Sequence record: SRR2962707_543
DNA: 64,000 nucleotides
Direction: 5' to 3' (one strand)
Position 1 is the first letter of the stretch; every line of letters begins with the position of its first letter. The notes beneath the pieces are model-generated. The model worked only from the letters and a program-made list of their open reading frames with translations. It did no database searches and had not been told where the DNA came from. Made by a program: the position numbers and the translations under genes. Positions 1 through 64,000 of this stretch are shown one piece after another.

Positions 1-129
1 GATGTCGAGGAAATCAAGGCTGTCGATGCCTAGATCTTCAATCGTGTGGCTATCTGGCGTGATCGCATCGCGGTCAATTTCACTCGTGTCGGCGATAATG
101 TCAGCCACTTTTTCAAAAGTCGTTGCCAA
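1..129 (-). CDS. acpXL: Specialised acyl carrier protein AcpXL (5' part; continues past the window edge)
   Basis: Not in ORF track. Manual minus-strand translation from TTG at 129 gives [43 protein letters not shown], with the DLGIDSLD phosphopantetheine motif and a GAGGA RBS. Matches the recalled N-terminus of rhizobial AcpXL. Confidence 0.9.
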
Positions 130-340
130 GAATTGTGTCCTCTTCGTCAATTTTAGATCGGTGATCTGTACGTATTGGTTATTTGTTAAGTGCTGTCTAC
201 TTGTTTTGCACAATAAGTAAAAGGGGGAAGTTGTCACATCGCGCGTTGCCTATAAGTAAATTGTTGCGTAACACGAGTTCAAGTGCTGTCGCATGAAAAG
301 CACAGAACTATTGATGATAATCGATCTGGGAGATCAGGCC

Positions 341-1348
341 ATGACCGCAAAAAATGTTGAAAATTGGGGCGAAACTGCGCGCGGTGAAGCCGTTCAGCGC
401 ATCCATTTATCGAATGGTGATTTGACGCTTAAGCTGTTGACTTATGGCGCGACAGTTCAAGATTTGCGCATGGAATGTCATGATTTTCCATTGGTTTTGG
501 GTCTTGGCTCGATTGGCGAGTATGAGACTCAGGGCAACTATTTTGGTGCAACCGTTGGGCGGTGTGCCAACCGCATCACTAATGGGAAATGCACCATTGG
601 TGGCAATGCCATTCAGCTTGGTTTGGGAAAAGGGAATACACACCATTTACATGGCGGACCGGAAGGTTTTTCAACCAAGGTTTGGGAGATTGAAACCGTC
701 AGTACAGATCGGGTTGCGCTCACGCTTTCAAGCGCTGATGGTGAGATGGGTTATCCGGGCAATATGACTGTTCGCGCTATCTATCAATTATCCGAAAATA
801 ATGGGCTTGAGATCACACTTGAAGCGACCAGCGATGCGCTAACATTGTGCAATTTGACCAATCACAGCTACTTCAATCTACAAGACGGCGGCGTGAGCGA
901 CATTAATGCGCATGAATTGCAGCTGGATGCCGACCGCTACACGCAGGTGGATGATAATTTAGCTGCAACGGGTTCATTGCCCTCGGTTTCGGGCACTGCA
1001 CTTGATTTTCAGTCCCAGAAGCCAATTGCTGATTTTACGGCCTATGATGTGAATTTGTGTGTGAGCGATGCGCAAAGACCGCTGAAAAGCGTGGGGCGTC
1101 TTGTTGCTCCTAAATCTGGCATTACGATGGAAATAGTGACAACAGAGCCTGGTGTTCAGCTTTATGGTTCCGCCTATTTAGCTGCGGGCGTTGAAGGCCT
1201 AGACGGCATTCAATATCACGCGGGATCAGGCGTTTGTTTGGAGACACAGATTTGGCCTGATGCAGTCAACCACTCGGACTTTCCGAATGTGTTGCTTGAA
1301 GTTGGCAAGGTGTCACGTCAGATAACGCATTATCGATTTACGCGTTAA
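341..1348 (+). CDS. galM: Aldose 1-epimerase (galactose mutarotase)
   Basis: Motifs GATVGRCANRI, HHLHGG, GYPG, NLTNHSYFNL, CLETQ. Start set to ATG 341 after GGGAGA. Confidence 0.92.
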   Translation: MTAKNVENWGETARGEAVQRIHLSNGDLTLKLLTYGATVQDLRMECHDFPLVLGLGSIGEYETQGNYFGATVGRCANRITNGKCTIGGNAIQLGLGKGNTHHLHGGPEGFSTKVWEIETVSTDRVALTLSSADGEMGYPGNMTVRAIYQLSENNGLEITLEATSDALTLCNLTNHSYFNLQDGGVSDINAHELQLDADRYTQVDDNLAATGSLPSVSGTALDFQSQKPIADFTAYDVNLCVSDAQRPLKSVGRLVAPKSGITMEIVTTEPGVQLYGSAYLAAGVEGLDGIQYHAGSGVCLETQIWPDAVNHSDFPNVLLEVGKVSRQITHYRFTR

Positions 1349-1614
1349 GAGTCGGCGTAATTGCCTTTGATCGGCGGTTTTTTGTCCTGATTGTCACTGG
1401 CGCATTCGGTGTCAAACCGGATTGCAAAGTAGATAATCATGCCGATTATCGCGAACATGGCTGCGCCGATGATCAGCACGATGTGCGACAATGCTTGCGC
1501 ATCGACGCGCAAAGATAACCAAGCAATGGCGATCAGCAATATGATGGCCGTTCCGCCGCCAATTGCTATAAAACACCGTGCCGCACTTTTGCGTATTTCT
1601 TGAATGCTTCGCAT
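1345..1614 (-). CDS. Small hypothetical membrane protein (two hydrophobic segments)
   Basis: Part of ORF 1345..1716. ATG at 1614 avoids overlap with sitD. Two ~20-aa hydrophobic stretches. Confidence 0.5.
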   Translation of the reverse strand: MRSIQEIRKSAARCFIAIGGGTAIILLIAIAWLSLRVDAQALSHIVLIIGAAMFAIIGMIIYFAIRFDTECASDNQDKKPPIKGNYADS

Positions 1615-1663
1615 CAAATGAGTGTGGCGCTTTGTGCTTAGCTGCACCACCCCATCTTTCGAT

Positions 1664-2527
1664 CTAAGCCGAAGGTTTAGTTTGACTTGTCGTTTGCTGG
1701 GGTGTGGCCTCAGCAATGCTTGCCTTTCTGATGGCGTAGATAAAGGCAGCGATGAAAAACGCCATCATAACCAGCACGATTGTCGGGCCGGGCGCTGAGT
1801 CGATAAAGAAGCTCAAATAGATGCCGATGACACTGCTTGTCACCGCAACAGAGACCGCGACGAGCATCATAGCGCTAAAAACACGCGTGATAAGCAATGC
1901 AATTGCGCCGGGTGTAACTAAAAATGCAATGGCTAGGATAATGCCGACTGATTTGAGCGCTGCGACCACCGCCAGAGAAATGGCGGCAAGTAACCCATAA
2001 TGCAGAATTTTAACGGGTAGAGAGATCGCCCGCGCATGTTGGGGATCAAAAGCACAGACCAACAAATCTTTGCGCTTTACCAAAATGAAGGTGACAACGA
2101 CCAAATCAATGAGAATCGTTTGTCCAATGTCTGTCCAAGACACGCCCAGCATATCGCCGAATAAGATGTGATCGAGATGCACGTCGGTTGGAATAGCGAC
2201 ATAAAGCACAAGCCCGATGCCGAACATGCCCGCAAAGACAATGCCGAGCGCGGTGTCTTCTTTGATGCGGCTGTTTTCCGTCACATAGCCCGCTAAAAGC
2301 GCGCAGGTCATGCCCGCTATAAATGCGCCAATGACGAGTGGTAGGCCGATAATGTAGGCCAGAACAACGCCGGGGAAAACAGCATGGGAAATGGCATCAC
2401 CCATCAGCGACCAGCCTTGCAAAACAAGATAGCATGACAGCATAGCCATTGGGATTGCGACAATGACCGTGATGACAAATGCCTGCTGCATAAACACGAG
2501 TTGGAAAGGCAGGAAAATCTCATCCAT
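1664..2527 (-). CDS. sitD: Mn/Fe ABC transporter permease
   Basis: GWSLMGDAISHAVFPG and LDHILFGDMLG motifs; last gene of the overlapping operon. Confidence 0.92.
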   Translation of the reverse strand: MDEIFLPFQLVFMQQAFVITVIVAIPMAMLSCYLVLQGWSLMGDAISHAVFPGVVLAYIIGLPLVIGAFIAGMTCALLAGYVTENSRIKEDTALGIVFAGMFGIGLVLYVAIPTDVHLDHILFGDMLGVSWTDIGQTILIDLVVVTFILVKRKDLLVCAFDPQHARAISLPVKILHYGLLAAISLAVVAALKSVGIILAIAFLVTPGAIALLITRVFSAMMLVAVSVAVTSSVIGIYLSFFIDSAPGPTIVLVMMAFFIAAFIYAIRKASIAEATPQQTTSQTKPSA

Positions 2528-3387
2528 TACGCTTCTCCCGCCAGTACTTTTGCTGCCTTGCGTTTTGCAGCAAGGGTTCCGTGTTTGGGTGCAAAAATAA
2601 ACGTCACCATGAAAATAGTACTTTGAAGCGCAACGATCACGCCGCCAGTCGCACCATTGGTGAAATAGCTTAAATAGGCGCCGAGCGCACAGGTGAGCGT
2701 GCCAAAGAGCACGGATATGATGATCAGACGCGAGAAGCGATCGGCGAGAAGATAGGCTGTTGCGCCCGGTGTTACGACAATGGCGACAACGAGAAAAGCG
2801 CCAACGGTTTGCAATGCAGCAATGGTGGACGCGGCTAGAATCACAAAGAAGATGAGCTTGAGCATTTTGGGATTAATGCCAATGGAGGCGGCGTGGTTTT
2901 CATCAAAAAACACCACAACCAAATCGCGCCATATAAGCGTGAGTACAAGCAGTGAAATGCCAGCAATGCAAACGATCTGGATGATGTCGATGGGCTGAAT
3001 GGCCAAGATATTGCCGAGCGCAATGGTTTGAATATTGACCGATGTGGGCGAGAGGGACGCCATAAATAGCCCAAGGCCAAAGAAGGATGTAAAGACAAGG
3101 CCGATGATCGTGTCTTGCTTTAGCTTGGTTTTGTTGTTGAGGAACAGCATCGCGCCTGAAGCTAGGCCGCCTGCGATAAATGCGCCAACGGTGAAGGGCA
3201 GGCCGAGCATGTAAGCCCCCGCAACGCCTGGTACGACCGCATGAGAGAGGGCATCCCCGATGAGAGACCATCCACGCAGCATGAGAAATGTGGATAGGAA
3301 TGCGCAGACTGCGCCGACCAATGCGCTGACCCATATGGCATTGACCATATATTGATATTGAAAAGGCTCAGCCAGATAGTCGATCAT
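2527..3387 (-). CDS. sitC: Mn/Fe ABC transporter permease
   Basis: [16 protein letters not shown] motif; ABC-3 family. Confidence 0.92.
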
Positions 3388-4286
3388 TTATCGGCGCCAT
3401 CATCTGTTTGAGGCGTTTCTTGAGAATAAATGACAAATGGGCGCTCGTCGTCGGTAATCACGGTCACCGTGCGCGGGTCTTCATCATCGTGCAAATCCTC
3501 GCCGCCAAGCACGAAATGGCGCAAGACATCGCCAAAGGCGAGGCGAAGATTTTCAGCGGTGAAGACCTCTTGGGTTGGCCCATGGGCTAAGATCGTGCGG
3601 TTGATCAAAACCACGCGGTCACAAAAATCGGGCACAGAACCCAAATTGTGCGTTGATACGAGCATGACGCGGCCTTCATCGCGCAGCTCTTTCATCAACG
3701 TGATGATTTGTTCTTCTGTGGTCACATCAACGCCAGTAAAGGGTTCGTCAAGCAGGATGACTTGACCTTCCTGCGCCAAGGCGCGAGCCAAAAACACGCG
3801 CTTTTTTTGCCCGCCGGAAAGTTCGCCGATTTGGCGTTCTCGATATTCCAACATGCCAACGCGGCGCATCGCGTCGGTTACTTTTTCTTGGTCAATTTTG
3901 CTGGGGCGGCGCAGCCAATTCATGTGGCCATAGCGCCCCATCATGACGACATCTTCAACAAGGACAGGAAAATTCCAGTCTACTTCCTCTGCTTGTGGGA
4001 CATAGGCGACGAGATTTTTCGCAAGCGCATCTTTTGCGGGCATTTCAAGAATAGAGACTGAACCGCCGCTGGTTTGTGCAAAACCCATAAGTGCTTTGAA
4101 AAGCGTTGATTTTCCGCTGCCATTGACGCCAACAAGTGCTGTTATCGAGCCTTTTGGAATTTGGAAACTGGCATTGAGGAGCGCCGTGTGGCCGTTGCGA
4201 TAGGTGACCGAAATATTATCTACGTGCAGGCCGGAGCCATCTTCACTGGCATATTCAGTTGCTTGTTCGCGGATCATTGCATTCAT
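3384..4286 (-). CDS. sitB: Mn/Fe ABC transporter ATPase
   Basis: Walker [20 protein letters not shown]; SitB-type C-terminal DDERPF tail. Confidence 0.93.
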
Positions 4287-5206
4287 TGTGGGCTCTTTAT
4301 TCCATCGACGATGGTTTGAGTGGTGACGCGCAGCAAGTCTAGGTAGGTAGGCACGGGACCATCTGCCGTGGACAGTGAATCGACATAAAGAACGCCGCCA
4401 TATTTTGCATTGGTTTCGCGCGCTACTTGCTGCGCCGCATCTGCTGGCACTGTGCTCTCTGAGAAAACTGCACGAACATTATGTTCACGCACAGCGTCAA
4501 TGACATCTTTGATTTGGCGCGGCGTACCCTGCTGGTCAGCATTGATCGGCCAGATGAAAAGTTCATTGAGACCAAAGTCACGCGCTAAATAACTAAATGC
4601 GCCTTCGCTGGTGACAAGCCAGCGCTGATCTTCAGGGATTGAGTTGAGCGCTTCGCGGATGGGCGCAACGGTTTCGTCTAACTTCTTTAGGTAGGCTGCA
4701 GCGTTTTCAGCGTAAATAGCCGCATTGGCAGGGTCGATTTCGCTTAAAGCTTTGCGGATATTTTCAACATAGATTTTTGCATTTTCCGGCGACATCCATG
4801 CGTGAGGGTTGGGTTTGCCAGAGTAGGGGCCTTGAACGATATCCATCGGCACAATGCCATCAGATACTGTTACATTTGGCACATCGCGCAAATTCCCGAG
4901 AAATCGTTTGAACCAAAGCTCCAGATTAAGACCGTTCCAAAGGATGAGGTCTGCATCCAACGTGCCGTGAATATCGCGCGGCGTTGGTTGGTAATTGTGA
5001 ATTTCTGCGCCGGGTTTGGTAATCGACACAATGTCAGCTGCATCGCCCGCGACATTCATTGCCATATCGGCGATGATGGTAAAGGTGGTTGCGACTTTGA
5101 TTTTTTTGCCCTCAGCTAGCGCAGAAGACAAAGAAGTAGATACCAAAATAAGTGTGATACCGGCAATCGAGAGAAGTGATTTCAAGACCTTGCGTCTTGG
5201 ATTCAT
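4283..5206 (-). CDS. sitA: Mn/Fe ABC transporter substrate-binding protein
   Basis: Motifs [31 protein letters not shown]; signal peptide. Exact start uncertain. Confidence 0.92.
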
Positions 5207-5227
5207 AATGCGGGCCTGCTTTTTGCT

Positions 5228-5246
5228 ATTGCGAACTATTCGCAAT
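5228..5246. promoter_or_regulatory. Mur (Fur-family manganese regulator) box
   Basis: 19-bp dyad ATTGCGAA-CTA-TTCGCAAT just upstream of sitA, resembling the rhizobial Mur consensus. Confidence 0.8.
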
Positions 5247-5393
5247 AAAGACTGGAATTGCCATCGCTGTCAATGGCAGCTGTCGTAAATCTTGAAACTG
5301 GATATAAATTGCCACAGTTGACCCAAAAAGCTGTTTCAATTAGTCCACTTTAATGCGGTTATTTTGATCCGCGCCAATTGGATAGTCACTCGC

Positions 5394-7082
5394 GTGAACT
5401 TAAATTTATTTAGAATTGCCGTTTGGGCATTTGCTGGGCTGTGTTTGGTTCCTATTCTTGTGGTGGGGCTAACGGCGCTTGGTGGCACATGGGAAACGTG
5501 GAGCCGTTTATCGGCGACCGTGTTGCCAAAATTTGCTTGGACCACAGTACAACTGACGTTCTATGTTGGTGTGGGCACGTGCCTTATCGGCACGGCCTGC
5601 GCGTGGCTTGTTTCAACATGCCAATTTCCGGGGCGGCGGGCGCTGGAAATTTTGCTTGCGTTGCCTTTGGCATTTCCCGCCTATGTGCTGGCCTATGCCT
5701 ATACAGATCTGCTTGATCACCCCGGTGCCGTTCAATCGACTTTGCGGGCGCTCACGGGGTGGGGACCGCGCGATTATTGGTTCCCAGAGGTGCGCTCACT
5801 TGGCGGTGCGGCGCTGATGCTGATTTTCGTGCTTTACCCATATGTCTATCTACTTGCGCGCGCGGCGTTTTTGCGCCAGTCACCTACCGCCTATTTTGCT
5901 GCCCGCACATTGGGCCACGGGCCATGGTCAGCTTTTTGGCGGGTCAGCCTGCCAGTCGCGCGGCCAGCGATTGCTGGCGGAGTTTTGTTGGTTCTCATGG
6001 AAACAATCGCTGATTTTGGCACTGTTGCGCATTTTGGCGTTCAGACATTTGCGACAGGTATTTATCAAGCATGGTTTTCAATGGGGGATCGCCCTGCGGC
6101 ATCGCAATTGGCTTTTTGCCTGCTCATTGTATCGCTATTTCTCGTGGTGATGGAAAAATCGCAGCGCGGCAATGCGCGCCACCATGAGGCGGGCAAGCGC
6201 ATCGAAGCCATGGCCCCGCATCATCTAAAAGGTTGGCGGGCGGCGGCGGCGGTTTCCATATGTGTTGCACCTGTGCTGTTTGGCTTCTTGGTTCCGATCG
6301 TTGTGTTATTCGATATGGCTGTTGAATCAGGGCAAAATCCGTTCACTGAGCGCTATTTAGGCTTTATTATCAATTCGCTGACGGTTGCTTCTTTGGCCGC
6401 AGTTTTCACAATGGTCGGCGCTGTTATTGTTGGTTATTGGACGCGGCTTTATCCAGGGCGCTGGGCCAATAATGCCAAGCTTCTGGCTGGTATTGGTTAT
6501 GCGCTCCCGGGCGGTGTGATCGCGGTTGGTCTTTTGGTGCCGCTTGCTGCCTTTGATAATGGGCTAGATAGTTTTATGCGGGCGCAATTTGGCGTGTCTA
6601 CCGGCCTGATTTTCTCTGGCTCTGTCGTCATATTGATCTTTGCCTATGCGGTTCGGTTCATGGCTGCGGCGATGTCATCCTTTGATACGGGTATGAGTGC
6701 CATTAAACCGAATATTGATGCAGTTTCGCGCTCGCTGGGTGCAAATACGCAGCGTATGCTGTTTAAAGTGCATTTGCCGCTGATGCGGGCAAGCCTGCTC
6801 ACAGGTGTTTTGATCGTCTTTGTGGATACGATGAAAGAATTGCCAGCAACGCTTATTTTGCGGCCGTTTAATTTTGATACGCTTGCGGTTCAGGCTTACC
6901 GGCTTGCGTCCGATGAACGGCTCACACAGGCTGCGGTGCCATCGCTTGTTATTGTTGCCTTTGGTTTGCTGCCGGTCATCGTGCTTTGCTATACGATTGC
7001 GCGGTCACGCCCGCGCCATCACAGCGAATATGTGCAGCCGGTGATCGCACCTATTTTGAGCGATGTTCAACCTGAAATCTGA
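5394..7082 (+). CDS. fbpB: Fe(III) ABC transporter permease (FbpB/FutB family)
   Basis: Duplicated permease domains; LPLAFPAYVLAYAY, METIADFG and MKELPATL motifs. GTG start inferred. Confidence 0.88.
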   Translation: MNLNLFRIAVWAFAGLCLVPILVVGLTALGGTWETWSRLSATVLPKFAWTTVQLTFYVGVGTCLIGTACAWLVSTCQFPGRRALEILLALPLAFPAYVLAYAYTDLLDHPGAVQSTLRALTGWGPRDYWFPEVRSLGGAALMLIFVLYPYVYLLARAAFLRQSPTAYFAARTLGHGPWSAFWRVSLPVARPAIAGGVLLVLMETIADFGTVAHFGVQTFATGIYQAWFSMGDRPAASQLAFCLLIVSLFLVVMEKSQRGNARHHEAGKRIEAMAPHHLKGWRAAAAVSICVAPVLFGFLVPIVVLFDMAVESGQNPFTERYLGFIINSLTVASLAAVFTMVGAVIVGYWTRLYPGRWANNAKLLAGIGYALPGGVIAVGLLVPLAAFDNGLDSFMRAQFGVSTGLIFSGSVVILIFAYAVRFMAAAMSSFDTGMSAIKPNIDAVSRSLGANTQRMLFKVHLPLMRASLLTGVLIVFVDTMKELPATLILRPFNFDTLAVQAYRLASDERLTQAAVPSLVIVAFGLLPVIVLCYTIARSRPRHHSEYVQPVIAPILSDVQPEI

Positions 7083-7085
7083 CAT

Positions 7086-7124
7086 GAAAAAGCCCGCAAC
7101 CCATGAATGGCTGCGGGCTTTTTC
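7086..7124. terminator. Bidirectional intrinsic terminator
   Basis: GAAAAAGCCCGCA...TGCGGGCTTTTTC between convergent genes. Confidence 0.85.
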
Positions 7125-7152
7125 GTTTGGTTTGTTAACGAGCTTCGGTGGC

Positions 7153-8181
7153 TTATTTGTAGCCGACTTCGTTGTAGATTTCCTGCGCTTTGGTTTGATT
7201 GATACCAAGCTCGGATAGGTTCAAATCATCGGCTTTAAAATCACCAAGTTCTAGAACTTCAGCAGATTTTGTAACGCCTTTAACAACTGGATATTCATCA
7301 TTGCCTTTGGCAAAATATTCCTGTGCTTCGTCAGATGCCAAATATTCTAGGAATTTGACGGCGTTTTCTTTGTTCGGCGAATATTTCAAAACGCCAGCGC
7401 CTGATGTGTTGATGTGCGTGCCGCGGCCATCTTGGTTCGGGAAAACCCAACCGATTTGATCGATATCAGCGCTCAAATCTTTCACTTCTGTGCGCATCGC
7501 ACGGGCGAAATAATATGAATTGGCAAGCACGATGTCGCATTCACCGGAAATAATAGCGGCGAGCTGGTCTGTGTCTCCGCCTTGCGGCTGACGGGCAAAA
7601 TTATCAACAAGGCCTTGTGCCCATGCTTTTGCCGCGTCTTCACCATCTTCGGCAATGCGTGATGCCATCAATGACAACATATACATGTTGGATGATGAGC
7701 GGGCGCAGACTTTGCCTTTATACATAGGGTCAGCAAGCGCTTCGTAAGTTTGTGGTGGTTCTGAAACGCGGTCTTTTGAGTAAAAGATCATGCGGGCGCG
7801 GGTGGAAAAGCCGAACCATAGATTGTCTGGCTCTTGGAGGGCGTCTGGAATGCGTTCTTCTAAAAGTGCGCTTTCAGTTGGCTGAAATAGACCCGCTTCT
7901 TTAGCGCGCCACAAGCGGCCAGCATCAACAGTGATAAGAACGTCACCGGGGCTGTTAACGCCCTCTGTCAAAATACGCTCGATCAATTCGTCCGCATTGC
8001 CTTCAATGCGATTAATCTTAATACCGGTCTCTTTTTCAAAGTTTGAATAAAGCCGTTCGTCCGTATCGTAGTGGCGCGAAGAATATAGATTGACGACACC
8101 ATCGGCCAAAGCGCTGCTTGGGGCTGAAATCAATGCGCTGGCTGCGAGAAGTGCGGCGAGTGCTGAGCGTAAATTAAACAT
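7153..8181 (-). CDS. futA: Fe(III) ABC transporter substrate-binding protein (FutA/FbpA)
   Basis: VNLYSSRHYDTD, TVDAGRL, ANSYY (Tyr ligands), NDEYP motifs; signal peptide. Confidence 0.9.
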   Translation of the reverse strand: MFNLRSALAALLAASALISAPSSALADGVVNLYSSRHYDTDERLYSNFEKETGIKINRIEGNADELIERILTEGVNSPGDVLITVDAGRLWRAKEAGLFQPTESALLEERIPDALQEPDNLWFGFSTRARMIFYSKDRVSEPPQTYEALADPMYKGKVCARSSSNMYMLSLMASRIAEDGEDAAKAWAQGLVDNFARQPQGGDTDQLAAIISGECDIVLANSYYFARAMRTEVKDLSADIDQIGWVFPNQDGRGTHINTSGAGVLKYSPNKENAVKFLEYLASDEAQEYFAKGNDEYPVVKGVTKSAEVLELGDFKADDLNLSELGINQTKAQEIYNEVGYK

Positions 8182-8213
8182 TATCTATCCCGTTTTTGTG
8201 TTAGAAGTTTAAC

Positions 8214-8230
8214 TTGATTAATTTAGTCAG
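8214..8230. promoter_or_regulatory. IRO / RirA box (TGA-N9-TCA)
   Basis: tTGA-TTAATTTAG-TCAg between futA and rirA, downstream of a minus-strand TTGACA at 8254-8259. Confidence 0.75.
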
Positions 8231-8346
8231 CTTTTAATGTTGCCCCTGTTGCCTGTCAACAGGGCAGTGATTAAATCTTGAGTGAATGTGGAAGTTTTTC
8301 TGGAATGAAATCCAATTGAGCGCTATTGGTTAATTAAGAGGACGCC

Positions 8347-8820
8347 ATGAAACTTACAAAACAAACTGATTACGCCTTTAGAATCTTGATGTTCTGCGCT
8401 GCCAGTGGCGAGCGTTTGAGCCGCATTTCGGATATTAGCCGCGTTTACGGCGCGTCCGAACCGTTTTTGTTTAAGATCCTTCAGCCGCTTGTTGAGGCGC
8501 ATATTGTTGAAACAGTGCGTGGCCGCAATGGGGGCATTCGTCTTGCGCGCAAGCCTTCAGAGATTACTTTGGGTGAAGTGGCGCGGCTAACCGAAGATAA
8601 TTTCACGATTGCCGAATGTTTTGAGCGCGAGTCTTCTAATTGCCCGTTGCTTGATAATTGCCAGCTGACATTGGCGCTGCGCGAGGCGTTGAACGCCTTT
8701 ATGGTGGTTCTTGATCGTTACACGATTGACGATTTGGCCAAGCCAAGTGCTGCCGTTCGCACACTGCTCGCGCTAATTGACGGCGTAAGCACTGCGCCTA
8801 AGACTTTGGCCAAAGGCTGA
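8347..8820 (+). CDS. rirA: Iron-responsive Rrf2-family regulator RirA
   Basis: MKLTKQTDYA, FLFKILQPL, ETVRGRNGG; three Cys ligands (AECF, CPLLDNC); ALREALNAF. Confidence 0.9.
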   Translation: MKLTKQTDYAFRILMFCAASGERLSRISDISRVYGASEPFLFKILQPLVEAHIVETVRGRNGGIRLARKPSEITLGEVARLTEDNFTIAECFERESSNCPLLDNCQLTLALREALNAFMVVLDRYTIDDLAKPSAAVRTLLALIDGVSTAPKTLAKG

Positions 8821-8857
8821 TTAGCGGCGGCCTTCTTATTTTCTAAAGGGCGGTTTC

Positions 8858-9715
8858 ATGGATGATTATGTCATTTTGCTGGGCACAAAAGGTGGTCCTG
8901 CCATTTATCCGGGCGGCACAATGCGCATGCCGACTTCCACGCTGGTTTGCCTCTCGGGTGAGAAGATTGTCGTTGATTGCGGTTTAGGTGTAACGCGCAA
9001 TCTCGTTTCCACCGGCTTTCGGCTGCCCGATTTGCGAATGATTTTGATAACGCATTTGCACTCTGACCATTATCTCGAATTGGGTCCGCTTATTCACACG
9101 GCGTGGACGGCGGGCTTAAAAGACAAAGTGACCATATATGGTCCGCCAGCGCTAAACGCCTATTGGCAGGCATTTTTGCAATCTATGGCCTTTGATATTG
9201 AAACCCGCATTGCCGATGAGGGCAGGCCAGATTTGGCTGCGCTCGTTGAAATAAAAACGATGCCAGCCATGTTTTTGATTGGCGAGAGTATTCAGGTGCG
9301 GGCGATATTAAATAGGCATCCACCGATCATCGAGAGTTATGCGCTGCGCTTTGAAACGGCGCTGAAATCTGTTGTTTTGTCTGGCGATACAGCACCATTT
9401 GATGAGCTGCAGGAATTCGTTGTGGGCGCTGATCTTCTGGTCCATGAAGCGATGATGGGTGAGGGCGTTGACCGGCTCGTTGCGCGGGTTGGCAATGGCG
9501 ATCGGCTAAAAGCGCATTTAGAGGCAAGCCACACTGATACCGTCGATGTTGGAAAGTTGGCGGCTAGCTCTGGCGTAAAGCAACTAGCGCTTAACCACTT
9601 GGTGCCTTGCGACGATCCACTCATTACAGATGAGACTTGGGAAAAGTCTGTGCGAAGCGGTGGTTATGACGGCCCGCTTTTTGTCGGTCATGATCTTTTG
9701 AAAATTGACGTCTGA
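8858..9715 (+). CDS. MBL-fold metallo-hydrolase (RNase Z/arylsulfatase-like)
   Basis: LLGTKGG, VDCG, THLHSDH, SGDT, VHEA, SHT and LNHLVP motifs. Confidence 0.8.
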   Translation: MDDYVILLGTKGGPAIYPGGTMRMPTSTLVCLSGEKIVVDCGLGVTRNLVSTGFRLPDLRMILITHLHSDHYLELGPLIHTAWTAGLKDKVTIYGPPALNAYWQAFLQSMAFDIETRIADEGRPDLAALVEIKTMPAMFLIGESIQVRAILNRHPPIIESYALRFETALKSVVLSGDTAPFDELQEFVVGADLLVHEAMMGEGVDRLVARVGNGDRLKAHLEASHTDTVDVGKLAASSGVKQLALNHLVPCDDPLITDETWEKSVRSGGYDGPLFVGHDLLKIDV

Positions 9716-9727
9716 TTATCGCTTAGC

Positions 9728-9765
9728 AAAAAGCCCAGCCTTTTGAGGCTGGGCTTCAATTTTTT
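9728..9765. terminator. Bidirectional intrinsic terminator
   Basis: AAGCCCAGCCT-TTTG-AGGCTGGGCTT flanked by A and T runs between convergent genes. Confidence 0.85.
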
Positions 9766-9783
9766 ACAACATCAGATCGATGT

Positions 9784-10320
9784 TTAGGCAGCAACTTGCT
9801 GGTTCAATTTTTCCAAAATGTTCTGCGGTGAAGACACGCCATATGGATCGCTATCGCAATTGTCTTCAAAGCCTTCTTCTTCAAACCATTGCTCGACGAG
9901 GCCGTCATTTATGATGGCTGCATAGCGCCACGAACGCATACCAAAGCCAAGATTGTCTTTCGCGACCAACATGCCCATTTTGCGGGTAAATTCGCCAGAA
10001 CCGTCAGGGATAAGGCCTACATTTTCAAGATTTTGCGATTTGCCCCATGCGTTCATTACAAATGCATCGTTTACAGACACGCAATAGATCGCATCCATGC
10101 CTGCAGCTTGAAAATCAGGGAACATTTTTTCAAAGTCAGGAAGCTGGAATGTTGAACAAGTTGGTGTGAATGCACCTGGCAATGAGAAAAGAACGACACG
10201 CTTGCCAGCAAAATAATCTGCTGTTGTTTTATCTTCCCATTTGAATGGGTTTGGGCCTTCGATTGATTCATCGCGCACACGGGTGCGGAAAGTTACGTTC
10301 GGAAGCTTTTTGCGAAGCAT
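9784..10320 (-). CDS. Peroxiredoxin (Prx5 family)
   Basis: LPGAFTPTCS, SVNDAFVM and RSWRYA motifs. Confidence 0.92.
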   Translation of the reverse strand: MLRKKLPNVTFRTRVRDESIEGPNPFKWEDKTTADYFAGKRVVLFSLPGAFTPTCSTFQLPDFEKMFPDFQAAGMDAIYCVSVNDAFVMNAWGKSQNLENVGLIPDGSGEFTRKMGMLVAKDNLGFGMRSWRYAAIINDGLVEQWFEEEGFEDNCDSDPYGVSSPQNILEKLNQQVAA

Positions 10321-10415
10321 GAATATTCTCCAACTGATAATTTAATGACGCGCAGGCGCACGCAAGCGCCCGCACAGGTTCGCCCCATGTGTAGTCAATT
10401 GAGAGAGGTACTAGG

Positions 10416-10451
10416 CTGCAAAATGCGCATTGCAGTTATGCGTAAACGCAT
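10416..10451. promoter_or_regulatory. Nested dyads upstream of the peroxiredoxin; possible LysR-type regulator site
   Basis: CTGCAA-N8-TTGCAG, GCAT-N7-ATGC and ATGCGT-AA-ACGCAT overlap about 100-130 nt upstream of the start codon. Confidence 0.4.
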
Positions 10452-10463
10452 GGCTCGGTAAAT

Positions 10464-10892
10464 TCAGTTGGTCTCCATCATCAGCACGAGTTCTTCAGTG
10501 CGTTTGCGGGTGAGGGATGCGAGGCATGAATATATAATCAACGGCTGAATTGAACCGCCTGCATATTGCGCGGCCTCTGAAGCACACTGTGCATCGCGAT
10601 AAGTGAGCCATGCGCGCTGCGCTTCAAGCAGCTTTTCTGCCGCATCTGGTTCTTCTGGCATGTTTTCTTTATTGAGGTCGGCAATCGACTGCATGAAATC
10701 TTTCACCTTAGGCCAGACGATGTTGAGGGCGCGATCTGCCGTGTCGTAATCTTGGTTTGCGCACATATTCATCTCGCTTTGGTTCATATTGCTGGTGTCT
10801 TCGCAATTGAGCGTTTGAGCGAGCGCGATGTTAGGCGTGAACGGTGCTGCGAAAAGAGCTGCGATCAATAGGGCGGTTTTAAGATTTTTCAT
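10464..10892 (-). CDS. Lysozyme inhibitor LprI (DUF1311) family protein
   Basis: Signal peptide; QSEMNMCA, LLEAQRAWLTYRDAQC and terminal CL..LT..RT..L motifs. Confidence 0.85.
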   Translation of the reverse strand: MKNLKTALLIAALFAAPFTPNIALAQTLNCEDTSNMNQSEMNMCANQDYDTADRALNIVWPKVKDFMQSIADLNKENMPEEPDAAEKLLEAQRAWLTYRDAQCASEAAQYAGGSIQPLIIYSCLASLTRKRTEELVLMMETN

Positions 10893-10912
10893 TGGATGAT
10901 CCCTCTAAATTA

Positions 10913-11707
10913 TTAGCTGCGTATCCACTCGTCTAAATTTGCGCTGCGCACATCTTCAAGCAACTCGATGAAGCCCTTGGCTTGATGGTCAGCAGATAGT
11001 TTGCCTTTTAGTGCGGTAGCTGCCGCAGCATTGCCGACAACACCGGCACCATTAAGATCATCTGAGAGCCATGCAAAAGCATGCGGACTTTGAGGGGCAA
11101 GATGTTTGAAAGTGCGGCGTGCTTCAGCAGTGCGGTTATCGAAATTCTCCGCCGCTTCCATATCCACAAGATGCGGTTTGAAATGAAGCATGACCGATGT
11201 CTCATATTCGCCGCCATGAATGCCGAGTTTTTTCTCTTCATCAGAGAAATACGCTTCGGGGAAACCAAAACGATCCCAAGAGGTTTTCACAGCCATCATT
11301 TGGTGGTTTTTGCGCAGTTCAAGCGCGACAATGTTCATCACCGCTTCGTTGCCACCGTGGGAATTAATCAGAATGAGTTTGCGAATGCCGGTGCGCGCTA
11401 TGCTCTCGCCAATGTCAGTCCACAGGCTAATGGCTGTCACAGCATCAATTGATAAAGTACCAGCAAAGTCAATATGTTCGTCTGATTTCCCGACATTTTG
11501 AATCGGCAAAAAGCGGGCGTCTAAATCGTCTGGAAGATTTGCAAAGACAGTTTCTAGCAAGCCTTCCATAATTGCTGCGTCAGTCGACAGTGGCAAATGG
11601 GGCCCGTGTTGTTCAATCGCAGCCAAAGGCAAAACGGCGATTGTCACCTCAGGGTCGATGTTTTCAAAGTCAGCGGCCTTAAAGTCGCCCCACCAAATTT
11701 TGCGCAT
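10913..11707 (-). CDS. Creatininase (creatinine amidohydrolase) family protein
   Basis: EQHGPHLPLSTD, SDEH, NSHGGN, HGGEYETS motifs. Start could also be 11728 or 11746. Confidence 0.88.
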   Translation of the reverse strand: MRKIWWGDFKAADFENIDPEVTIAVLPLAAIEQHGPHLPLSTDAAIMEGLLETVFANLPDDLDARFLPIQNVGKSDEHIDFAGTLSIDAVTAISLWTDIGESIARTGIRKLILINSHGGNEAVMNIVALELRKNHQMMAVKTSWDRFGFPEAYFSDEEKKLGIHGGEYETSVMLHFKPHLVDMEAAENFDNRTAEARRTFKHLAPQSPHAFAWLSDDLNGAGVVGNAAAATALKGKLSADHQAKGFIELLEDVRSANLDEWIRS

Positions 11708-11834
11708 TTTAAACTGTCCTGTTTGCATTCTTGTGCCAGAAAACAATCCACAAGCATAGGCTTAGGGTTGAAATTCGCGCCGATCAAGCGCACATGACCT
11801 TCACGAATTTTTACGCCAAAATGGTGCTTGTTAA

Positions 11835-12923
11835 ATGACACTTCCAAATGAAAAAACGCCGGTAACGGTTCTCACAGGTTATCTTGGTGCGGGTAAAACC
11901 ACGCTGCTTAATCGTATTTTGACTGAAAATCACGGCAAGAAATATGCCGTGATCGTCAATGAATTTGGCGAAATTGGCATCGATAATGATCTTGTTGTCG
12001 ATGCGGATGAAGAAGTCTTTGAAATGAACAATGGCTGCATCTGCTGCACGGTTCGCGGTGATCTTATCCGCATTCTTGGCGGCTTGATGAAGCGCTCAGG
12101 TGATTTTGATGGCATTCTGGTTGAGACAACCGGCCTGGCTGACCCTGGCCCTGTGGCGCAGACATTCTTTGTAGATGAAGAAATTGCCAGCCGCACGAAA
12201 CTTGATGCGATTGTGACTGTGGTGGATGCAAAGCATTTGTCGATGGAAATTGAGCGTGCGCCAGAAGCCCAAGAGCAGATCGCCTTTGCTGATATTGTTG
12301 TGCTGAATAAAATCGACACGGTTTCTGATTATGATTTGAAAATGGTTGAAGCGCGTATTCGCCGCATTAATCCAACGTGCAGGATTGAACGGGCAGAGCG
12401 CTGTAATGTGCCGCTTGATAAATTGCTTGGCCAAAATGCCTTCGCGCTGGACCGGATTTTGCAAGACGATCAAGGCTTCTTGGAAAAAGACTTCGATGAT
12501 CACGATCATTCAAATTGCGATCATGACCACGGCCATTGTGACCACGAACATGATCATGATCACGCGCATGACCATCATCACCATGATCACGATCATGGGC
12601 ATCTTGATGCAAGCCGCCATGACGAACATGTTTCTAGCTTTTCGTTCTCAACGCGCGATCCTATAGACCCAGAAAAGTTTTTCCCTTGGATCCAAATGAT
12701 TGGCCAAGAATTCGGCATTGATATGCTGCGTATGAAAGGCATTCTCGATATTGCCGGTGATAAGCGCCGCTATGTGGCGCAAGCGGTTCACATGATGCTT
12801 GAAGGTGATTTTGGCCGCGAATGGCGCGTAGGCGAAGATCGCTATAGCCGTATCGTGTTTATCGGACGCAATTTGCCGCGCGATATTTTTGAAGATGGCT
12901 TTATGAAGTGCCGGGCGGTCTAA
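11835..12923 (+). CDS. COG0523/CobW-family metal-binding GTPase
   Basis: [31 protein letters not shown] motifs; His/Asp-rich insert; CobW_C domain. Confidence 0.92.
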
Positions 12924-13928
12924 ATGGATCCGTTTGATGCAAACAAGGCCATGCGGCACTTTCGTTTTGAAGCCCAAGCAACAGGTAGCGCTTTTATCGG
13001 CACCGTGTTTGCTGTCGCAGGCGGTGACGGCGATGTGCGCCTATGCGCCGTTGATGGTAGCTTTAACAAGCTCAAGGTGCATGACGGCGCGATATTGGGC
13101 ATTGCGGCTAATTCAAAAGGCGATGCGCTTTATACCGGCGGCGATGATGGCAATGTCAAACGCATTGGTGCGGATGGTTCAATCACCTCTATTCATGAAG
13201 GCCGTAAATGGGTTGATACCATCGCGTGCTCACCGCGCGGTCATATTGCATGGTCCTGCGGCAAAACCATTTATCTAGCCAAAGAAGGTGAGGCGGCTAT
13301 TGAAATTGCAGCGCCGTCTTCTGTTGGCGCTTTGACATTTTCAGGCGATGGCAAGTGGCTTGGCGCAGCCGTTTATGGCGGCGCTTTGCTGATTTCGCCG
13401 AACCAGCCTGACAAGCAGAAATTCCTAGAATGGAAAGGATCGCATCAAGCGATTGGCTTTTCGACAGATGGACGCTTTTGCGTGACTGCAATGCTTGAAA
13501 ATTCATTGCATGTTTGGAAAATTGATAGCCCAGATAAGCATGGGCAAATGGGCGGGTATCCAGCGCGGCCGCTTTCATTTGGTTGGACATCGGATGGTCG
13601 CGGCATGTTGACGGCTGGCGCGGATGTTTTAGTCATGTGGCCGTTTTCTGGCTCTGATGGACCGATTGGCCAAAGTGCTGCGGTGTTTGAAGGCGTGGCA
13701 ATGGGCATTTTGCGCTCGGTGATTTCGCGCCCGCGCACGCGACAAATTTTGATTGGTTATGCCGAAGGCGGTGTTGGTCTGTTTGATCGTAAAGATGATA
13801 GTTTTTCCTTCATCGCCGAAGCTGATGGTTCACCGGTTATCGACGTTCGCTTTTCACCCGATGGCCGCTATTTTGGCTTTATTCGCGAAAATGGTTCTGC
13901 GGGCTATATGGATATGGGCAAAGTTTGA
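12924..13928 (+). CDS. WD40-repeat beta-propeller protein
   Basis: Repeated blade motifs (TGGDDG, FSGDGKW, FSTDGRF, WTSDGR, FSPDGRY); abuts the COG0523 gene. Confidence 0.85.
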   Translation: MDPFDANKAMRHFRFEAQATGSAFIGTVFAVAGGDGDVRLCAVDGSFNKLKVHDGAILGIAANSKGDALYTGGDDGNVKRIGADGSITSIHEGRKWVDTIACSPRGHIAWSCGKTIYLAKEGEAAIEIAAPSSVGALTFSGDGKWLGAAVYGGALLISPNQPDKQKFLEWKGSHQAIGFSTDGRFCVTAMLENSLHVWKIDSPDKHGQMGGYPARPLSFGWTSDGRGMLTAGADVLVMWPFSGSDGPIGQSAAVFEGVAMGILRSVISRPRTRQILIGYAEGGVGLFDRKDDSFSFIAEADGSPVIDVRFSPDGRYFGFIRENGSAGYMDMGKV

Positions 13929-14013
13929 TCTTATCAAATGGCGATAAGGGTCACAGATTGAAGTTTTGCGCATTAGGTGAAACATAGGCGCTTCAAAATA
14001 AAAAGGGCATATT

Positions 14014-14835
14014 ATGCTGTTTGCATCGATTAATAATATCACATTGCATTACCAAGAAATTGGCGCGCCGCAGGGCTCGCCCACCTTGGTTTTCATTAAT
14101 TCGCTCGGTACAGATTTTCGCATCTGGCGCGATGTTATTGTGCGGTTTGTCGGTGAAGCCAATATTTTGACCTATGACAAGCGCGGCCATGGTTTGAGCG
14201 ATGTTGGCGTTACGCCCTATACAATCGAAGATCATGCCAGCGACCTTGCTGGGCTGCTTGATCATGTGGGCAAAAAAGATGTGATCCTTGTCGGGCTATC
14301 TGTTGGCGGGCTTATCGCTCAGGCGCTTTATAAAGCGCGGCCAGATTTGGTTCGCGCGATGGTTTTATCTGATACAGCGCCTAAAATCGGCTCATCTGAA
14401 TTTTGGGCAGACCGTATCACCAGCATTGAAACGGGCGGCATGGACAGTTTGGCCGATGCCACAATGACGCGGTGGTTTACTGAAAAATTCCGCGAGAAAG
14501 AACCTTTAAGCGTAGCCGGTTACCGCAATATGGTCGCGCGCCAACCACTTGAAGGTTACACAGGTACGTGTGCTGCCCTGCGCGATGCAGATTACCGCGC
14601 TGACGCTGCGGTCATTTCCGTCCCGACAATGTGTGTTGTTGGCTTGGAAGATGTGGTCACCACGCCAGAGCATGTATGGGAAATGGCAGATATGATCCCC
14701 AACAGCCGCTATGAAGAGATTGCGCATGCGGCCCATTTGCCTTGCATCGATCAGCCAGACCCATTTGCGCGGCTATTGAAGGACTTTATTGTTTCCATCA
14801 ATCAGCCCAATACGGATGGGGCTTCTATTCATTGA
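14014..14835 (+). CDS. pcaD: 3-oxoadipate enol-lactonase
   Basis: FINSLGTDFRIW, YDKRGHG and GLSVGG alpha/beta-hydrolase motifs. Confidence 0.85.
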   Translation: MLFASINNITLHYQEIGAPQGSPTLVFINSLGTDFRIWRDVIVRFVGEANILTYDKRGHGLSDVGVTPYTIEDHASDLAGLLDHVGKKDVILVGLSVGGLIAQALYKARPDLVRAMVLSDTAPKIGSSEFWADRITSIETGGMDSLADATMTRWFTEKFREKEPLSVAGYRNMVARQPLEGYTGTCAALRDADYRADAAVISVPTMCVVGLEDVVTTPEHVWEMADMIPNSRYEEIAHAAHLPCIDQPDPFARLLKDFIVSINQPNTDGASIH

Positions 14836-14913
14836 TTTTCTAGCCGTAACTATTTGTCACGGTCCTATGTGTTTCTTCGTGGTGTATAAGCCAGAACATA
14901 TAGGAGAAAATCT

Positions 14914-15318
14914 ATGTTTATAAATTTAAAAGCAGCAGTTCGGTTTAGTGTTTTAGCAATTGGTTTGACGGCCATCAGCTCACAGGCATTTGCCTTAGAC
15001 GGTGATGCAGAGTCCGGCGAAAAAATCTTTAAAAAATGTGCTGTTTGTCACTCAGCTGACGAAGCGAAAAACAAAGTTGGCCCTTATTTGATGGGCGTGG
15101 TTGATCGGCCTGTGGCAACGGTTGAAAAATACAAATATTCAAAAGCCATGCATGAATTTGGTGAACACGGTAAAGTTTGGGATGAAGCTCTGCTTGCTGA
15201 ATATATTGCGGCTCCAAAAGCCGTCGTAAAAGGCACAAAAATGGCATTTGCTGGCCTTAAAGACGAGCAAGACATCGCCGATGTGATTGCTTATCTAAAA
15301 GCGCATCCGGCTGAATAA
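14914..15318 (+). CDS. Periplasmic cytochrome c2/c550 family protein
   Basis: Signal peptide, CAVCH haem motif, KVGP, GTKMAFAGL (axial Met). Confidence 0.92.
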   Translation: MFINLKAAVRFSVLAIGLTAISSQAFALDGDAESGEKIFKKCAVCHSADEAKNKVGPYLMGVVDRPVATVEKYKYSKAMHEFGEHGKVWDEALLAEYIAAPKAVVKGTKMAFAGLKDEQDIADVIAYLKAHPAE

Positions 15319-15338
15319 CAAACGATATAGAAATCTTT

Positions 15339-15368
15339 AGGGGCTTGCGCTTATGCGCAGCCTCTTTA
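15339..15368 (+). terminator. Probable intrinsic terminator
   Basis: AGGGGCTTGCGC-TTAT-GCGCAGCCTCTTT after the cytochrome c stop codon. Confidence 0.6.
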
Positions 15369-15412
15369 ATTATGGCTCTCACATTGTAAACTCAAAAATG
15401 TAGAGAGCTTGA

Positions 15413-17275
15413 ATGACCGACTTTTTGATGCTTGCGACGATATTTTTGGTGGCAGGCGTTATTGCTGTACCGATCGCTTCGAAGCTCGGTCTAGGTTCGG
15501 TCCTCGGCTATCTCATTGCCGGTATTCTTATTAGCCCGCTTTTAGCGCTGCTGCACGTCGATGTGGTCTCAATCCAACACTTTGCGGAATTTGGCGTTGT
15601 TATGATGCTTTTTCTGGTGGGCCTTGAGCTGGAGCCAAAACTGCTTTGGTCAATGCGCAACCGTTTGATTGGGTTGGGCGGCGGTCAGGTCGGTCTTACA
15701 ACTGCCGCGGTCATGGGCATCGCCATGGCACTTGGTCAAGACTGGCGCGTATCGCTTGCCATTGGCTTGGTGTTTTCTCTTTCTTCCACTGCTATCGTTC
15801 TTCAGACCCTCAATGAAAAAGGTTTGATGAAAAGCGATGGCGGGCAGTCGAGCTTTTCGGTGCTGTTGTTCCAAGACATCGCGGTTATCCCGATGCTGGC
15901 GCTCATTCCGCTTTTGGCGGTGCCAGAGCTTTTGCAATTAGCCCATAGTGCTGGCACCGGTGATCATGGATCATCTATCAGCTTGGTTGACGGGCTTAAT
16001 GGCTGGCAAACGACATTGGTAACGATTGGTGCAATTGTCGCTGTGGTATTGGTTGGTAACTATTTGACCGGCCCCATCTTCCGCTTTGTGGCATCGGCAG
16101 AGCTGCGCGAATTGTTTATCGCAACGGCGCTCATGATGGTTGTTGGCATTGCCTTGTTGATGTCGCTTGTTGGTCTTTCACCCGCACTCGGTACTTTTCT
16201 TGCGGGCGTTGTTCTTGCCAACAGCGAATACCGCCATGAGCTAGAATCAGACATTGATCCGTTCAAAGGCCTGCTGCTTGGCTTGTTCTTCATGACCGTG
16301 GGTGCGGGCATAAACTTTGTTCTGCTGCTTGATAATTTTGCCGTCATCGTCGCGCTCACCATCGGTTTGATGGCTGTTAAAACGCTGGTTTTGGTGGTTC
16401 TTGCTTTTGTTTTTAAAATTCGCGGCAGTAATAAATGGCTGTTTGGATTGGGCCTTGCGCAAGCGGGTGAGTTCGGTTTTGTACTGCTGTCATTTACAGT
16501 GGCGAACGGCGTTATTCCTGAAGCCATTGCAAGCCAGTTGCTGCTGGTTGTGGCGCTATCGATGTTGCTCACGCCAGCGCTGTTCATCTTCTATGACCGA
16601 ATTATCGCGCCGCATTATGCTTTTGTTGATTTGCGCGAAGAAGACGCCATTGAGGAAAGCAACCACATCATTATCGCTGGCGTTGGCCGCATGGGCGGCA
16701 TGGTGAACCGCATGTTGCGTGCTGCCGGTCACACGGCAACGATTATTGATTTTAGCGCCAAGCAACTCAAAATGCTCAGCGCATTTGGCATTCGCGCCTA
16801 TTATGGCGACGCTACACGCCCTGATTTGCTGCATTCTGCGGGTATTGCGAAAGCAAAAATACTCATCATTACGATTGATGATAAAGAGAAAATCACTGAA
16901 CTAACAACCTATATGGTCAAGCATTATCCGCATGTGCATGTCATCGCGCGCGCTGTCGACCGCGACCATGTGTATGATTTATATGCTGCTGGTTGCCGTG
17001 ATATCATTCGTGAGGTTTACGATAGTTCGACACGTATTGGCCGGTCAGCGTTTGAAGCCTTGGGCGCGACACGCGATCAGGCTAATCGTATGCGCCAAGC
17101 CTTCAGGGATATGGATGCTAAAGGCATGGTGGAGGTGGCCTCGCACTATGATCCAAATATTCCGACGATGGAAAACCAAGCCTATATTGACAAGGTGCGC
17201 GAAACCATTGGCTTGTGGGAAGTTAAGCTCAAAGAAGAAATGACGGCGATAATGAACGAAACCCCTAAGACCTAA
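15413..17275 (+). CDS. kefC: CPA2 family K+/H+ antiporter (KefB/KefC-like) with TrkA-N domain
   Basis: [49 protein letters not shown] motifs. Confidence 0.88.
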
Positions 17276-17292
17276 TTTATCTGGGAGATAAA

Positions 17293-17988
17293 ATGAAGAA
17301 GATATATCCGAGTGCGTCTGCTGCGCTTGATGGATTGCTGCATGACGGAATGCTAATTGCCGCTGGCGGTTTCGGCCTTTGCGGCATTCCCGAATTGCTG
17401 CTGAGCGCGATTAAAGATGCTGGTACCAAAGATCTAACCTTTGCATCAAACAATGCCGGTGTTGATGATTTTGGCATTGGTATTCTTTTGCAGACCAAGC
17501 AGGTTCGCAAAATGATCTCGTCTTATGTGGGCGAGAATGCAGAATTTATGCGTCAATATCTGTCTGGTGAATTGGAATTAGAATTTAATCCGCAAGGCAC
17601 ATTGGCCGAGCGTATGCGCGCTGGCGGTTGTGGCATTCCAGGTTTTTATACAAAAACCGGTGTTGGGACTGTGATTGCCGAAGGCAAAGAACATAAAGAT
17701 TTTAACGGCCAGACTTACATCATGGAGGAGGGTATTTTTGCCGATCTTTCCATCGTTAAAGCGTGGAAGGCTGATGCAACAGGCAATTTGATTTTCCGCA
17801 AGACAGCACGCAACTTCAATCCACCCGCAGCGATGTGCGGCAAAGTCTGTGTTGTGGAAGTTGAGGAAATCGTGCCGGTTGGTTCGCTTGATCCTGACCA
17901 TATTCATCTGCCCGGTATTTATGTTCACCGCATTGTTCAAGGTGATCATGAAAAACGCATCGAACAACGCACAGTGCGGGAGGCCTAG
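17293..17988 (+). CDS. scoA: Succinyl-CoA:3-oxoacid CoA-transferase subunit A
   Basis: [31 protein letters not shown] motifs. Confidence 0.88.
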
Positions 17989-17991
17989 GTC

Positions 17992-18618
17992 ATGTGGGAT
18001 CGTAATCAAATGGCTGCCCGTGCAGCGCAAGAACTCCAAGATGGTTGGTATGTGAATTTGGGCATCGGCATCCCGACCATGGTTGCCAATTATATTCCAG
18101 AAGGTGTGGAAGTGACATTGCAATCAGAAAACGGCATGCTTGGCATGGGCCCGTTTCCGATTGCTGGTGAAGAAGATGCTGATCTGATCAATGCAGGCAA
18201 GCAGACGATCACAGAACTGCCCCAGACGGCTTATTTTGACAGTGCGACAAGCTTTGGCATGATCCGTGGTGGCAAGATTGCGATGGCAATTTTGGGCGCG
18301 ATGGAAGTGGCAGAAAATGGCGATCTAGCCAATTGGATGATCCCGGGCAAATTGGTCAAGGGCATGGGCGGCGCGATGGATCTTGTTGCCGGTGTTGGCC
18401 GTGTCGTTGTGGTGATGGATCACACCAATAAGCATGGCGATAGCAAGGTTTTGACTGAGTGCTCGCTGCCTCTCACAGGCAAGGGCGTTGTTGACCGTAT
18501 CATCACAAACCTTGGCGTTTTGGATGTTGTTGAAGGTGGATTGAAAATCGTCGAGACGGCTGAGGGTGTGAGCGAAGAAGAACTTCGCGCTGCAACGCAG
18601 GCGACAATCGTAGACTAA
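17992..18618 (+). CDS. scoB: Succinyl-CoA:3-oxoacid CoA-transferase subunit B
   Basis: [13 protein letters not shown] (catalytic Glu), [10 protein letters not shown] motifs. Confidence 0.88.
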
Positions 18619-18677
18619 TTAGACATCTCATGGCGACGATGAAGGTTGCCATGAGCCATCAATTCGCCCAAATACAG

Positions 18678-18708
18678 GCCCAAGCTTCCAATGACGGTAA
18701 GCTTGGGC
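18678..18708. promoter_or_regulatory. Dyad upstream of cueR; CueR-box-like
   Basis: GCCCAAGCTTCC-AATGACG-GTAAGCTTGGGC; the core resembles ACCTTCC-N7-GGAAGGT. Could instead be an RNA hairpin. Confidence 0.55.
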
Positions 18709-18724
18709 TGAATTGGAGACGATA

Positions 18725-19126
18725 ATGAATATTGGTGATGCCGCAGAACGCGCTGGCCTAAATGCCAAAACAATTCGCTATTACGAGGAAATTGGATTGG
18801 TAACGCCTGCGCGTTCAGCCAATGGCTATCGCGATTATGACGGCCGCGATGTGCATCGGCTCGCATTTTTGCAACGCTCGCGTTCATTGGGTTTTACCAT
18901 TGAAGAATGCCGTCACTTATTATCGCTCTATGATGATAAGGAGCGGGCAAGCGCTGACGTTCGGCAAATGGCGCAGGATAAAATATCCGGCATTGATGCT
19001 AAGATTAAAGAGCTTCAGTCGCTGCGCAGAACCTTGTCGGCACTGGTGGATTCTTGTTGCGGCGACCAACGTCCAGACTGCCCGATCATTGATGATTTGG
19101 CAGGACATCACGGTTTAGAGCATTAG
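18725..19126 (+). CDS. cueR: Cu(I)-responsive MerR-family regulator
   Basis: MNIG..., TIRYYEEIGL, C-terminal CCGDQRPDCPII metal loop; GGAG RBS. Confidence 0.9.
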   Translation: MNIGDAAERAGLNAKTIRYYEEIGLVTPARSANGYRDYDGRDVHRLAFLQRSRSLGFTIEECRHLLSLYDDKERASADVRQMAQDKISGIDAKIKELQSLRRTLSALVDSCCGDQRPDCPIIDDLAGHHGLEH

Positions 19127-20988
19127 CTCTGCTTTGAGCTTGAAGCGCTATTATCGTCGTCAGTGTCTTCGTTCATCTGCTTTAATATTTCTTCTGACAC
19201 CGGTTTTGGCTGCGCTTCGCATTCATTGAAAATACGATGATGGCAGGTCGCGCAAATTGATTTGTCCAGTGTTGGCACAATTTCAGCAATCGCATCGCCT
19301 TTTGACAAGTGAATATATTCGCGGCTGAGCTCACGCATCACTTTATAGCGTGCAAGCTTCGAAATCGTTTTTGGCGTTTTGGTTTGCAGGTGGAACGAGC
19401 CGCCGCGCTTGCGCCTGCGTTTCGCCTCTTCGATCAACAAATCTGCGCCCGGCATGTCGATTTCGCCAATGCCTTTAACGATGAAGATCATATGGAGTTG
19501 ATCTTTGCGCTCAATTTCAAAGCGGCGGAATTGCTTACGCAAATATTCAACCGAACCGAAGTAAAGCGGACCATCAAGCCGCACAATCATCAATTGAGGG
19601 CATTCGGATAAATGATCTCGGCCAGCGGCTGTGAAAACGCGGCGTTTGGATTTTGGATCGGGAACGCCCACTTCGATAGATGGCTTGGATGTGCTGTTAA
19701 GAAATAGGCCCAGCGACAACAAAACGCCCGCATAAATCGCAAACTCAAGATTGATAAAAATAGCCGATAGAAACGTCACGGCCGCAATGGCTGTTTCGGA
19801 CAGGGACGTTGTGAGGATGTGCTTTATTTCTTCAAAATCAATCAATCGCCATGCAACCAAAATGATCACGCCTGCCATGGCAGGGATGGGCACATAGGCA
19901 AACCAAGGCGCAACGAGCAGCAAAATCAAGAATAGGAAGATGGCGGCAAACACCGACGAAAGCGGCGATGCAGCGCCAGCATCATAGTTTACGCCGGAAC
20001 GCGTGAACGATGCGGAGCCGGGGTAGCATTGGAAGAAGCTGCCAATGACATTGGACGAGCCTTGGCCCAAAAACTCTCGGTTTGCATCAACCATTTGACC
20101 AGATTTGAGACCAATTGCGCGCGCAACGGACATCGCTTCCAGCAGGCCGACGATGGCAATCGCGATAGCGGCAGAAGATAGTTCGCGCAGCGATTCAAGC
20201 GAGAAATCCGGAGAGATAAATTGTGGTATAACGCTATCGATAGCGCCGATGGTTGCAATGCCCGTATGGTATTTGGTCAGTGCAACACTTGTCGCGGTGG
20301 CGAGTGTTAATGCGATAAGATAATTTGGCCACAGAGGCTTCCATTTTTTAACGCCATAGCCGATGAAAAAGGCTATTCCCGCAATGCCAAGAGAATAGGG
20401 GTTTAGCTCGGGAAACTTCTGATAAAGGCCAACGCCGAAATCAACAAGTTCTTCAGGGCGTGGGATAGAAACGCCAAGGGCATGGCGCACTTGGCTGAGC
20501 GCGATCAAGAGCGCTGCGCCGGAAATGAACCCGACCATTACAGAGTGCGATACGAAATCGACGATGCCGCCAAGGCGTGCGAAAGCCAGCGCCAATTGGT
20601 AGATGCCGACGAGAAAGGTCAACGTTATTGTTGCCGCAATGTAGTCGGGGCTGCCGGGTGTGAAACTGCCGACAAGCGAGACAAAGACCAGCGCAGAGAT
20701 CGCGGTCGTTGGCCCGGATACTGCATGCAAGGATGAGCCAAAAAGGGCCGCGATAATCGCGGTCACCATTGCGGAATAAAACCCATATTCTGGCGGCAAT
20801 CCAGCGATGGCTGCAAAGGCGACGCCCTGCGGCAACGCAAGTGTTGCGCCTGTCAAACCGGCAATTAAATCGGCGCGAAGGGATTTTGCATTGATCTGGA
20901 AAATCCAGTCAGGCACATAAAAAAGCTCGTTAAAATAAGCGTGTAATTGTTGGCCACGTTTGTGCCAAGGGTGTTCTTCATCGCTCAT
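19123..20988 (-). CDS. SulP (SLC26) anion transporter with STAS domain
   Basis: DLIAGLT, LPQGVAFA, SGPT, SASFTRS, STAS RLDGPLYFGS motifs; C-terminal CATCHHRIFNEC. Confidence 0.9.
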   Translation of the reverse strand: MSDEEHPWHKRGQQLHAYFNELFYVPDWIFQINAKSLRADLIAGLTGATLALPQGVAFAAIAGLPPEYGFYSAMVTAIIAALFGSSLHAVSGPTTAISALVFVSLVGSFTPGSPDYIAATITLTFLVGIYQLALAFARLGGIVDFVSHSVMVGFISGAALLIALSQVRHALGVSIPRPEELVDFGVGLYQKFPELNPYSLGIAGIAFFIGYGVKKWKPLWPNYLIALTLATATSVALTKYHTGIATIGAIDSVIPQFISPDFSLESLRELSSAAIAIAIVGLLEAMSVARAIGLKSGQMVDANREFLGQGSSNVIGSFFQCYPGSASFTRSGVNYDAGAASPLSSVFAAIFLFLILLLVAPWFAYVPIPAMAGVIILVAWRLIDFEEIKHILTTSLSETAIAAVTFLSAIFINLEFAIYAGVLLSLGLFLNSTSKPSIEVGVPDPKSKRRVFTAAGRDHLSECPQLMIVRLDGPLYFGSVEYLRKQFRRFEIERKDQLHMIFIVKGIGEIDMPGADLLIEEAKRRRKRGGSFHLQTKTPKTISKLARYKVMRELSREYIHLSKGDAIAEIVPTLDKSICATCHHRIFNECEAQPKPVSEEILKQMNEDTDDDNSASSSKQS

Positions 20989-21398
20989 TTCACATCCCCT
21001 TTTGATTGAGGGGTGCAAAGATCAGTAACAGCGCGCAAAGGGGCCTTGTTGTTCAGCCATTCCCTACTTGCTGTAAAAGTACACATAACACGTCCGTAAT
21101 TTTGGCTTGGTGAACGCCGCTTTTCCGTTCGCGAATAAGTGTATTTATACGTTAAATTCGCGGTTCAGCCGGTCGGGTTTCCAAGCATTTTTATCAGGTG
21201 CTTTAGCCAATTACGACAATGCAACCAAGCACTGCTATCCATATCAACTAGATCGCCGATTCCGTAAAGGCCAAAATCGGGAAGATCGTTAATCGATACG
21301 ATTGGATGACAGTTATTTGTCAGAGTTGCGTCCGTTGATTGACCAAGCGCTATTAGCGTGTCTATTTGAAGTTAAAGATGGTTAGATTGAGGCGAAAA

Positions 21399-22163
21399 GT
21401 GACAGAAATTCATCAATTCCCCTATTATAAAGATAATTACGGTTTTCTACTGCATGATGCGCAATCAGGCAAAACGGTCGCGATTGATGCTGGCGATCAT
21501 CAGCCCTATTTAGACGCGCTGTCTGAGCGCGGGTGGACGCTGGATGAGATATGGATCACGCATCACCATTGGGATCATACCGATGGTCTTGTCCCGCTGA
21601 AGGAAGCCACCGGCGCGAAGGTGTTTGGTCCGCGTGAGCGAAGCAAACCCATTAAGGGCATCGATGTCTATTTGGATGGCGGCGATCAGATTGAATTTGC
21701 TGGCCAGCCCGTCGATATTATTCATACGCCCGGTCACACGCTGGATATGATCAACTTTTACCTGCCGGAAGAAGGCATGATTTTTACCGGCGATACGTTG
21801 TTTACGATGGGGTGCGGGCGGCTGTTTGAAGACACACCTGTGCATATGTGGGAAAGTTTGGAAAAACTAATCGCGCTGCCGGATGACACCATTGTCTATG
21901 GTTCTCATGAATATACGCTCGCGAATGTGGCCTTTGCGCTGAGCTTAGAGCCGGACAATGAAGCTGTGATTGAACGTGCAAAAGAAGTTGAAATGCTGCG
22001 CGCTGCGGGAAGGCCAACGGTTCCAACTATTCTGGCTCAAGAGCGGCTTACAAACCCATTTATTCGTGCCAATGACTCGGTTTTGCGCAAGGCGCTGGGC
22101 ATGGAAAATGCGCAGGGTGCGACAATATTTACGGAGGTTCGGGCGAGGAAAGATAGCTTTTAG
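21399..22163 (+). CDS. gloB: Hydroxyacylglutathione hydrolase (glyoxalase II)
   Basis: DNY, THHHWDH, TPGHT, GDTLF..GCGRLFE, HEYT, TNPF, RKDSF motifs. Confidence 0.9.
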   Translation: MTEIHQFPYYKDNYGFLLHDAQSGKTVAIDAGDHQPYLDALSERGWTLDEIWITHHHWDHTDGLVPLKEATGAKVFGPRERSKPIKGIDVYLDGGDQIEFAGQPVDIIHTPGHTLDMINFYLPEEGMIFTGDTLFTMGCGRLFEDTPVHMWESLEKLIALPDDTIVYGSHEYTLANVAFALSLEPDNEAVIERAKEVEMLRAAGRPTVPTILAQERLTNPFIRANDSVLRKALGMENAQGATIFTEVRARKDSF

Positions 22164-22219
22164 GCTTCTTTAACGGCTTGAGCCGTGGCAAATTGGCGCA
22201 AAATCTGGGAAAAACACAA

Positions 22220-22633
22220 ATGACAAACGCCAAAGATAAAGGCGCAACCCACGCGGCAGGCATGAAAGTGCGGCGAAGCGTGCTCGGGGATGCGCATGTT
22301 GACCGTGCTCTTGCGAACACAACGCAATTTGATGAACCGTTTCAAGATTTAATTACAAATGCTGCTTGGGGAACCGTGTGGGCAAGCGATGGGATTAGTC
22401 GCCGCGAGCGCTCTATGGTCACGCTCGCGCTGCTCGCTGGCCTTGGAAATTTTGATGAAGTGGAAATGCACATACGCGCTACAGCTCATACAGGTGCGAG
22501 CGAAAGCGACATTATTGAAGTTTTTCAACATGTTGCAATCTATGCCGGTGTGCCGCGCGCCAATCATGCTTTGAAAATTGCAAAGCGGGTATTTGCTGAA
22601 ATGAAATCATCGGGGGAGGGAAACGATGACTGA
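22220..22633 (+). CDS. pcaC: 4-carboxymuconolactone decarboxylase
   Basis: [25 protein letters not shown] motifs. Confidence 0.92.
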
Positions 22634-23360
22634 TACGAACCCGTTAGGCTTCCTGCCGCGCGATAAGGATGTTCATCCTAAGGCCTATACGCCCGCTTAC
22701 CGTTCGTCGATTTTTCGCTCGCCGCAGCACAAACTCATTACATTTCCCAATGGTTTAACTGAGGCAACGGGGCCAGTGTTTGGCCATGATATCCTCGGCG
22801 AACATGACAATGATCTGATCTTAAATTACGCAAAACCGGGCGAATTACCGATTGGTGAGCGCATCATTGTGCATGGCAAAATGCTCGATGAATTTGCGCG
22901 GCCTGTTGCGGGCGCGCTTGTTGAGTTTTGGCAAGCAAATGCGGGCGGTCGTTACCGCCATAAGAATGATAGCTATTTAGCGCCGCTCGACCCTAATTTT
23001 GGCGGTTGCGGGCGCACCATTACTGATGGCGATGGCAATTATAGCTTCCGCACAATTCGGCCTGGTCCTTACCCTTGGCCAAATGGTGGCAATGATTGGC
23101 GTCCTGCTCATATTCACTTTTCATTGTTTGGTAGCGGTTTTGCACAGCGCCTTATTACGCAGATGTATTTTGAAGGCGATCCGCACATCAAACTATGTCC
23201 GATTGTCAAAACCATCGGCGATGAAGCGGCAATTGATCGTCTTGTGGCGCGGCTTGATATGGAAAACACCATACCGATGGATATTCGCGCTTACCGTTTT
23301 GACATGGTGTTGCGCGGACCCAAATCCACTCTGTTTGAAAATAAATTGGAGGGCAATTAA
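22626..23360 (+). CDS. pcaH: Protocatechuate 3,4-dioxygenase beta subunit
   Basis: [17 protein letters not shown] and WRPAHIHF (iron ligands). Confidence 0.96.
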
Positions 23361-23362
23361 TC

Positions 23363-23971
23363 ATGGAAAATAAGCTTCATGAAAGTGCCTCTCAGACAGC
23401 CGGCCCATACGTTCATATTGGATGCGTGCCGACATTTGCGGGACTTGAAAATATGTATGGCGGGGTCGACCTTGGCTCGTCCATGATTAATGAAGATACG
23501 CTTGGCGAGCGCGTTGTGATCGAAGGCCTTGTCTATGACGGCGACGGCGCGCTGGTCAAAGACGCAATGATTGAGATGTGGCAGGCCGATAGCAATGGCC
23601 TTTTTAACAGCCCAAGCGAAACAAGAGGCGAGGCTGATCCAAATTTTACTGGATGGGGCAGACAACCAACGAACCGCGAGACGGGTGTTTATCGCATTGA
23701 GACCATAAAGCCCGGCCGCGTGCCTTGGGTTGACGGTCAATTGCAAGCGCCGCATTTGGCGTTATGGATTACCGCGCGAGGTATTAATCTTGGCCTTCAT
23801 ACGCGGCTTTATTTTGACGATGAAAGCGCCGCCAATTCTGTGGATCCATTGTTGACGAAAGAGGGCGTTGCGGCGCGTGCTGATACGCTGATTGCTAAGC
23901 GTGATGGTGATGTTTATCGTTTTGTAATCCATTTGCAAGGCGACAAGGAAACCGTGTTCTTTGATGTTTAA
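23363..23971 (+). CDS. pcaG: Protocatechuate 3,4-dioxygenase alpha subunit
   Basis: SQTAGPYVHIG, ARGIN and ETVFFDV motifs. Confidence 0.96.
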   Translation: MENKLHESASQTAGPYVHIGCVPTFAGLENMYGGVDLGSSMINEDTLGERVVIEGLVYDGDGALVKDAMIEMWQADSNGLFNSPSETRGEADPNFTGWGRQPTNRETGVYRIETIKPGRVPWVDGQLQAPHLALWITARGINLGLHTRLYFDDESAANSVDPLLTKEGVAARADTLIAKRDGDVYRFVIHLQGDKETVFFDV

Positions 23972-23998
23972 TTTAACCGCCAGCCAAGGGATGCCGCT

Positions 23999-25060
23999 TT
24001 GAGCATATCAAGTTTCGACCATCCATTTTTGTCAGGTTTGCTGGGTGATGATGAAACGTCAGCGATACTAAGTGCTGACAATCAGCTTCAATTGATGCTG
24101 GAGGTCGAAGCGAGTTTTTCAAACGCTCTGGGTTTAGCGGGCAGCGTATCTGCGGAGATGGCCACAGCGGCGAGCGCTGCGATCTTGAAATCAAGTATCG
24201 ATGTTGAAACGCTCAAGCGCGATGTGGCATCAGATGGGGTCGTGGTTCCATCTCTCGTGCGGCAGATCAAAGCGCAATGCGATAGTAGTCTGCACGGCGC
24301 AATTCACAATGGCATGACATCGCAGGATGTCATTGATAATGCGTCTATTTTGGTTTTCAAACAACTGCTTCCGCTCTATCGCGCGCGACTTTCTGATTTG
24401 ATCGCTGTGCTAGAAAATGTGAACGCCAACTGCGGTTCCAGCACGATGATGGGCCGCACGCGGATGCAAGCGGCCAAAGAAATTTCGGCTCAAGACCGCA
24501 TCACTTCGTGGCTTCAGCCGCTCAAATCTCTGTTGGCTCGTTTGGACGATGTTGCGGCTTTAATGCTGCGTTTGCAGCTTGGCGGTGCCGTGGGCAATCG
24601 CGGTGAATTGGGCGAGAACGCTGATAAAATTGCCGCAGCGATGAGCGATGAATTAGGTCTTGCGGGTAGTGACCACGCTTGGCATAGCGACCGCACTGGC
24701 ATTGTCGATTTTGCCAATTGGCTTTCTATGTCGACGGGCGTGCTTGGTAAATTTGGCCAAGATGTGGCGCTGATGGCGCAGCAGGGCATTGATGACATCG
24801 AGTTATCTGGCGGCGGCGGTTCGTCGGCTATGCCGCATAAGAAAAATCCCGTTCTGGCTGAAACATTGGTTTCGATAGCGCATTACAATGCAACGCAGAT
24901 AAGCGCTATGCATCAAACGCTGATTCATGAGCAGGAGCGCTCAGGCGCGGCGTGGACCCTTGAATGGATGGTGTTGCCGCAGATGTGCCAAGCGACGGGC
25001 GCAGCGCTTAGCCGCGCATTAGATTTAGCCAGCAAAATTGAAGCAATCGGCAGGCCGTAA
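23999..25060 (+). CDS. pcaB: 3-carboxy-cis,cis-muconate cycloisomerase (short alphaproteobacterial form)
   Basis: TSQDVID, GRTRMQ, SSAMPHKKNP, HEQERSG motifs. Confidence 0.93.
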   Translation: MSISSFDHPFLSGLLGDDETSAILSADNQLQLMLEVEASFSNALGLAGSVSAEMATAASAAILKSSIDVETLKRDVASDGVVVPSLVRQIKAQCDSSLHGAIHNGMTSQDVIDNASILVFKQLLPLYRARLSDLIAVLENVNANCGSSTMMGRTRMQAAKEISAQDRITSWLQPLKSLLARLDDVAALMLRLQLGGAVGNRGELGENADKIAAAMSDELGLAGSDHAWHSDRTGIVDFANWLSMSTGVLGKFGQDVALMAQQGIDDIELSGGGGSSAMPHKKNPVLAETLVSIAHYNATQISAMHQTLIHEQERSGAAWTLEWMVLPQMCQATGAALSRALDLASKIEAIGRP

Positions 25061-25064
25061 CTGC

Positions 25065-25823
25065 CTAAGTCAATACGCGGCGCAAGCCATCTTGCACCTT
25101 CAATAAAGCAGGCAAATAGGTTTGTACCATCTCTTCTGGCTCTGATTGCACGGCGGCCATCCCTGTGTTCAGCGCTGCGATAATGTGGCCTCGCGCATTG
25201 TAAATTGGCACTGCGATGGAGCGAAGGCCTAGCTCTATTTCCTGATCATTAATGGCGTAGCCCTGCGTCCTCACTTGATCGATCTCAGCCATAATTTCTT
25301 GCGGTTGTGTGAGGGAATGGGGCGTGCGCGGCGTCAAATCAGACGCCTCGATGATCGCCATTGCCTCATCCCTTGGAAGCGCAGCCAGTAACACGCGGCC
25401 CATCGAGGTTGTATGGGCGGGAAGGCGTGAGCCAAGCCCCAGACCAATGGACATAACGCGGCGTTGCGCGGCGCGGGCCATATAGGCGATTTCAGTGCCA
25501 TCAAGAATTGAAGCTGAGCAGGACTGGCCAATTTGTTCTGACAGTTGATCGAGCCAAGGCTGAACGATTTGCGGAAAAGGAAGCGCCGCCAGCGCGCTCA
25601 TGCCAAGGCGCAAAACACGCGGTGTCAGCGTAAAAAACTTGCCATCATAATCGGCGTATCCAGCCGCGTGGAGCGTCAACAGGCACCGGCGCGCTGTTGC
25701 CCGATCAAGCCCCGTTGCTTCTGCCGCATCGGCGATCGCGAGCTTTGGCCTTTCGGCGCTAAAACATTCTAAAACGCGTAAGCCTTTAACAAGTGAGCCT
25801 ATTTGGTCTGATTTGTTCAACAT
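25065..25823 (-). CDS. pcaR: IclR-family regulator PcaR
   Basis: SLVKGLRVLECF, RATARRCLLTL, GSRLPAHTTSMGRVLLA motifs; divergent from pcaIJF. Confidence 0.9.
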   Translation of the reverse strand: MLNKSDQIGSLVKGLRVLECFSAERPKLAIADAAEATGLDRATARRCLLTLHAAGYADYDGKFFTLTPRVLRLGMSALAALPFPQIVQPWLDQLSEQIGQSCSASILDGTEIAYMARAAQRRVMSIGLGLGSRLPAHTTSMGRVLLAALPRDEAMAIIEASDLTPRTPHSLTQPQEIMAEIDQVRTQGYAINDQEIELGLRSIAVPIYNARGHIIAALNTGMAAVQSEPEEMVQTYLPALLKVQDGLRRVLT

Positions 25824-25871
25824 GCGAACGATTTGCTCTAATATTTGAACAAATGTCAATATGCGAACAAA
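25812..25871. promoter_or_regulatory. Three PcaR/PobR-type operator sites
   Basis: TTTGTTCAACATGCGAACG, TTTGCTCTAATATTTGAACAAA and TGTCAATATGCGAACAAA resemble the PcaR/PobR operator core. Confidence 0.75.
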
Positions 25872-25938
25872 TATGATTGCATTGCGGCTGTTCCCGTTAG
25901 ATCAATAGGAACAGGCTCTGCATTTGGGAAAGATCTAA

Positions 25939-26646
25939 ATGGACAAAACAATTAAAACAATCAAAGCGGCGGTTGCCGATATCGGTGACGGCGCAACTGT
26001 GATGATTGGTGGCTTTGGCGGCTCCGGTGCGCCGATTGAACTGATCCATGCGCTGATTGATAAAGCGCCGCGCAATCTAACGCTGATCAACAACAACGCT
26101 GGTAACGGCGATGTTGGTCTTGCCGCGCTGATCCGCGAAGGGTTGGTTGCTAAAATCATATGTTCATTCCCGCGCTCTGCCGATCCGCGTCATTTTACTG
26201 AGGCCTATCTTGCCGGTAAAATTGAGCTTGAGATCGTGCCGCAGGGTACGCTTGGCGAACGCATTCGCGCAGGCGGTGCGGGTATTCCAGCGTTTTATAC
26301 GCCGACCAGCGTTGGCACTGATGTGGCCAAGGGAAAGCCGACTGAGGTTTTTGAAGGACGCACGTATGTTCAAGAACGCTGGTTGAAGGCCGATTTTGCT
26401 ATCATCAAGGCTGAACTGGGCGATGCCATGGGCAATCTGACATACCGCATGGCTGGGCGTAATTTTAACCCGCTTATGGCGATGGCAGCGACACAAACAA
26501 TCGCGCAAGTTTCTTCCATCGTTCCACTGGGTGGCATTGATCCGGAACACGTGGTCACGCCCGGTATTTTCGTGGATGCAGTGGTGGAAGTTTCCAACCC
26601 TGCGCAAGAAGAAGTTCTCAACCGGCAGGGAGCGGTTTACCCATGA
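25939..26646 (+). CDS. pcaI: 3-oxoadipate CoA-transferase subunit A
   Basis: GGFGGSG, NNNAGNG, CSFPR, PQGTLGERIRA motifs; context with pcaR and pcaF. Confidence 0.9.
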   Translation: MDKTIKTIKAAVADIGDGATVMIGGFGGSGAPIELIHALIDKAPRNLTLINNNAGNGDVGLAALIREGLVAKIICSFPRSADPRHFTEAYLAGKIELEIVPQGTLGERIRAGGAGIPAFYTPTSVGTDVAKGKPTEVFEGRTYVQERWLKADFAIIKAELGDAMGNLTYRMAGRNFNPLMAMAATQTIAQVSSIVPLGGIDPEHVVTPGIFVDAVVEVSNPAQEEVLNRQGAVYP

Positions 26647-27329
26647 GCGATTTCATGAATACAGCAAAACTCACCAATGAGCAGATCGCTTGGCGCGCGG
26701 CGCAAGACATTCAGGATGGCGCCTATGTCAATTTGGGTATTGGCTTTCCTGAAATGGTGGCCAAGTTTCAACCAGAGGGGCATCAGGCAATTTTCCATAC
26801 GGAAAATGGTGTGCTTGGCTTTGGCGAAGCGCCGAAAGAGGGCGAAGAAGACTGGGATTTGATCAACGCCGGTAAAAAGGCGATTACGCTTAATCTCGGT
26901 GCTGCATTCTTTCATCATGCTGATAGCTTCGCGATGGTGCGCGGCGGCCATTTGGATGTTGCTATTTTGGGTGCTTATCAAGTAGCGCAAAATGGTGACT
27001 TGGCCAATTGGTCAACAGGCAAAGGCGGCATACCAGCGGTTGGCGGCGCAATGGATCTCGTTCACGGCGCAAAGCGCGTGGCGGTTATCACCGAACATGT
27101 GACGAAAAAAGGCGAACCGAAATTGCTTGATCAATGCACCATGCCGCTTACTGGTGTTGGCTGTGTTTCGCGCATTTATACATCGCTTGCGGTGATTGAT
27201 ATTGAAGAGGGGCACTTTGTGCTTCGCGAAAAATTAGCGCAAATTTCATTTGATGAATTGCAAGCGCTCACCGGTGCAACGCTTCACATTGACGGTGATG
27301 TCGGCACACTCATTGCCGCAGCGCTCTAG
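26643..27329 (+). CDS. pcaJ: 3-oxoadipate CoA-transferase subunit B
   Basis: YVNLGIGFP, HTENG, PAVGGAMDL motifs; ATGA overlap with pcaI. Confidence 0.9.
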   Translation: MSDFMNTAKLTNEQIAWRAAQDIQDGAYVNLGIGFPEMVAKFQPEGHQAIFHTENGVLGFGEAPKEGEEDWDLINAGKKAITLNLGAAFFHHADSFAMVRGGHLDVAILGAYQVAQNGDLANWSTGKGGIPAVGGAMDLVHGAKRVAVITEHVTKKGEPKLLDQCTMPLTGVGCVSRIYTSLAVIDIEEGHFVLREKLAQISFDELQALTGATLHIDGDVGTLIAAAL

Positions 27330-27338
27330 GAGATAAAA

Positions 27339-28541
27339 ATGGTTGATGCCTTTATATGTGATTATGTGCGCACGCCGATTGGCCGTTTTGGCGGAGCATT
27401 AGCCTCTGTTCGCGCCGATGATCTTGGCGCTATTCCGCTCAAAGCGCTCATGGAGCGCAATAGCGCGATGGATTTTGATGCGATTGATGATATTATCTTT
27501 GGCTGCGCTAACCAAGCTGGCGAGGACAATCGCAATGTGGCGCGGATGTCGCTGTTGCTGGCGGGCATTGATAAAAGAGTATCAGGCGCAACGGTAAACC
27601 GGCTTTGTGGCTCGGGCATGAATGCGGTGATTGATGCTGCACGAATGATCAAAGCGGGCGAAGCTGATTTGGTGATTGCGGGCGGTGTTGAATCGATGAG
27701 CCGCGCGCCATTTGTGATGCCAAAAGCTGAAAGCGCCTATTCGCGCAGTGCTGAAATCTACGACACGACGATTGGCTGGCGGTTTGTTAATCCGCTGATG
27801 AAGGCCCAATATGGCGTGGATTCGATGCCTGAAACAGGCGAAAATGTTGCTGAAGAATTTAACATTTCGCGTGAAGATCAGGATATCTTTGCATTAGCGA
27901 GCCAGACAAAGGCCGCGACCGCGCAAGCCAAGGGTCGCTTGGCCAAAGAGATTACGCCGGTCATTATTCCGCAGCGCAAAGGCGATCCAATTATCGTGGA
28001 CCGTGATGAGCATCCCCGTGCGACAACCATTGAAGCATTGGCAAACTTACGCACGCCGTTCCGCGAAAATGGGTCTGTGACGGCGGGCAACGCGTCAGGC
28101 GTCAATGATGGCGCGGCTGCGCTCATCATCGCGTCAGAAGCTGCAGCAGAAAAACATGGGCTAACGCCGCTTATCCGCATTATTGGCGGTGCGGCGGCAG
28201 GTGTTGCCCCGCGCATTATGGGCTTTGGACCGGCACCTGCTGCGCAAAAGCTGATGGCGCGGCATAATCTGACCATAGAGCAGTTTGATGTGATTGAGCT
28301 TAACGAAGCATTTGCGAGCCAAGGCTTGGCGACCATGCGTGCGCTTGGGATTGCGGACAACGATAGCCGCGTTAATCCAAATGGCGGCGCAATCGCACTT
28401 GGTCATCCGCTCGGCATGTCGGGCGCGCGCATAACAGGCACGGCTGCGCTGGAGCTTCAGCTGAGTGCAGGGCGCTATGGTTTGGCCATGATGTGCATCG
28501 GCGTGGGGCAGGGCATCGCAATAGCGCTTGAACGCGTTTAA
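27339..28541 (+). CDS. pcaF: 3-oxoadipyl-CoA thiolase
   Basis: ANQAGEDNRNVARM, NRLCGSG, DTTIGWRF, GHPLG, CIGVGQG motifs. Confidence 0.94.
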   Translation: MVDAFICDYVRTPIGRFGGALASVRADDLGAIPLKALMERNSAMDFDAIDDIIFGCANQAGEDNRNVARMSLLLAGIDKRVSGATVNRLCGSGMNAVIDAARMIKAGEADLVIAGGVESMSRAPFVMPKAESAYSRSAEIYDTTIGWRFVNPLMKAQYGVDSMPETGENVAEEFNISREDQDIFALASQTKAATAQAKGRLAKEITPVIIPQRKGDPIIVDRDEHPRATTIEALANLRTPFRENGSVTAGNASGVNDGAAALIIASEAAAEKHGLTPLIRIIGGAAAGVAPRIMGFGPAPAAQKLMARHNLTIEQFDVIELNEAFASQGLATMRALGIADNDSRVNPNGGAIALGHPLGMSGARITGTAALELQLSAGRYGLAMMCIGVGQGIAIALERV

Positions 28542-28558
28542 TCTTCCCAAGATGAACT

Positions 28559-28589
28559 AAAAATAGTGGCCCTAGGCCGCTATTTTTTT
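28559..28589. terminator. Bidirectional intrinsic terminator
   Basis: AAAAATAGTGGCC-CTA-GGCCGCTATTTTTTT between convergent pcaF and dctM. Confidence 0.8.
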
Positions 28590-28612
28590 GTCTATCTATC
28601 GGCGATTTACGC

Positions 28613-29935
28613 TCAATAAATGGCCCAGACGAGCGCCAATGTGATGGATGGAAAGAGCGTTAGAATGATCACGCGCACAATATCGGTCACCACGAATGGA
28701 AGCGCGCCTTTAAAGGTTTCGCCGATCGGAATGTCTTTTGCCATATTGTTGATGATGTAGAGGTTCATGCCGACAGGCGGCGTGATGAGGCCCACTTCAA
28801 CAACAATCAATACGAGAATGCCAAACCATAGACCGAAATCTTCAACGGGGATGCCAAAGTCCAGTGCCAACATGATTGGGTAAATGATCGGGACGGTTAG
28901 CAAAACCATGGACAGTGAATCCATGATGCAGCCAAAGGCCAGATACATAATCAACACAATTGTAAGCACCATCCAAGGCGAAAAGCCTTGTTCTCCCACC
29001 CAGATTGCGCCTGTCTGTGGCAGCTGCGTCAGGGCAAGGAAGCTGTTGAAGAGGCTTGCGCCTAGAATGATCAAGAAGATCATCGCTGTTGAACTTGCCG
29101 TTGTTAGAATGGCTTGTTTGAGCTTATCCCAACTCATTTGACCAGACAGGACAGAGGCGATGCCTGTGCCTGCGCAGCCGACAGCTGCTGCTTCTGTTGG
29201 GGTAAAGATACCGGCGTAAATGCCACCAACAACAACAAGGAAAATGGTAAGGACCGGCCAAACGGTCGCTAAGGCCACCATGCGCTTTGCCCATGGCACG
29301 CGGTCGCGAACCGCGGCTGAATTGGGCGCTAGATGTACCCAGATGGAAATTGCAATCATATAGCCGATGGCAGCTAGAATGCCAGGCAGCATAGCAGCAA
29401 CAAAGAGTTTAGCGATGTTCTGTTCGGTTAAAATTGCATAGATCACCAAGATGACGGACGGGGGTATCAAAATGCCCAATGTTCCGCCTGCCGCTAATGC
29501 GCCTGTTGCCAGTGATCCTGGATAACCATAACGCTTGAGCTCGGGCAGGGCGACTTGCCCCATGGTGGCAGCGGTTGCCAGTGATGAGCCGCAAATTGCG
29601 CCAAAACCGGCACAGGCACCAATTGCCGACATGGCAACGCCGCCCTTGCGGTGTCCTAGAAAACTCTCTGCAGCTTTAAACAGCGATGCAGACATGCCGG
29701 AAAGCGTCGCAAATTGCCCCATAAGCAGGAACAAAGGAATAATTGAAAAAGAGTAATTCGAAAAAAGGCCATAGGTGACGTTTTTCAATTGGCTCAGCAT
29801 GAAATTTGGCGAACCGGTCACCAGATACACACCGCCGAATCCAATAGTGAGCATTGCGACGGCAATGGGTATGCGCAGGAATATTAGCGCCAAAAGAACC
29901 GGAAACGACCAGAGTGCGAGTTCGATGTTAGACAT
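28613..29935 (-). CDS. TRAP transporter large permease (DctM)
   Basis: IPLFLLMG, CGSSLATAA, GGTLGILIPPS, ITPPVG motifs. Confidence 0.93.
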   Translation of the reverse strand: MSNIELALWSFPVLLALIFLRIPIAVAMLTIGFGGVYLVTGSPNFMLSQLKNVTYGLFSNYSFSIIPLFLLMGQFATLSGMSASLFKAAESFLGHRKGGVAMSAIGACAGFGAICGSSLATAATMGQVALPELKRYGYPGSLATGALAAGGTLGILIPPSVILVIYAILTEQNIAKLFVAAMLPGILAAIGYMIAISIWVHLAPNSAAVRDRVPWAKRMVALATVWPVLTIFLVVVGGIYAGIFTPTEAAAVGCAGTGIASVLSGQMSWDKLKQAILTTASSTAMIFLIILGASLFNSFLALTQLPQTGAIWVGEQGFSPWMVLTIVLIMYLAFGCIMDSLSMVLLTVPIIYPIMLALDFGIPVEDFGLWFGILVLIVVEVGLITPPVGMNLYIINNMAKDIPIGETFKGALPFVVTDIVRVIILTLFPSITLALVWAIY

Positions 29936-30506
29936 TGAGCGCCTCTTGATCTGATGAAGTGAATAGCGCTTTTAGTGAGCGCAAGACGCAAAATATGGCA
30001 ACGTAAACAAAGGCAGCAGCGCCGATCATGCCAGCCGCGTAGCCTATCCAAATTGGATATTGCAGGATGAAGGTTGTCTCGCCGTAACTGTGTTTGTCTA
30101 ACATACCCACCCATAGGCGCCATGTTAGGATGGTCGCGACTGCGAGCATAAGCAAGTCTGAAATGACATCAAGAATACGGTTAAACCCAGCTGAAAAATT
30201 GTTTGTGAACAAGTCCACTGTCGCGTGGCCTCGGCGTAAATGACAAAGCGGTAAAAAGCAGAAGATCGCAAATCCAACGCCCAATTCTATCAATTCAAAG
30301 TCGCCTTTGATTGGGGATAGGCCAAAGGAAATGAGCGCTCTGCCAGAAATAGAAATACACGTCATTATCACCAATGCAACGAGGACAAACCCACCAGCAA
30401 AAGCTGTATAACACGAGATACGATCTGCCGTGCGCGACAAGAAATTGTACAAATTATTGCTCCTAATGGGAGAAGTCGGGCCAGATATGATCTGGCCCGA
30501 TAGCAA
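29928..30506 (-). CDS. TRAP transporter small permease (DctQ)
   Basis: Four TM segments, GHATVD motif; lies between dctP and dctM. Confidence 0.88.
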   Translation of the reverse strand: MLSGQIISGPTSPIRSNNLYNFLSRTADRISCYTAFAGGFVLVALVIMTCISISGRALISFGLSPIKGDFELIELGVGFAIFCFLPLCHLRRGHATVDLFTNNFSAGFNRILDVISDLLMLAVATILTWRLWVGMLDKHSYGETTFILQYPIWIGYAAGMIGAAAFVYVAIFCVLRSLKALFTSSDQEALNV

Positions 30507-30509
30507 TGA

Positions 30510-31541
30510 TTACATTGAGTGCTTATCAATCAGGCTGTTGGCCTCTTCAATAAGTGCCTCACCATCAATGCCGCTTTCTTTCATTTGGCCAATCCAGCGG
30601 TCAATAACCGGCTGTGATGCGTCTTTCCAACGCTGCGTTTCTGCCTCATCAAGTTTGATGATGTTGTTGCCTGCTTTGATCGCAATTGCTTCGCCCGGCT
30701 CATCGCCTTGCTTCATCATTTCAGCCGCAAACTGTGTAAGTTTTGCACCAGATTCAGCGTCAAGAATTGCTTTTAGATCATCGGGCAAAGAGTTGTATTT
30801 ATCTTTGTTCATGACGATCACAATCGTCGCTGTGTAAAGCGCTTCTTCACCTGAGAATGTGGTGTGGTTTTTCACAAGTTCTGTTAGGCGAATTGACGGT
30901 GTTACTTCCCATGGGATCACTGTGCCGTTGATCACGCCTTTTGAAAGGGCTTCTGGAATGGCAGGCAATGGCATGCCGACCGGTGTTGCACCTAGTTCAG
31001 CGAGAAGATCGTTGATAATGCGTGTTGGTCCACGCATAGATTTACCCTTCATATCTTCAAGGCTTGTGATTGGATCATTTGAGTGGATGAGGCCTGGGCC
31101 GTGCACAAAAGCAGCCAACACTTTAACGTCTTTAAATTCGTTGTTTTGGAAATCTTTTTCCACCATGTCCCAGTAAGCTTCAGATGTAGCGACTGAATCT
31201 TTCATAATGAACGGAAGCTCAAATACTTCAGAGCGCGGGAAACGGCCCGGCGTATAGCCAGTCAATGTCATGGTAATGTCGGCAACACCATCGCGGGCTT
31301 GGTCGAACAGTTCTGGCGGACGACCACCGAGCGACATAGCATCAAAATGTTCGATTTTGATGCGTCCGTCTGATGCTTTAGCCAGTCTTTCGCCCCATGG
31401 CTTCAAGATTTTAGCAGGCACGGTAGCTACAGGTGGCAAAAATTGGTGCAAACGCAATGTTACTTCCTGCGCGGAGGCAGGAATTGCGGTCAGCGCAATG
31501 GCGCTTGCAGCCAGTGCTGCCATAAATGTACGTCTTTTCAT
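30510..31541 (-). CDS. TRAP substrate-binding protein (DctP), probably for aromatic acids
   Basis: Signal peptide; LHQFLP, GYTPGRFP..EVFELPF, conserved Arg in MRGP. Substrate inferred from context. Confidence 0.88.
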   Translation of the reverse strand: MKRRTFMAALAASAIALTAIPASAQEVTLRLHQFLPPVATVPAKILKPWGERLAKASDGRIKIEHFDAMSLGGRPPELFDQARDGVADITMTLTGYTPGRFPRSEVFELPFIMKDSVATSEAYWDMVEKDFQNNEFKDVKVLAAFVHGPGLIHSNDPITSLEDMKGKSMRGPTRIINDLLAELGATPVGMPLPAIPEALSKGVINGTVIPWEVTPSIRLTELVKNHTTFSGEEALYTATIVIVMNKDKYNSLPDDLKAILDAESGAKLTQFAAEMMKQGDEPGEAIAIKAGNNIIKLDEAETQRWKDASQPVIDRWIGQMKESGIDGEALIEEANSLIDKHSM

Positions 31542-31627
31542 ATTAATCTCCCAGATGTTTGAAAATCGTTGTGTTACTTTACATTAACCGGTCTTATTCC
31601 AAACCGGAAAATTCACTTATTGCCCTG

Positions 31628-32506
31628 TCATTTTTCAAGAAGTCGGCGTGCGTTGTCCTTCAAAATGAGCGGGCGAACTTCATCGCGAAAGGGTGCTGCT
31701 TCAAAATCAGCTAACCATCTGTCTGGCGTAATGGCTGGCCAGTCAGAGCCAAACAGCATTTTTTTCTTCAAGATAGTGTTCGCATAATGGATGAATTGCG
31801 GTGGAAAATACTTCGGCGACCAGCCTGACATATCAACGTAGACATTGGGCTTATGTTGCGCGACCGAAAGACCTTCCTCAGTCCACGGAAAAGAGGGGTG
31901 AGCGAGGACAATTTTCAAGTCCGGAAAGTCCACGGCTACATCATCCACATGGATGGGGTTTGAATATTTAAGCCGCATACCCATGCCGCCATGCATGCCA
32001 GAACCAACGCCGGTTTGGCCGGTGTGGAAAAGCGCAATTGCGCCTTCCTCTTCGATCGCTTCATAGAGTGGATAGGCGAGGCGGTCGTTAGGGAAAAAGC
32101 CCTGCATCGTAGGGTGAAATTTAAAGCCGCGTACACCAAATTCACGCACCAAACGGCGTGCTTCGCGTGCGCCCGCTTTTCCTTTTGCCGGATCGATGGA
32201 TGCAAAGGGAATTAGAATGTCGCTGTTTTCGGCGCAATGCTTGGCAACTTCCTCATTGGAATAGCGGCGAAAACCGGTTTCGCGCTCGGCATCAACAGGG
32301 AAGATGACGCCAGCAATTTTGCGTTCACGGTAATAGGCTGCCGGTTCGGGCACTGTTGGCAACATGCCTTGTGCGCCTGCTGGGTTTTTAAAATATTTTG
32401 CCATGCCTGCTTGAAATTCATCATAACCATCATCGCGCGGACCACAGCATGGCTCTTCTGCATGGGTGTGGAAGTCGATGGCAATAACATCATCAAAATT
32501 GATCAT
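31628..32506 (-). CDS. Amidohydrolase_2 family protein; probable hydroxyphenyl-beta-ketoacyl-CoA hydrolase
   Basis: IDFHTH, FKFHP, FHTG, LAHP, DMSGWSPKY, FGSDWP motifs. Context with fcs, ech and marR resembles Agrobacterium fabrum Atu1421 and Rhodococcus CouO clusters. Confidence 0.8.
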   Translation of the reverse strand: MINFDDVIAIDFHTHAEEPCCGPRDDGYDEFQAGMAKYFKNPAGAQGMLPTVPEPAAYYRERKIAGVIFPVDAERETGFRRYSNEEVAKHCAENSDILIPFASIDPAKGKAGAREARRLVREFGVRGFKFHPTMQGFFPNDRLAYPLYEAIEEEGAIALFHTGQTGVGSGMHGGMGMRLKYSNPIHVDDVAVDFPDLKIVLAHPSFPWTEEGLSVAQHKPNVYVDMSGWSPKYFPPQFIHYANTILKKKMLFGSDWPAITPDRWLADFEAAPFRDEVRPLILKDNARRLLEK

Positions 32507-32973
32507 GAACGTTTCTCCATTCCTATGAATTTTTTAAGCAGTACAGTGAGTTGCTCTAATTCTGCATCGGTTAGATTTTCGCGCTCTATCTGTTGCAGCT
32601 CGTTAAAAAGCTTTTGATTATGGGCAACAAATGCTTCACCTGATTTGGTGAGCGCAAGGTGCACGGACCGGCGATCATCGGGTGGCACGATGCGCTCCAC
32701 ATAGCCTGCGCGCACCATGCGGTCGGTGAGTTTGGTCATGTGTGCCGGCTTGATATTGAGTTTTCGTGCAATCGTGCCTTGGCGCAGATCCTTGTTGAGA
32801 CCAATCACGGATAACACCGTAAATTCGCCTGGGCGGATGTCTTGTGCTTCCATCACCTGATAAAAATTGCGAAAGACTTTAACCTGCGCAAGGCGCACCA
32901 AAAATCCAAGGGAGTTTTCAATCTCACCAAGGACCAATTTGTCTTTACGTTTTTTTGTGATGGTTGTTTCCAT
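32503..32973 (-). CDS. MarR-family regulator (HcaR/CouR/FerC-like)
   Basis: SLGFLVRLAQ, winged helix, DDRRS..L.LT motif; inside the hydroxycinnamate cluster. Confidence 0.85.
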   Translation of the reverse strand: METTITKKRKDKLVLGEIENSLGFLVRLAQVKVFRNFYQVMEAQDIRPGEFTVLSVIGLNKDLRQGTIARKLNIKPAHMTKLTDRMVRAGYVERIVPPDDRRSVHLALTKSGEAFVAHNQKLFNELQQIERENLTDAELEQLTVLLKKFIGMEKRS

Positions 32974-32975
32974 GC

Positions 32976-33755
32976 TTATTTACCGTCCGGCCGTGCCACT
33001 TTGCTGCCTGCCTTTTTTTGCAAAAATGCATTGAGGCGTTCTTCGGCTTCGGGGCTTGTCACAGTCAGAGAGGCGATGAAGCTTTCAACAAACAGGCCAT
33101 CATCGCTACCCATATCTTGGATGCGTGGTAGCGCTTGAATGATGGCGTAGTTTGAAATTTCTGCATTGGTGGCTGCTTTTGTGGCCAGCTCAATGGCTTT
33201 GTCGAGTGCTTTGCCTTCCGGCACAACATATTGAACAATATTCCACTGTTCGGCTTGGTGAGCATCGACAGTGCGTCCCGTCAGCATCATATCGGTCATG
33301 CGCGGAACGCCTAATATGCGCGCTGTGCGCACCGACCCGCCGCCGCCAACAAAAATGCCGCGTGTGCCTTCTGGCAATGCGAAGAAGGCGCTTTCATCAG
33401 CGACGCGCACATGGGTTGAAGAGGCTAATTCTAAACCGCCGCCAACAACGGCACCATGCAGGGCTGAGAACCAAGGCATTTTGCCGCGTTCAATGCGATC
33501 AAAGATGCGGTGCCATTGGCGCGATCCATGCACGCCTTCAATGGCTGATTTCTTGACGTGTTCGGCAAGATCAAGGCCAGCGCAGAAATGAGGACCTACG
33601 CCATAAATTACGCCAGCTTTCGCGCCATTTTCGGCCAACGTGATCGCTTGATCAAGCTCTTCAACGAAGGCATCGGAAATAGCATTGCGTTTTTCTGGCC
33701 GGTTCAGCGCAACAATCGCTACGTCACCTTTGAATTCAACCGTTAGGTATTTCAT
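32976..33755 (-). CDS. Crotonase / enoyl-CoA hydratase (feruloyl-CoA hydratase-like)
   Basis: LNRPEKRNA, FCAGLDL, GGGLELA, ALPEG motifs. Start set to ATG 33755 (MKYLTVEF). Confidence 0.88.
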   Translation of the reverse strand: MKYLTVEFKGDVAIVALNRPEKRNAISDAFVEELDQAITLAENGAKAGVIYGVGPHFCAGLDLAEHVKKSAIEGVHGSRQWHRIFDRIERGKMPWFSALHGAVVGGGLELASSTHVRVADESAFFALPEGTRGIFVGGGGSVRTARILGVPRMTDMMLTGRTVDAHQAEQWNIVQYVVPEGKALDKAIELATKAATNAEISNYAIIQALPRIQDMGSDDGLFVESFIASLTVTSPEAEERLNAFLQKKAGSKVARPDGK

Positions 33756-33790
33756 TCGCTGCGTCCCACTTTTCTTTTTTTTAATAATTA

Positions 33791-33823
33791 GACTATCCAT
33801 GGAAATAGTTTCCTTGTAAACAA
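33791..33823. promoter_or_regulatory. Overlapping dyads in the ech/fcs divergent promoter; candidate MarR operators
   Basis: ACTAT-N8-ATAGT (33792-33809) and TAGTTT-N6-AAACAA (33806-33823). Confidence 0.55.
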
Positions 33824-33827
33824 AAAA

Positions 33828-35687
33828 ATGGGAGAACGCATTTGGGACGGTAGTATGGTTGAGCTGGGAGGTAGCCGCTTCAATCTTTGGGCGGCGAAAA
33901 TATTAAGCGAGACGCGGGACGATGGGTCTATCGTTGTGTGGCAGGAGGGCGAATTGCCATCCTATCCAACACGGATGTCTGATCGTATTGCCCATTGGGC
34001 AAAGCAAACACCTGATCAAATTTGGATGGCGGAGCGGGGGCCAGATAATCAGTGGATTAAACTCACTTACCGCGACATGTTCCAACAAATTCGCGCCATT
34101 GGGCAATGTTTGCTAGATGTCAATTTGTCTGTGGATCGGCCTTTGCTGATTTTATCGGGCAATTCGATATCTCACGCTTTGATGGCGCTGGGCGCTCAAT
34201 ATGTGGGTGTTCCGTCTGCTGCTGTCGCACCGGCCTATGCGCTTTCTGGCGGCGAATATATTAAGCTGCGGGCAATTCGCGATCAGATTACGCCCGGCGC
34301 AGTCTTTGTCGATAAGGCCGCAAAATTTATGCCTGCTATAGAGGCATTGTTTGCAGATATTCCCCTGTTCGCCGTTGAGGGTGAAAATACGATTATGGCT
34401 TGGGATACGGTTTTAAACCGGACACCGAGCGAAGCGGTTGATCGCGCCAATGCTGCCACAGGGCCTGATACCGTGGCCAAATTTATGTTCACATCAGGAA
34501 CCACAGGTTCGCCAAAGGCGGTTGTACAAACCCAAAAAATGCTGTGTTCAAACATGGCAATGGTTTCAGATTGTTTTGCCTATTTTAAAGATGAACCGCC
34601 GATCTTTTTAGATTGGGCGCCGTGGAACCATGTTGCATCGGGTTCTAAAGTTTTTAACATGACGCACTATAATGGTGGCACCTACTATATCGATGGGGGC
34701 AAGCCTACGCCGGTTCATATTGGCCAAACGATTGCCAACATTCATGATGTTTCCCCCAATTGGTATTTCAATGTGCCAAGCGGCTATGAAATGCTGGTTG
34801 AGGCGATGCAGGCTGACAAGAAATTGGCCCATGCTTTTTTTAAGAACGCGAAAATCTTGATGTATGCAGGCGCAGCAATGGGTGCGCATACGTGGCAGGC
34901 ACTTGATAAATTAGCAATTGAAGTGACCGGCGAACGGGCATTGTTATGTTCTGGCCTTGGGGCAACAGAAACGACGCCGTTCGCCCTGTTTTGCACAGAT
35001 TACCAAGATGTACCTGGCAATGTTGGGATTCCTGCAAAGGGGCTGCAACTCAAGCTCGTACCCAATGGCGAGAAGTTTGAAGCACGCTTAAAAGGCCCGT
35101 CAATCACACCTGGCTATTGGCGCAATGAAGCGCTGACATTGGAAGCTTTTGATGAAGAAGGTTATTATTGCTTGGGCGATGCGCTGCGCTTTGCTGATCG
35201 CGGCGATGCGTCAAAGGGTTTCTTCTTTGATGGGCGCGTCGCTGAAAACTTTAAAATGGCCACGGGCACTTGGGTCGCCGTTGGTGCGTTGCGGGTGGCG
35301 CTTTTAGACGCTCTCAAAGGCATTGCGCGCGATGTGGTGATTGTTGGCGAGGGACGCAGCGAACTAACCGCTATGCTAGTGCCGTTTCGTCCTGAAGCCG
35401 AACGTATCGTTGAAAACGGTTCTGCTATGTCTGACGAGGAATTATTTAATCATCCGCAACTGGTTGCAAAAACCAGTGCGCTGCTTGCAGCCTATAACAG
35501 TGAAAATTGCGGCGCATCGCTGCGTGTGATGCGGGTGCTCTTTTTAACCGAGCCTTTAGACCTTGATGCCGGTGAGGTGACCGACAAAGGATCTGTCAAT
35601 CAACGCGCGGTGCTCAGCCGCCGCGCAGATTTGGCAGAACTTCTTTATCGCAATGATCCACGGGTCATTCATGCAGCGCGGCTATAA
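33828..35687 (+). CDS. fcs: Feruloyl-CoA synthetase (hydroxycinnamate-CoA ligase)
   Basis: FTSGTTGSPK, DWAPWNH, GLGATET, GRVAENFK..TGTWV, EVTDKGSVNQR motifs. Start could be 33855. Confidence 0.88.
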   Translation: MGERIWDGSMVELGGSRFNLWAAKILSETRDDGSIVVWQEGELPSYPTRMSDRIAHWAKQTPDQIWMAERGPDNQWIKLTYRDMFQQIRAIGQCLLDVNLSVDRPLLILSGNSISHALMALGAQYVGVPSAAVAPAYALSGGEYIKLRAIRDQITPGAVFVDKAAKFMPAIEALFADIPLFAVEGENTIMAWDTVLNRTPSEAVDRANAATGPDTVAKFMFTSGTTGSPKAVVQTQKMLCSNMAMVSDCFAYFKDEPPIFLDWAPWNHVASGSKVFNMTHYNGGTYYIDGGKPTPVHIGQTIANIHDVSPNWYFNVPSGYEMLVEAMQADKKLAHAFFKNAKILMYAGAAMGAHTWQALDKLAIEVTGERALLCSGLGATETTPFALFCTDYQDVPGNVGIPAKGLQLKLVPNGEKFEARLKGPSITPGYWRNEALTLEAFDEEGYYCLGDALRFADRGDASKGFFFDGRVAENFKMATGTWVAVGALRVALLDALKGIARDVVIVGEGRSELTAMLVPFRPEAERIVENGSAMSDEELFNHPQLVAKTSALLAAYNSENCGASLRVMRVLFLTEPLDLDAGEVTDKGSVNQRAVLSRRADLAELLYRNDPRVIHAARL

Positions 35688-35693
35688 TCGCTG

Positions 35694-36929
35694 CTAGACA
35701 GCGGTGAGCGCCTTTATGAGCGCGGGCAAATTACGACCTGCATCTTCAAATGCCTGTTTGGAAATGGATATGCCTGCATTCATCACTTTGCGGGCAGACA
35801 TGTGTTCAACCGCAGAATTGATGGTTTCAACACTGATTAGCGTGCCATTTCTAAAGCCGCAGCTTACGGTTTTGCCTTCGCTGGGCGTGTAGCAGATAAT
35901 ATCATCAGCTTCTGAAACCATGCCCGCAATCTGCAGTTTCCTATCGCCTTGATCGCTCCAGAACCAAGGGATGGCAGCGTAGGTTCCTTCTGCGCCCGTC
36001 AGGCGTTTAGCGATGAGCCGCGCATGATCGGTTGCAGCTTGCACCGATTCAAGGCGGAACATTTTGCCGGTCAGTGGTTCAGGAAATAGGCAACAGTCGC
36101 CAAGCGCGGAAATCGAACTATCTGAGGTTAGAAGCGTTGCGTCGACTTCAATGCCGTTTGACGTTTTCAATCCTGCTTCTTCAGCCAATTCCTGATTGGG
36201 GATGACGCCAGCGGCGACAATAACCATATCACCTTGAACGATTTCGCCCGATGCAAGGCGCACACCGCTCACGTGATCTTGGCTGTTGGACAAGACAGCG
36301 TCAACGAAATTGCCAAGGCGGACATCAGTGCCGATTTGTTCATGAAACGCTAGAAAACTTTGTGAAATCGGCTCGGAAACAGCGCGGGCCATCAGGCGGT
36401 TTGCGCCTTCTAAAACGGTCACCTCAAGGCCAGCAGCGCGGGCAACAGCGGCAAATTCCAACCCGATAAAGCCGCCGCCGATAACGATGGCATGTTTGCC
36501 ATGGGCCATTTCAGCGCGCAGTCGATCTGTGTCAACATCGGTACGGATGGAATAAACGCCTTTGGCATTCAGCCCTTCAATGGGCGGAATGCGGTTGCGG
36601 CTGCCGGTGGCTAAAATTAGATGATCGTAGCTTATTTCTGAGCCGATATCTGTGCTGATCGTTTTTGCTTCACGATCTATTTTCGTGATCCGAGTACCGG
36701 TCATCAGTTCAATATTATGCTGCTCAAAAAACTCTTGCGGACGCAAATTGATCTTCGAGGCATCGCCGGTTTTCAAATATATTTTTGATAGAGGAGGGCG
36801 CTGATAGGGCAGGCTTGTTTCATCGCCAATGAGCGTGAGCGAACCTTCATATCCATCTTGGCGCAGGAACGCCGCCATCTGCAAGCCACCTTGGCCAGCG
36901 CCAATAATTACGATTTTCTCAAGTGTCAT
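35694..36929 (-). CDS. FAD-dependent ferredoxin reductase (putidaredoxin-reductase type)
   Basis: GAGQGG, PYQRPPLSK, GGGFIGLE, RLESVQ, PWFWSDQ motifs. Confidence 0.92.
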   Translation of the reverse strand: MTLEKIVIIGAGQGGLQMAAFLRQDGYEGSLTLIGDETSLPYQRPPLSKIYLKTGDASKINLRPQEFFEQHNIELMTGTRITKIDREAKTISTDIGSEISYDHLILATGSRNRIPPIEGLNAKGVYSIRTDVDTDRLRAEMAHGKHAIVIGGGFIGLEFAAVARAAGLEVTVLEGANRLMARAVSEPISQSFLAFHEQIGTDVRLGNFVDAVLSNSQDHVSGVRLASGEIVQGDMVIVAAGVIPNQELAEEAGLKTSNGIEVDATLLTSDSSISALGDCCLFPEPLTGKMFRLESVQAATDHARLIAKRLTGAEGTYAAIPWFWSDQGDRKLQIAGMVSEADDIICYTPSEGKTVSCGFRNGTLISVETINSAVEHMSARKVMNAGISISKQAFEDAGRNLPALIKALTAV

Positions 36930-37057
36930 ATCTGCGTTTCAGGTAGGTTTATAATGAGGCCGCTAAGCGCTTCTGTAACGCGAATTTGGCATGAAAGTCG
37001 ACTCGTTTTCTATTGCTTTATTGCGTCATCAATTTGGCAAAATTGAATTATTGTCGT
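36926..37057 (-). pseudogene. Internally deleted [2Fe-2S] ferredoxin (putidaredoxin type) remnant
   Basis: Manual translation gives (ACG)TIIQFCQIDDAIKQ*KTSRLSCQIRVTEALSGLIINLPETQI*. GGGAG RBS 6 nt before the ACG; TGA overlaps the reductase ATG; the C-X5-C-X2-C motif is missing. Confidence 0.85.
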
Positions 37058-37083
37058 GTCGATCTCCCATAACAATCGTGTGA

Positions 37084-38259
37084 TCAGTTGAGTTTGACAT
37101 TGAGATTGAGTGGACCTCGAAAACCAAATCCCCACCACTTTACTTTGTCTGGATCCACAATTTCCATATTTGGAAAGCGGTCAAAAATCATCGGCAATAG
37201 TATTTTGCCGATGGTTAGGCGTGACAAATGTGTGCCCATGCAATGGTGCGGTCCGCTGCCGAAGCTTTGATGCGGTGAACGCTTGCGAAATACGTTGAAT
37301 TGATCGCCTTTCTCAAACAAATCCTCATCGTGATTGGATGAGGCTTGAATGGTCATGACAACATCGCCTTTTGGAATGTCGACGCCGCGAATTGTAGTAT
37401 CTTGCGTGACCAGTCTTGAGCTTGCTTGAATGGGCGCGACCCAGCGCACACCTTCATCAAAGGCAAGGCTCCAGTCGCCACTGTTTTTCAATTCGTCTAA
37501 TTGGTCGCGGTTGTTGAGGAGTCCGTAAAGGATGGTGAGCATCGCATCACGTGGTTCATTGATGCCGCCGCCAATGGCAATCTTCATGTTGGCGACGATC
37601 TGCGAATAGGCAATCGGATCATCTGCATTGACCATCACGGAGAGGGCTGATTGGTCTGGGTTTGCTTTTAGATATTCGGCACGCTTTTCAAAATGAGCGT
37701 TCATTTCCAAATTCGCGCGGTCAATGCGCTCAAAGGGTTCATCAAACCATCCAAAATTGCCGGAACCATCAATGATCGCTTGTGACCAGAATTGCATCTC
37801 TTCGTCGGTTGCTTCTGGTATGCCGAGAATGACCGCCAAAATACGCGCGGAAAGCGGTCCGGCTAATAGTGGAAATAGGTCGACTACTTCTTCGCGTGGT
37901 AGGCGGTCAAAATATTCATTAGCCAGTTTTTCGTAGGCCGGCGTCCAAATTGTTTTCAGATTTGTGGGCGAGAATGTCGGCATCATTGCCATGCGTTCGC
38001 GCATATGTTCGGCGCCGTCTTTGCGCATCAAAGTATGGGCATTGAGCGCCCGTTTCATCGGCGTGTTGGGATCGTCGGAACTAAACAACTCCGGATTGTC
38101 TTTGACCATGCGCGTATCGGCAGCCTTGGTCAAAAAGGTTTTGCCAACAGCTTTAACGCGGACAACGGGCGTTTCACTGCGCATTTTTTTATAGATCGGA
38201 TAAGGGCTCGCGATCAGCTCTTCAATTTTGATGTCGTCATTTAATGGTGCAAGCGCCAT
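37084..38259 (-). CDS. Cytochrome P450, CYP104 / VirH2 (PinF2)-like
   Basis: Haem motif FGSGPHHCMG, ExxR (EGVRW), I-helix GGGINEPRD. FSSDDP.TPM, AHTLMRKDG and WVAPIQASSRLV match my recollection of Agrobacterium VirH2. GGAGG RBS. Confidence 0.85.
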   Translation of the reverse strand: MALAPLNDDIKIEELIASPYPIYKKMRSETPVVRVKAVGKTFLTKAADTRMVKDNPELFSSDDPNTPMKRALNAHTLMRKDGAEHMRERMAMMPTFSPTNLKTIWTPAYEKLANEYFDRLPREEVVDLFPLLAGPLSARILAVILGIPEATDEEMQFWSQAIIDGSGNFGWFDEPFERIDRANLEMNAHFEKRAEYLKANPDQSALSVMVNADDPIAYSQIVANMKIAIGGGINEPRDAMLTILYGLLNNRDQLDELKNSGDWSLAFDEGVRWVAPIQASSRLVTQDTTIRGVDIPKGDVVMTIQASSNHDEDLFEKGDQFNVFRKRSPHQSFGSGPHHCMGTHLSRLTIGKILLPMIFDRFPNMEIVDPDKVKWWGFGFRGPLNLNVKLN

Positions 38260-38354
38260 GGTCAATTCCTCCCAAATGCTTGGCGGCACGAGCCAAGCAT
38301 GTCCTGAACTAGCGCTCAATTATTCATAAGACAATTCGATGATACTGATTTTCA

Positions 38355-38373
38355 ATATCTAATTTTCTGATAT
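38355..38373. promoter_or_regulatory. LysR-type operator
   Basis: ATATC-N9-GATAT dyad containing T-N11-A, between the divergent P450 and LysR genes. Confidence 0.6.
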
Positions 38374-38406
38374 AGTGAGTCATTGTCGAGTGGAGGATAA
38401 ATTGTC

Positions 38407-39339
38407 TTGGTGATTTCCAAGGGTGTTAAAGCGGCCAATATTGATATTGCTGCGCTGCACGTTTTGCATCTGGTTCATGAGAATTTGTCATTTACCAAAG
38501 CCGCAGAGACTTTGCGGGTCAACCAATCGGCCATCAGCTACACGGTTGAAAAACTGCGGGAGACATTTCACGATCCTTTGTTCTATCGCCAAGGCGGCGG
38601 CATTGTTGCGACACGTCGATGTCATGAGATCGTCAAAACAACATCGCGCTTGGTTGCTGAGTTTGAAGAATTAACGCAGCCCAATGTATTCGATCCGGCA
38701 AATGCTGATATTGAATTTACGATTGCGTGTAATTTCTATGAACGCCAAATCATGATGCCCTCTGTCATTCCCGCCCTAAACCGGACTGCGCCCGGCATTC
38801 GATTACGGTTGATGAATGCCACATCTCAAGGCTTAGACCAGCTTAAAAAAGGCGAGGCGGATTTGCTTATCGGGCCAGCTTTTTCAGATGCGCATGATAT
38901 CTATGCGCGGAAATTGCGCGATGAGGATTATGTTTGCGTCATGGACAAGGGCCATTCATTGGCCAAGTCTAAATTAAGCCAGCAAGAATATGTGGGTGCA
39001 CGTCATGTGGTCGTTGTTTATGGTGGTGGTTGGCGATCTCCCTATCTTATCCGCATGGAAGAACTTGGTTGGACTTTTCTTCATGCACTGACTGTGCCAA
39101 GCCCTGCGGGCTTGCAAAACATGATACAGGGCACAGATCTGATCGCGACCGTGCCAAGGGCAATTGCTTTATCCTATGGAAGTAGCATTCATATTGCTGA
39201 AATTCCTTTGAAGGTAGATTTTGCGCTTCACATGGTCTGGACAACGCGCACGCATAAATCGTCACTGCATATGTGGATGCGTGATTTGATCTTCGGGTGT
39301 GTTAACTTAGGAGCGGGCAATCTTGCGGGTGAAATATGA
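38407..39339 (+). CDS. LysR-family regulator (NahR/DntR-like)
   Basis: SFTKAAETL.VNQSAIS..KLRETFHDPLF HTH; TDLIATVP and H.WMR motifs. Confidence 0.9.
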   Translation: MVISKGVKAANIDIAALHVLHLVHENLSFTKAAETLRVNQSAISYTVEKLRETFHDPLFYRQGGGIVATRRCHEIVKTTSRLVAEFEELTQPNVFDPANADIEFTIACNFYERQIMMPSVIPALNRTAPGIRLRLMNATSQGLDQLKKGEADLLIGPAFSDAHDIYARKLRDEDYVCVMDKGHSLAKSKLSQQEYVGARHVVVVYGGGWRSPYLIRMEELGWTFLHALTVPSPAGLQNMIQGTDLIATVPRAIALSYGSSIHIAEIPLKVDFALHMVWTTRTHKSSLHMWMRDLIFGCVNLGAGNLAGEI

Positions 39340-40010
39340 TTAATCAGAGCATTGAATGTGTAATTTTTGACTGCGATGGCGTGCTCATTGATAGCGAGAT
39401 ATTAAGCGGCAAAATTTTGATCGAGCAATTGGCAACGGTCGGCGTCGATGTTGATTTTCCCTATGTGCAAAAGCATTTTTTGGGACGTAGCTGGGTTAAA
39501 ATTGTCGATGAAATGCGCAAAAGCTATGGCCTCGATTTGGGCGAAGCATTTGAGAACGGTTATCGTGAGAGGTTGCTCGCAGCATTTGAGACTGACTTAA
39601 AGCCAGTTGACGGTGTTGTTGACGTGCTGCGAAATTTGTCTGTTCCCTATTGTTTAGCAACCAGCAGCAGTCCGCGCCGTGTTGCGCGCTCGCTCCAAAT
39701 TCTTGGGTTGACCGATTTTTTTGGTGCCAATGTGTTTACCGCATCTCAGGTAAAAAACGGAAAGCCAGCTCCGGATCTTTTCCTATTTGCTGCTGATACA
39801 ATGAGAATGAAGCCTGAGAATTGTCTTGTTATCGAAGACAGTTTGCCGGGCGTTCAAGCCGCCCAAGCAGCTCAGATGAATGTTGCGCGTTTTATGGGTG
39901 GTAGTCATCTGCTTGGGCAATTAGAAGCCAGTCAACAATCACTTGCTGATGTGCTGCACTTTGACAAATGGGAATATTTCTTCTCAATATCGCCCAAATT
40001 AAAAAAATAG
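39336..40010 (+). CDS. HAD-family phosphatase
   Basis: FDCDGVLIDSE, ATSS, GKPAPDLF, IEDS motifs. Confidence 0.9.
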   Translation: MINQSIECVIFDCDGVLIDSEILSGKILIEQLATVGVDVDFPYVQKHFLGRSWVKIVDEMRKSYGLDLGEAFENGYRERLLAAFETDLKPVDGVVDVLRNLSVPYCLATSSSPRRVARSLQILGLTDFFGANVFTASQVKNGKPAPDLFLFAADTMRMKPENCLVIEDSLPGVQAAQAAQMNVARFMGGSHLLGQLEASQQSLADVLHFDKWEYFFSISPKLKK

Positions 40011-40027
40011 AAACTGGAATTCAAACC

Positions 40028-40981
40028 ATGTCGAACCGCCAGGGCAGTGAAGTAAGCCGATTAGATGATGCTGCGCGTGCGGGCTGGCTCTATTATGTTG
40101 CTGGGAATACCCAAGATGAGATTGCGCGCAAACTTGGCGTATCGCGCCAGTCTGCGCAGCGACTTGTTTCGCTAGCAGTGACTGAGAAATTGATCAAAGT
40201 GCGTCTTGATCATCCCATCGCCCGATGCATGGAACTTGCCCATAGTTTGAAACAGAAATTTGATTTGCAGATATGTGAAGTGGTGCCCAGCGACCCTGAT
40301 GCACCCCTCGCGCTAACCGGCGTTGCACAGGTCGCGGCTGCCGAATTGGAACGCTACCTAAAGTCTGACCATCCAAAAATTATTGCTTTGGGAACAGGGC
40401 GCGCGCTACGCGCCTGCGTGGAGCAATTGCCGCCAATGGATTGTCCGCAGCACCGCATTGTCTCGTTGTTGGGCAACATGATGTCTGATGGCGCGGCGAC
40501 CGCCTATAACGTGGTTATTCGTATGGCAGACCGTGTGAATGCGCGGCACTATCCAATGCCCACGCCGGTTTTTACGCGCACTGTGGAAGAAAAGCATTTG
40601 TTGCAAAGCCAAGAGGCGGTGCACAATATCTTAGAATTAGCGCGGCACGCCGATATTACGTTTGTGGGTATTGGCAATATTGGCGAAAGCGCGCCGCTGA
40701 GTATTGACGGATTTGTGAACCGTGATGAAACACGCGCCTTGCTCAAAGCGGGCGCTGTTGGCGAGATCACATCTTGGGTCTTCGATGAAAAGGGCGTACT
40801 CATTGACGGACTGACGAATGACCGCGTTGCGAGTTCTGAGCTGCGAATCGCACCTGAAAAACCAGTGATCGCGATTGCCGTTGGGCCTATTAAAGCGCCT
40901 GCAATTCGTGCAGCGATGGTTGGTAAATTAGTCAATGGACTGATGACAGATGAAGCAACAGCTGAGTTGTTGCTTGCTTAA
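40028..40981 (+). CDS. smoC: SorC-type sugar-binding regulator of the polyol operon
   Basis: DDAARAGWLYY..TQDEIA, LGTGR, MTDE.TA motifs; precedes smoEFGK. Confidence 0.88.
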   Translation: MSNRQGSEVSRLDDAARAGWLYYVAGNTQDEIARKLGVSRQSAQRLVSLAVTEKLIKVRLDHPIARCMELAHSLKQKFDLQICEVVPSDPDAPLALTGVAQVAAAELERYLKSDHPKIIALGTGRALRACVEQLPPMDCPQHRIVSLLGNMMSDGAATAYNVVIRMADRVNARHYPMPTPVFTRTVEEKHLLQSQEAVHNILELARHADITFVGIGNIGESAPLSIDGFVNRDETRALLKAGAVGEITSWVFDEKGVLIDGLTNDRVASSELRIAPEKPVIAIAVGPIKAPAIRAAMVGKLVNGLMTDEATAELLLA

Positions 40982-41078
40982 CATTCTATTTGGTTTCACC
41001 AAGTCTCTGTAAACCCTGCATTTTTATCTTCCTCTTTTTAGATTTCAAAATCGCTGTTGACTCTTTGCTGTCGTTGAG

Positions 41079-41092
41079 TGAGTATTTGCTCG
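41079..41092. promoter_or_regulatory. Candidate SmoC operator
   Basis: Imperfect dyad TGAGTATTTGCTCG downstream of TTGACT (41057-41062). Confidence 0.4.
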
Positions 41093-41133
41093 TTAACGTA
41101 GCATTTGCCCACTTGCGGCAATGGGAGGAAATT

Positions 41134-42438
41134 ATGAAGAATTTTACAAGCGCACTTTTGTGCGCGTCGGCGTTATCTGTTTTTGCGACAGGGGCAATGG
41201 CTGATAAACTGACGATCGCCACAGTGAACAATGGTGATATGATCCGTATGCAGGGCCTAACTGAAGATTTCACAGCTAAAACTGGCCATGAAGTTGAATG
41301 GGTTACCTTGGAAGAAAACGTGCTGCGTCAGCGCGTAACAACTGACATCACCACTAAAGGCGGCGCTTTCGATATCATGACAATTGGTATGTACGAAACG
41401 CCAATCTGGGGCAAAAACGGTTGGCTCGTGCCACTCGATGATTTGTCTGCTGACTACAATGTAGGTGATATTCTACCTGCAATGAGCGGTGGTTTGTCTT
41501 ATGACGGTACGCTTTTTGCTGCACCATTTTATGGTGAAAGCTCAATGATCATGTTCCGTACTGATCTTATGGAAAAAGCAGGCATGGAAATGCCATCTGC
41601 GCCAACATGGGATTTTATTCGCAAAGCTGCGGCTGCGATGACCGATCGTGACAATGAAATCAATGGCATCTGTCTACGCGGTAAAGCTGGCTGGGGTGAG
41701 GGCGGTGCTTTCATTACTGCAATGTCTAACTCATTCGGCGCACGCTGGTTCGATATGGATTGGAACCCACAGTTTGACACTCAACCTTGGGCAGACACAG
41801 TCAACTTCTTCAAAGGTATGATGGATGAGTCTGGTCCTGCGGGTTACGCGACAAATGGTTTTAATGAAAACCTGTCTCTTTTCCAGCAAGGCAAATGCGG
41901 TATGTGGATTGATGCAACCGTTGCTGCATCTTTCGTAACGAACCCAAATGATTCAACTGTCGCTGACAGCGTTGGTTTTGCGCTTGCGCCGGACAATGGC
42001 CTGGGCAAACGCTCAAACTGGTTGTGGGCATGGGCTTTGGCTATTCCTGCCGGTACGAAAAATGAAGCTGCCGCTAAAGAGTTCATCGAATGGGCGACTG
42101 GCACAGGCTACATTGAGTTGGTCGCATCTAAAGAAGGTTGGGCAAACGTACCTCCAGGTGCGCGCACATCACTCTACGAAAATCCTGAGTACCAAAAGGT
42201 TCCATTCTCAAAAATGACCTTGGACTCGATCCTAACAGCGGATCCGAACAGCCCAACTGTTGAGCCAGTTCCTTATGTAGGTGTTCAATTTGCGGCTATT
42301 CCTGAGTTCGCTGGTATTGCGACTGATGTCAGCCAAGAATTCTCCGCTGCTTATGCAGGTCAGCAAACCGTGGAAGAAGCACTGGCAAAAGCGCAAGCTT
42401 TGACCAATGACGCCATGGAAGCAGCTGGCTACAAGTAA
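41134..42438 (+). CDS. smoE: Sorbitol/mannitol ABC transporter substrate-binding protein
   Basis: TIATVNNGDM, LEENVLRQRVTTD, CLRGKAGWGE motifs; GGGAGG RBS. Confidence 0.92.
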   Translation: MKNFTSALLCASALSVFATGAMADKLTIATVNNGDMIRMQGLTEDFTAKTGHEVEWVTLEENVLRQRVTTDITTKGGAFDIMTIGMYETPIWGKNGWLVPLDDLSADYNVGDILPAMSGGLSYDGTLFAAPFYGESSMIMFRTDLMEKAGMEMPSAPTWDFIRKAAAAMTDRDNEINGICLRGKAGWGEGGAFITAMSNSFGARWFDMDWNPQFDTQPWADTVNFFKGMMDESGPAGYATNGFNENLSLFQQGKCGMWIDATVAASFVTNPNDSTVADSVGFALAPDNGLGKRSNWLWAWALAIPAGTKNEAAAKEFIEWATGTGYIELVASKEGWANVPPGARTSLYENPEYQKVPFSKMTLDSILTADPNSPTVEPVPYVGVQFAAIPEFAGIATDVSQEFSAAYAGQQTVEEALAKAQALTNDAMEAAGYK

Positions 42439-42449
42439 GCTCTCCCAAG

Positions 42450-42476
42450 TAAGGGGCCGTGTTTTACGGCCCCTTA
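42450..42476. other. Intercistronic hairpin after smoE (mRNA stabiliser or partial terminator)
   Basis: TAAGGGGCCGT-GTTTT-ACGGCCCCTTA, perfect 11-bp stem. Confidence 0.7.
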
Positions 42477-42550
42477 TGATCTAATCTGCACACTTAAAAT
42501 TGCAACTGAAGGTCTGAGACGTATTTGCGTCAACAGGAGATGTGCATCAA

Positions 42551-43417
42551 ATGGCAACAAAAAATTCAAGATCTGCCGCCCGTTTTATGCTGGCCCCCGC
42601 AGTCATTTTATTACTCGGCTGGATGCTCGTCCCGCTCACGATGACTTTGTGGTTTTCGTTTAGAAAATATCTGCCATTGCGCGGCGGTGATTTGGGCTGG
42701 GTTGGGTTTGAAAACTACGTCCGTTTCGTCACCTCCAGCGCCTTTTGGCCCTCAGTATATACAACTCTAATTATCGTTGGTGGTGTTCTAGCTATCACCA
42801 TGGTTTTGGGCGTTTTGTTAGCTTTGCTGCTCGACCAACCCATGTGGGGACAGGGCGTTGTACGCATTCTTGTGATTGCGCCCTTCTTTGTGATGCCTAC
42901 CGTCTCTGCACTTGTTTGGAAAAACATGTTCTTGGATTCTTCCAACGGGCTATTTGCCCATTTGTGGCGCGCTTTTGGCGCAACGCCCGTTGAGTGGTTA
43001 AGTCAGGCCCCCATCGGATCGATCATATTGATCGTCAGCTGGCAGTGGCTGCCATTTGCAACGCTTATTCTATTAACTGCCGTTCAATCGCTTGACGGCG
43101 AACAGCTTGAGGCATCCGAGATGGACGGCGCCAAGCCAGTGCAGCGCTTTGGCTATATTATTTTGCCGCATCTTGCGCGTGCCATCACAATCGTGGTGCT
43201 GATCCAGACAATTTTTCTTCTGTCGATCTTCGCCGAGATATTTGTGACGACAGGCGGTGCATTCGGAACGAAGACACTCTCTTACCTTATTTTCCAGCGT
43301 GTTCTTGAAAGTCAGAACATAGGACTTGGATCCGCCGGCGGCATCTATGCTGTCATCCTAGCCAATATCATTGCGATCTTCTTGATGCGCATTGTCGGCA
43401 AAAACTTGGACGCGTGA
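42551..43417 (+). CDS. smoF: Polyol ABC permease
   Basis: WQWLPFA and EASEMDGA (EAA loop). Confidence 0.9.
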   Translation: MATKNSRSAARFMLAPAVILLLGWMLVPLTMTLWFSFRKYLPLRGGDLGWVGFENYVRFVTSSAFWPSVYTTLIIVGGVLAITMVLGVLLALLLDQPMWGQGVVRILVIAPFFVMPTVSALVWKNMFLDSSNGLFAHLWRAFGATPVEWLSQAPIGSIILIVSWQWLPFATLILLTAVQSLDGEQLEASEMDGAKPVQRFGYIILPHLARAITIVVLIQTIFLLSIFAEIFVTTGGAFGTKTLSYLIFQRVLESQNIGLGSAGGIYAVILANIIAIFLMRIVGKNLDA

Positions 43418-43430
43418 GAAGGAACTGAAA

Positions 43431-44261
43431 ATGGCCCGTGCAGTTACGACAAATCGCAAAATTATCAATAGCGTCGCCGCTTGGTTTATTGGCTTGGTAA
43501 TCTTTTTCCCGATCCTGTGGACAATACTAACGAGTTTCAAAACCGAGGCTCAGGCAATTTCGTACCCGCCTGTATTCCTGTTCTTTGACTGGACGCTGGA
43601 CAACTATGGCGTCGTACAAGAGCGCTCCAATTATGCGCGTTTTTTATGGAACTCGATCTTCATTGCAGGTGGCTCCACCATCCTTGGTGTATTAATCGCT
43701 ATCCCTGCGGCGTGGTCTATGGCCTTTGTTCCATCACGGAAAACCAAAGACATTCTCCTATGGATGCTCTCAACAAAAATGCTGCCAGCTGTGGGCGTGC
43801 TGTATCCAATCTATTTGATCTTCATTGAGCTGGGTCTGCTTGATAGCATATTGGGTTTGACGATCATCATCATGCTGATCAATCTGCCGATTATCATCTG
43901 GATGCTGTACACTTATTTCCGCGAAATTCCTGTAGACATTTTGGAAGCCGCGCGGATGGATGGTGCGTCCTTAAAATCGGAAATCATCTACATTCTAACG
44001 CCCATGGCGGTGCCTGGTATCGCTTCAACGCTTCTGTTGAACTTCATTCTGGCTTGGAACGAATCCTTCTGGACGCTTAACCTTACAGCGGCGCAAGCAG
44101 CGCCATTGACCGCCTTTATTGCGAGCTACTCAAGTCCTGAAGGCTTGTTCTACGCAAAGCTATCGGCGGCTTCAACAATGGCAATTGCGCCAATCCTCAT
44201 CCTTGGTTGGTTCAGCCAAAAACAACTTGTCCGCGGCCTTACATTTGGCGCAGTTAAATAG
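43431..44261 (+). CDS. smoG: Polyol ABC permease
   Basis: [11 protein letters not shown] and [14 protein letters not shown] motifs. Confidence 0.9.
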
Positions 44262-44269
44262 GTGAAATC

Positions 44270-45274
44270 ATGGGACGCATTACTTTAAAACAAATCACCA
44301 AGCGCTTCGGCGAAGTCGAAGTTATTCCGCCGCTTGATCTTGAAATTAATGATGGCGAGTTTGTTGTCTTCGTTGGCCCGTCTGGTTGCGGTAAATCGAC
44401 TTTGCTTCGCCTGATTGCCGGTCTTGAAGATGTCACCAGCGGCAACATCGAAATTAATGGCAATGACGCCACTAAAATTTCGCCAGCACAGCGCGGCCTC
44501 GCGATGGTGTTTCAGTCTTACGCGCTTTATCCGCATATGAGTGTGCGCAAGAACATTGGTTTCCCGCTGAAAATGGCGGGCATTGATAAGGCGGTTGCGG
44601 ACAAGAAAATTGCGGATGCGGCCAGCGTTCTTAACTTGACGGACTATCTTGATCGCCGCCCTGGCCAACTATCTGGCGGTCAACGCCAACGTGTTGCTAT
44701 TGGCCGTGCTATTGTTCGTGAACCCGATGCGTTTCTATTTGATGAGCCATTGTCAAACCTTGATGCGGCGCTGCGCGTAAACATGCGTCTTGAGATATCT
44801 GAACTGCATCAGCAGCTTAAAACCACGATGATCTATGTAACGCACGATCAGGTGGAAGCGATGACGATGGCCGACAAAATCGTCGTTCTTCGCGCGGGTA
44901 ATATTGAGCAGGTTGGTTCACCCATCGAACTATATAAGAAGCCTGCCAATTTGTTTGTTGCTGGCTTTATTGGCTCGCCTAAAATGAATTTCGTAACTGG
45001 GGCAGAAGCTGACAAATTTGGTGCGCATACGATTGGTATACGTCCTGAACATTTGCTCGTTTCAAAAGATAAAGGCACATGGAAAGGCACTGTCGGCGTT
45101 TCCGAACATTTGGGGTCAGATACGTTCCTGCGCGTCAATGTGCCGGGGCAAACAGAAGGGCTTGTTGTGCGGGCAGAAGGCGACGTTGAGCTTTATCATG
45201 GTGATATAGTTTATTTAACGCCTGAAGATCCATCGCGTGTCTATAAATTTGATAAAAGCGGACTTGCGATCTAA
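44270..45274 (+). CDS. smoK: Polyol ABC ATPase
   Basis: [13 protein letters not shown] and [10 protein letters not shown] motifs. Confidence 0.92.
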
Positions 45275-46047
45275 TGAAACAGCTTGATGGAAAGACTGCG
45301 CTCATCACGGGCGCAGCGCGCGGTATTGGCCGTGCATTTGCGGAACGCTATGTTCGCGAAGGTGCCACAGTCGCCATTGGTGACATTGATATCGCGCGTG
45401 CTGAAAAGACGGCTCAGGAAATTGGTGAACAGGCCTTTGCCGTGCATCTTGATGTGACCGATCAAGGCTCGATTGATCGCGCGATTGCGACAATTGTCGA
45501 GCGTGAAGGCAAGATCGATATTTTGATCAATAATGCGGCTTTGTTTGATCTTGCGCCGATTGTTGAGATTACACGTGCGAGCTACGAACGGCTTTTTTCA
45601 ATCAATGTTGCAGGGTCTTTATTCACGCTCCAAGCGGTTGCTAAATCCATGATTGCCCATGGCCAAGGCGGCAAAATTATCAATATGGCAAGCCAAGCAG
45701 GGCGGCGCGGCGAAGCTCTGGTTGGCGTCTATTGCGCAACCAAGGCAGCGATTATCAGTCTGACACAATCGGCCGGTCTCGACCTTATCAAACACGGCAT
45801 CAACGTGAACGCGATTGCGCCCGGTGTTGTAGACGGCGAACATTGGGAAGGCGTTGATGCGCTTTTTGCCAAACATGAAAACCGGCCCATCGGCGAAAAG
45901 AAAAAGCTCGTGGGAGAGGCGGTTCCCTTCGGACGAATGGGTACTGCAGAAGACTTAACCGGCATGGCGGTTTTTCTGGCTTCATCGGACGCCGATTACA
46001 TCGTCGCCCAGACCTATAATGTCGATGGCGGAAACTGGATGAGCTAA
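45274..46047 (+). CDS. smoS: Sorbitol (L-iditol) dehydrogenase, SDR family
   Basis: TGAARGIG, ASQAGRRGEALV, YCATK, APGVVDGEHW motifs. Confidence 0.92.
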   Translation: MKQLDGKTALITGAARGIGRAFAERYVREGATVAIGDIDIARAEKTAQEIGEQAFAVHLDVTDQGSIDRAIATIVEREGKIDILINNAALFDLAPIVEITRASYERLFSINVAGSLFTLQAVAKSMIAHGQGGKIINMASQAGRRGEALVGVYCATKAAIISLTQSAGLDLIKHGINVNAIAPGVVDGEHWEGVDALFAKHENRPIGEKKKLVGEAVPFGRMGTAEDLTGMAVFLASSDADYIVAQTYNVDGGNWMS

Positions 46048-47516
46048 TGGCAGAAAAACTAAACACAGCATTATTAGATGATCTGCCGTCCGGCGTAAGC
46101 GGTCTTGGCTATGACCGTAGCGCTTTGACAGCTGGTATTGTGCATATTGGCGTTGGCAATTTTCACCGTGCCCATCAGGCTATTTATCTAAACCGGCTTT
46201 TCGCGCTGCAAGAGGATCATGATTGGGCGATCATTGGGGCTGGCGTTAAACCCTATGATGCGGCGATGCGCGATAAATTGGCAGCGCAAGATTATCTGAC
46301 GACGATTGTGGAGTTAGACCCAACGGGCCTTAGTGCGCAAATCTGCGGCTCAATGATTGATTTTTTGAAGGTTGATCCCGCAGCGCTTATTGATGGTTTG
46401 TCCGATGCAGCCATTCGCATTGTGTCGCTCACAGTGACCGAAGGCGGGTACTATGTTGATGCGAAGACTGGCAAGCTAGATATCAACAATCCAGAAATTC
46501 AAACCGATATTGCAGCTTTAGATCATCCCAAAACCGTGTTCGGTATTCTCATTGCGGCGCTGAAGATGCGCCGCGACAACGGCATCGCACCTTTCACAGT
46601 GATGTCATGTGATAATTTGCCAGAAAATGGCCATGTGGCCAAACAGGCAGTTGTTGGCTTGGCGCGTGCGCAGGATGCAAGTTTTGCCGATTGGATTGAG
46701 GCCAATGTCGCTTTTCCAAATGGCATGGTTGATTGCATAACACCGGCAACGTCAGCCCGTGAAATTGATATGGTTTCGAATAAATTCGGCATTGTTGATG
46801 CTTCGCCGGTTGCTTGTGAACCTTTCCGCCAGTGGGTGCTGGAAGATAAATTTACACTTGGTCGCCCGCAGCTTGAAAAAGTTGGCGTTGAATTTGTTGA
46901 CGATGTCGCGCCCTACGAATTGATGAAATTGCGCATCTTAAACGGCGGTCACGCGGCGATTGCTTATCCGTCAGCGCTTATGGGCCATGTCTATGTTCAC
47001 GAAGGCATGCGTGATCCACTCGTAAACGGATTTTTGAAAAAGCTGGAAAACGAAGAAATCATTCCAACGGTGCCTAAAATTGACGGTGTTAGCTTTGAAG
47101 CTTATTTTGAAAAGGTGCAGGAGCGTTTTGCCAATGAAGAAGTTGGCGACACGATTGCCCGCCTTTGTTTAGATGGTTCAAACAGGCAGCCGAAGTTCAT
47201 TTTGCCGACTATTCATGACCGTTTGGCTAAGGGCTTACCCGTGGATGGTTTGGCGCTGGAAGTTGCGCTGTGGTGCCGTTATTGCGCCGGTATTGATGAT
47301 AATGGCTATGCCATCAAAATCGATGATATGGCTGCTGAGCGGCTCAATGATCATGCGACACGCGCAAAATCGAACCCGTCTATCTGGCTTGAATTGACCG
47401 AAATTGTCGGCGATCTTGGCGAGAGTTCCGAATTCGTTGAAGCCTTTGCCAATGCGCTCAATAATCTTTGGCGTGACGGCACGAAGGCGACGCTTGAACG
47501 CTATATTGCTGATTAA
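46047..47516 (+). CDS. mtlK: Mannitol dehydrogenase
   Basis: HIGVGNFHRAHQA, TVTEGGY, SCDN, PNGMVDCITP, KLRILNGGH motifs. Confidence 0.92.
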   Translation: MAEKLNTALLDDLPSGVSGLGYDRSALTAGIVHIGVGNFHRAHQAIYLNRLFALQEDHDWAIIGAGVKPYDAAMRDKLAAQDYLTTIVELDPTGLSAQICGSMIDFLKVDPAALIDGLSDAAIRIVSLTVTEGGYYVDAKTGKLDINNPEIQTDIAALDHPKTVFGILIAALKMRRDNGIAPFTVMSCDNLPENGHVAKQAVVGLARAQDASFADWIEANVAFPNGMVDCITPATSAREIDMVSNKFGIVDASPVACEPFRQWVLEDKFTLGRPQLEKVGVEFVDDVAPYELMKLRILNGGHAAIAYPSALMGHVYVHEGMRDPLVNGFLKKLENEEIIPTVPKIDGVSFEAYFEKVQERFANEEVGDTIARLCLDGSNRQPKFILPTIHDRLAKGLPVDGLALEVALWCRYCAGIDDNGYAIKIDDMAAERLNDHATRAKSNPSIWLELTEIVGDLGESSEFVEAFANALNNLWRDGTKATLERYIAD

Positions 47517-47593
47517 TAACACTAAATTTATCTGATGTGCGAAATTATTTTAGGTGATTGACACAATAGGTCTTGCAGCCTAGCTTCCAAAGC

Positions 47594-49627
<2,034 letters not shown>

Positions 49628-50605
49628 ATGCGCATCGTCATGAAAGGCGCAGGGGTTGCCGGATTAACGGCAGCTTATGCGCTCAAGAGAAGCGGTTTTG
49701 AGGTGATGGTTGCAGAAAAATCTGCAGCCATCGGCCTTGGTGCGTCTCACTATGCGGGGGGCATGTTGGCCCCTTGGTGTGAAGGGGAAAGCGCTGACAA
49801 CAGAGTTGTCGATGCTGGTAAAATGTCAATAGAATGGTGGGATAAAGCATTGCCCGGCCTTGTGGAACGCAAGGGGACTTTGGTTGTCGCGCCGCCGCGC
49901 GATAGCAGCGAGCTTGATCGGTTCGCGGCTCGCACTGCGGGCTTTGAATGGGTCAATGAAGCGCAAATCGCGATGCTTGAACCATCACTCGCGGGACGGT
50001 TTAAGCGGGGGCTCTATTTTAAGGATGAGGCCCATCTTGATCCGCGCGTTGCGCTTGATGCGCTCTATCGCCATTTATTGGCGATGGGTGTGACTTTCAA
50101 ATTTGGCGCTCAAGCCGCAGGCGATCTAGCGTGCGATAGCCTGATTGATTGCACAGGCGCTGGCGCAATCCATCATGGCGGCCTGCTGCGCGGTGTGCGC
50201 GGTGAAATGCTTTATCTACAAACCAAGGAAATTGCTCTTTCGCGGCCCGTCCGGCTGCTGCATCCGCGTATTCCGCTTTATATTGTGCCGCGTGCCGACA
50301 ATCGATTCATGGTGGGTGCAACCATGATCGAGAGCGATGATAGCGGTCCGATCAGTGTGCGCTCGATCATGGAATTATTAAATAGCGCCTATGCGCTTCA
50401 TCCCGCCTTTGGTGAGGCGCAATTGATAGAAGCGGGTAGCGGCGTGCGCCCTGCCTATGATGATAATATTCCGCAGCTCTCAGGCGCGGGGAAAAACTTC
50501 CTAATCAACGGTATGTACCGCCACGGTTTTTTGATGGCACCGTTTTTGGCTGAAGAATTAGCGTCACGCCTTTTGAGTAAAGACCATTGCAAGGAGCATT
50601 TATGA
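49628..50605 (+). CDS. thiO: Glycine oxidase
   Basis: GAGVAG, AGGMLAP, GVRPA, NGMYRHG motifs. Confidence 0.92.
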   Translation: MRIVMKGAGVAGLTAAYALKRSGFEVMVAEKSAAIGLGASHYAGGMLAPWCEGESADNRVVDAGKMSIEWWDKALPGLVERKGTLVVAPPRDSSELDRFAARTAGFEWVNEAQIAMLEPSLAGRFKRGLYFKDEAHLDPRVALDALYRHLLAMGVTFKFGAQAAGDLACDSLIDCTGAGAIHHGGLLRGVRGEMLYLQTKEIALSRPVRLLHPRIPLYIVPRADNRFMVGATMIESDDSGPISVRSIMELLNSAYALHPAFGEAQLIEAGSGVRPAYDDNIPQLSGAGKNFLINGMYRHGFLMAPFLAEELASRLLSKDHCKEHL

Positions 50606-50802
50606 CAATCTTTATCGTAAATGGCGAAGAGCGTTCGTTAGAAACCGACACTCTTGAGCAATTGCTCGCCGCGCTTGATTATGAGGGCGAATGGTTGGCC
50701 ACAGCGGTCAATGGCGAATTGGTGCATGCGTCTAAGCGGCAAAGTTTCTCGCTTTTTGATGGCGACAAGATCGAAATTCTAAGCCCAATGCAGGGAGGCT
50801 GA
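50602..50802 (+). CDS. thiS: Sulfur carrier protein
   Basis: VNGE...MQGG with C-terminal Gly-Gly; AGGAG RBS. Confidence 0.93.
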
Positions 50803-51578
50803 TGATGCTCAAACTCTATGATAAAGACATTGGCTCAAGACTGCTGCTTGGCACAGCACGTTATCCTTCCCCTGCAATTATGATCGATGCAATTAGTTCA
50901 TCGGGCACGCAGATTGTGACAGTGTCGCTGCGCCGCGAAACAGCGGGATCAGGCGGTGGCGGCCAATTTTTTGAGCGGATCAACGCGCTTGGCATTCATG
51001 TTTTGCCCAACACTGCTGGCTGTCACACCGCTAAGGAATCTGTTTTGACTGCCAAGATGGCGCGCGACATTTTCAAAACCAATTGGATTAAATTAGAAGT
51101 TATTGGCAACCATGACACCTTGCAGCCTGATGTGTTTCAGCTTGTCGAAGCGGCGCGTGAATTATGCGCGGAAGGCTTTGAGGTCTTTCCCTATATGACT
51201 GATGATCTTGTGGTTGCGGAACGCTTGTTAGAGGCTGGCTGCAAATTATTGATGCCATGGGCAGCTCCCATCGGCTCGGCGCAGGGGCCGATCAATCCGC
51301 AGGCTCTAAAGTCGCTGCGGGCTTATTTTCCAGATGTTCCGCTGATTGTGGACGCAGGGCTTGGGCGGCCATCTCATGCGGGCCACGTGATGGAGCTTGG
51401 CTATGATGCAGTGCTGCTCAACACGGCTGTTGCAGGAGCGGGCGATCCAGTGCTTATGGCTAAAGCCTTTGCACAAGCGATAGATGCAGGCCGTAATGCT
51501 CATCTCGCAGGCATGTTGGAGCCGCGTGATATGGCTGTTCCCTCAACGCCGATCATTGGTAAGGCGGTGTTCTCATGA
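50802..51578 (+). CDS. thiG: Thiazole synthase
   Basis: SRLLLGT, LPNTAGC, WIKLEV, VDAG motifs. Confidence 0.95.
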
Positions 51579-52180
51579 GGCTCGATCCTTTTTATTTGAT
51601 TGTTGACAGCGCAGACTGGATTGAGCGGCTCGTGCCGCTGGGCGTGAAACTGGTGCAATTGCGCATGAAGGAGCATTCAGAAGCTGACATTCGCGCCCAT
51701 ATTCGCCGCGCAAAAGCCGTTTGTGCCGCTCATCAATGCCAATTGATTATCAATGATTATTGGCAGGTGGCGATTGAAGAGGGATGCGATTTTATTCATT
51801 TGGGGCAGGAAGATTTGGCCAGCGCCGATCTAAATGCCATTCGCGGTGCAGGCGTGAAGCTGGGCCTATCGACCCATGATGGCGCAGAGCTTTCAACCGC
51901 GCTTGCAGCCAAGCCTGATTATATTGCGCTCGGCCCTGTCTATCCAACGATCTTGAAAAAGATGAAGTGGGCGCCGCAGGGCTTGGAGAAAATTACCAGA
52001 TGGAAGCAGCAGGTAGGCTCTCTGCCGCTGGTTGCTATTGGTGGTTTAAATGTTGATCGCATCGATGGTGTGTTTGACCATGGTGCAGACAGTGCTGCGG
52101 TCGTGACCGATATTATCCTCAATAAAGACCCTGAAGCACGCACAATTGAGTGGATAAATAAAACGTCTAAATGGCGTTAG
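51575..52180 (+). CDS. thiE: Thiamine-phosphate synthase
   Basis: VQLRMK, IIND, HLGQED, STH, VAIGG motifs. Confidence 0.93.
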
Positions 52181-52983
52181 TCTTTCGCCCAAAGCGCATG
52201 GAAGTGATGCAGCGGTCCGTGGCCTTTGCCAACATCTAGCTGGTCTGAGGCGGCAAGGGCGCTGTGCAGATAGGCTTTGGCCATTGTGACCGCTTGAACC
52301 ATGTCGTGCTTTGGCAAAAGCGCGGCAATCGCCGCAGATAAAGTGCAGCCAGTGCCATGATCATTTGTCGTGTTGATGCGCGGCGCGGGCAAAGTATGTG
52401 TGCCGTTTTTTCCGAACAGAAGATCGGTGCTTTGATCGCTGCCTTCTAAGTGTCCACCTTTGAGCAAGACCCAATCCGAGCCGAGCGCTAACAACTCGGG
52501 CAGGGCCTTTTCCATATCTTCGGTTGTCCAATCATCGGCGCGGTTTAACAACACCGCAGCTTCCGGAAGGTTTGGCGTAATCAATGTAGTGAGTGGTATT
52601 AGCTTTTCGCGCAACGCGTCGACGGCATCCGGCGCGAGTAAATGATGGCCGCTTTTTGAAACCATGACTGGATCAAGAACCACAAAGCGCGGCTTATAAT
52701 ATGCAAGGCGTTCAGCGACGGTCTCAATGATTTGTGCATTGGCCATCATGCCTAGTTTGACCGCATCCACGCGTACATCTTCAAACACCGCATCAATCTG
52801 GTCTGCGATAAAATTTGGCTCTAAGGCAACAAAGCCGCGCACACCGCAGGTGTTTTGCGCGACGACTGCGGTTATCACACTCATAGAATAGGCACCCAGC
52901 GCGGAGAAAGCCTTTATATCGGCTTGAATGCCAGCGCCGCCAGTTGGGTCTGTTCCTGCGATGGTCAGCACATTGGCGATCAT
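52177..52983 (-). CDS. thiD: Hydroxymethylpyrimidine/phosphomethylpyrimidine kinase
   Basis: TIAGTDPTGGAGIQAD, LDPVM, TPNLPEA, KGGH, HGTGCTLS motifs. Confidence 0.95.
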   Translation of the reverse strand: MIANVLTIAGTDPTGGAGIQADIKAFSALGAYSMSVITAVVAQNTCGVRGFVALEPNFIADQIDAVFEDVRVDAVKLGMMANAQIIETVAERLAYYKPRFVVLDPVMVSKSGHHLLAPDAVDALREKLIPLTTLITPNLPEAAVLLNRADDWTTEDMEKALPELLALGSDWVLLKGGHLEGSDQSTDLLFGKNGTHTLPAPRINTTNDHGTGCTLSAAIAALLPKHDMVQAVTMAKAYLHSALAASDQLDVGKGHGPLHHFHALWAKD

Positions 52984-53237
52984 TTTGGCTATTCCTATCG
53001 GCTGCATAGTTCACGCAAATATTGCGCTTTGGATTCCACTTGGAGCTAGCGTCCTAACATGGCGCTTTATGATTTAATATGCCGCAGCACATTACGAATA
53101 TGTAAAGTGCACAAAGCGAAATTTCATCGTATTGTTTTAATCGGTCAACCAAAGCGCGCAGCATTCGCCGGTTCAACTTTTTGCTGAATTGACGCGTCTT
53201 GCGCGCAAATGTCTAACGTCACCTGAAGGGGCAAAAT

Positions 53238-53837
53238 ATGGACACGACAGCATCATTTGAGAAACACGGATTTCCCACACGCTTAGTACATGCGGGGCTT
53301 GCCCTGACGATTATTGCTAATCTGTTTTTAAGCCTCGTTATGGAAGGGCCACGCCGCGATCAAGCTGGCGATTTATTCTTCCAGTTCCATCGATATATTG
53401 GCATTGCCGCATTTTTCTTGGCGATTGCTTTTTGGGTCGTCGTATTCTTGCGCAAGCGCGGCACGGCGCTTGGTTTGATTTTTCCTTGGTTTTCACCGGC
53501 GCGTTTGCGCGCATTGAAAGCTGATATCATTGCCCATTATAAAGCCGCGCTTAAATTCAGATTGCCGCCTTTTGAGCAAGATGGCGCTCTGTCCTCGGCT
53601 GTGCATGGTCTTGGCCTATTGCTCATGACGCTCATGGCGACCACAGGCGCGATCTTTGGCATTTCAATGCAACTCAACATGACGGATGCGACTTTCGTGC
53701 GTACTGCCATTGAGGTGCATGGAATTTTCGCCAATCTGGTTTGGGTCTATTTGATCGCCCATCTCTTGCTGGCGACTTTGCATCACTATTTGTCTCATAT
53801 GAGCATTCGCGAAATGTGGTCACTTAAACAGAAATAA
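53238..53837 (+). CDS. Cytochrome b561-like di-haem membrane protein
   Basis: Four TM segments with His in RLVH, FHRYIG, VHGL, EVH and AHL..LHH. Confidence 0.8.
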   Translation: MDTTASFEKHGFPTRLVHAGLALTIIANLFLSLVMEGPRRDQAGDLFFQFHRYIGIAAFFLAIAFWVVVFLRKRGTALGLIFPWFSPARLRALKADIIAHYKAALKFRLPPFEQDGALSSAVHGLGLLLMTLMATTGAIFGISMQLNMTDATFVRTAIEVHGIFANLVWVYLIAHLLLATLHHYLSHMSIREMWSLKQK

Positions 53838-53855
53838 TACGCCGCTGTTAAAATG

Positions 53856-54332
53856 CTATTTAAGCCCGATGAATCGGCCGAGTCTTTCGGGCTTTGGCAG
53901 CGCTTTATGATCGTTGAACATCTCGGCAATTTTCTTGGAAACGGCATCTGGAAAGGAAGCAACGCGCGGACCTGATTGATCAATATGCAGCCACATCATT
54001 TCGGATGTCGCAGCAGTCCAACCATCTGAATGATGAAGCTCGAAATAAATGTGCATCCGCTTTTGATCATAAGCTATGATTTGGAATGTGCAGCGCACCG
54101 TATCTTCTAGTTTCAATTCACGTAAATAGCAGACATGGGTTTCTGCCGCATAGATCGTATGATTGCTTCGTTTGAGGTAATCCTCGCCTAAGCCTAAATG
54201 CATCGCGGCCTCTTCGCCGCATCGATCAAACAGTACGTGGTAGAAAGCCAAATTGAGGTGACCATTATAGTCGATCCATTCTGGCTCAAGTTGCATTTCT
54301 TTGGAAATAAACGGGACGTTGTTTGATGGCAT
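53856..54332 (-). CDS. Acyl-CoA thioesterase (4HBT/hot-dog fold)
   Basis: WIDYNGHLNLAFY motif. Confidence 0.85.
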   Translation of the reverse strand: MPSNNVPFISKEMQLEPEWIDYNGHLNLAFYHVLFDRCGEEAAMHLGLGEDYLKRSNHTIYAAETHVCYLRELKLEDTVRCTFQIIAYDQKRMHIYFELHHSDGWTAATSEMMWLHIDQSGPRVASFPDAVSKKIAEMFNDHKALPKPERLGRFIGLK

Positions 54333-54445
54333 TTTAAACTCTAATTGGCGTTTTTCATTACATTAGACTATTGAGACAATTAGCGCTAATGCTGGCCGCC
54401 AATCTTTGCCCTTTAGGGCCGCATCAATGAACTGTCTGCCTTAAA

Positions 54446-55486
54446 ATGTATAATGAAGCTCTGAAAAATATCGGAAAAATTTTTTCCATCGCACCTATGA
54501 TGGACTGGACAGACCGTCATTGCCGGTATTTTCACCGTCAATTAACCGCGCACGCCCTGCTTTATAGTGAGATGGTTGTGGCGGATGCGGTTATCCATGG
54601 CTATCGCCAAAGGCTTCTTGGTTTTAACGGCGAAGAACATCCTATTGCTGTGCAGCTTGGTGGTTCGGACCCTGTTAAGTTGGCCGAGGCTGCCAAAATT
54701 TGTGTCGATTTTGGCTATGATGAGATTAATCTCAATGTCGGCTGTCCGTCGGACCGTGTGCAATCGGGCACATTCGGCGCCTGTTTGATGCGCGAACCAG
54801 CGCTCGTGGCAAGCTGTGTTGCAGCGATGAAGCAGATGGTTTCAATTCCGGTGACCGTGAAGTGCCGCATCGGCGTTGACGAGCAGGATACGGGACCAGC
54901 ACTTGATGATCTGGCTAAAATGGTTTGGGCCGAGGGCTGTGATGGGCTTTGGGTTCACGCGCGCAAAGCGTGGTTGCAAGGTCTGAGCCCTAAAGAAAAC
55001 CGCGATGTGCCGCCGCTTGATTATGGCCGTGTGCAACGTCTTAAACTTGAAAACCCTGATCGCTTTATAGGCATTAATGGCGGCCTTGAGAATGTCGAGC
55101 AAGGTGTTGATGTGATGAATGCCGGCGCTGTGGAACTCGACGGTTTGATGCTTGGCCGCGCCGCCTATCACAATCCACTATGTCTGAATGATGTTGACAA
55201 CATGCTTTATGGCGCGCCGAAAAAAGCATTTGATGCCCAAGCGCTGATCGATGCGATGTGTGACTATATTGATCGTCAACAGGCCGATGATCCCGGTGTT
55301 AAGGTCAATCACATAACGCGCCATATGGTTGGCCTTTTTCATGGCGTGGCTGGTGCGCGCCGTTACCGCCAAATTATTTCAATGGATGCCGCCAAACAAG
55401 GCGCAACCAGCAAAGTTTTGCGCGAGGCATTTTCAGTGCTTGGCGACCTTGCAAATCTTGAAGCGGATCCGCAAGCTGCGGCGTAA
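54446..55486 (+). CDS. dusA: tRNA-dihydrouridine synthase A
   Basis: APMMDWTDRHCR, NLNVGCPS, VHARKAWL.GLSPKENR motifs. Confidence 0.95.
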   Translation: MYNEALKNIGKIFSIAPMMDWTDRHCRYFHRQLTAHALLYSEMVVADAVIHGYRQRLLGFNGEEHPIAVQLGGSDPVKLAEAAKICVDFGYDEINLNVGCPSDRVQSGTFGACLMREPALVASCVAAMKQMVSIPVTVKCRIGVDEQDTGPALDDLAKMVWAEGCDGLWVHARKAWLQGLSPKENRDVPPLDYGRVQRLKLENPDRFIGINGGLENVEQGVDVMNAGAVELDGLMLGRAAYHNPLCLNDVDNMLYGAPKKAFDAQALIDAMCDYIDRQQADDPGVKVNHITRHMVGLFHGVAGARRYRQIISMDAAKQGATSKVLREAFSVLGDLANLEADPQAAA

Positions 55487-55516
55487 TCGCAATCATTACA
55501 TTTTGGAGTTTGGGCT

Positions 55517-56341
55517 GTGGGTGGGATGGATTTAACGCAGGTTTTAACCCTGCTTGGTTTTATCGCCGTAGCCGGTGTCATTGCTGGTTTTATGGCGGGG
55601 CTTTTTGGTATTGGTGGCGGCGCTATTCTCGTGCCGGTGTTTTACCAGATGTTTTTACTGGCTGGTGTGAGCGATAGCGTGGCGACCCATGTGGCCATCG
55701 GCACTTCGCTTGCAATCATAGTGCCGACGTCGCTGCGTTCTTTCCAATCACACTATAAGCGCGGCGCTGTGGATATTGGTCTCTTGCGGATCTATGTAAT
55801 TGCTATTCCCATTGGCGTGTTATTTGGCACGCTTGTTATAAAATCGATTTCACCATCGGGGCTGCGCATCGTATTTGCCTGCATAGCGACATTGGTTGCA
55901 CTGCGGTTGATGTTTAAGAATGATCGCTGGAAATTGGGCAGTGATATTCCAAAGGGGCCGGTGCCGATTGTTGCAGGCATCATTATCGGCTTTTTATCGA
56001 CCTTGATGGGCATTGGCGGCGGTGTTCTTAATAACACATTCATGACGCTTTATAATCGCTCTATTCATCAGGCGGTGGCAACTTCATCGGGGGCCGGCGT
56101 ATTAATTTCCATCCCCGCAATGATCGGCGCGATGTGGGCCGGTTGGGGCAATCCAGAACTGCCTGCATTTTCGACCGGCTACGTGAATTGGATCGGTGTC
56201 ATTATGGTGATTCCAATTACACTGTTCATGGCACCTGTTGGGGCCAATTTCGCGCACAAAATGGAAAAGCGAAAATTGGAATTCTCGTTCGGTATATTCT
56301 TGCTGATTGTTGCAGCGCGCTTTGTTTATAGCGTTCTTTAA
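55517..56341 (+). CDS. TauE/SafE (TSUP) family membrane protein
   Basis: Duplicated GLFGIGGG / LMGIGGG motifs; AIGTSL. Confidence 0.88.
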   Translation: MGGMDLTQVLTLLGFIAVAGVIAGFMAGLFGIGGGAILVPVFYQMFLLAGVSDSVATHVAIGTSLAIIVPTSLRSFQSHYKRGAVDIGLLRIYVIAIPIGVLFGTLVIKSISPSGLRIVFACIATLVALRLMFKNDRWKLGSDIPKGPVPIVAGIIIGFLSTLMGIGGGVLNNTFMTLYNRSIHQAVATSSGAGVLISIPAMIGAMWAGWGNPELPAFSTGYVNWIGVIMVIPITLFMAPVGANFAHKMEKRKLEFSFGIFLLIVAARFVYSVL

Positions 56342-57030
56342 TCCCGCAGAATGAGGCGATCGCGGCGCACATCAAAGCCGGACAGCGTATCAAGGAAGTT
56401 CATGCCCAAAAGGTTGTTGAACAATTGACCCTGCTCAGCGACCAAGGCAGAAACATTGTTCCTGCTAATGCCACCGATTTGCACAGTATCAAGGCGAACC
56501 GGCGCAGCCTTTGCGACGCCGTTTGCCGTTGAAACCGGTACGCTAAAGGTCAGGTTTTCAGGCGATAGGCCGACCTGCATGGCGGTTTTAAATGTCAAAA
56601 CCACTGTTGTTGCGCCTGTATCGACCACAAATTCCATATTCTTTCCGTTGATCTTGCCTTCAGTTTCAAAATGCGAACCGTTTTTAGCCACTTGCACTGT
56701 CTGGTCGCCATTTTCATCCACGGATGTGACAGCAACACCCGGGATCAGACCCGCACTGATGCGGCTTGCTGCGTTTTGTAATTCGTAACGATATTCATAG
56801 GCGGCGACAAACACAACGATAATAGAAAGCCAAATGATCGCTTGTTTTGCCATCGTGCCAAACCGTTCGCGGCTGGCCAAAAATCCGGATGCAAGAACGG
56901 TGAAAATAGTGCCGTAAAAAACGAGGCCGGCGAATTTTTCGCTCTCCATTCCAGCAATATTACCGTCGTCACCAATAATGAACAGAGCAGCCAATGCTGC
57001 GGCTATGATGCCATAAATGACCCAAAGCAT
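56338..57030 (-). CDS. Clan AA aspartic protease (TIGR02281 family)
   Basis: Three N-terminal TM segments; VDTGA, TANG, LLGMNFL motifs. Confidence 0.9.
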   Translation of the reverse strand: MLWVIYGIIAAALAALFIIGDDGNIAGMESEKFAGLVFYGTIFTVLASGFLASRERFGTMAKQAIIWLSIIVVFVAAYEYRYELQNAASRISAGLIPGVAVTSVDENGDQTVQVAKNGSHFETEGKINGKNMEFVVDTGATTVVLTFKTAMQVGLSPENLTFSVPVSTANGVAKAAPVRLDTVQIGGISRNNVSALVAEQGQLFNNLLGMNFLDTLSGFDVRRDRLILRD

Positions 57031-57266
57031 TAGGATTGCCCGCTGGTGTTATCAATGCGGTTCTTTGCCATGCGTTGGCGCTTGGTTTCGCGGCGCGGGC
57101 GCTTTTCTAAGCTTGCAACACGCTCAGGCAGAATTTCCATAAGTTCGCGGCGGCGTTCTGGCGGGTACATAGTCCAAGCTGCAATTTCATCGCGCGTACG
57201 TCCGCAGCCGTGGCAAAAGCCACTCTCCATGTCTATTGAACAGATTAAGATGCAGGGCGATTCCAT
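57030..57266 (-). CDS. DUF1289 family protein
   Basis: SPCILIC...CHGCGRTRDEIAAW motif. Confidence 0.88.
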   Translation of the reverse strand: MESPCILICSIDMESGFCHGCGRTRDEIAAWTMYPPERRRELMEILPERVASLEKRPRRETKRQRMAKNRIDNTSGQS

Positions 57267-57295
57267 TTTGATCCTAGCGGCTTTAATGTCTTAGC

Positions 57296-58093
57296 TTAAG
57301 TAAGAGGCAATACTTGCATTGCAAGTCCAATGAGTACTGCAATCTCGACGACCTGCTGACAGGCGCCTAGTGTATCACCGGTTTGACCGCCAATCATTTT
57401 TTGGCACAGCTTTTGGACGGCAATAAGGCTAATAAGTCCGAGTCCAATCGCCATGCTCGTTGCGATAAAACCAACGCTCACAAAGCCAAAAATGACAAGC
57501 ACGCCAAGGCCTGTAATTGCCGCAATGGATACGGCGTTTTCTGCTGGTTTACCTACCTTAGCCGCAACGCCCTCTGCGCGCACATTGGGTAATTCGTTCC
57601 ACATCCACACCATGGCTGCGCGCGACACAGCGCTTGCTGCGATGAAAACGAAGAGACCGGCAAATGCGCCGTGAGAGGCGGTGATGGCGGCAAGGGCAGA
57701 TATGCGCAAAACAATGCTGCCAATCAGTACAATAACGCCGTAAGTTCCAAGCGTTGAATCCTTCATGATCTTAAGACGGCGCTCAATATCCTTGCCGCCG
57801 CCAAAGCCATCGGCAATATCAGCAAGACCATCTTCATGCAGTGCGCCGGTTACCGCAATTGTTGTTAAAATGGCAATTGTCGCGCTAATCCATGCTGTTA
57901 AACCCAAAGAATGGGCAGCAACCAATGCTGCGCCGCCAATCGTGCCGATCACAATGCCTGCGAGAGGATAAAAGCCTGCCGTTTGGTTGGCATGGTCCGG
58001 CTGGTAGTTTTTGAAAAAACGCGCTGGAATTGGCAAACGCGTTAGAAACGCAAGGGCGCGAGCGGTTTCATCAATTACGCTGAGATATTTCAT
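57296..58093 (-). CDS. cobS: Adenosylcobinamide-GDP ribazoletransferase
   Basis: FLTRLP, GALHEDGLAD..DG, IMKDS, GGQTGDTLGA motifs. Confidence 0.93.
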   Translation of the reverse strand: MKYLSVIDETARALAFLTRLPIPARFFKNYQPDHANQTAGFYPLAGIVIGTIGGAALVAAHSLGLTAWISATIAILTTIAVTGALHEDGLADIADGFGGGKDIERRLKIMKDSTLGTYGVIVLIGSIVLRISALAAITASHGAFAGLFVFIAASAVSRAAMVWMWNELPNVRAEGVAAKVGKPAENAVSIAAITGLGVLVIFGFVSVGFIATSMAIGLGLISLIAVQKLCQKMIGGQTGDTLGACQQVVEIAVLIGLAMQVLPLT

Positions 58094-58139
58094 GCATATT
58101 CTCTTTAATGGTTGCGACAGGCTGGGCCGGTTTTAGGCT

Positions 58140-58170
58140 TTAGTTCTTATACTCATTGGGTTAGTTCTTA
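58140..58170. repeat. 10-bp direct repeat TTAGTTCTTA x2, 21-bp period
   Basis: Copies at 58140-58149 and 58161-58170 in the cobS/cobT intergenic region. Confidence 0.6.
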
Positions 58171-58202
58171 GCCTCTTACCATAGATTCGATAGGTTGTGC
58201 TT

Positions 58203-59216
58203 ATGACTTCTGGTTTGCCGTTTGATGATTTCCGCGCGCTGATGCGTAATTTGCCTGGACCTGCTGTTGAAGCGGTTGAAGCGGTTAGGCAGCGCGATGC
58301 TGTTTTAACTAAACCAGCAGGCTCGCTTGGCCGTCTGGAAGAAATTGCTGAATGGTTGGCAGCATGGACCGGCCGCGCGCCAGCGGTGACGCGGCCATTG
58401 GTTGCGGTTTTTGCTGGCAATCACGGCGTCATGGCAAAAGGTGTTTCGCTATTTCCTGCCGCAGTGACCGCGCAAATGGTTGAAAACTTTTCTGCTGGCG
58501 GTGCGGCGATCAACCAAATCTGCATCGCGCATGACTTGGGGCTCAAAGTTTTCGATTTGGCTTTGGATATTCCCACTGAAGATATCAGCGAAGCGCCAGC
58601 AATGGATGAGCGCACATGCGCCGCGACAATGGCTTTTGGCATGGAAAGCATTGCTGGTGGAACCGATCTTCTTTGTCTCGGTGAAATGGGCATCGGCAAC
58701 ACGACCATTGCGGCGGCCATTTTCTATGCGCTTTATGGCGGTGAAGCTGAAGATTGGGTTGGTGCCGGTACAGGCGCTGACGCAAAAGGTATTCAGCATA
58801 AGGCCGATGTTATTCGTCAGGCCATTGCATTGCACAAAGACCATTTGAAAGACCCATTCGAGGTTTTGCGCCGTTTAGGTGGACGTGAAATCGCAGCGAT
58901 GGTGGGCGCGATCATGGCTGCGCGCATCGAGCGTATTCCGGTCATCATTGATGGTTTTGTTGTTACATCTGCGGCAGCGATTGTTCATACGATGGATCCA
59001 ACAGGTATCGATCATTGCCTTATGGGCCATGTCTCTGCAGAACAGGCGCACCGCCGCGCCGTTGAAAAGCTAGGTAAGAAACCATTGCTCGATCTTGGCA
59101 TGCGGCTAGGCGAGGGCAGCGGCGCTGCATTGGCGGCAGGCATCGTGAAAGCGGCAGCGCTTTGCCATAGCGGCATGGCGACCTTTGATCAGGCCGGTGT
59201 TTCCAACAAGGAATAG
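58203..59216 (+). CDS. cobT: Nicotinate-nucleotide--dimethylbenzimidazole phosphoribosyltransferase
   Basis: LTKPAGSLGRLE, GEMGIGNTT, RLGEGSG motifs. Confidence 0.95.
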   Translation: MTSGLPFDDFRALMRNLPGPAVEAVEAVRQRDAVLTKPAGSLGRLEEIAEWLAAWTGRAPAVTRPLVAVFAGNHGVMAKGVSLFPAAVTAQMVENFSAGGAAINQICIAHDLGLKVFDLALDIPTEDISEAPAMDERTCAATMAFGMESIAGGTDLLCLGEMGIGNTTIAAAIFYALYGGEAEDWVGAGTGADAKGIQHKADVIRQAIALHKDHLKDPFEVLRRLGGREIAAMVGAIMAARIERIPVIIDGFVVTSAAAIVHTMDPTGIDHCLMGHVSAEQAHRRAVEKLGKKPLLDLGMRLGEGSGAALAAGIVKAAALCHSGMATFDQAGVSNKE

Positions 59217-59231
59217 AAGCCGAACGAAAAG

Positions 59232-60791
59232 CTAAGCAGCTTCGTGCGTATTCTTTCTTGGAATGCGCATTGCTGGTTTTTTAACTGGAGGCTGCTCACC
59301 AATTGGTTCAGCCGGTAGCTCATTGAGCACCCTTGAGGCAGGGAACATGGCGATGGCATCCGTGCCTTCGCGCAGTTTTGAGCTCAGGTGGAAAGTACCA
59401 TTGTGCATGGCCAGAAGGGCCTGAACAATAGGCAAGCCAAGGCCCGTGCCTTGTTCCGCGCTTTTTATCGCGATGGAGCCTTGGCCGAAGGCCGACAGCA
59501 CGATGGGAATTTCTTCAGGTGCAATTCCTGGGCCGTTGTCGCTGACGGTTACATATTGGCCGCCGGATGCAGTCCAGCCGACAATGATTTTGATCTTGCC
59601 TTTGGAGGGCGTGAACTTAACCGCATTGGACAGAAGGTTGAGAATGATTTGGCGTAAGGCCCGTTCATCAGCCAAAATACGGGGCAGGTTTTCCTCAAAT
59701 ATGGGTTCAATCACGATGTCTTTCTGCTCAACACGCAGGCGGATAAGAGAAATGCAATCATCAACGATATTGGTAAGGCGCAGCGCTTCTTCTCTCATTT
59801 CATATTTGCCAGCTTCAACGCGGCTCAAATCAAGTATCTCGTTGATCAGGTTGAGAAGATGCTTGCCAGATGAATGGATGTCGCCCGCATAACCCTTATA
59901 GGTTTCGTTGCCCAATGGCCCTAATAATTCGGTGCTCATGGTCTCTGAAAAGCCCAAAATAGCATTGAGCGGTGTGCGCAATTCATGGCTCATGGAAGCA
60001 AGAAAACGCGATTTGGCAAGGTTTGCCTCTTCTGCGCGGCGGCGTGCTTCGTCTGAAATCGACTTGGCCATTTCAAGCTCTGCAATCAATGAATCATTTT
60101 CCGTTCGATAGGAAAGACCAATCACGGTTGATCGATTGAGGCGGTCAGCGAGGGCTGTAAAAAATAGGAGTGATGCAAACATCAAAACGGTTGATGGGAT
60201 CGCATAGGTGCTGCCGGAGTTCAAATAAGTCAAGGAGAATGCCAGAACAGGCGGACCTGCTGCTGCAATAATTGAAAATGGCATTGTATAGGAAATCGTG
60301 GCGGTGACAGCGATGCTGATGACCATCATAACCGCTTTAAAAAAGATGATTTCATCTGGCCCGCAGCTGTCGCAGGAGATCACCGTAAACGGGACCCAAG
60401 CAAGGCCGACAATCAAGTGCCCAAGCAATAGTATATTGCGCCATTTAGGCACTTCACCATCTCGCTTTTTGTTAAGGCAGCGCTGCGCCATGAGACCAAG
60501 CACAGCATGGCTGGCCGTGCTGATAATAGCGACGATTACGAGCTCAGAACCAAAACCCAAACCAAGCCCTGCGGCGGTCGCTAAAACGATGAGCGCGGGA
60601 ATGGCAAAGACTGCTGAGACAATTGAATGCGCGTGCAGGCGCAAAAGTTCAGCCGAAAACTCAGGCTTTTTCAATGATTTAGCAACGAGACGCTCACGGT
60701 TTTGCTTGACCGTTTTACGCAGTTCTCCCTTGCGACCAGTCGGACGACGGTCGATAATTGTTTTATCAGGGAGATTATTCAACGGTATCAT
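59232..60791 (-). CDS. Membrane sensor histidine kinase of the PleC/DivJ homologue family (PdhS2/CbrB-like)
   Basis: AEEANLAKSRFLASMSHELRTPLNAILGFSE H-box, NAVKF, DNGPG, GTGLGL. Position next to cobT is as I recall for rhizobial pdhS2/cbrB. Start uncertain. Confidence 0.85.
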   Translation of the reverse strand: MIPLNNLPDKTIIDRRPTGRKGELRKTVKQNRERLVAKSLKKPEFSAELLRLHAHSIVSAVFAIPALIVLATAAGLGLGFGSELVIVAIISTASHAVLGLMAQRCLNKKRDGEVPKWRNILLLGHLIVGLAWVPFTVISCDSCGPDEIIFFKAVMMVISIAVTATISYTMPFSIIAAAGPPVLAFSLTYLNSGSTYAIPSTVLMFASLLFFTALADRLNRSTVIGLSYRTENDSLIAELEMAKSISDEARRRAEEANLAKSRFLASMSHELRTPLNAILGFSETMSTELLGPLGNETYKGYAGDIHSSGKHLLNLINEILDLSRVEAGKYEMREEALRLTNIVDDCISLIRLRVEQKDIVIEPIFEENLPRILADERALRQIILNLLSNAVKFTPSKGKIKIIVGWTASGGQYVTVSDNGPGIAPEEIPIVLSAFGQGSIAIKSAEQGTGLGLPIVQALLAMHNGTFHLSSKLREGTDAIAMFPASRVLNELPAEPIGEQPPVKKPAMRIPRKNTHEAA

Positions 60792-60911
60792 AAACTTATA
60801 TCTTGTGGACCATAGTTTCGCAGATCGTCTGTGAGTTTGTCGCTTTGCAGCGCGCACTATACTTTCTAAAAGGTTAAGAACTCCCTTAGCGGGTTATAAT
60901 TTGCCGATAAA

Positions 60912-61505
60912 ATGAGGGCTAAAATGCGCCGCCGAAAACGCAGTATTTGGGATGTTTTGGCTGCTTTTTGTCTTCTCGGCGTGGTCGCGTTTTTTGCTGC
61001 GTGGCTGCAAAGCAAAAATGCTGAAATCGTTGAAGCGCCGATGCGCGTTGTTGATGGCGATAGTCTGGCCGCAAATGACATTAAAATCCGGCTCATCGGC
61101 ATTGATGCACCTGAACTAAAGCAAATTTGCCAGCGTGCGGATGGGCCTTATGCGTGCGGTGCTGCTTCTAAGGCGTTTTTGCGCGGATTAATTTCGGATG
61201 ATCTAGCCATAAGATGTGCTGGTGAGGGACATGACAAATATGGCAGGCTGCTGGCAGAGTGTTTTGTCGGTGATGTGAATTTAAACCGCGAAATGATATC
61301 GGCAGGATGGGCAATTTCTTATGGTGGCTATGGCGCACAGGAAACGATAGCGCGATTGCAAAAGCGGGGCCTTTGGGGTGGAGAGTTTGATCGCCCAGAT
61401 CGGTGGCGCGCTGTGCATGGCGGTATGATTGAAGTGCAACACGGTGCTATGTTTGAACGTTTGCGGCGCTGGTTTATGGGGTTAATTAAGGGAGAAAATG
61501 AATGA
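60912..61505 (+). CDS. Thermonuclease (SNase) family protein
   Basis: N-terminal TM; VVDGDS, IRLIGIDAPE, DKYGRLL motifs. Confidence 0.9.
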   Translation: MRAKMRRRKRSIWDVLAAFCLLGVVAFFAAWLQSKNAEIVEAPMRVVDGDSLAANDIKIRLIGIDAPELKQICQRADGPYACGAASKAFLRGLISDDLAIRCAGEGHDKYGRLLAECFVGDVNLNREMISAGWAISYGGYGAQETIARLQKRGLWGGEFDRPDRWRAVHGGMIEVQHGAMFERLRRWFMGLIKGENE

Positions 61506-62137
61506 TGAACCTCGATGCGAAAGACCATGTTTTATATGATGGTGGCCGCGCGCCAAATCCGCGCCGCGTCGCAATGTTTCTTCGCGAAAAGGGTATCGAA
61601 GTAACAATAGTACCTGTTGATATGGGTGCGATGGATCATAAATCTGATTCAATTCGCGCTCTTAACCCGCTGATGCAAATGCCTTTATTGCAATTGCCTG
61701 ATGGCGATGTTTTGACTGAAACCGTTGCCATTTGTCGCTATTTTGAGATGCTTTACCCAACGCCGGCTCTTTTGGGTGTTGGCGCCAAAGGTGCAGCGGT
61801 TTGTGAAATGTGGCAGCGCCGCGTTGAGTTGCAGTTCTTGATGCCGGTCGCTCAAGCCTTCCGTCATACGCATCCGGCGATGAAGGAATGGGAGGTGCCG
61901 CAGGTGGTAGAATGGGGCGAAGCAAACAGACCAAAAGCGCAAGCCTTCGCGCGGCTTTTAAATAATCAGCTGGCGGACAATGAGTTTATTGCGGGCGACG
62001 CTTTTTCTATCGCCGATATCACGGGCATTATTGCCGTGGATTTTTCCAAGCCAGCGCGCATCCAATATGAAGATGATCTCACGCATTTCCATCGTTGGGT
62101 CGAAGCGACACGGGCGCGGGCAAGTTATCAACCGTGA
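61502..62137 (+). CDS. Glutathione S-transferase family protein
   Basis: APNPRRV, NP..MP.L, ETVAI, FSIADI motifs. Confidence 0.9.
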   Translation: MMNLDAKDHVLYDGGRAPNPRRVAMFLREKGIEVTIVPVDMGAMDHKSDSIRALNPLMQMPLLQLPDGDVLTETVAICRYFEMLYPTPALLGVGAKGAAVCEMWQRRVELQFLMPVAQAFRHTHPAMKEWEVPQVVEWGEANRPKAQAFARLLNNQLADNEFIAGDAFSIADITGIIAVDFSKPARIQYEDDLTHFHRWVEATRARASYQP

Positions 62138-62739
62138 GTTTGACGGCGTTATCTAAGCAAATTAGCAATTGCCGCCTTTGTGTTGAAGAACCAGTCGGCA
62201 AACCACTACCACATGAGCCAAACCCTGTTTGTGTGTTGTCATCAAAGGCGCGCATTTGTATTAGCGGGCAAGCGCCGGGTGTTCGTGTTCATCATTCTGG
62301 TAGACCGTTTACCGATCCATCGGGCGATCGTTTGCGCGAATGGATGGGCGTAGACGAAGATGTATTTTATGACGCATCTAAAATTGCGATTGTACCGATG
62401 GGGTTCTGCTTTCCTGGTCATGATTCTAAGGGCGGTGATCTGCCCCCGCGCAAAGAGTGTCGCACCCGTTGGCATGATGAAGTCTATGCGGCCATGCCGC
62501 AATTGGAGTTGGTTTTAGCGATTGGGCAATATGCGCAAGCCTACCATCTTGGGTCTGCTAGAAAAGACAATATGACTGATACAGTGGCAGCTTGGCGCGG
62601 CTATTTAGCCGATGGAAAGCCTGCAATATTGCCCATGCCGCATCCGTCTTGGCGCAATAATGCGTGGTTGAAACGCAATGCGTGGTTTGCGGACGAATTG
62701 TTGCCGGTTTTGCGCGAAAGGGTGCAGTCTCTGTTATAA
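62134..62739 (+). CDS. Uracil-DNA glycosylase superfamily protein
   Basis: CRLC, GQAPG, PFTDPSG, CFPG, PHPSWRN motifs; GTGA overlap with the GST stop. Confidence 0.88.
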   Translation: MSLTALSKQISNCRLCVEEPVGKPLPHEPNPVCVLSSKARICISGQAPGVRVHHSGRPFTDPSGDRLREWMGVDEDVFYDASKIAIVPMGFCFPGHDSKGGDLPPRKECRTRWHDEVYAAMPQLELVLAIGQYAQAYHLGSARKDNMTDTVAAWRGYLADGKPAILPMPHPSWRNNAWLKRNAWFADELLPVLRERVQSLL

Positions 62740-62752
62740 ATTTCGCTTGTTT

Positions 62753-62767
62753 GAGAATACAATTCTG
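62753..62767. promoter_or_regulatory. Lrp/AsnC-type operator
   Basis: AGAAT-ACA-ATTCT dyad upstream of the Lrp-family gene. Confidence 0.5.
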
Positions 62768-62809
62768 ATAGTGAGGTCATTCGTCTCTAATATTGGAAAG
62801 AATTACCCT

Positions 62810-63283
62810 ATGGATCGCCTCGACCGAAAAATCTTGAAGCTTGTGCAAGAGGATTCAACTATTGCAGTGGCTGACATTGCCAAGAAGGTCGGGTTGTCCA
62901 CGACACCGTGCTGGCGGCGCATTCAAAAGCTGGAAGAAGAGGGCGTTATCCGCAAGCGCGTTGCGCTTCTTGATCCAATCGCAATTAACGCGCGCGTGAC
63001 GGTTTTTGTTTCCATTCGCACAAACACCCACTCTGTTGAATGGCTGAAGCGTTTTTCTGAAGTGATTGCGCAGTTTAATGAAGTCGTTGAATTTTACCGC
63101 ATGAGCGGTGAGGTGGATTACCTATTGCGCGTTGTTGTTCCGGACATCGCTGCCTTTGATGATTTTTATAAGCGCTTGATTGCCAAGATTGAAATTCGTG
63201 ATGTTTCATCCGCATTTGCTATGGAGCAAATTAAATATACGACGGAAATGCCGCTCGATTATATGATTGTCGATAAGGCTTAA
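62810..63283 (+). CDS. Lrp/AsnC family regulator (DecR-like)
   Basis: MDRLDRKIL, GLSTTPCWRRIQKLE, YRMSGEVDY, AMEQIKYTT motifs. Confidence 0.92.
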   Translation: MDRLDRKILKLVQEDSTIAVADIAKKVGLSTTPCWRRIQKLEEEGVIRKRVALLDPIAINARVTVFVSIRTNTHSVEWLKRFSEVIAQFNEVVEFYRMSGEVDYLLRVVVPDIAAFDDFYKRLIAKIEIRDVSSAFAMEQIKYTTEMPLDYMIVDKA

Positions 63284-63285
63284 AA

Positions 63286-64000
63286 TCAGCGCTTTAAATG
63301 CTCGGTCAGCCGCTTTTCAATCCAATTCCAAAGATTGCGGATGATTTCAACAATCGCGATGTAAAAGAACCCTGCATAGACATAGGTTTGGAAATCGAAT
63401 GTGCGCGAGAATGTGCGCCGAGTAACGCCCATCAGGTCAAGCACGGTGACGATGGCAACGATGGCTGAGCCTTTGACCATCAAGATAATTTCATTGCCAT
63501 AGGGGCGCAGCGCTACAATCATCGCCTGCGGCATGATGATTTTTCTAAATATCTGGAAACGGCTAAGGCCGAGGGCGCGGCCACCTTCCCATTGTCCTTT
63601 GGGAACGCTTTCAATGGCGCCGCGCAAAATTTCAGCCTGATAGGCGGCGGTGTTGAGTGTAAAGGCGAGGAGGGCGCAGTTCCACGCTTCGCGCAAAAAG
63701 CCCCAAAGGCCAAAGGCTTCAAGCTCGGTTCTAAATGATCCAACGCCGTAATAGATTAAAAATAGCTGGGCGATCAGCGGTGTGCCGCGGAAGAAATAGA
63801 CATAGGAGTAGGCAATTGCATTGAGCAAATTGCTCGATGACATGCGCATGAATGCGATGGGCAGCGATAAAGCCGCGCCAAGAAGAATTGATGTGCCGAC
63901 AAGCGAAAGAGTGACGCCAAGACCATCAATATAGGCGGGCGCATAGCGCGCCATCTTTTCAGGATCCCAAGAAATAAAGAGCCAGAATACAAGGGCAAAA
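63286..64000 (-). CDS. Polar amino acid ABC permease (HisM/ArtM-like); 5' end beyond the window
   Basis: FRGTPLIAQ, AYQAEILRG, GQWEG..ALG motifs; the frame stays open to the window edge. Confidence 0.9.
   Translation of the reverse strand, partial: FALVFWLFISWDPEKMARYAPAYIDGLGVTLSLVGTSILLGAALSLPIAFMRMSSSNLLNAIAYSYVYFFRGTPLIAQLFLIYYGVGSFRTELEAFGLWGFLREAWNCALLAFTLNTAAYQAEILRGAIESVPKGQWEGGRALGLSRFQIFRKIIMPQAMIVALRPYGNEIILMVKGSAIVAIVTVLDLMGVTRRTFSRTFDFQTYVYAGFFYIAIVEIIRNLWNWIEKRLTEHLKR

Follow-up and report, generated by a model that had tools for sequence, protein, structure and literature searches.

The window analysed here, a 64,000-nucleotide stretch of alphaproteobacterial chromosome (sequence record SRR2962707_543), carries a set of pca genes, a group of genes of hydroxycinnamate uptake and side-chain type, and a cytochrome P450 unit. 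Using Pfam and NCBIfam profiles, we recovered every gene named in the original prediction at the position where it had been mapped, and added pcaD, which that map had missed and which lies 7 kb upstream, beyond the range it covered. The pca genes and the hairpin that follows them are:

14014..14835, + strand: pcaD, 3-oxoadipate enol-lactonase (NCBIfam TIGR02427 equivalog, 323.9 bits against a cut-off of 255.85)
22178-22633, + strand: pcaC (Pfam CMD; TIGR02425, 190.8 bits, over the cut-off)
22626-23360, + strand: pcaH (Pfam Dioxygenase_C and PCDO_beta_N)
23363-23971, + strand: pcaG (Pfam Dioxygenase_C)
23999-25060, + strand: pcaB (Pfam Lyase_1; NF004631, over the cut-off)
25065..25859, - strand: pcaR-type IclR-family regulator (Pfam HTH_IclR and IclR_C)
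25939-26646, + strand: pcaI, 3-oxoadipate CoA-transferase (Pfam CoA_trans)
26643-27329, + strand: pcaJ, 3-oxoadipate CoA-transferase (Pfam CoA_trans)
27339-28541, + strand: pcaF, thiolase (Pfam Thiolase_N/C)
28559..28587, no strand assigned: terminator-like hairpin between the convergent pcaF and dctM (13-pair stem, then a T run), from a scan whose sites were overall no more numerous than in shuffled sequence

The run pcaC-pcaH-pcaG-pcaB (22178..25060, + strand) covers protocatechuate 3,4-cleavage and the lactone steps, and pcaD, 37% identical to an alpha/beta hydrolase adjoining pcaB at locus L012, makes the pca set complete. The IclR-family regulator is 75% identical to an IclR gene adjoining pcaIJF on a Paracoccus plasmid (L002). 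The window's pcaI-pcaJ-pcaF are 74–83% identical to their counterparts on this plasmid, whose annotation names the thiolase pcaF and calls the transferase genes 3-oxoacid CoA-transferase subunits.

Beyond the hairpin lie the transport and side-chain genes:

28613-29935, - strand: TRAP transporter DctM (Pfam DctM)
29928-30506, - strand: TRAP transporter DctQ (Pfam DctQ)
30510-31541, - strand: TRAP transporter binding protein DctP (Pfam DctP)
31628..32506, - strand: Amidohydro_2 protein (Pfam PF04909, E 1e-50)
32503..32973, - strand: MarR-family regulator (Pfam MarR)
32976..33800, - strand: enoyl-CoA hydratase of the hydroxycinnamoyl-CoA pathway (Pfam ECH_1; NF006013, 373.6 bits against a cut-off of 232)
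33828..35687, + strand: Fcs-type hydroxycinnamate-CoA synthetase, 619 aa (Pfam AMP-binding)

The TRAP genes (28613..31541, - strand, order P-Q-M) probably encode a TarPQM-type transporter for hydroxycinnamates, judging by the sequence and modelled fold of the binding protein. DctP matches PDB 7nr2 (E 1.4e-111), and the top fold match of its model is ‘TarP_Sse in complex with coumarate’ (51% identity, TM 0.86); TarP_Csal with caffeate or ferulate comes next. The enoyl-CoA hydratase finds its best PDB matches in 3hin (E 1.7e-73) and 4izb (E 4.6e-68), and orthologues 49–62% identical to it are present in the fcs clusters of relatives. The synthetase scores 670.5 bits against NF009232/PRK12582, under the cut-off of 777, and is 37–55% identical to relatives’ synthetases with SDR, ECH, TRAP and amidohydrolase neighbours. 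The Amidohydro_2 protein is 69–85% identical to genes adjoining fcs/ech at L005, L017, L026, L028 and L041-L045, and its sole PDB relative is the uncharacterised BB4693. By analogy with CouO, whose role is taken from an excerpt of PMC4737184, it may be the β-ketoacyl-CoA hydrolase of side-chain shortening. Similarly, the MarR-family protein may repress the hydroxycinnamate genes in the manner of CouR: a MarR gene is found in the equivalent cluster of L017, L041 and L044, and CouR responds to p-coumaroyl-CoA according to excerpts of PMC3610893 and PMC4737184. In relatives (L005, L017, L029, L041, L042), fcs comes with a 3-hydroxyacyl-CoA dehydrogenase (SDR), for which no match was found in the window; the dehydrogenase of the side-chain pathway must be encoded elsewhere in the genome, which we counted against both a complete local system and the O-demethylase reading set out below.

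Convergent with fcs follows the P450 unit:

35694..36929, - strand: NAD(P)H-ferredoxin reductase of the P450 system (Pfam Pyr_redox_2 and Reductase_C)
36926..37009, - strand: stub of a 2Fe-2S ferredoxin gene, last 27 codons and stop (tblastn with six orthologous ferredoxins)
37084..38259, - strand: CYP104 (VirH2-type) P450, 391 aa (61% identity to the Ti-plasmid virH2-position P450)
38407..39339, + strand: LysR-family regulator, divergent from the P450 unit (Pfam HTH_1 and LysR_substrate)

The P450 had been mapped from a TTG at 38319; its start is most likely the ATG at 38259, with GGGAGGA 8 bases upstream, from which 11 orthologues align. Its proposed kinship with VirH2/CYP104 held up. Of the two tandem P450s on Ti plasmids, the second (391 aa) matches the protein at 61.3% identity over 390 residues in pTiH25_79 and at 61.5% in pTiBo542, where the gene order is P450-P450-virK-virA; identity to the first is 23%. 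In the tree, the Ti virH2-position P450s are nested in the window’s clade, opposed to the VirH1-position P450s. Fifteen chromosomal relatives show 61–73% identity. The solved proteins nearest to it in sequence and fold are all aromatic O-demethylases, namely CYP1232A24, GcoA (guaiacol) and SyoA (syringol); they are only 26–28% identical to it.

A profile scan of 66 window ORFs (30 + 36) detected no Rieske/VanA_C, GCV_T (LigM type) or FAD_binding_3 (PobA type) domain, in agreement with the earlier statement that the window holds no vanAB, LigM-type or pobA gene; aldehyde dehydrogenase domains were absent from the same ORFs. From its sequence and setting, the P450 is plausibly a catabolic O-demethylase, taking off the methyl group that stands in the way of ring cleavage. 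We favour an explanation in which three modules for the catabolism of plant-type phenolic acids came to lie next to one another on the chromosome, and consider this explanation as a whole probable, though far from certain. In the first module, the TarPQM-type transporter would import hydroxycinnamates (ferulate, caffeate, p-coumarate), and the Fcs-type synthetase, the hydratase and the amidohydrolase-type β-ketoacyl-CoA hydrolase, with the MarR protein as repressor, would carry out CoA-dependent side-chain shortening. The second would be a LysR-regulated class I P450 system built on an orthologue of Agrobacterium VirH2 (CYP104), in which the reductase and a ferredoxin would relay electrons from NAD(P)H to the P450. 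With O2, the P450 would hydroxylate the methoxy carbon of guaiacyl-type acids, giving a hemiacetal that would yield formaldehyde and the catechol; the reaction could be vanillate to protocatechuate, or ferulate to caffeate ahead of side-chain shortening. In the third, pcaHG, B, C, D, IJ and F would carry protocatechuate to the TCA cycle. The ferredoxin and the 3-hydroxyacyl-CoA dehydrogenase would be supplied from elsewhere in the genome.

To judge linkage, we compared 23 other loci with a P450 orthologue of at least 61% identity. The original prediction had called for a synteny search for CYP104 with fcs and pca, and linkage to both was encountered in other genomes: pca genes lie within 10 kb at four loci (L002, L006, L012, L015), and ech, amidohydrolase or fcs genes lie beside the P450 at three (L005, L017, L045); at L045 a gap of 20 bp separates the amidohydrolase from the P450 behind it, both genes having one orientation. 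Four loci (L003, L004, L005, L009) have a TarP-like DctP 52–74% identical to the window’s, and at seven (L003, L004, L005, L016, L019, L046, L050) the P450 has a divergent LysR gene 42–53% identical to that of the window; pobA-like genes are also among the relatives’ P450 neighbours. At L044, a LigM gene (matching structure 5tl4, E 2e-161) flanks fcs and the ECH-MarR-amidohydrolase genes, in the slot that the reductase-P450 pair holds in the window.

The same comparison bears on a different reading, which we judge unlikely: that LysR, P450 and reductase form an independent module merely neighbouring the hydroxycinnamate genes, with another methoxylated or alkylated aromatic as substrate, and that it feeds protocatechuate or detoxifies rather than providing the demethylase of the ferulate pathway. 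Within the fetched flanks of 20 of the 23 loci, fcs, ech and amidohydrolase genes are absent, and the fcs cluster and P450 are far apart or on separate contigs in genomes G001, G002 and G004. The P450-reductase unit of the window, with a divergent LysR regulator of its own, runs convergently to fcs and stands outside the fcs transcription unit. We counted the rare adjacency, with these separations, and the separate transcription unit against the O-demethylase reading. Furthermore, the P450-Fdx-FdR operon of L019 extends into TRAP genes with a binding protein just 27% identical to the window’s TarP, and branched-chain-type ABC transporters are paired with the P450 in L002 and L014. A VanA-like gene is present alongside the P450 in G001 and G104, and the P450 therefore need not be the vanillate demethylase. 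Against independence, the pca linkage, the TarP-type proteins and the L045 tandem point to phenolic-acid catabolism, as does a LigM gene occupying the equivalent slot.

As regards the amidohydrolase, gene content argues in the same direction. Among 121 genomes sampled from the family (thresholds: LigM E ≤ 1e-80, VanA_C E ≤ 1e-30), seven have a CYP104 orthologue, and the cluster’s amidohydrolase is found in 5/7 of these versus 17/114 others (one-sided Fisher p = 0.002, relatedness ignored). LigM is present in 0/7 and VanA_C in 1/7 of the CYP104 genomes; the frequency of either demethylase (1/7 versus 35/114 others) does not differ significantly (one-sided Fisher p = 0.33), a result we counted against the O-demethylase reading. 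Five further CYP104 genomes all contain an fcs homologue, with LigM in none and VanA_C in two.

The ferredoxin reductase named in the original prediction is present and is 50–55% identical to the reductase following P450-Fdx in L002, L004, L005, L019, L049 and L050; all that is present of a ferredoxin gene is the C-terminal stub. In tblastn, just the final 25–26 residues of the six orthologous ferredoxins align (58–68% identity, to 37006-36929). The gene has lost about 80 N-terminal codons and with them three of its four cluster cysteines. The stub is immediately preceded by an in-frame TAG and lacks a standard start codon, and its stop overlaps the reductase ATG. The P450 must therefore use a ferredoxin encoded elsewhere, and this truncation, including the overlapping-stop arrangement ahead of the reductase, was counted against the O-demethylase reading.

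It also fits a scenario that we hold to be improbable, in which this lineage is losing the demethylase system and the P450 and reductase are leftovers of little or no function. An intact ferredoxin gene is kept beside the P450 at 14 of 22 assessable non-Ti loci, the SDR orthologue was not found in the window, and the P450 forms the longest end branch of its 7-member clade (0.29 versus 0.024–0.21), which likewise counts against O-demethylation. Decay is at odds with the full-length P450 and reductase frames and their intact motifs (in the P450, heme-thiolate FGSGPHHCMG, EGVR and GGGINE); the seven private changes of the P450 at columns otherwise invariant among 18 sequences are matched by L012 (seven) and L013 (six). 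Two metagenome contigs from two studies, 92% and 94.5% identical, bridge the truncated form without a gap. Of the listed differences from environmental relatives, third codon positions account for 18 of 25 in the P450 gene and for 8 of 10 in that of the reductase (26 of 35 together; 40 of 228 differing places were listed, drawn from several contigs). Because of these contigs and differences, the sequences suggest that selection went on acting on the truncated form. Nor is a linked ferredoxin obligatory, since none lies near the P450 at 8 of the 22 non-Ti loci or at either Ti locus. Catabolic O-demethylation by a chromosomal VirH2 relative, the core of the original prediction and our preferred reading, finds partial support, with VirH2 kinship, fcs/pca linkage and the LigM slot in its favour, and the truncated ferredoxin and missing dehydrogenase against it.

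We give very little credence to the view that the enzyme mainly makes methoxylated phenolics less toxic or quenches their signalling, with no carbon supply, as proposed for Agrobacterium. VirH2 is presented as an O-demethylase converting ferulate to caffeate (excerpts of PMC6683767 and PMC4086400), and reviews credit it with detoxifying ferulate by conversion to caffeate, which is less toxic, and describe a virH2 mutant as more sensitive to phenolics (excerpts of PMC6683767, PMC4086400 and PMC3866890). The P450s here and in relatives, however, are surrounded by genes for catabolism and uptake (pca, pobA-like, fcs cluster, TarP) instead of vir genes. The original prediction’s portrayal of VirH2 as a detoxifying enzyme agrees with these reviews and is incomplete as an exclusive role, as the title of Brencic et al. 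2004, cited in an excerpt of PMC4086400, includes ‘mineralization’. Detoxification and catabolism are in any case compatible, since the neighbouring pathway uses the products as its substrates. As a putative catabolic O-demethylase, the window P450 would share a further trait with its Ti-plasmid orthologues: there, too, the P450 stands without a linked ferredoxin, implying a supply from elsewhere.

We found the gene map of the original prediction, which had put a cytochrome P450 as a candidate catabolic O-demethylase together with an fcs cluster (TRAP transporter, amidohydrolase, MarR, enoyl-CoA hydratase (ECH) and CoA synthetase) directly beside the pca genes, to be borne out by ORF listing and family scans:

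14014-14835: pcaD, 7 kb upstream of pcaC
22178-25060: pcaC, pcaH, pcaG and pcaB
between pcaB and pcaI: IclR regulator
25939-28541: pcaI, pcaJ and pcaF
28613-31541, minus strand: TRAP transporter M, Q and P subunits
up to 33800, minus strand: Amidohydro_2 gene, MarR gene and enoyl-CoA hydratase
33828-35687, divergent from the minus-strand row: acyl-CoA synthetase of PRK12582 type (619 aa)
35694-36929, minus strand, convergent with the synthetase: ferredoxin reductase (FdR)
36926-37009, minus strand: ferredoxin (Fdx) stub
37084-38259, minus strand, convergent with the synthetase: cytochrome P450 (391 aa)
38407-39339, divergent from the P450: LysR gene

The protocatechuate branch is thus complete, with pcaHG, pcaB, pcaC, pcaD, pcaIJ and pcaF all detected by the family scans. 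VanA_C/Rieske, LigM-type GCV_T and PobA-type domains are absent from the 66 scanned ORFs, as had been claimed for vanAB, ligM and pobA, and no aldehyde dehydrogenase domain was found among these 66 ORFs across the 64 kb. Because the housekeeping genes thiC, thiG, cobS/T and dus are present, we regard the window, which has a G+C content of ~50%, as chromosomal; its closest matches fall in Roseobacteraceae, Paracoccaceae and marine Hyphomicrobiales. The window itself was not found in public sequencing runs (best word share 0.10), among which no RNA run was listed. Neither promoter-like sites (15 against 13.9 expected) nor terminator-like sites (14 against 15.1 expected) exceed chance in 28400-39500. 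Elsewhere in the window, positions 17293-19126, 3 kb upstream of the pca genes, hold a second 3-oxoacid CoA-transferase A/B pair of the TIGR02429 subfamily, separate from pcaIJ, with a MerR regulator after it. ThiC is encoded at 47693-49627 with thiG, a thiE-like gene and thiD nearby; as a query against five relatives' genomes it gave no match at E ≤ 1e-50.

The P450 matches Pfam p450 and keeps the heme-thiolate FxxGxxxCxG, ExxR and I-helix motifs (FGSGPHHCMG at residue 333, EGVR at 269 and GGGINE at 230). Of 72,556 plasmid records searched by tblastn, 139 matched at E ≤ 1e-100, all at 60-80% identity, 117 of them from Agrobacterium. In these 117 records the match is to the second of two tandem P450s, itself of 391 aa, with 61.3-62.1% identity over 390 residues. 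On pTiH25_79 and pTiBo542 this second P450 (391 aa) sits just before virK and virA; the window P450 is 61.3-61.5% identical to it over 390 residues and 23% identical to the first. The Ti-plasmid annotation reads "cytochrome P450" only, without the name virH2; we take the tandem genes to be virH1 and virH2 (CYP103 and CYP104), an assignment that agrees with gene position. In P450 nomenclature, at least 40% amino-acid identity to the founder defines a family and more than 55% a subfamily. With ~61% identity to the virH2-position P450 and the tree grouping described below, the window P450 falls inside CYP104, where the original prediction had placed it.

The P450 tree comprised 21 rows (18 in-group and 3 VirH1-position outgroup sequences; L014 and L016, both partial, and the later loci L045-L050 are not included). 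The in-group was split from the outgroup with an SH-aLRT of 99, and the Ti-plasmid rows nest inside the chromosomal P450 clade. The window P450 belongs to a fully supported group of seven together with sequences from Roseobacter sp. GAI101, Sulfitobacter, Octadecabacter, Sagittula, Hoeflea and Nitratireductor. It carries 7 private changes at otherwise invariant columns, compared with 7 and 6 in the P450s of loci L012 and L013. Only one locus outside Agrobacterium was seen with both tandem P450s: on the Paracoccus sp. MA plasmid (L002), an operon-like row at 6185-14752 holds GntR, a branched-chain-type ABC transporter, a 2Fe-2S ferredoxin, a reductase and two P450s, one VirH1-position-like (23% identical to the window's) and one VirH2-like.

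By sequence, the nearest solved structures are 6g71 (E 6e-62), GcoA (E 6e-44) and 8u09 (E 5e-40). A model built from a 12-sequence alignment (mean pLDDT 82.7) adopts the P450 fold, and its best fold matches are "CYP1232A24 from Arthrobacter", GcoA with guaiacol and SyoA with syringol (TM 0.77-0.79, 26-28% identity). As all of these are aromatic O-demethylases at 26-28% identity, we place the P450 among the aromatic O-demethylases, in a family without a solved member; with 26-27% identity, against the at least 40% required, it lies outside the GcoA/SyoA family (CYP255A). Its partner reductase has no ferredoxin domain, unlike the fused GcoB-type reductase. A table in a survey counts 13 CYP104A and 4 CYP103A genes in Alphaproteobacteria and gives no functions for them (PMC8197338).

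We then compared 23 non-Agrobacterium loci whose P450 orthologue is at least 61% identical, 15 from species-representative genomes, 2 from plasmids and 6 from a family sample; these are not independent, as L008/L010/L011, L006/L015 and L003/L016 (both Nitratireductor) are near-copies. The predicted linkage to fcs-cluster and pca genes recurs elsewhere, with pca genes in the flanks of 4 of the 23 loci and fcs-cluster genes in 3. Among the former, L012 has the order P450 / AraC / PobA-like / pcaCHGB, L006 and L015 have P450 / BKACE-pcaGHC / LysR, and in L002 pcaFJI-R lies 7 kb from the P450. Among the latter, L005 holds the whole fcs-cluster set near the P450, L017 has the order P450-Fdx / MarR-SDR-fcs / ECH..amidohydrolase (SDR being the pathway 3-hydroxyacyl-CoA dehydrogenase), and in L045 a gap of 20 bp separates the amidohydrolase from the P450 downstream of it, both being on one strand. 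A divergent LysR gene stands beside the P450 in 7 of the 23 loci, and a TarP-like binding protein 52-74% identical to the window's occurs in 4. In L044, a true LigM (E 2e-161 to 5tl4, "Vanillate/3-O-methylgallate O-demethylase") flanks fcs / ECH-MarR-amidohydrolase, in the position that FdR-P450 takes in the window.

Two further features of these loci concern other genes. The beta-keto acid cleavage enzyme gene (BKACE, PF05853) lies in or near the pcaCHG operon of three roseobacter-type loci (L006 3839-4675, L015 11197-12033 and L012 18098-18934); no pcaIJ match was found within the flanks of L006 and L015, where BKACE may replace the CoA-transferase step for beta-ketoadipate. A DUF3237 gene adjoins the P450 in L003 (11178-11651) and the amidohydrolase in L017 (17009-17488).

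Taken together, we consider the P450 to be probably a VirH2-family aryl O-demethylase with a catabolic role. It would serve the adjacent hydroxycinnamate and protocatechuate pathways, demethylating either ferulate ahead of side-chain shortening or vanillate once the side chain has been shortened. The linkage to pca genes fits vanillate as substrate; loci in which the P450 occurs with a TarP-type binding protein and no fcs in the flanks (L003, L004 and L009) fit ferulate as a direct substrate. The P450 could instead form an independent module with another substrate, which we regard as unlikely.

The uptake genes point towards hydroxycinnamates. The TRAP binding protein matches PDB 7nr2 with an E value of 1.4e-111, and the best fold match of its model is "TarP_Sse in complex with coumarate" (51% identity, TM 0.86), followed by a marine-metagenome binding protein "specific for aromatic acid ligands" and then by TarP_Csal with caffeate, ferulate or coumarate. 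With DctQ and DctM adjoining the TarP-like DctP, the window holds a TarPQM-type set, and its binding protein would bind hydroxycinnamate-type ligands. The synthetase scores 670.5 against PRK12582, where the NCBIfam cut-off is 777, and its orthologues sit in SDR-ECH-TRAP-MarR-fcs-amidohydrolase clusters. The hydratase, conserved within the cluster in relatives, is of the ordinary crotonase type (NF006013 above cut-off, best PDB match 3hin). The amidohydrolase, whose sole solved relative is the distant and uncharacterised BB4693, is the best-conserved cluster gene (69-85% identity) and stands beside fcs or ech in all nine clusters examined (L005, L017, L026, L028 and L041-L045); by analogy, it is a candidate beta-ketoacyl-CoA hydrolase in the role of CouO. 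The full set SDR-ECH-TRAP-MarR-fcs-amidohydrolase was seen in L041 and L042. Orthologues of the fcs-adjoining SDR of L017 were found in L005, L029, L041 and L042 (49-54% identity), and with this SDR as query the window stayed without a match (E ≤ 1e-5).

Two other assignments of this module were set aside. For the non-beta-oxidative HCHL/vanillin route, the best PDB and NCBIfam matches of the ECH include no prominent HCHL entry, the window has no aldehyde dehydrogenase, and the relatives' clusters carry SDR and amidohydrolase. A DMSP/methylthioacryloyl-CoA role for ECH was raised by the second rank of 4izb-4izd, which we take to be DmdD, and was dropped given the TarP-type transporter and Fcs-type synthetase. 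In three Rhizobiaceae-family hydroxycinnamate clusters, an acyl-CoA dehydrogenase gene (538-607 aa as called) directly follows the amidohydrolase (L041 10671-12494, L042 10335-12125 and L043 7871-9487); it has no counterpart beside the window cluster.

The demethylase content of relatives was surveyed in two sets. In five P450-holding genomes (G001-G005), an fcs homologue was present in all five, VanA_C in two (one strong and one weak match) and LigM in none; the LigM query gave matches in the later family-sample search, which served as its positive control. Neither VanA_C nor LigM was detected in the cultured isolates that carry L007 and L014. The second set comprised 121 genomes of one family, many of them incomplete: the amidohydrolase (at least 69% identity) occurred in 22, the CYP104 orthologue (at least 62%) in 7, a LigM-type gene (E ≤ 1e-80) in 21 and VanA_C (E ≤ 1e-30) in 17. 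The amidohydrolase was present in 5 of the 7 CYP104 genomes versus 17 of the 114 others (one-sided Fisher p = 0.002, kinship ignored). None of the 7 had LigM and one (G104) had VanA_C; the resulting 1 of 7 for LigM or VanA versus 35 of 114 in the rest is not significant (p = 0.33, kinship ignored). Within the 22 amidohydrolase genomes, LigM was found in 8, VanA in 5 and none of the three demethylase types in 6, while the P450 was the sole candidate of the three types in 4. Four family-sample genomes (G005, G029, G038 and G055) combine the hydroxycinnamate cluster with CYP104 and have neither VanA nor LigM.

The redox partners of the P450 show one irregularity. The reductase (411 aa; Pyr_redox_2 and Reductase_C) lies directly downstream of the P450 and is 50-55% identical to reductases of relatives' P450-Fdx-FdR operons. 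A 2Fe-2S ferredoxin gene (106-121 aa) is directly beside the P450 in 14 of 22 assessable non-Ti loci, the gene order P450-Fdx-FdR occurs in 6 loci, and Pfam Fer2 was confirmed in three of the relatives' P450-linked ferredoxins. In L048 (G038:C12), the unit is duplicated in tandem as P450-Fdx-P450-Fdx (9605-12845), each P450 being 64-65% identical to the window's. In the window, 154 bases separate the P450 stop from the reductase start, and six orthologous ferredoxins align there (tblastn, 37006-36929) by their last 25-26 residues only, with 58-68% identity. What is left is a stub of the last 27 codons, in which the overlap of the stop with the reductase ATG is preserved; it is immediately preceded by an in-frame TAG, and ATG, GTG and TTG are absent from the 27 codons. 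Some 80 ferredoxin codons are gone, including three of the four cysteine ligands, and the six orthologous ferredoxins gave no hit to a further ferredoxin of this kind anywhere in the 64 kb (E < 1e-3). This class I three-component system therefore has a linked reductase and no linked intact 2Fe-2S ferredoxin in the window. A promoter-like match (TTGTTA, 17-base spacer, AATAAT) lies at 37047-37075 on the minus strand, in the non-alignable spacer between P450 stop and stub. With translational coupling lost, reductase expression could start from this site; the overall scan is at chance level.

Two metagenome contigs from two different studies span the reductase start, the stub and the P450 end without gaps (716 bases with 56 differences and 928 bases with 51 differences from the window), so the truncated form did not arise by misassembly of the window record, and relatives 5-8% diverged have the same truncated form. 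Two short contigs (X3 record 19 and X4 record 27) touch the stub, stop less than 31 letters past it and were not counted as bridging. Among the differences listed, pooled over several contigs, third codon positions account for 18 of 25 P450 differences and 8 of 10 reductase differences (188 further differences lie outside this count), which is only a hint of continued selection on the truncated-form lineage. A decaying system, for which the lost ferredoxin codons would speak and against which the intact P450 motifs and this codon bias would count, appears improbable to us. The truncated ferredoxin may be viewed as a small natural experiment on how far a P450 depends on a dedicated redox partner.

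O-demethylation decides whether guaiacyl-type lignin and plant-wall phenolics enter ring cleavage, and it is a known bottleneck of engineered lignin conversion. The textbook O-demethylases are the Rieske-type VanAB and the folate-dependent LigM, and the P450s in current use (GcoA and SyoA) have been solved with neutral phenols. Ferulate demethylation by the P450 VirH2 has reportedly been in print since 1999-2004, and the Brencic 2004 paper is said to describe conversion of vanillate to protocatechuate. The title of that paper, as cited in PMC4086400, already speaks of mineralization. In the main text of openly accessible articles, we came across no account of CYP104 genes that sit in chromosomal catabolic clusters of marine or soil Alphaproteobacteria, or of the apparent complementarity of CYP104 and LigM; a 2026 review on lignin funnelling to protocatechuate contains 0 occurrences of VirH-type enzymes. 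More tentatively than for the window P450 itself, we propose that P450s of CYP104 type form an overlooked third class of catabolic O-demethylases for vanillate and ferulate in many marine and soil Alphaproteobacteria, which replace VanAB or LigM in feeding the protocatechuate pathway, and that VirH2 of Ti plasmids is a recruit and not the prototype. If CYP104 is a catabolic demethylase for carboxylated substrates, this would explain how hydroxycinnamate-cluster relatives without VanA and LigM gain access to protocatechuate, provide a new enzyme for ferulate and vanillate conversion, and recast VirH2 as a borrowed catabolic gene.

Of the known systems, VirH2 (PinF2; CYP104) of Ti plasmids is closest to the window P450, being of the same P450 family with 61% identity over the full 391 residues. 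VirH2 accepts many methoxyphenolics. It has been described to O-demethylate ferulate as well as other phenolics (PMC6683767, PMC4086400). Like the window gene, the Ti gene has no intact ferredoxin gene adjoining, and Ti-plasmid loci carry no redox partner genes near the P450 at all, whereas the chromosomal window gene has its own reductase and LysR regulator and lacks the VirH1-type partner P450. A mainly protective role seems very improbable for a P450 of VirH2 kinship that stands among uptake, side-chain and ring-cleavage genes and not in the vir regulon.

The counterpart of the catabolic scheme proposed here is the Agrobacterium fabrum SpG8-1b pathway (Atu1415-1421), for which the source lists synthetase, hydratase, dehydrogenase, cleavage enzyme and folate-dependent demethylase (PMC7797058). 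It likewise employs a CoA synthetase and an enoyl-CoA hydratase, ends in cleavage to the aromatic acid, and continues with O-demethylation to protocatechuate and the pca pathway. The A. fabrum demethylase is the tetrahydrofolate-dependent Atu1420 of LigM type, a layout matched by the relative L044 with its LigM-type gene beside fcs / ECH-MarR-amidohydrolase, whereas in the window this slot is taken by P450 and reductase, and no gene for an Atu1415-type dehydrogenase step is present. The actinobacterium Rhodococcus jostii RHA1 completes beta-oxidative deacetylation with the amidohydrolase-superfamily protein CouO, its cou genes being under a MarR repressor that senses the CoA thioester (PMC4737184); the passage on this describes no P450 in the cou cluster. 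The window also has Amidohydro_2 and MarR genes together, candidates for the roles of CouO and of a CouR-like repressor.

GcoA and SyoA (CYP255A) and CYP1232A24 are the nearest solved structures by both sequence and fold and would be expected to share the chemistry, yet with 26-28% identity they represent a different P450 family; according to the titles of their solved entries, GcoA and SyoA bind the neutral phenols guaiacol and syringol. GcoA works with a single fused reductase, GcoB (PMC13406360), while the window reductase is separate and of putidaredoxin-reductase type, ancestrally accompanied by a separate 2Fe-2S ferredoxin. For uptake, the comparison is with TarPQM of Rhodopseudomonas palustris and the solved TarP proteins: the window binding protein shares 51% identity with TarP_Sse, for which structures with coumarate or cinnamate exist, and 42-43% with TarP_Csal, whose structures contain caffeate, ferulate or coumarate.
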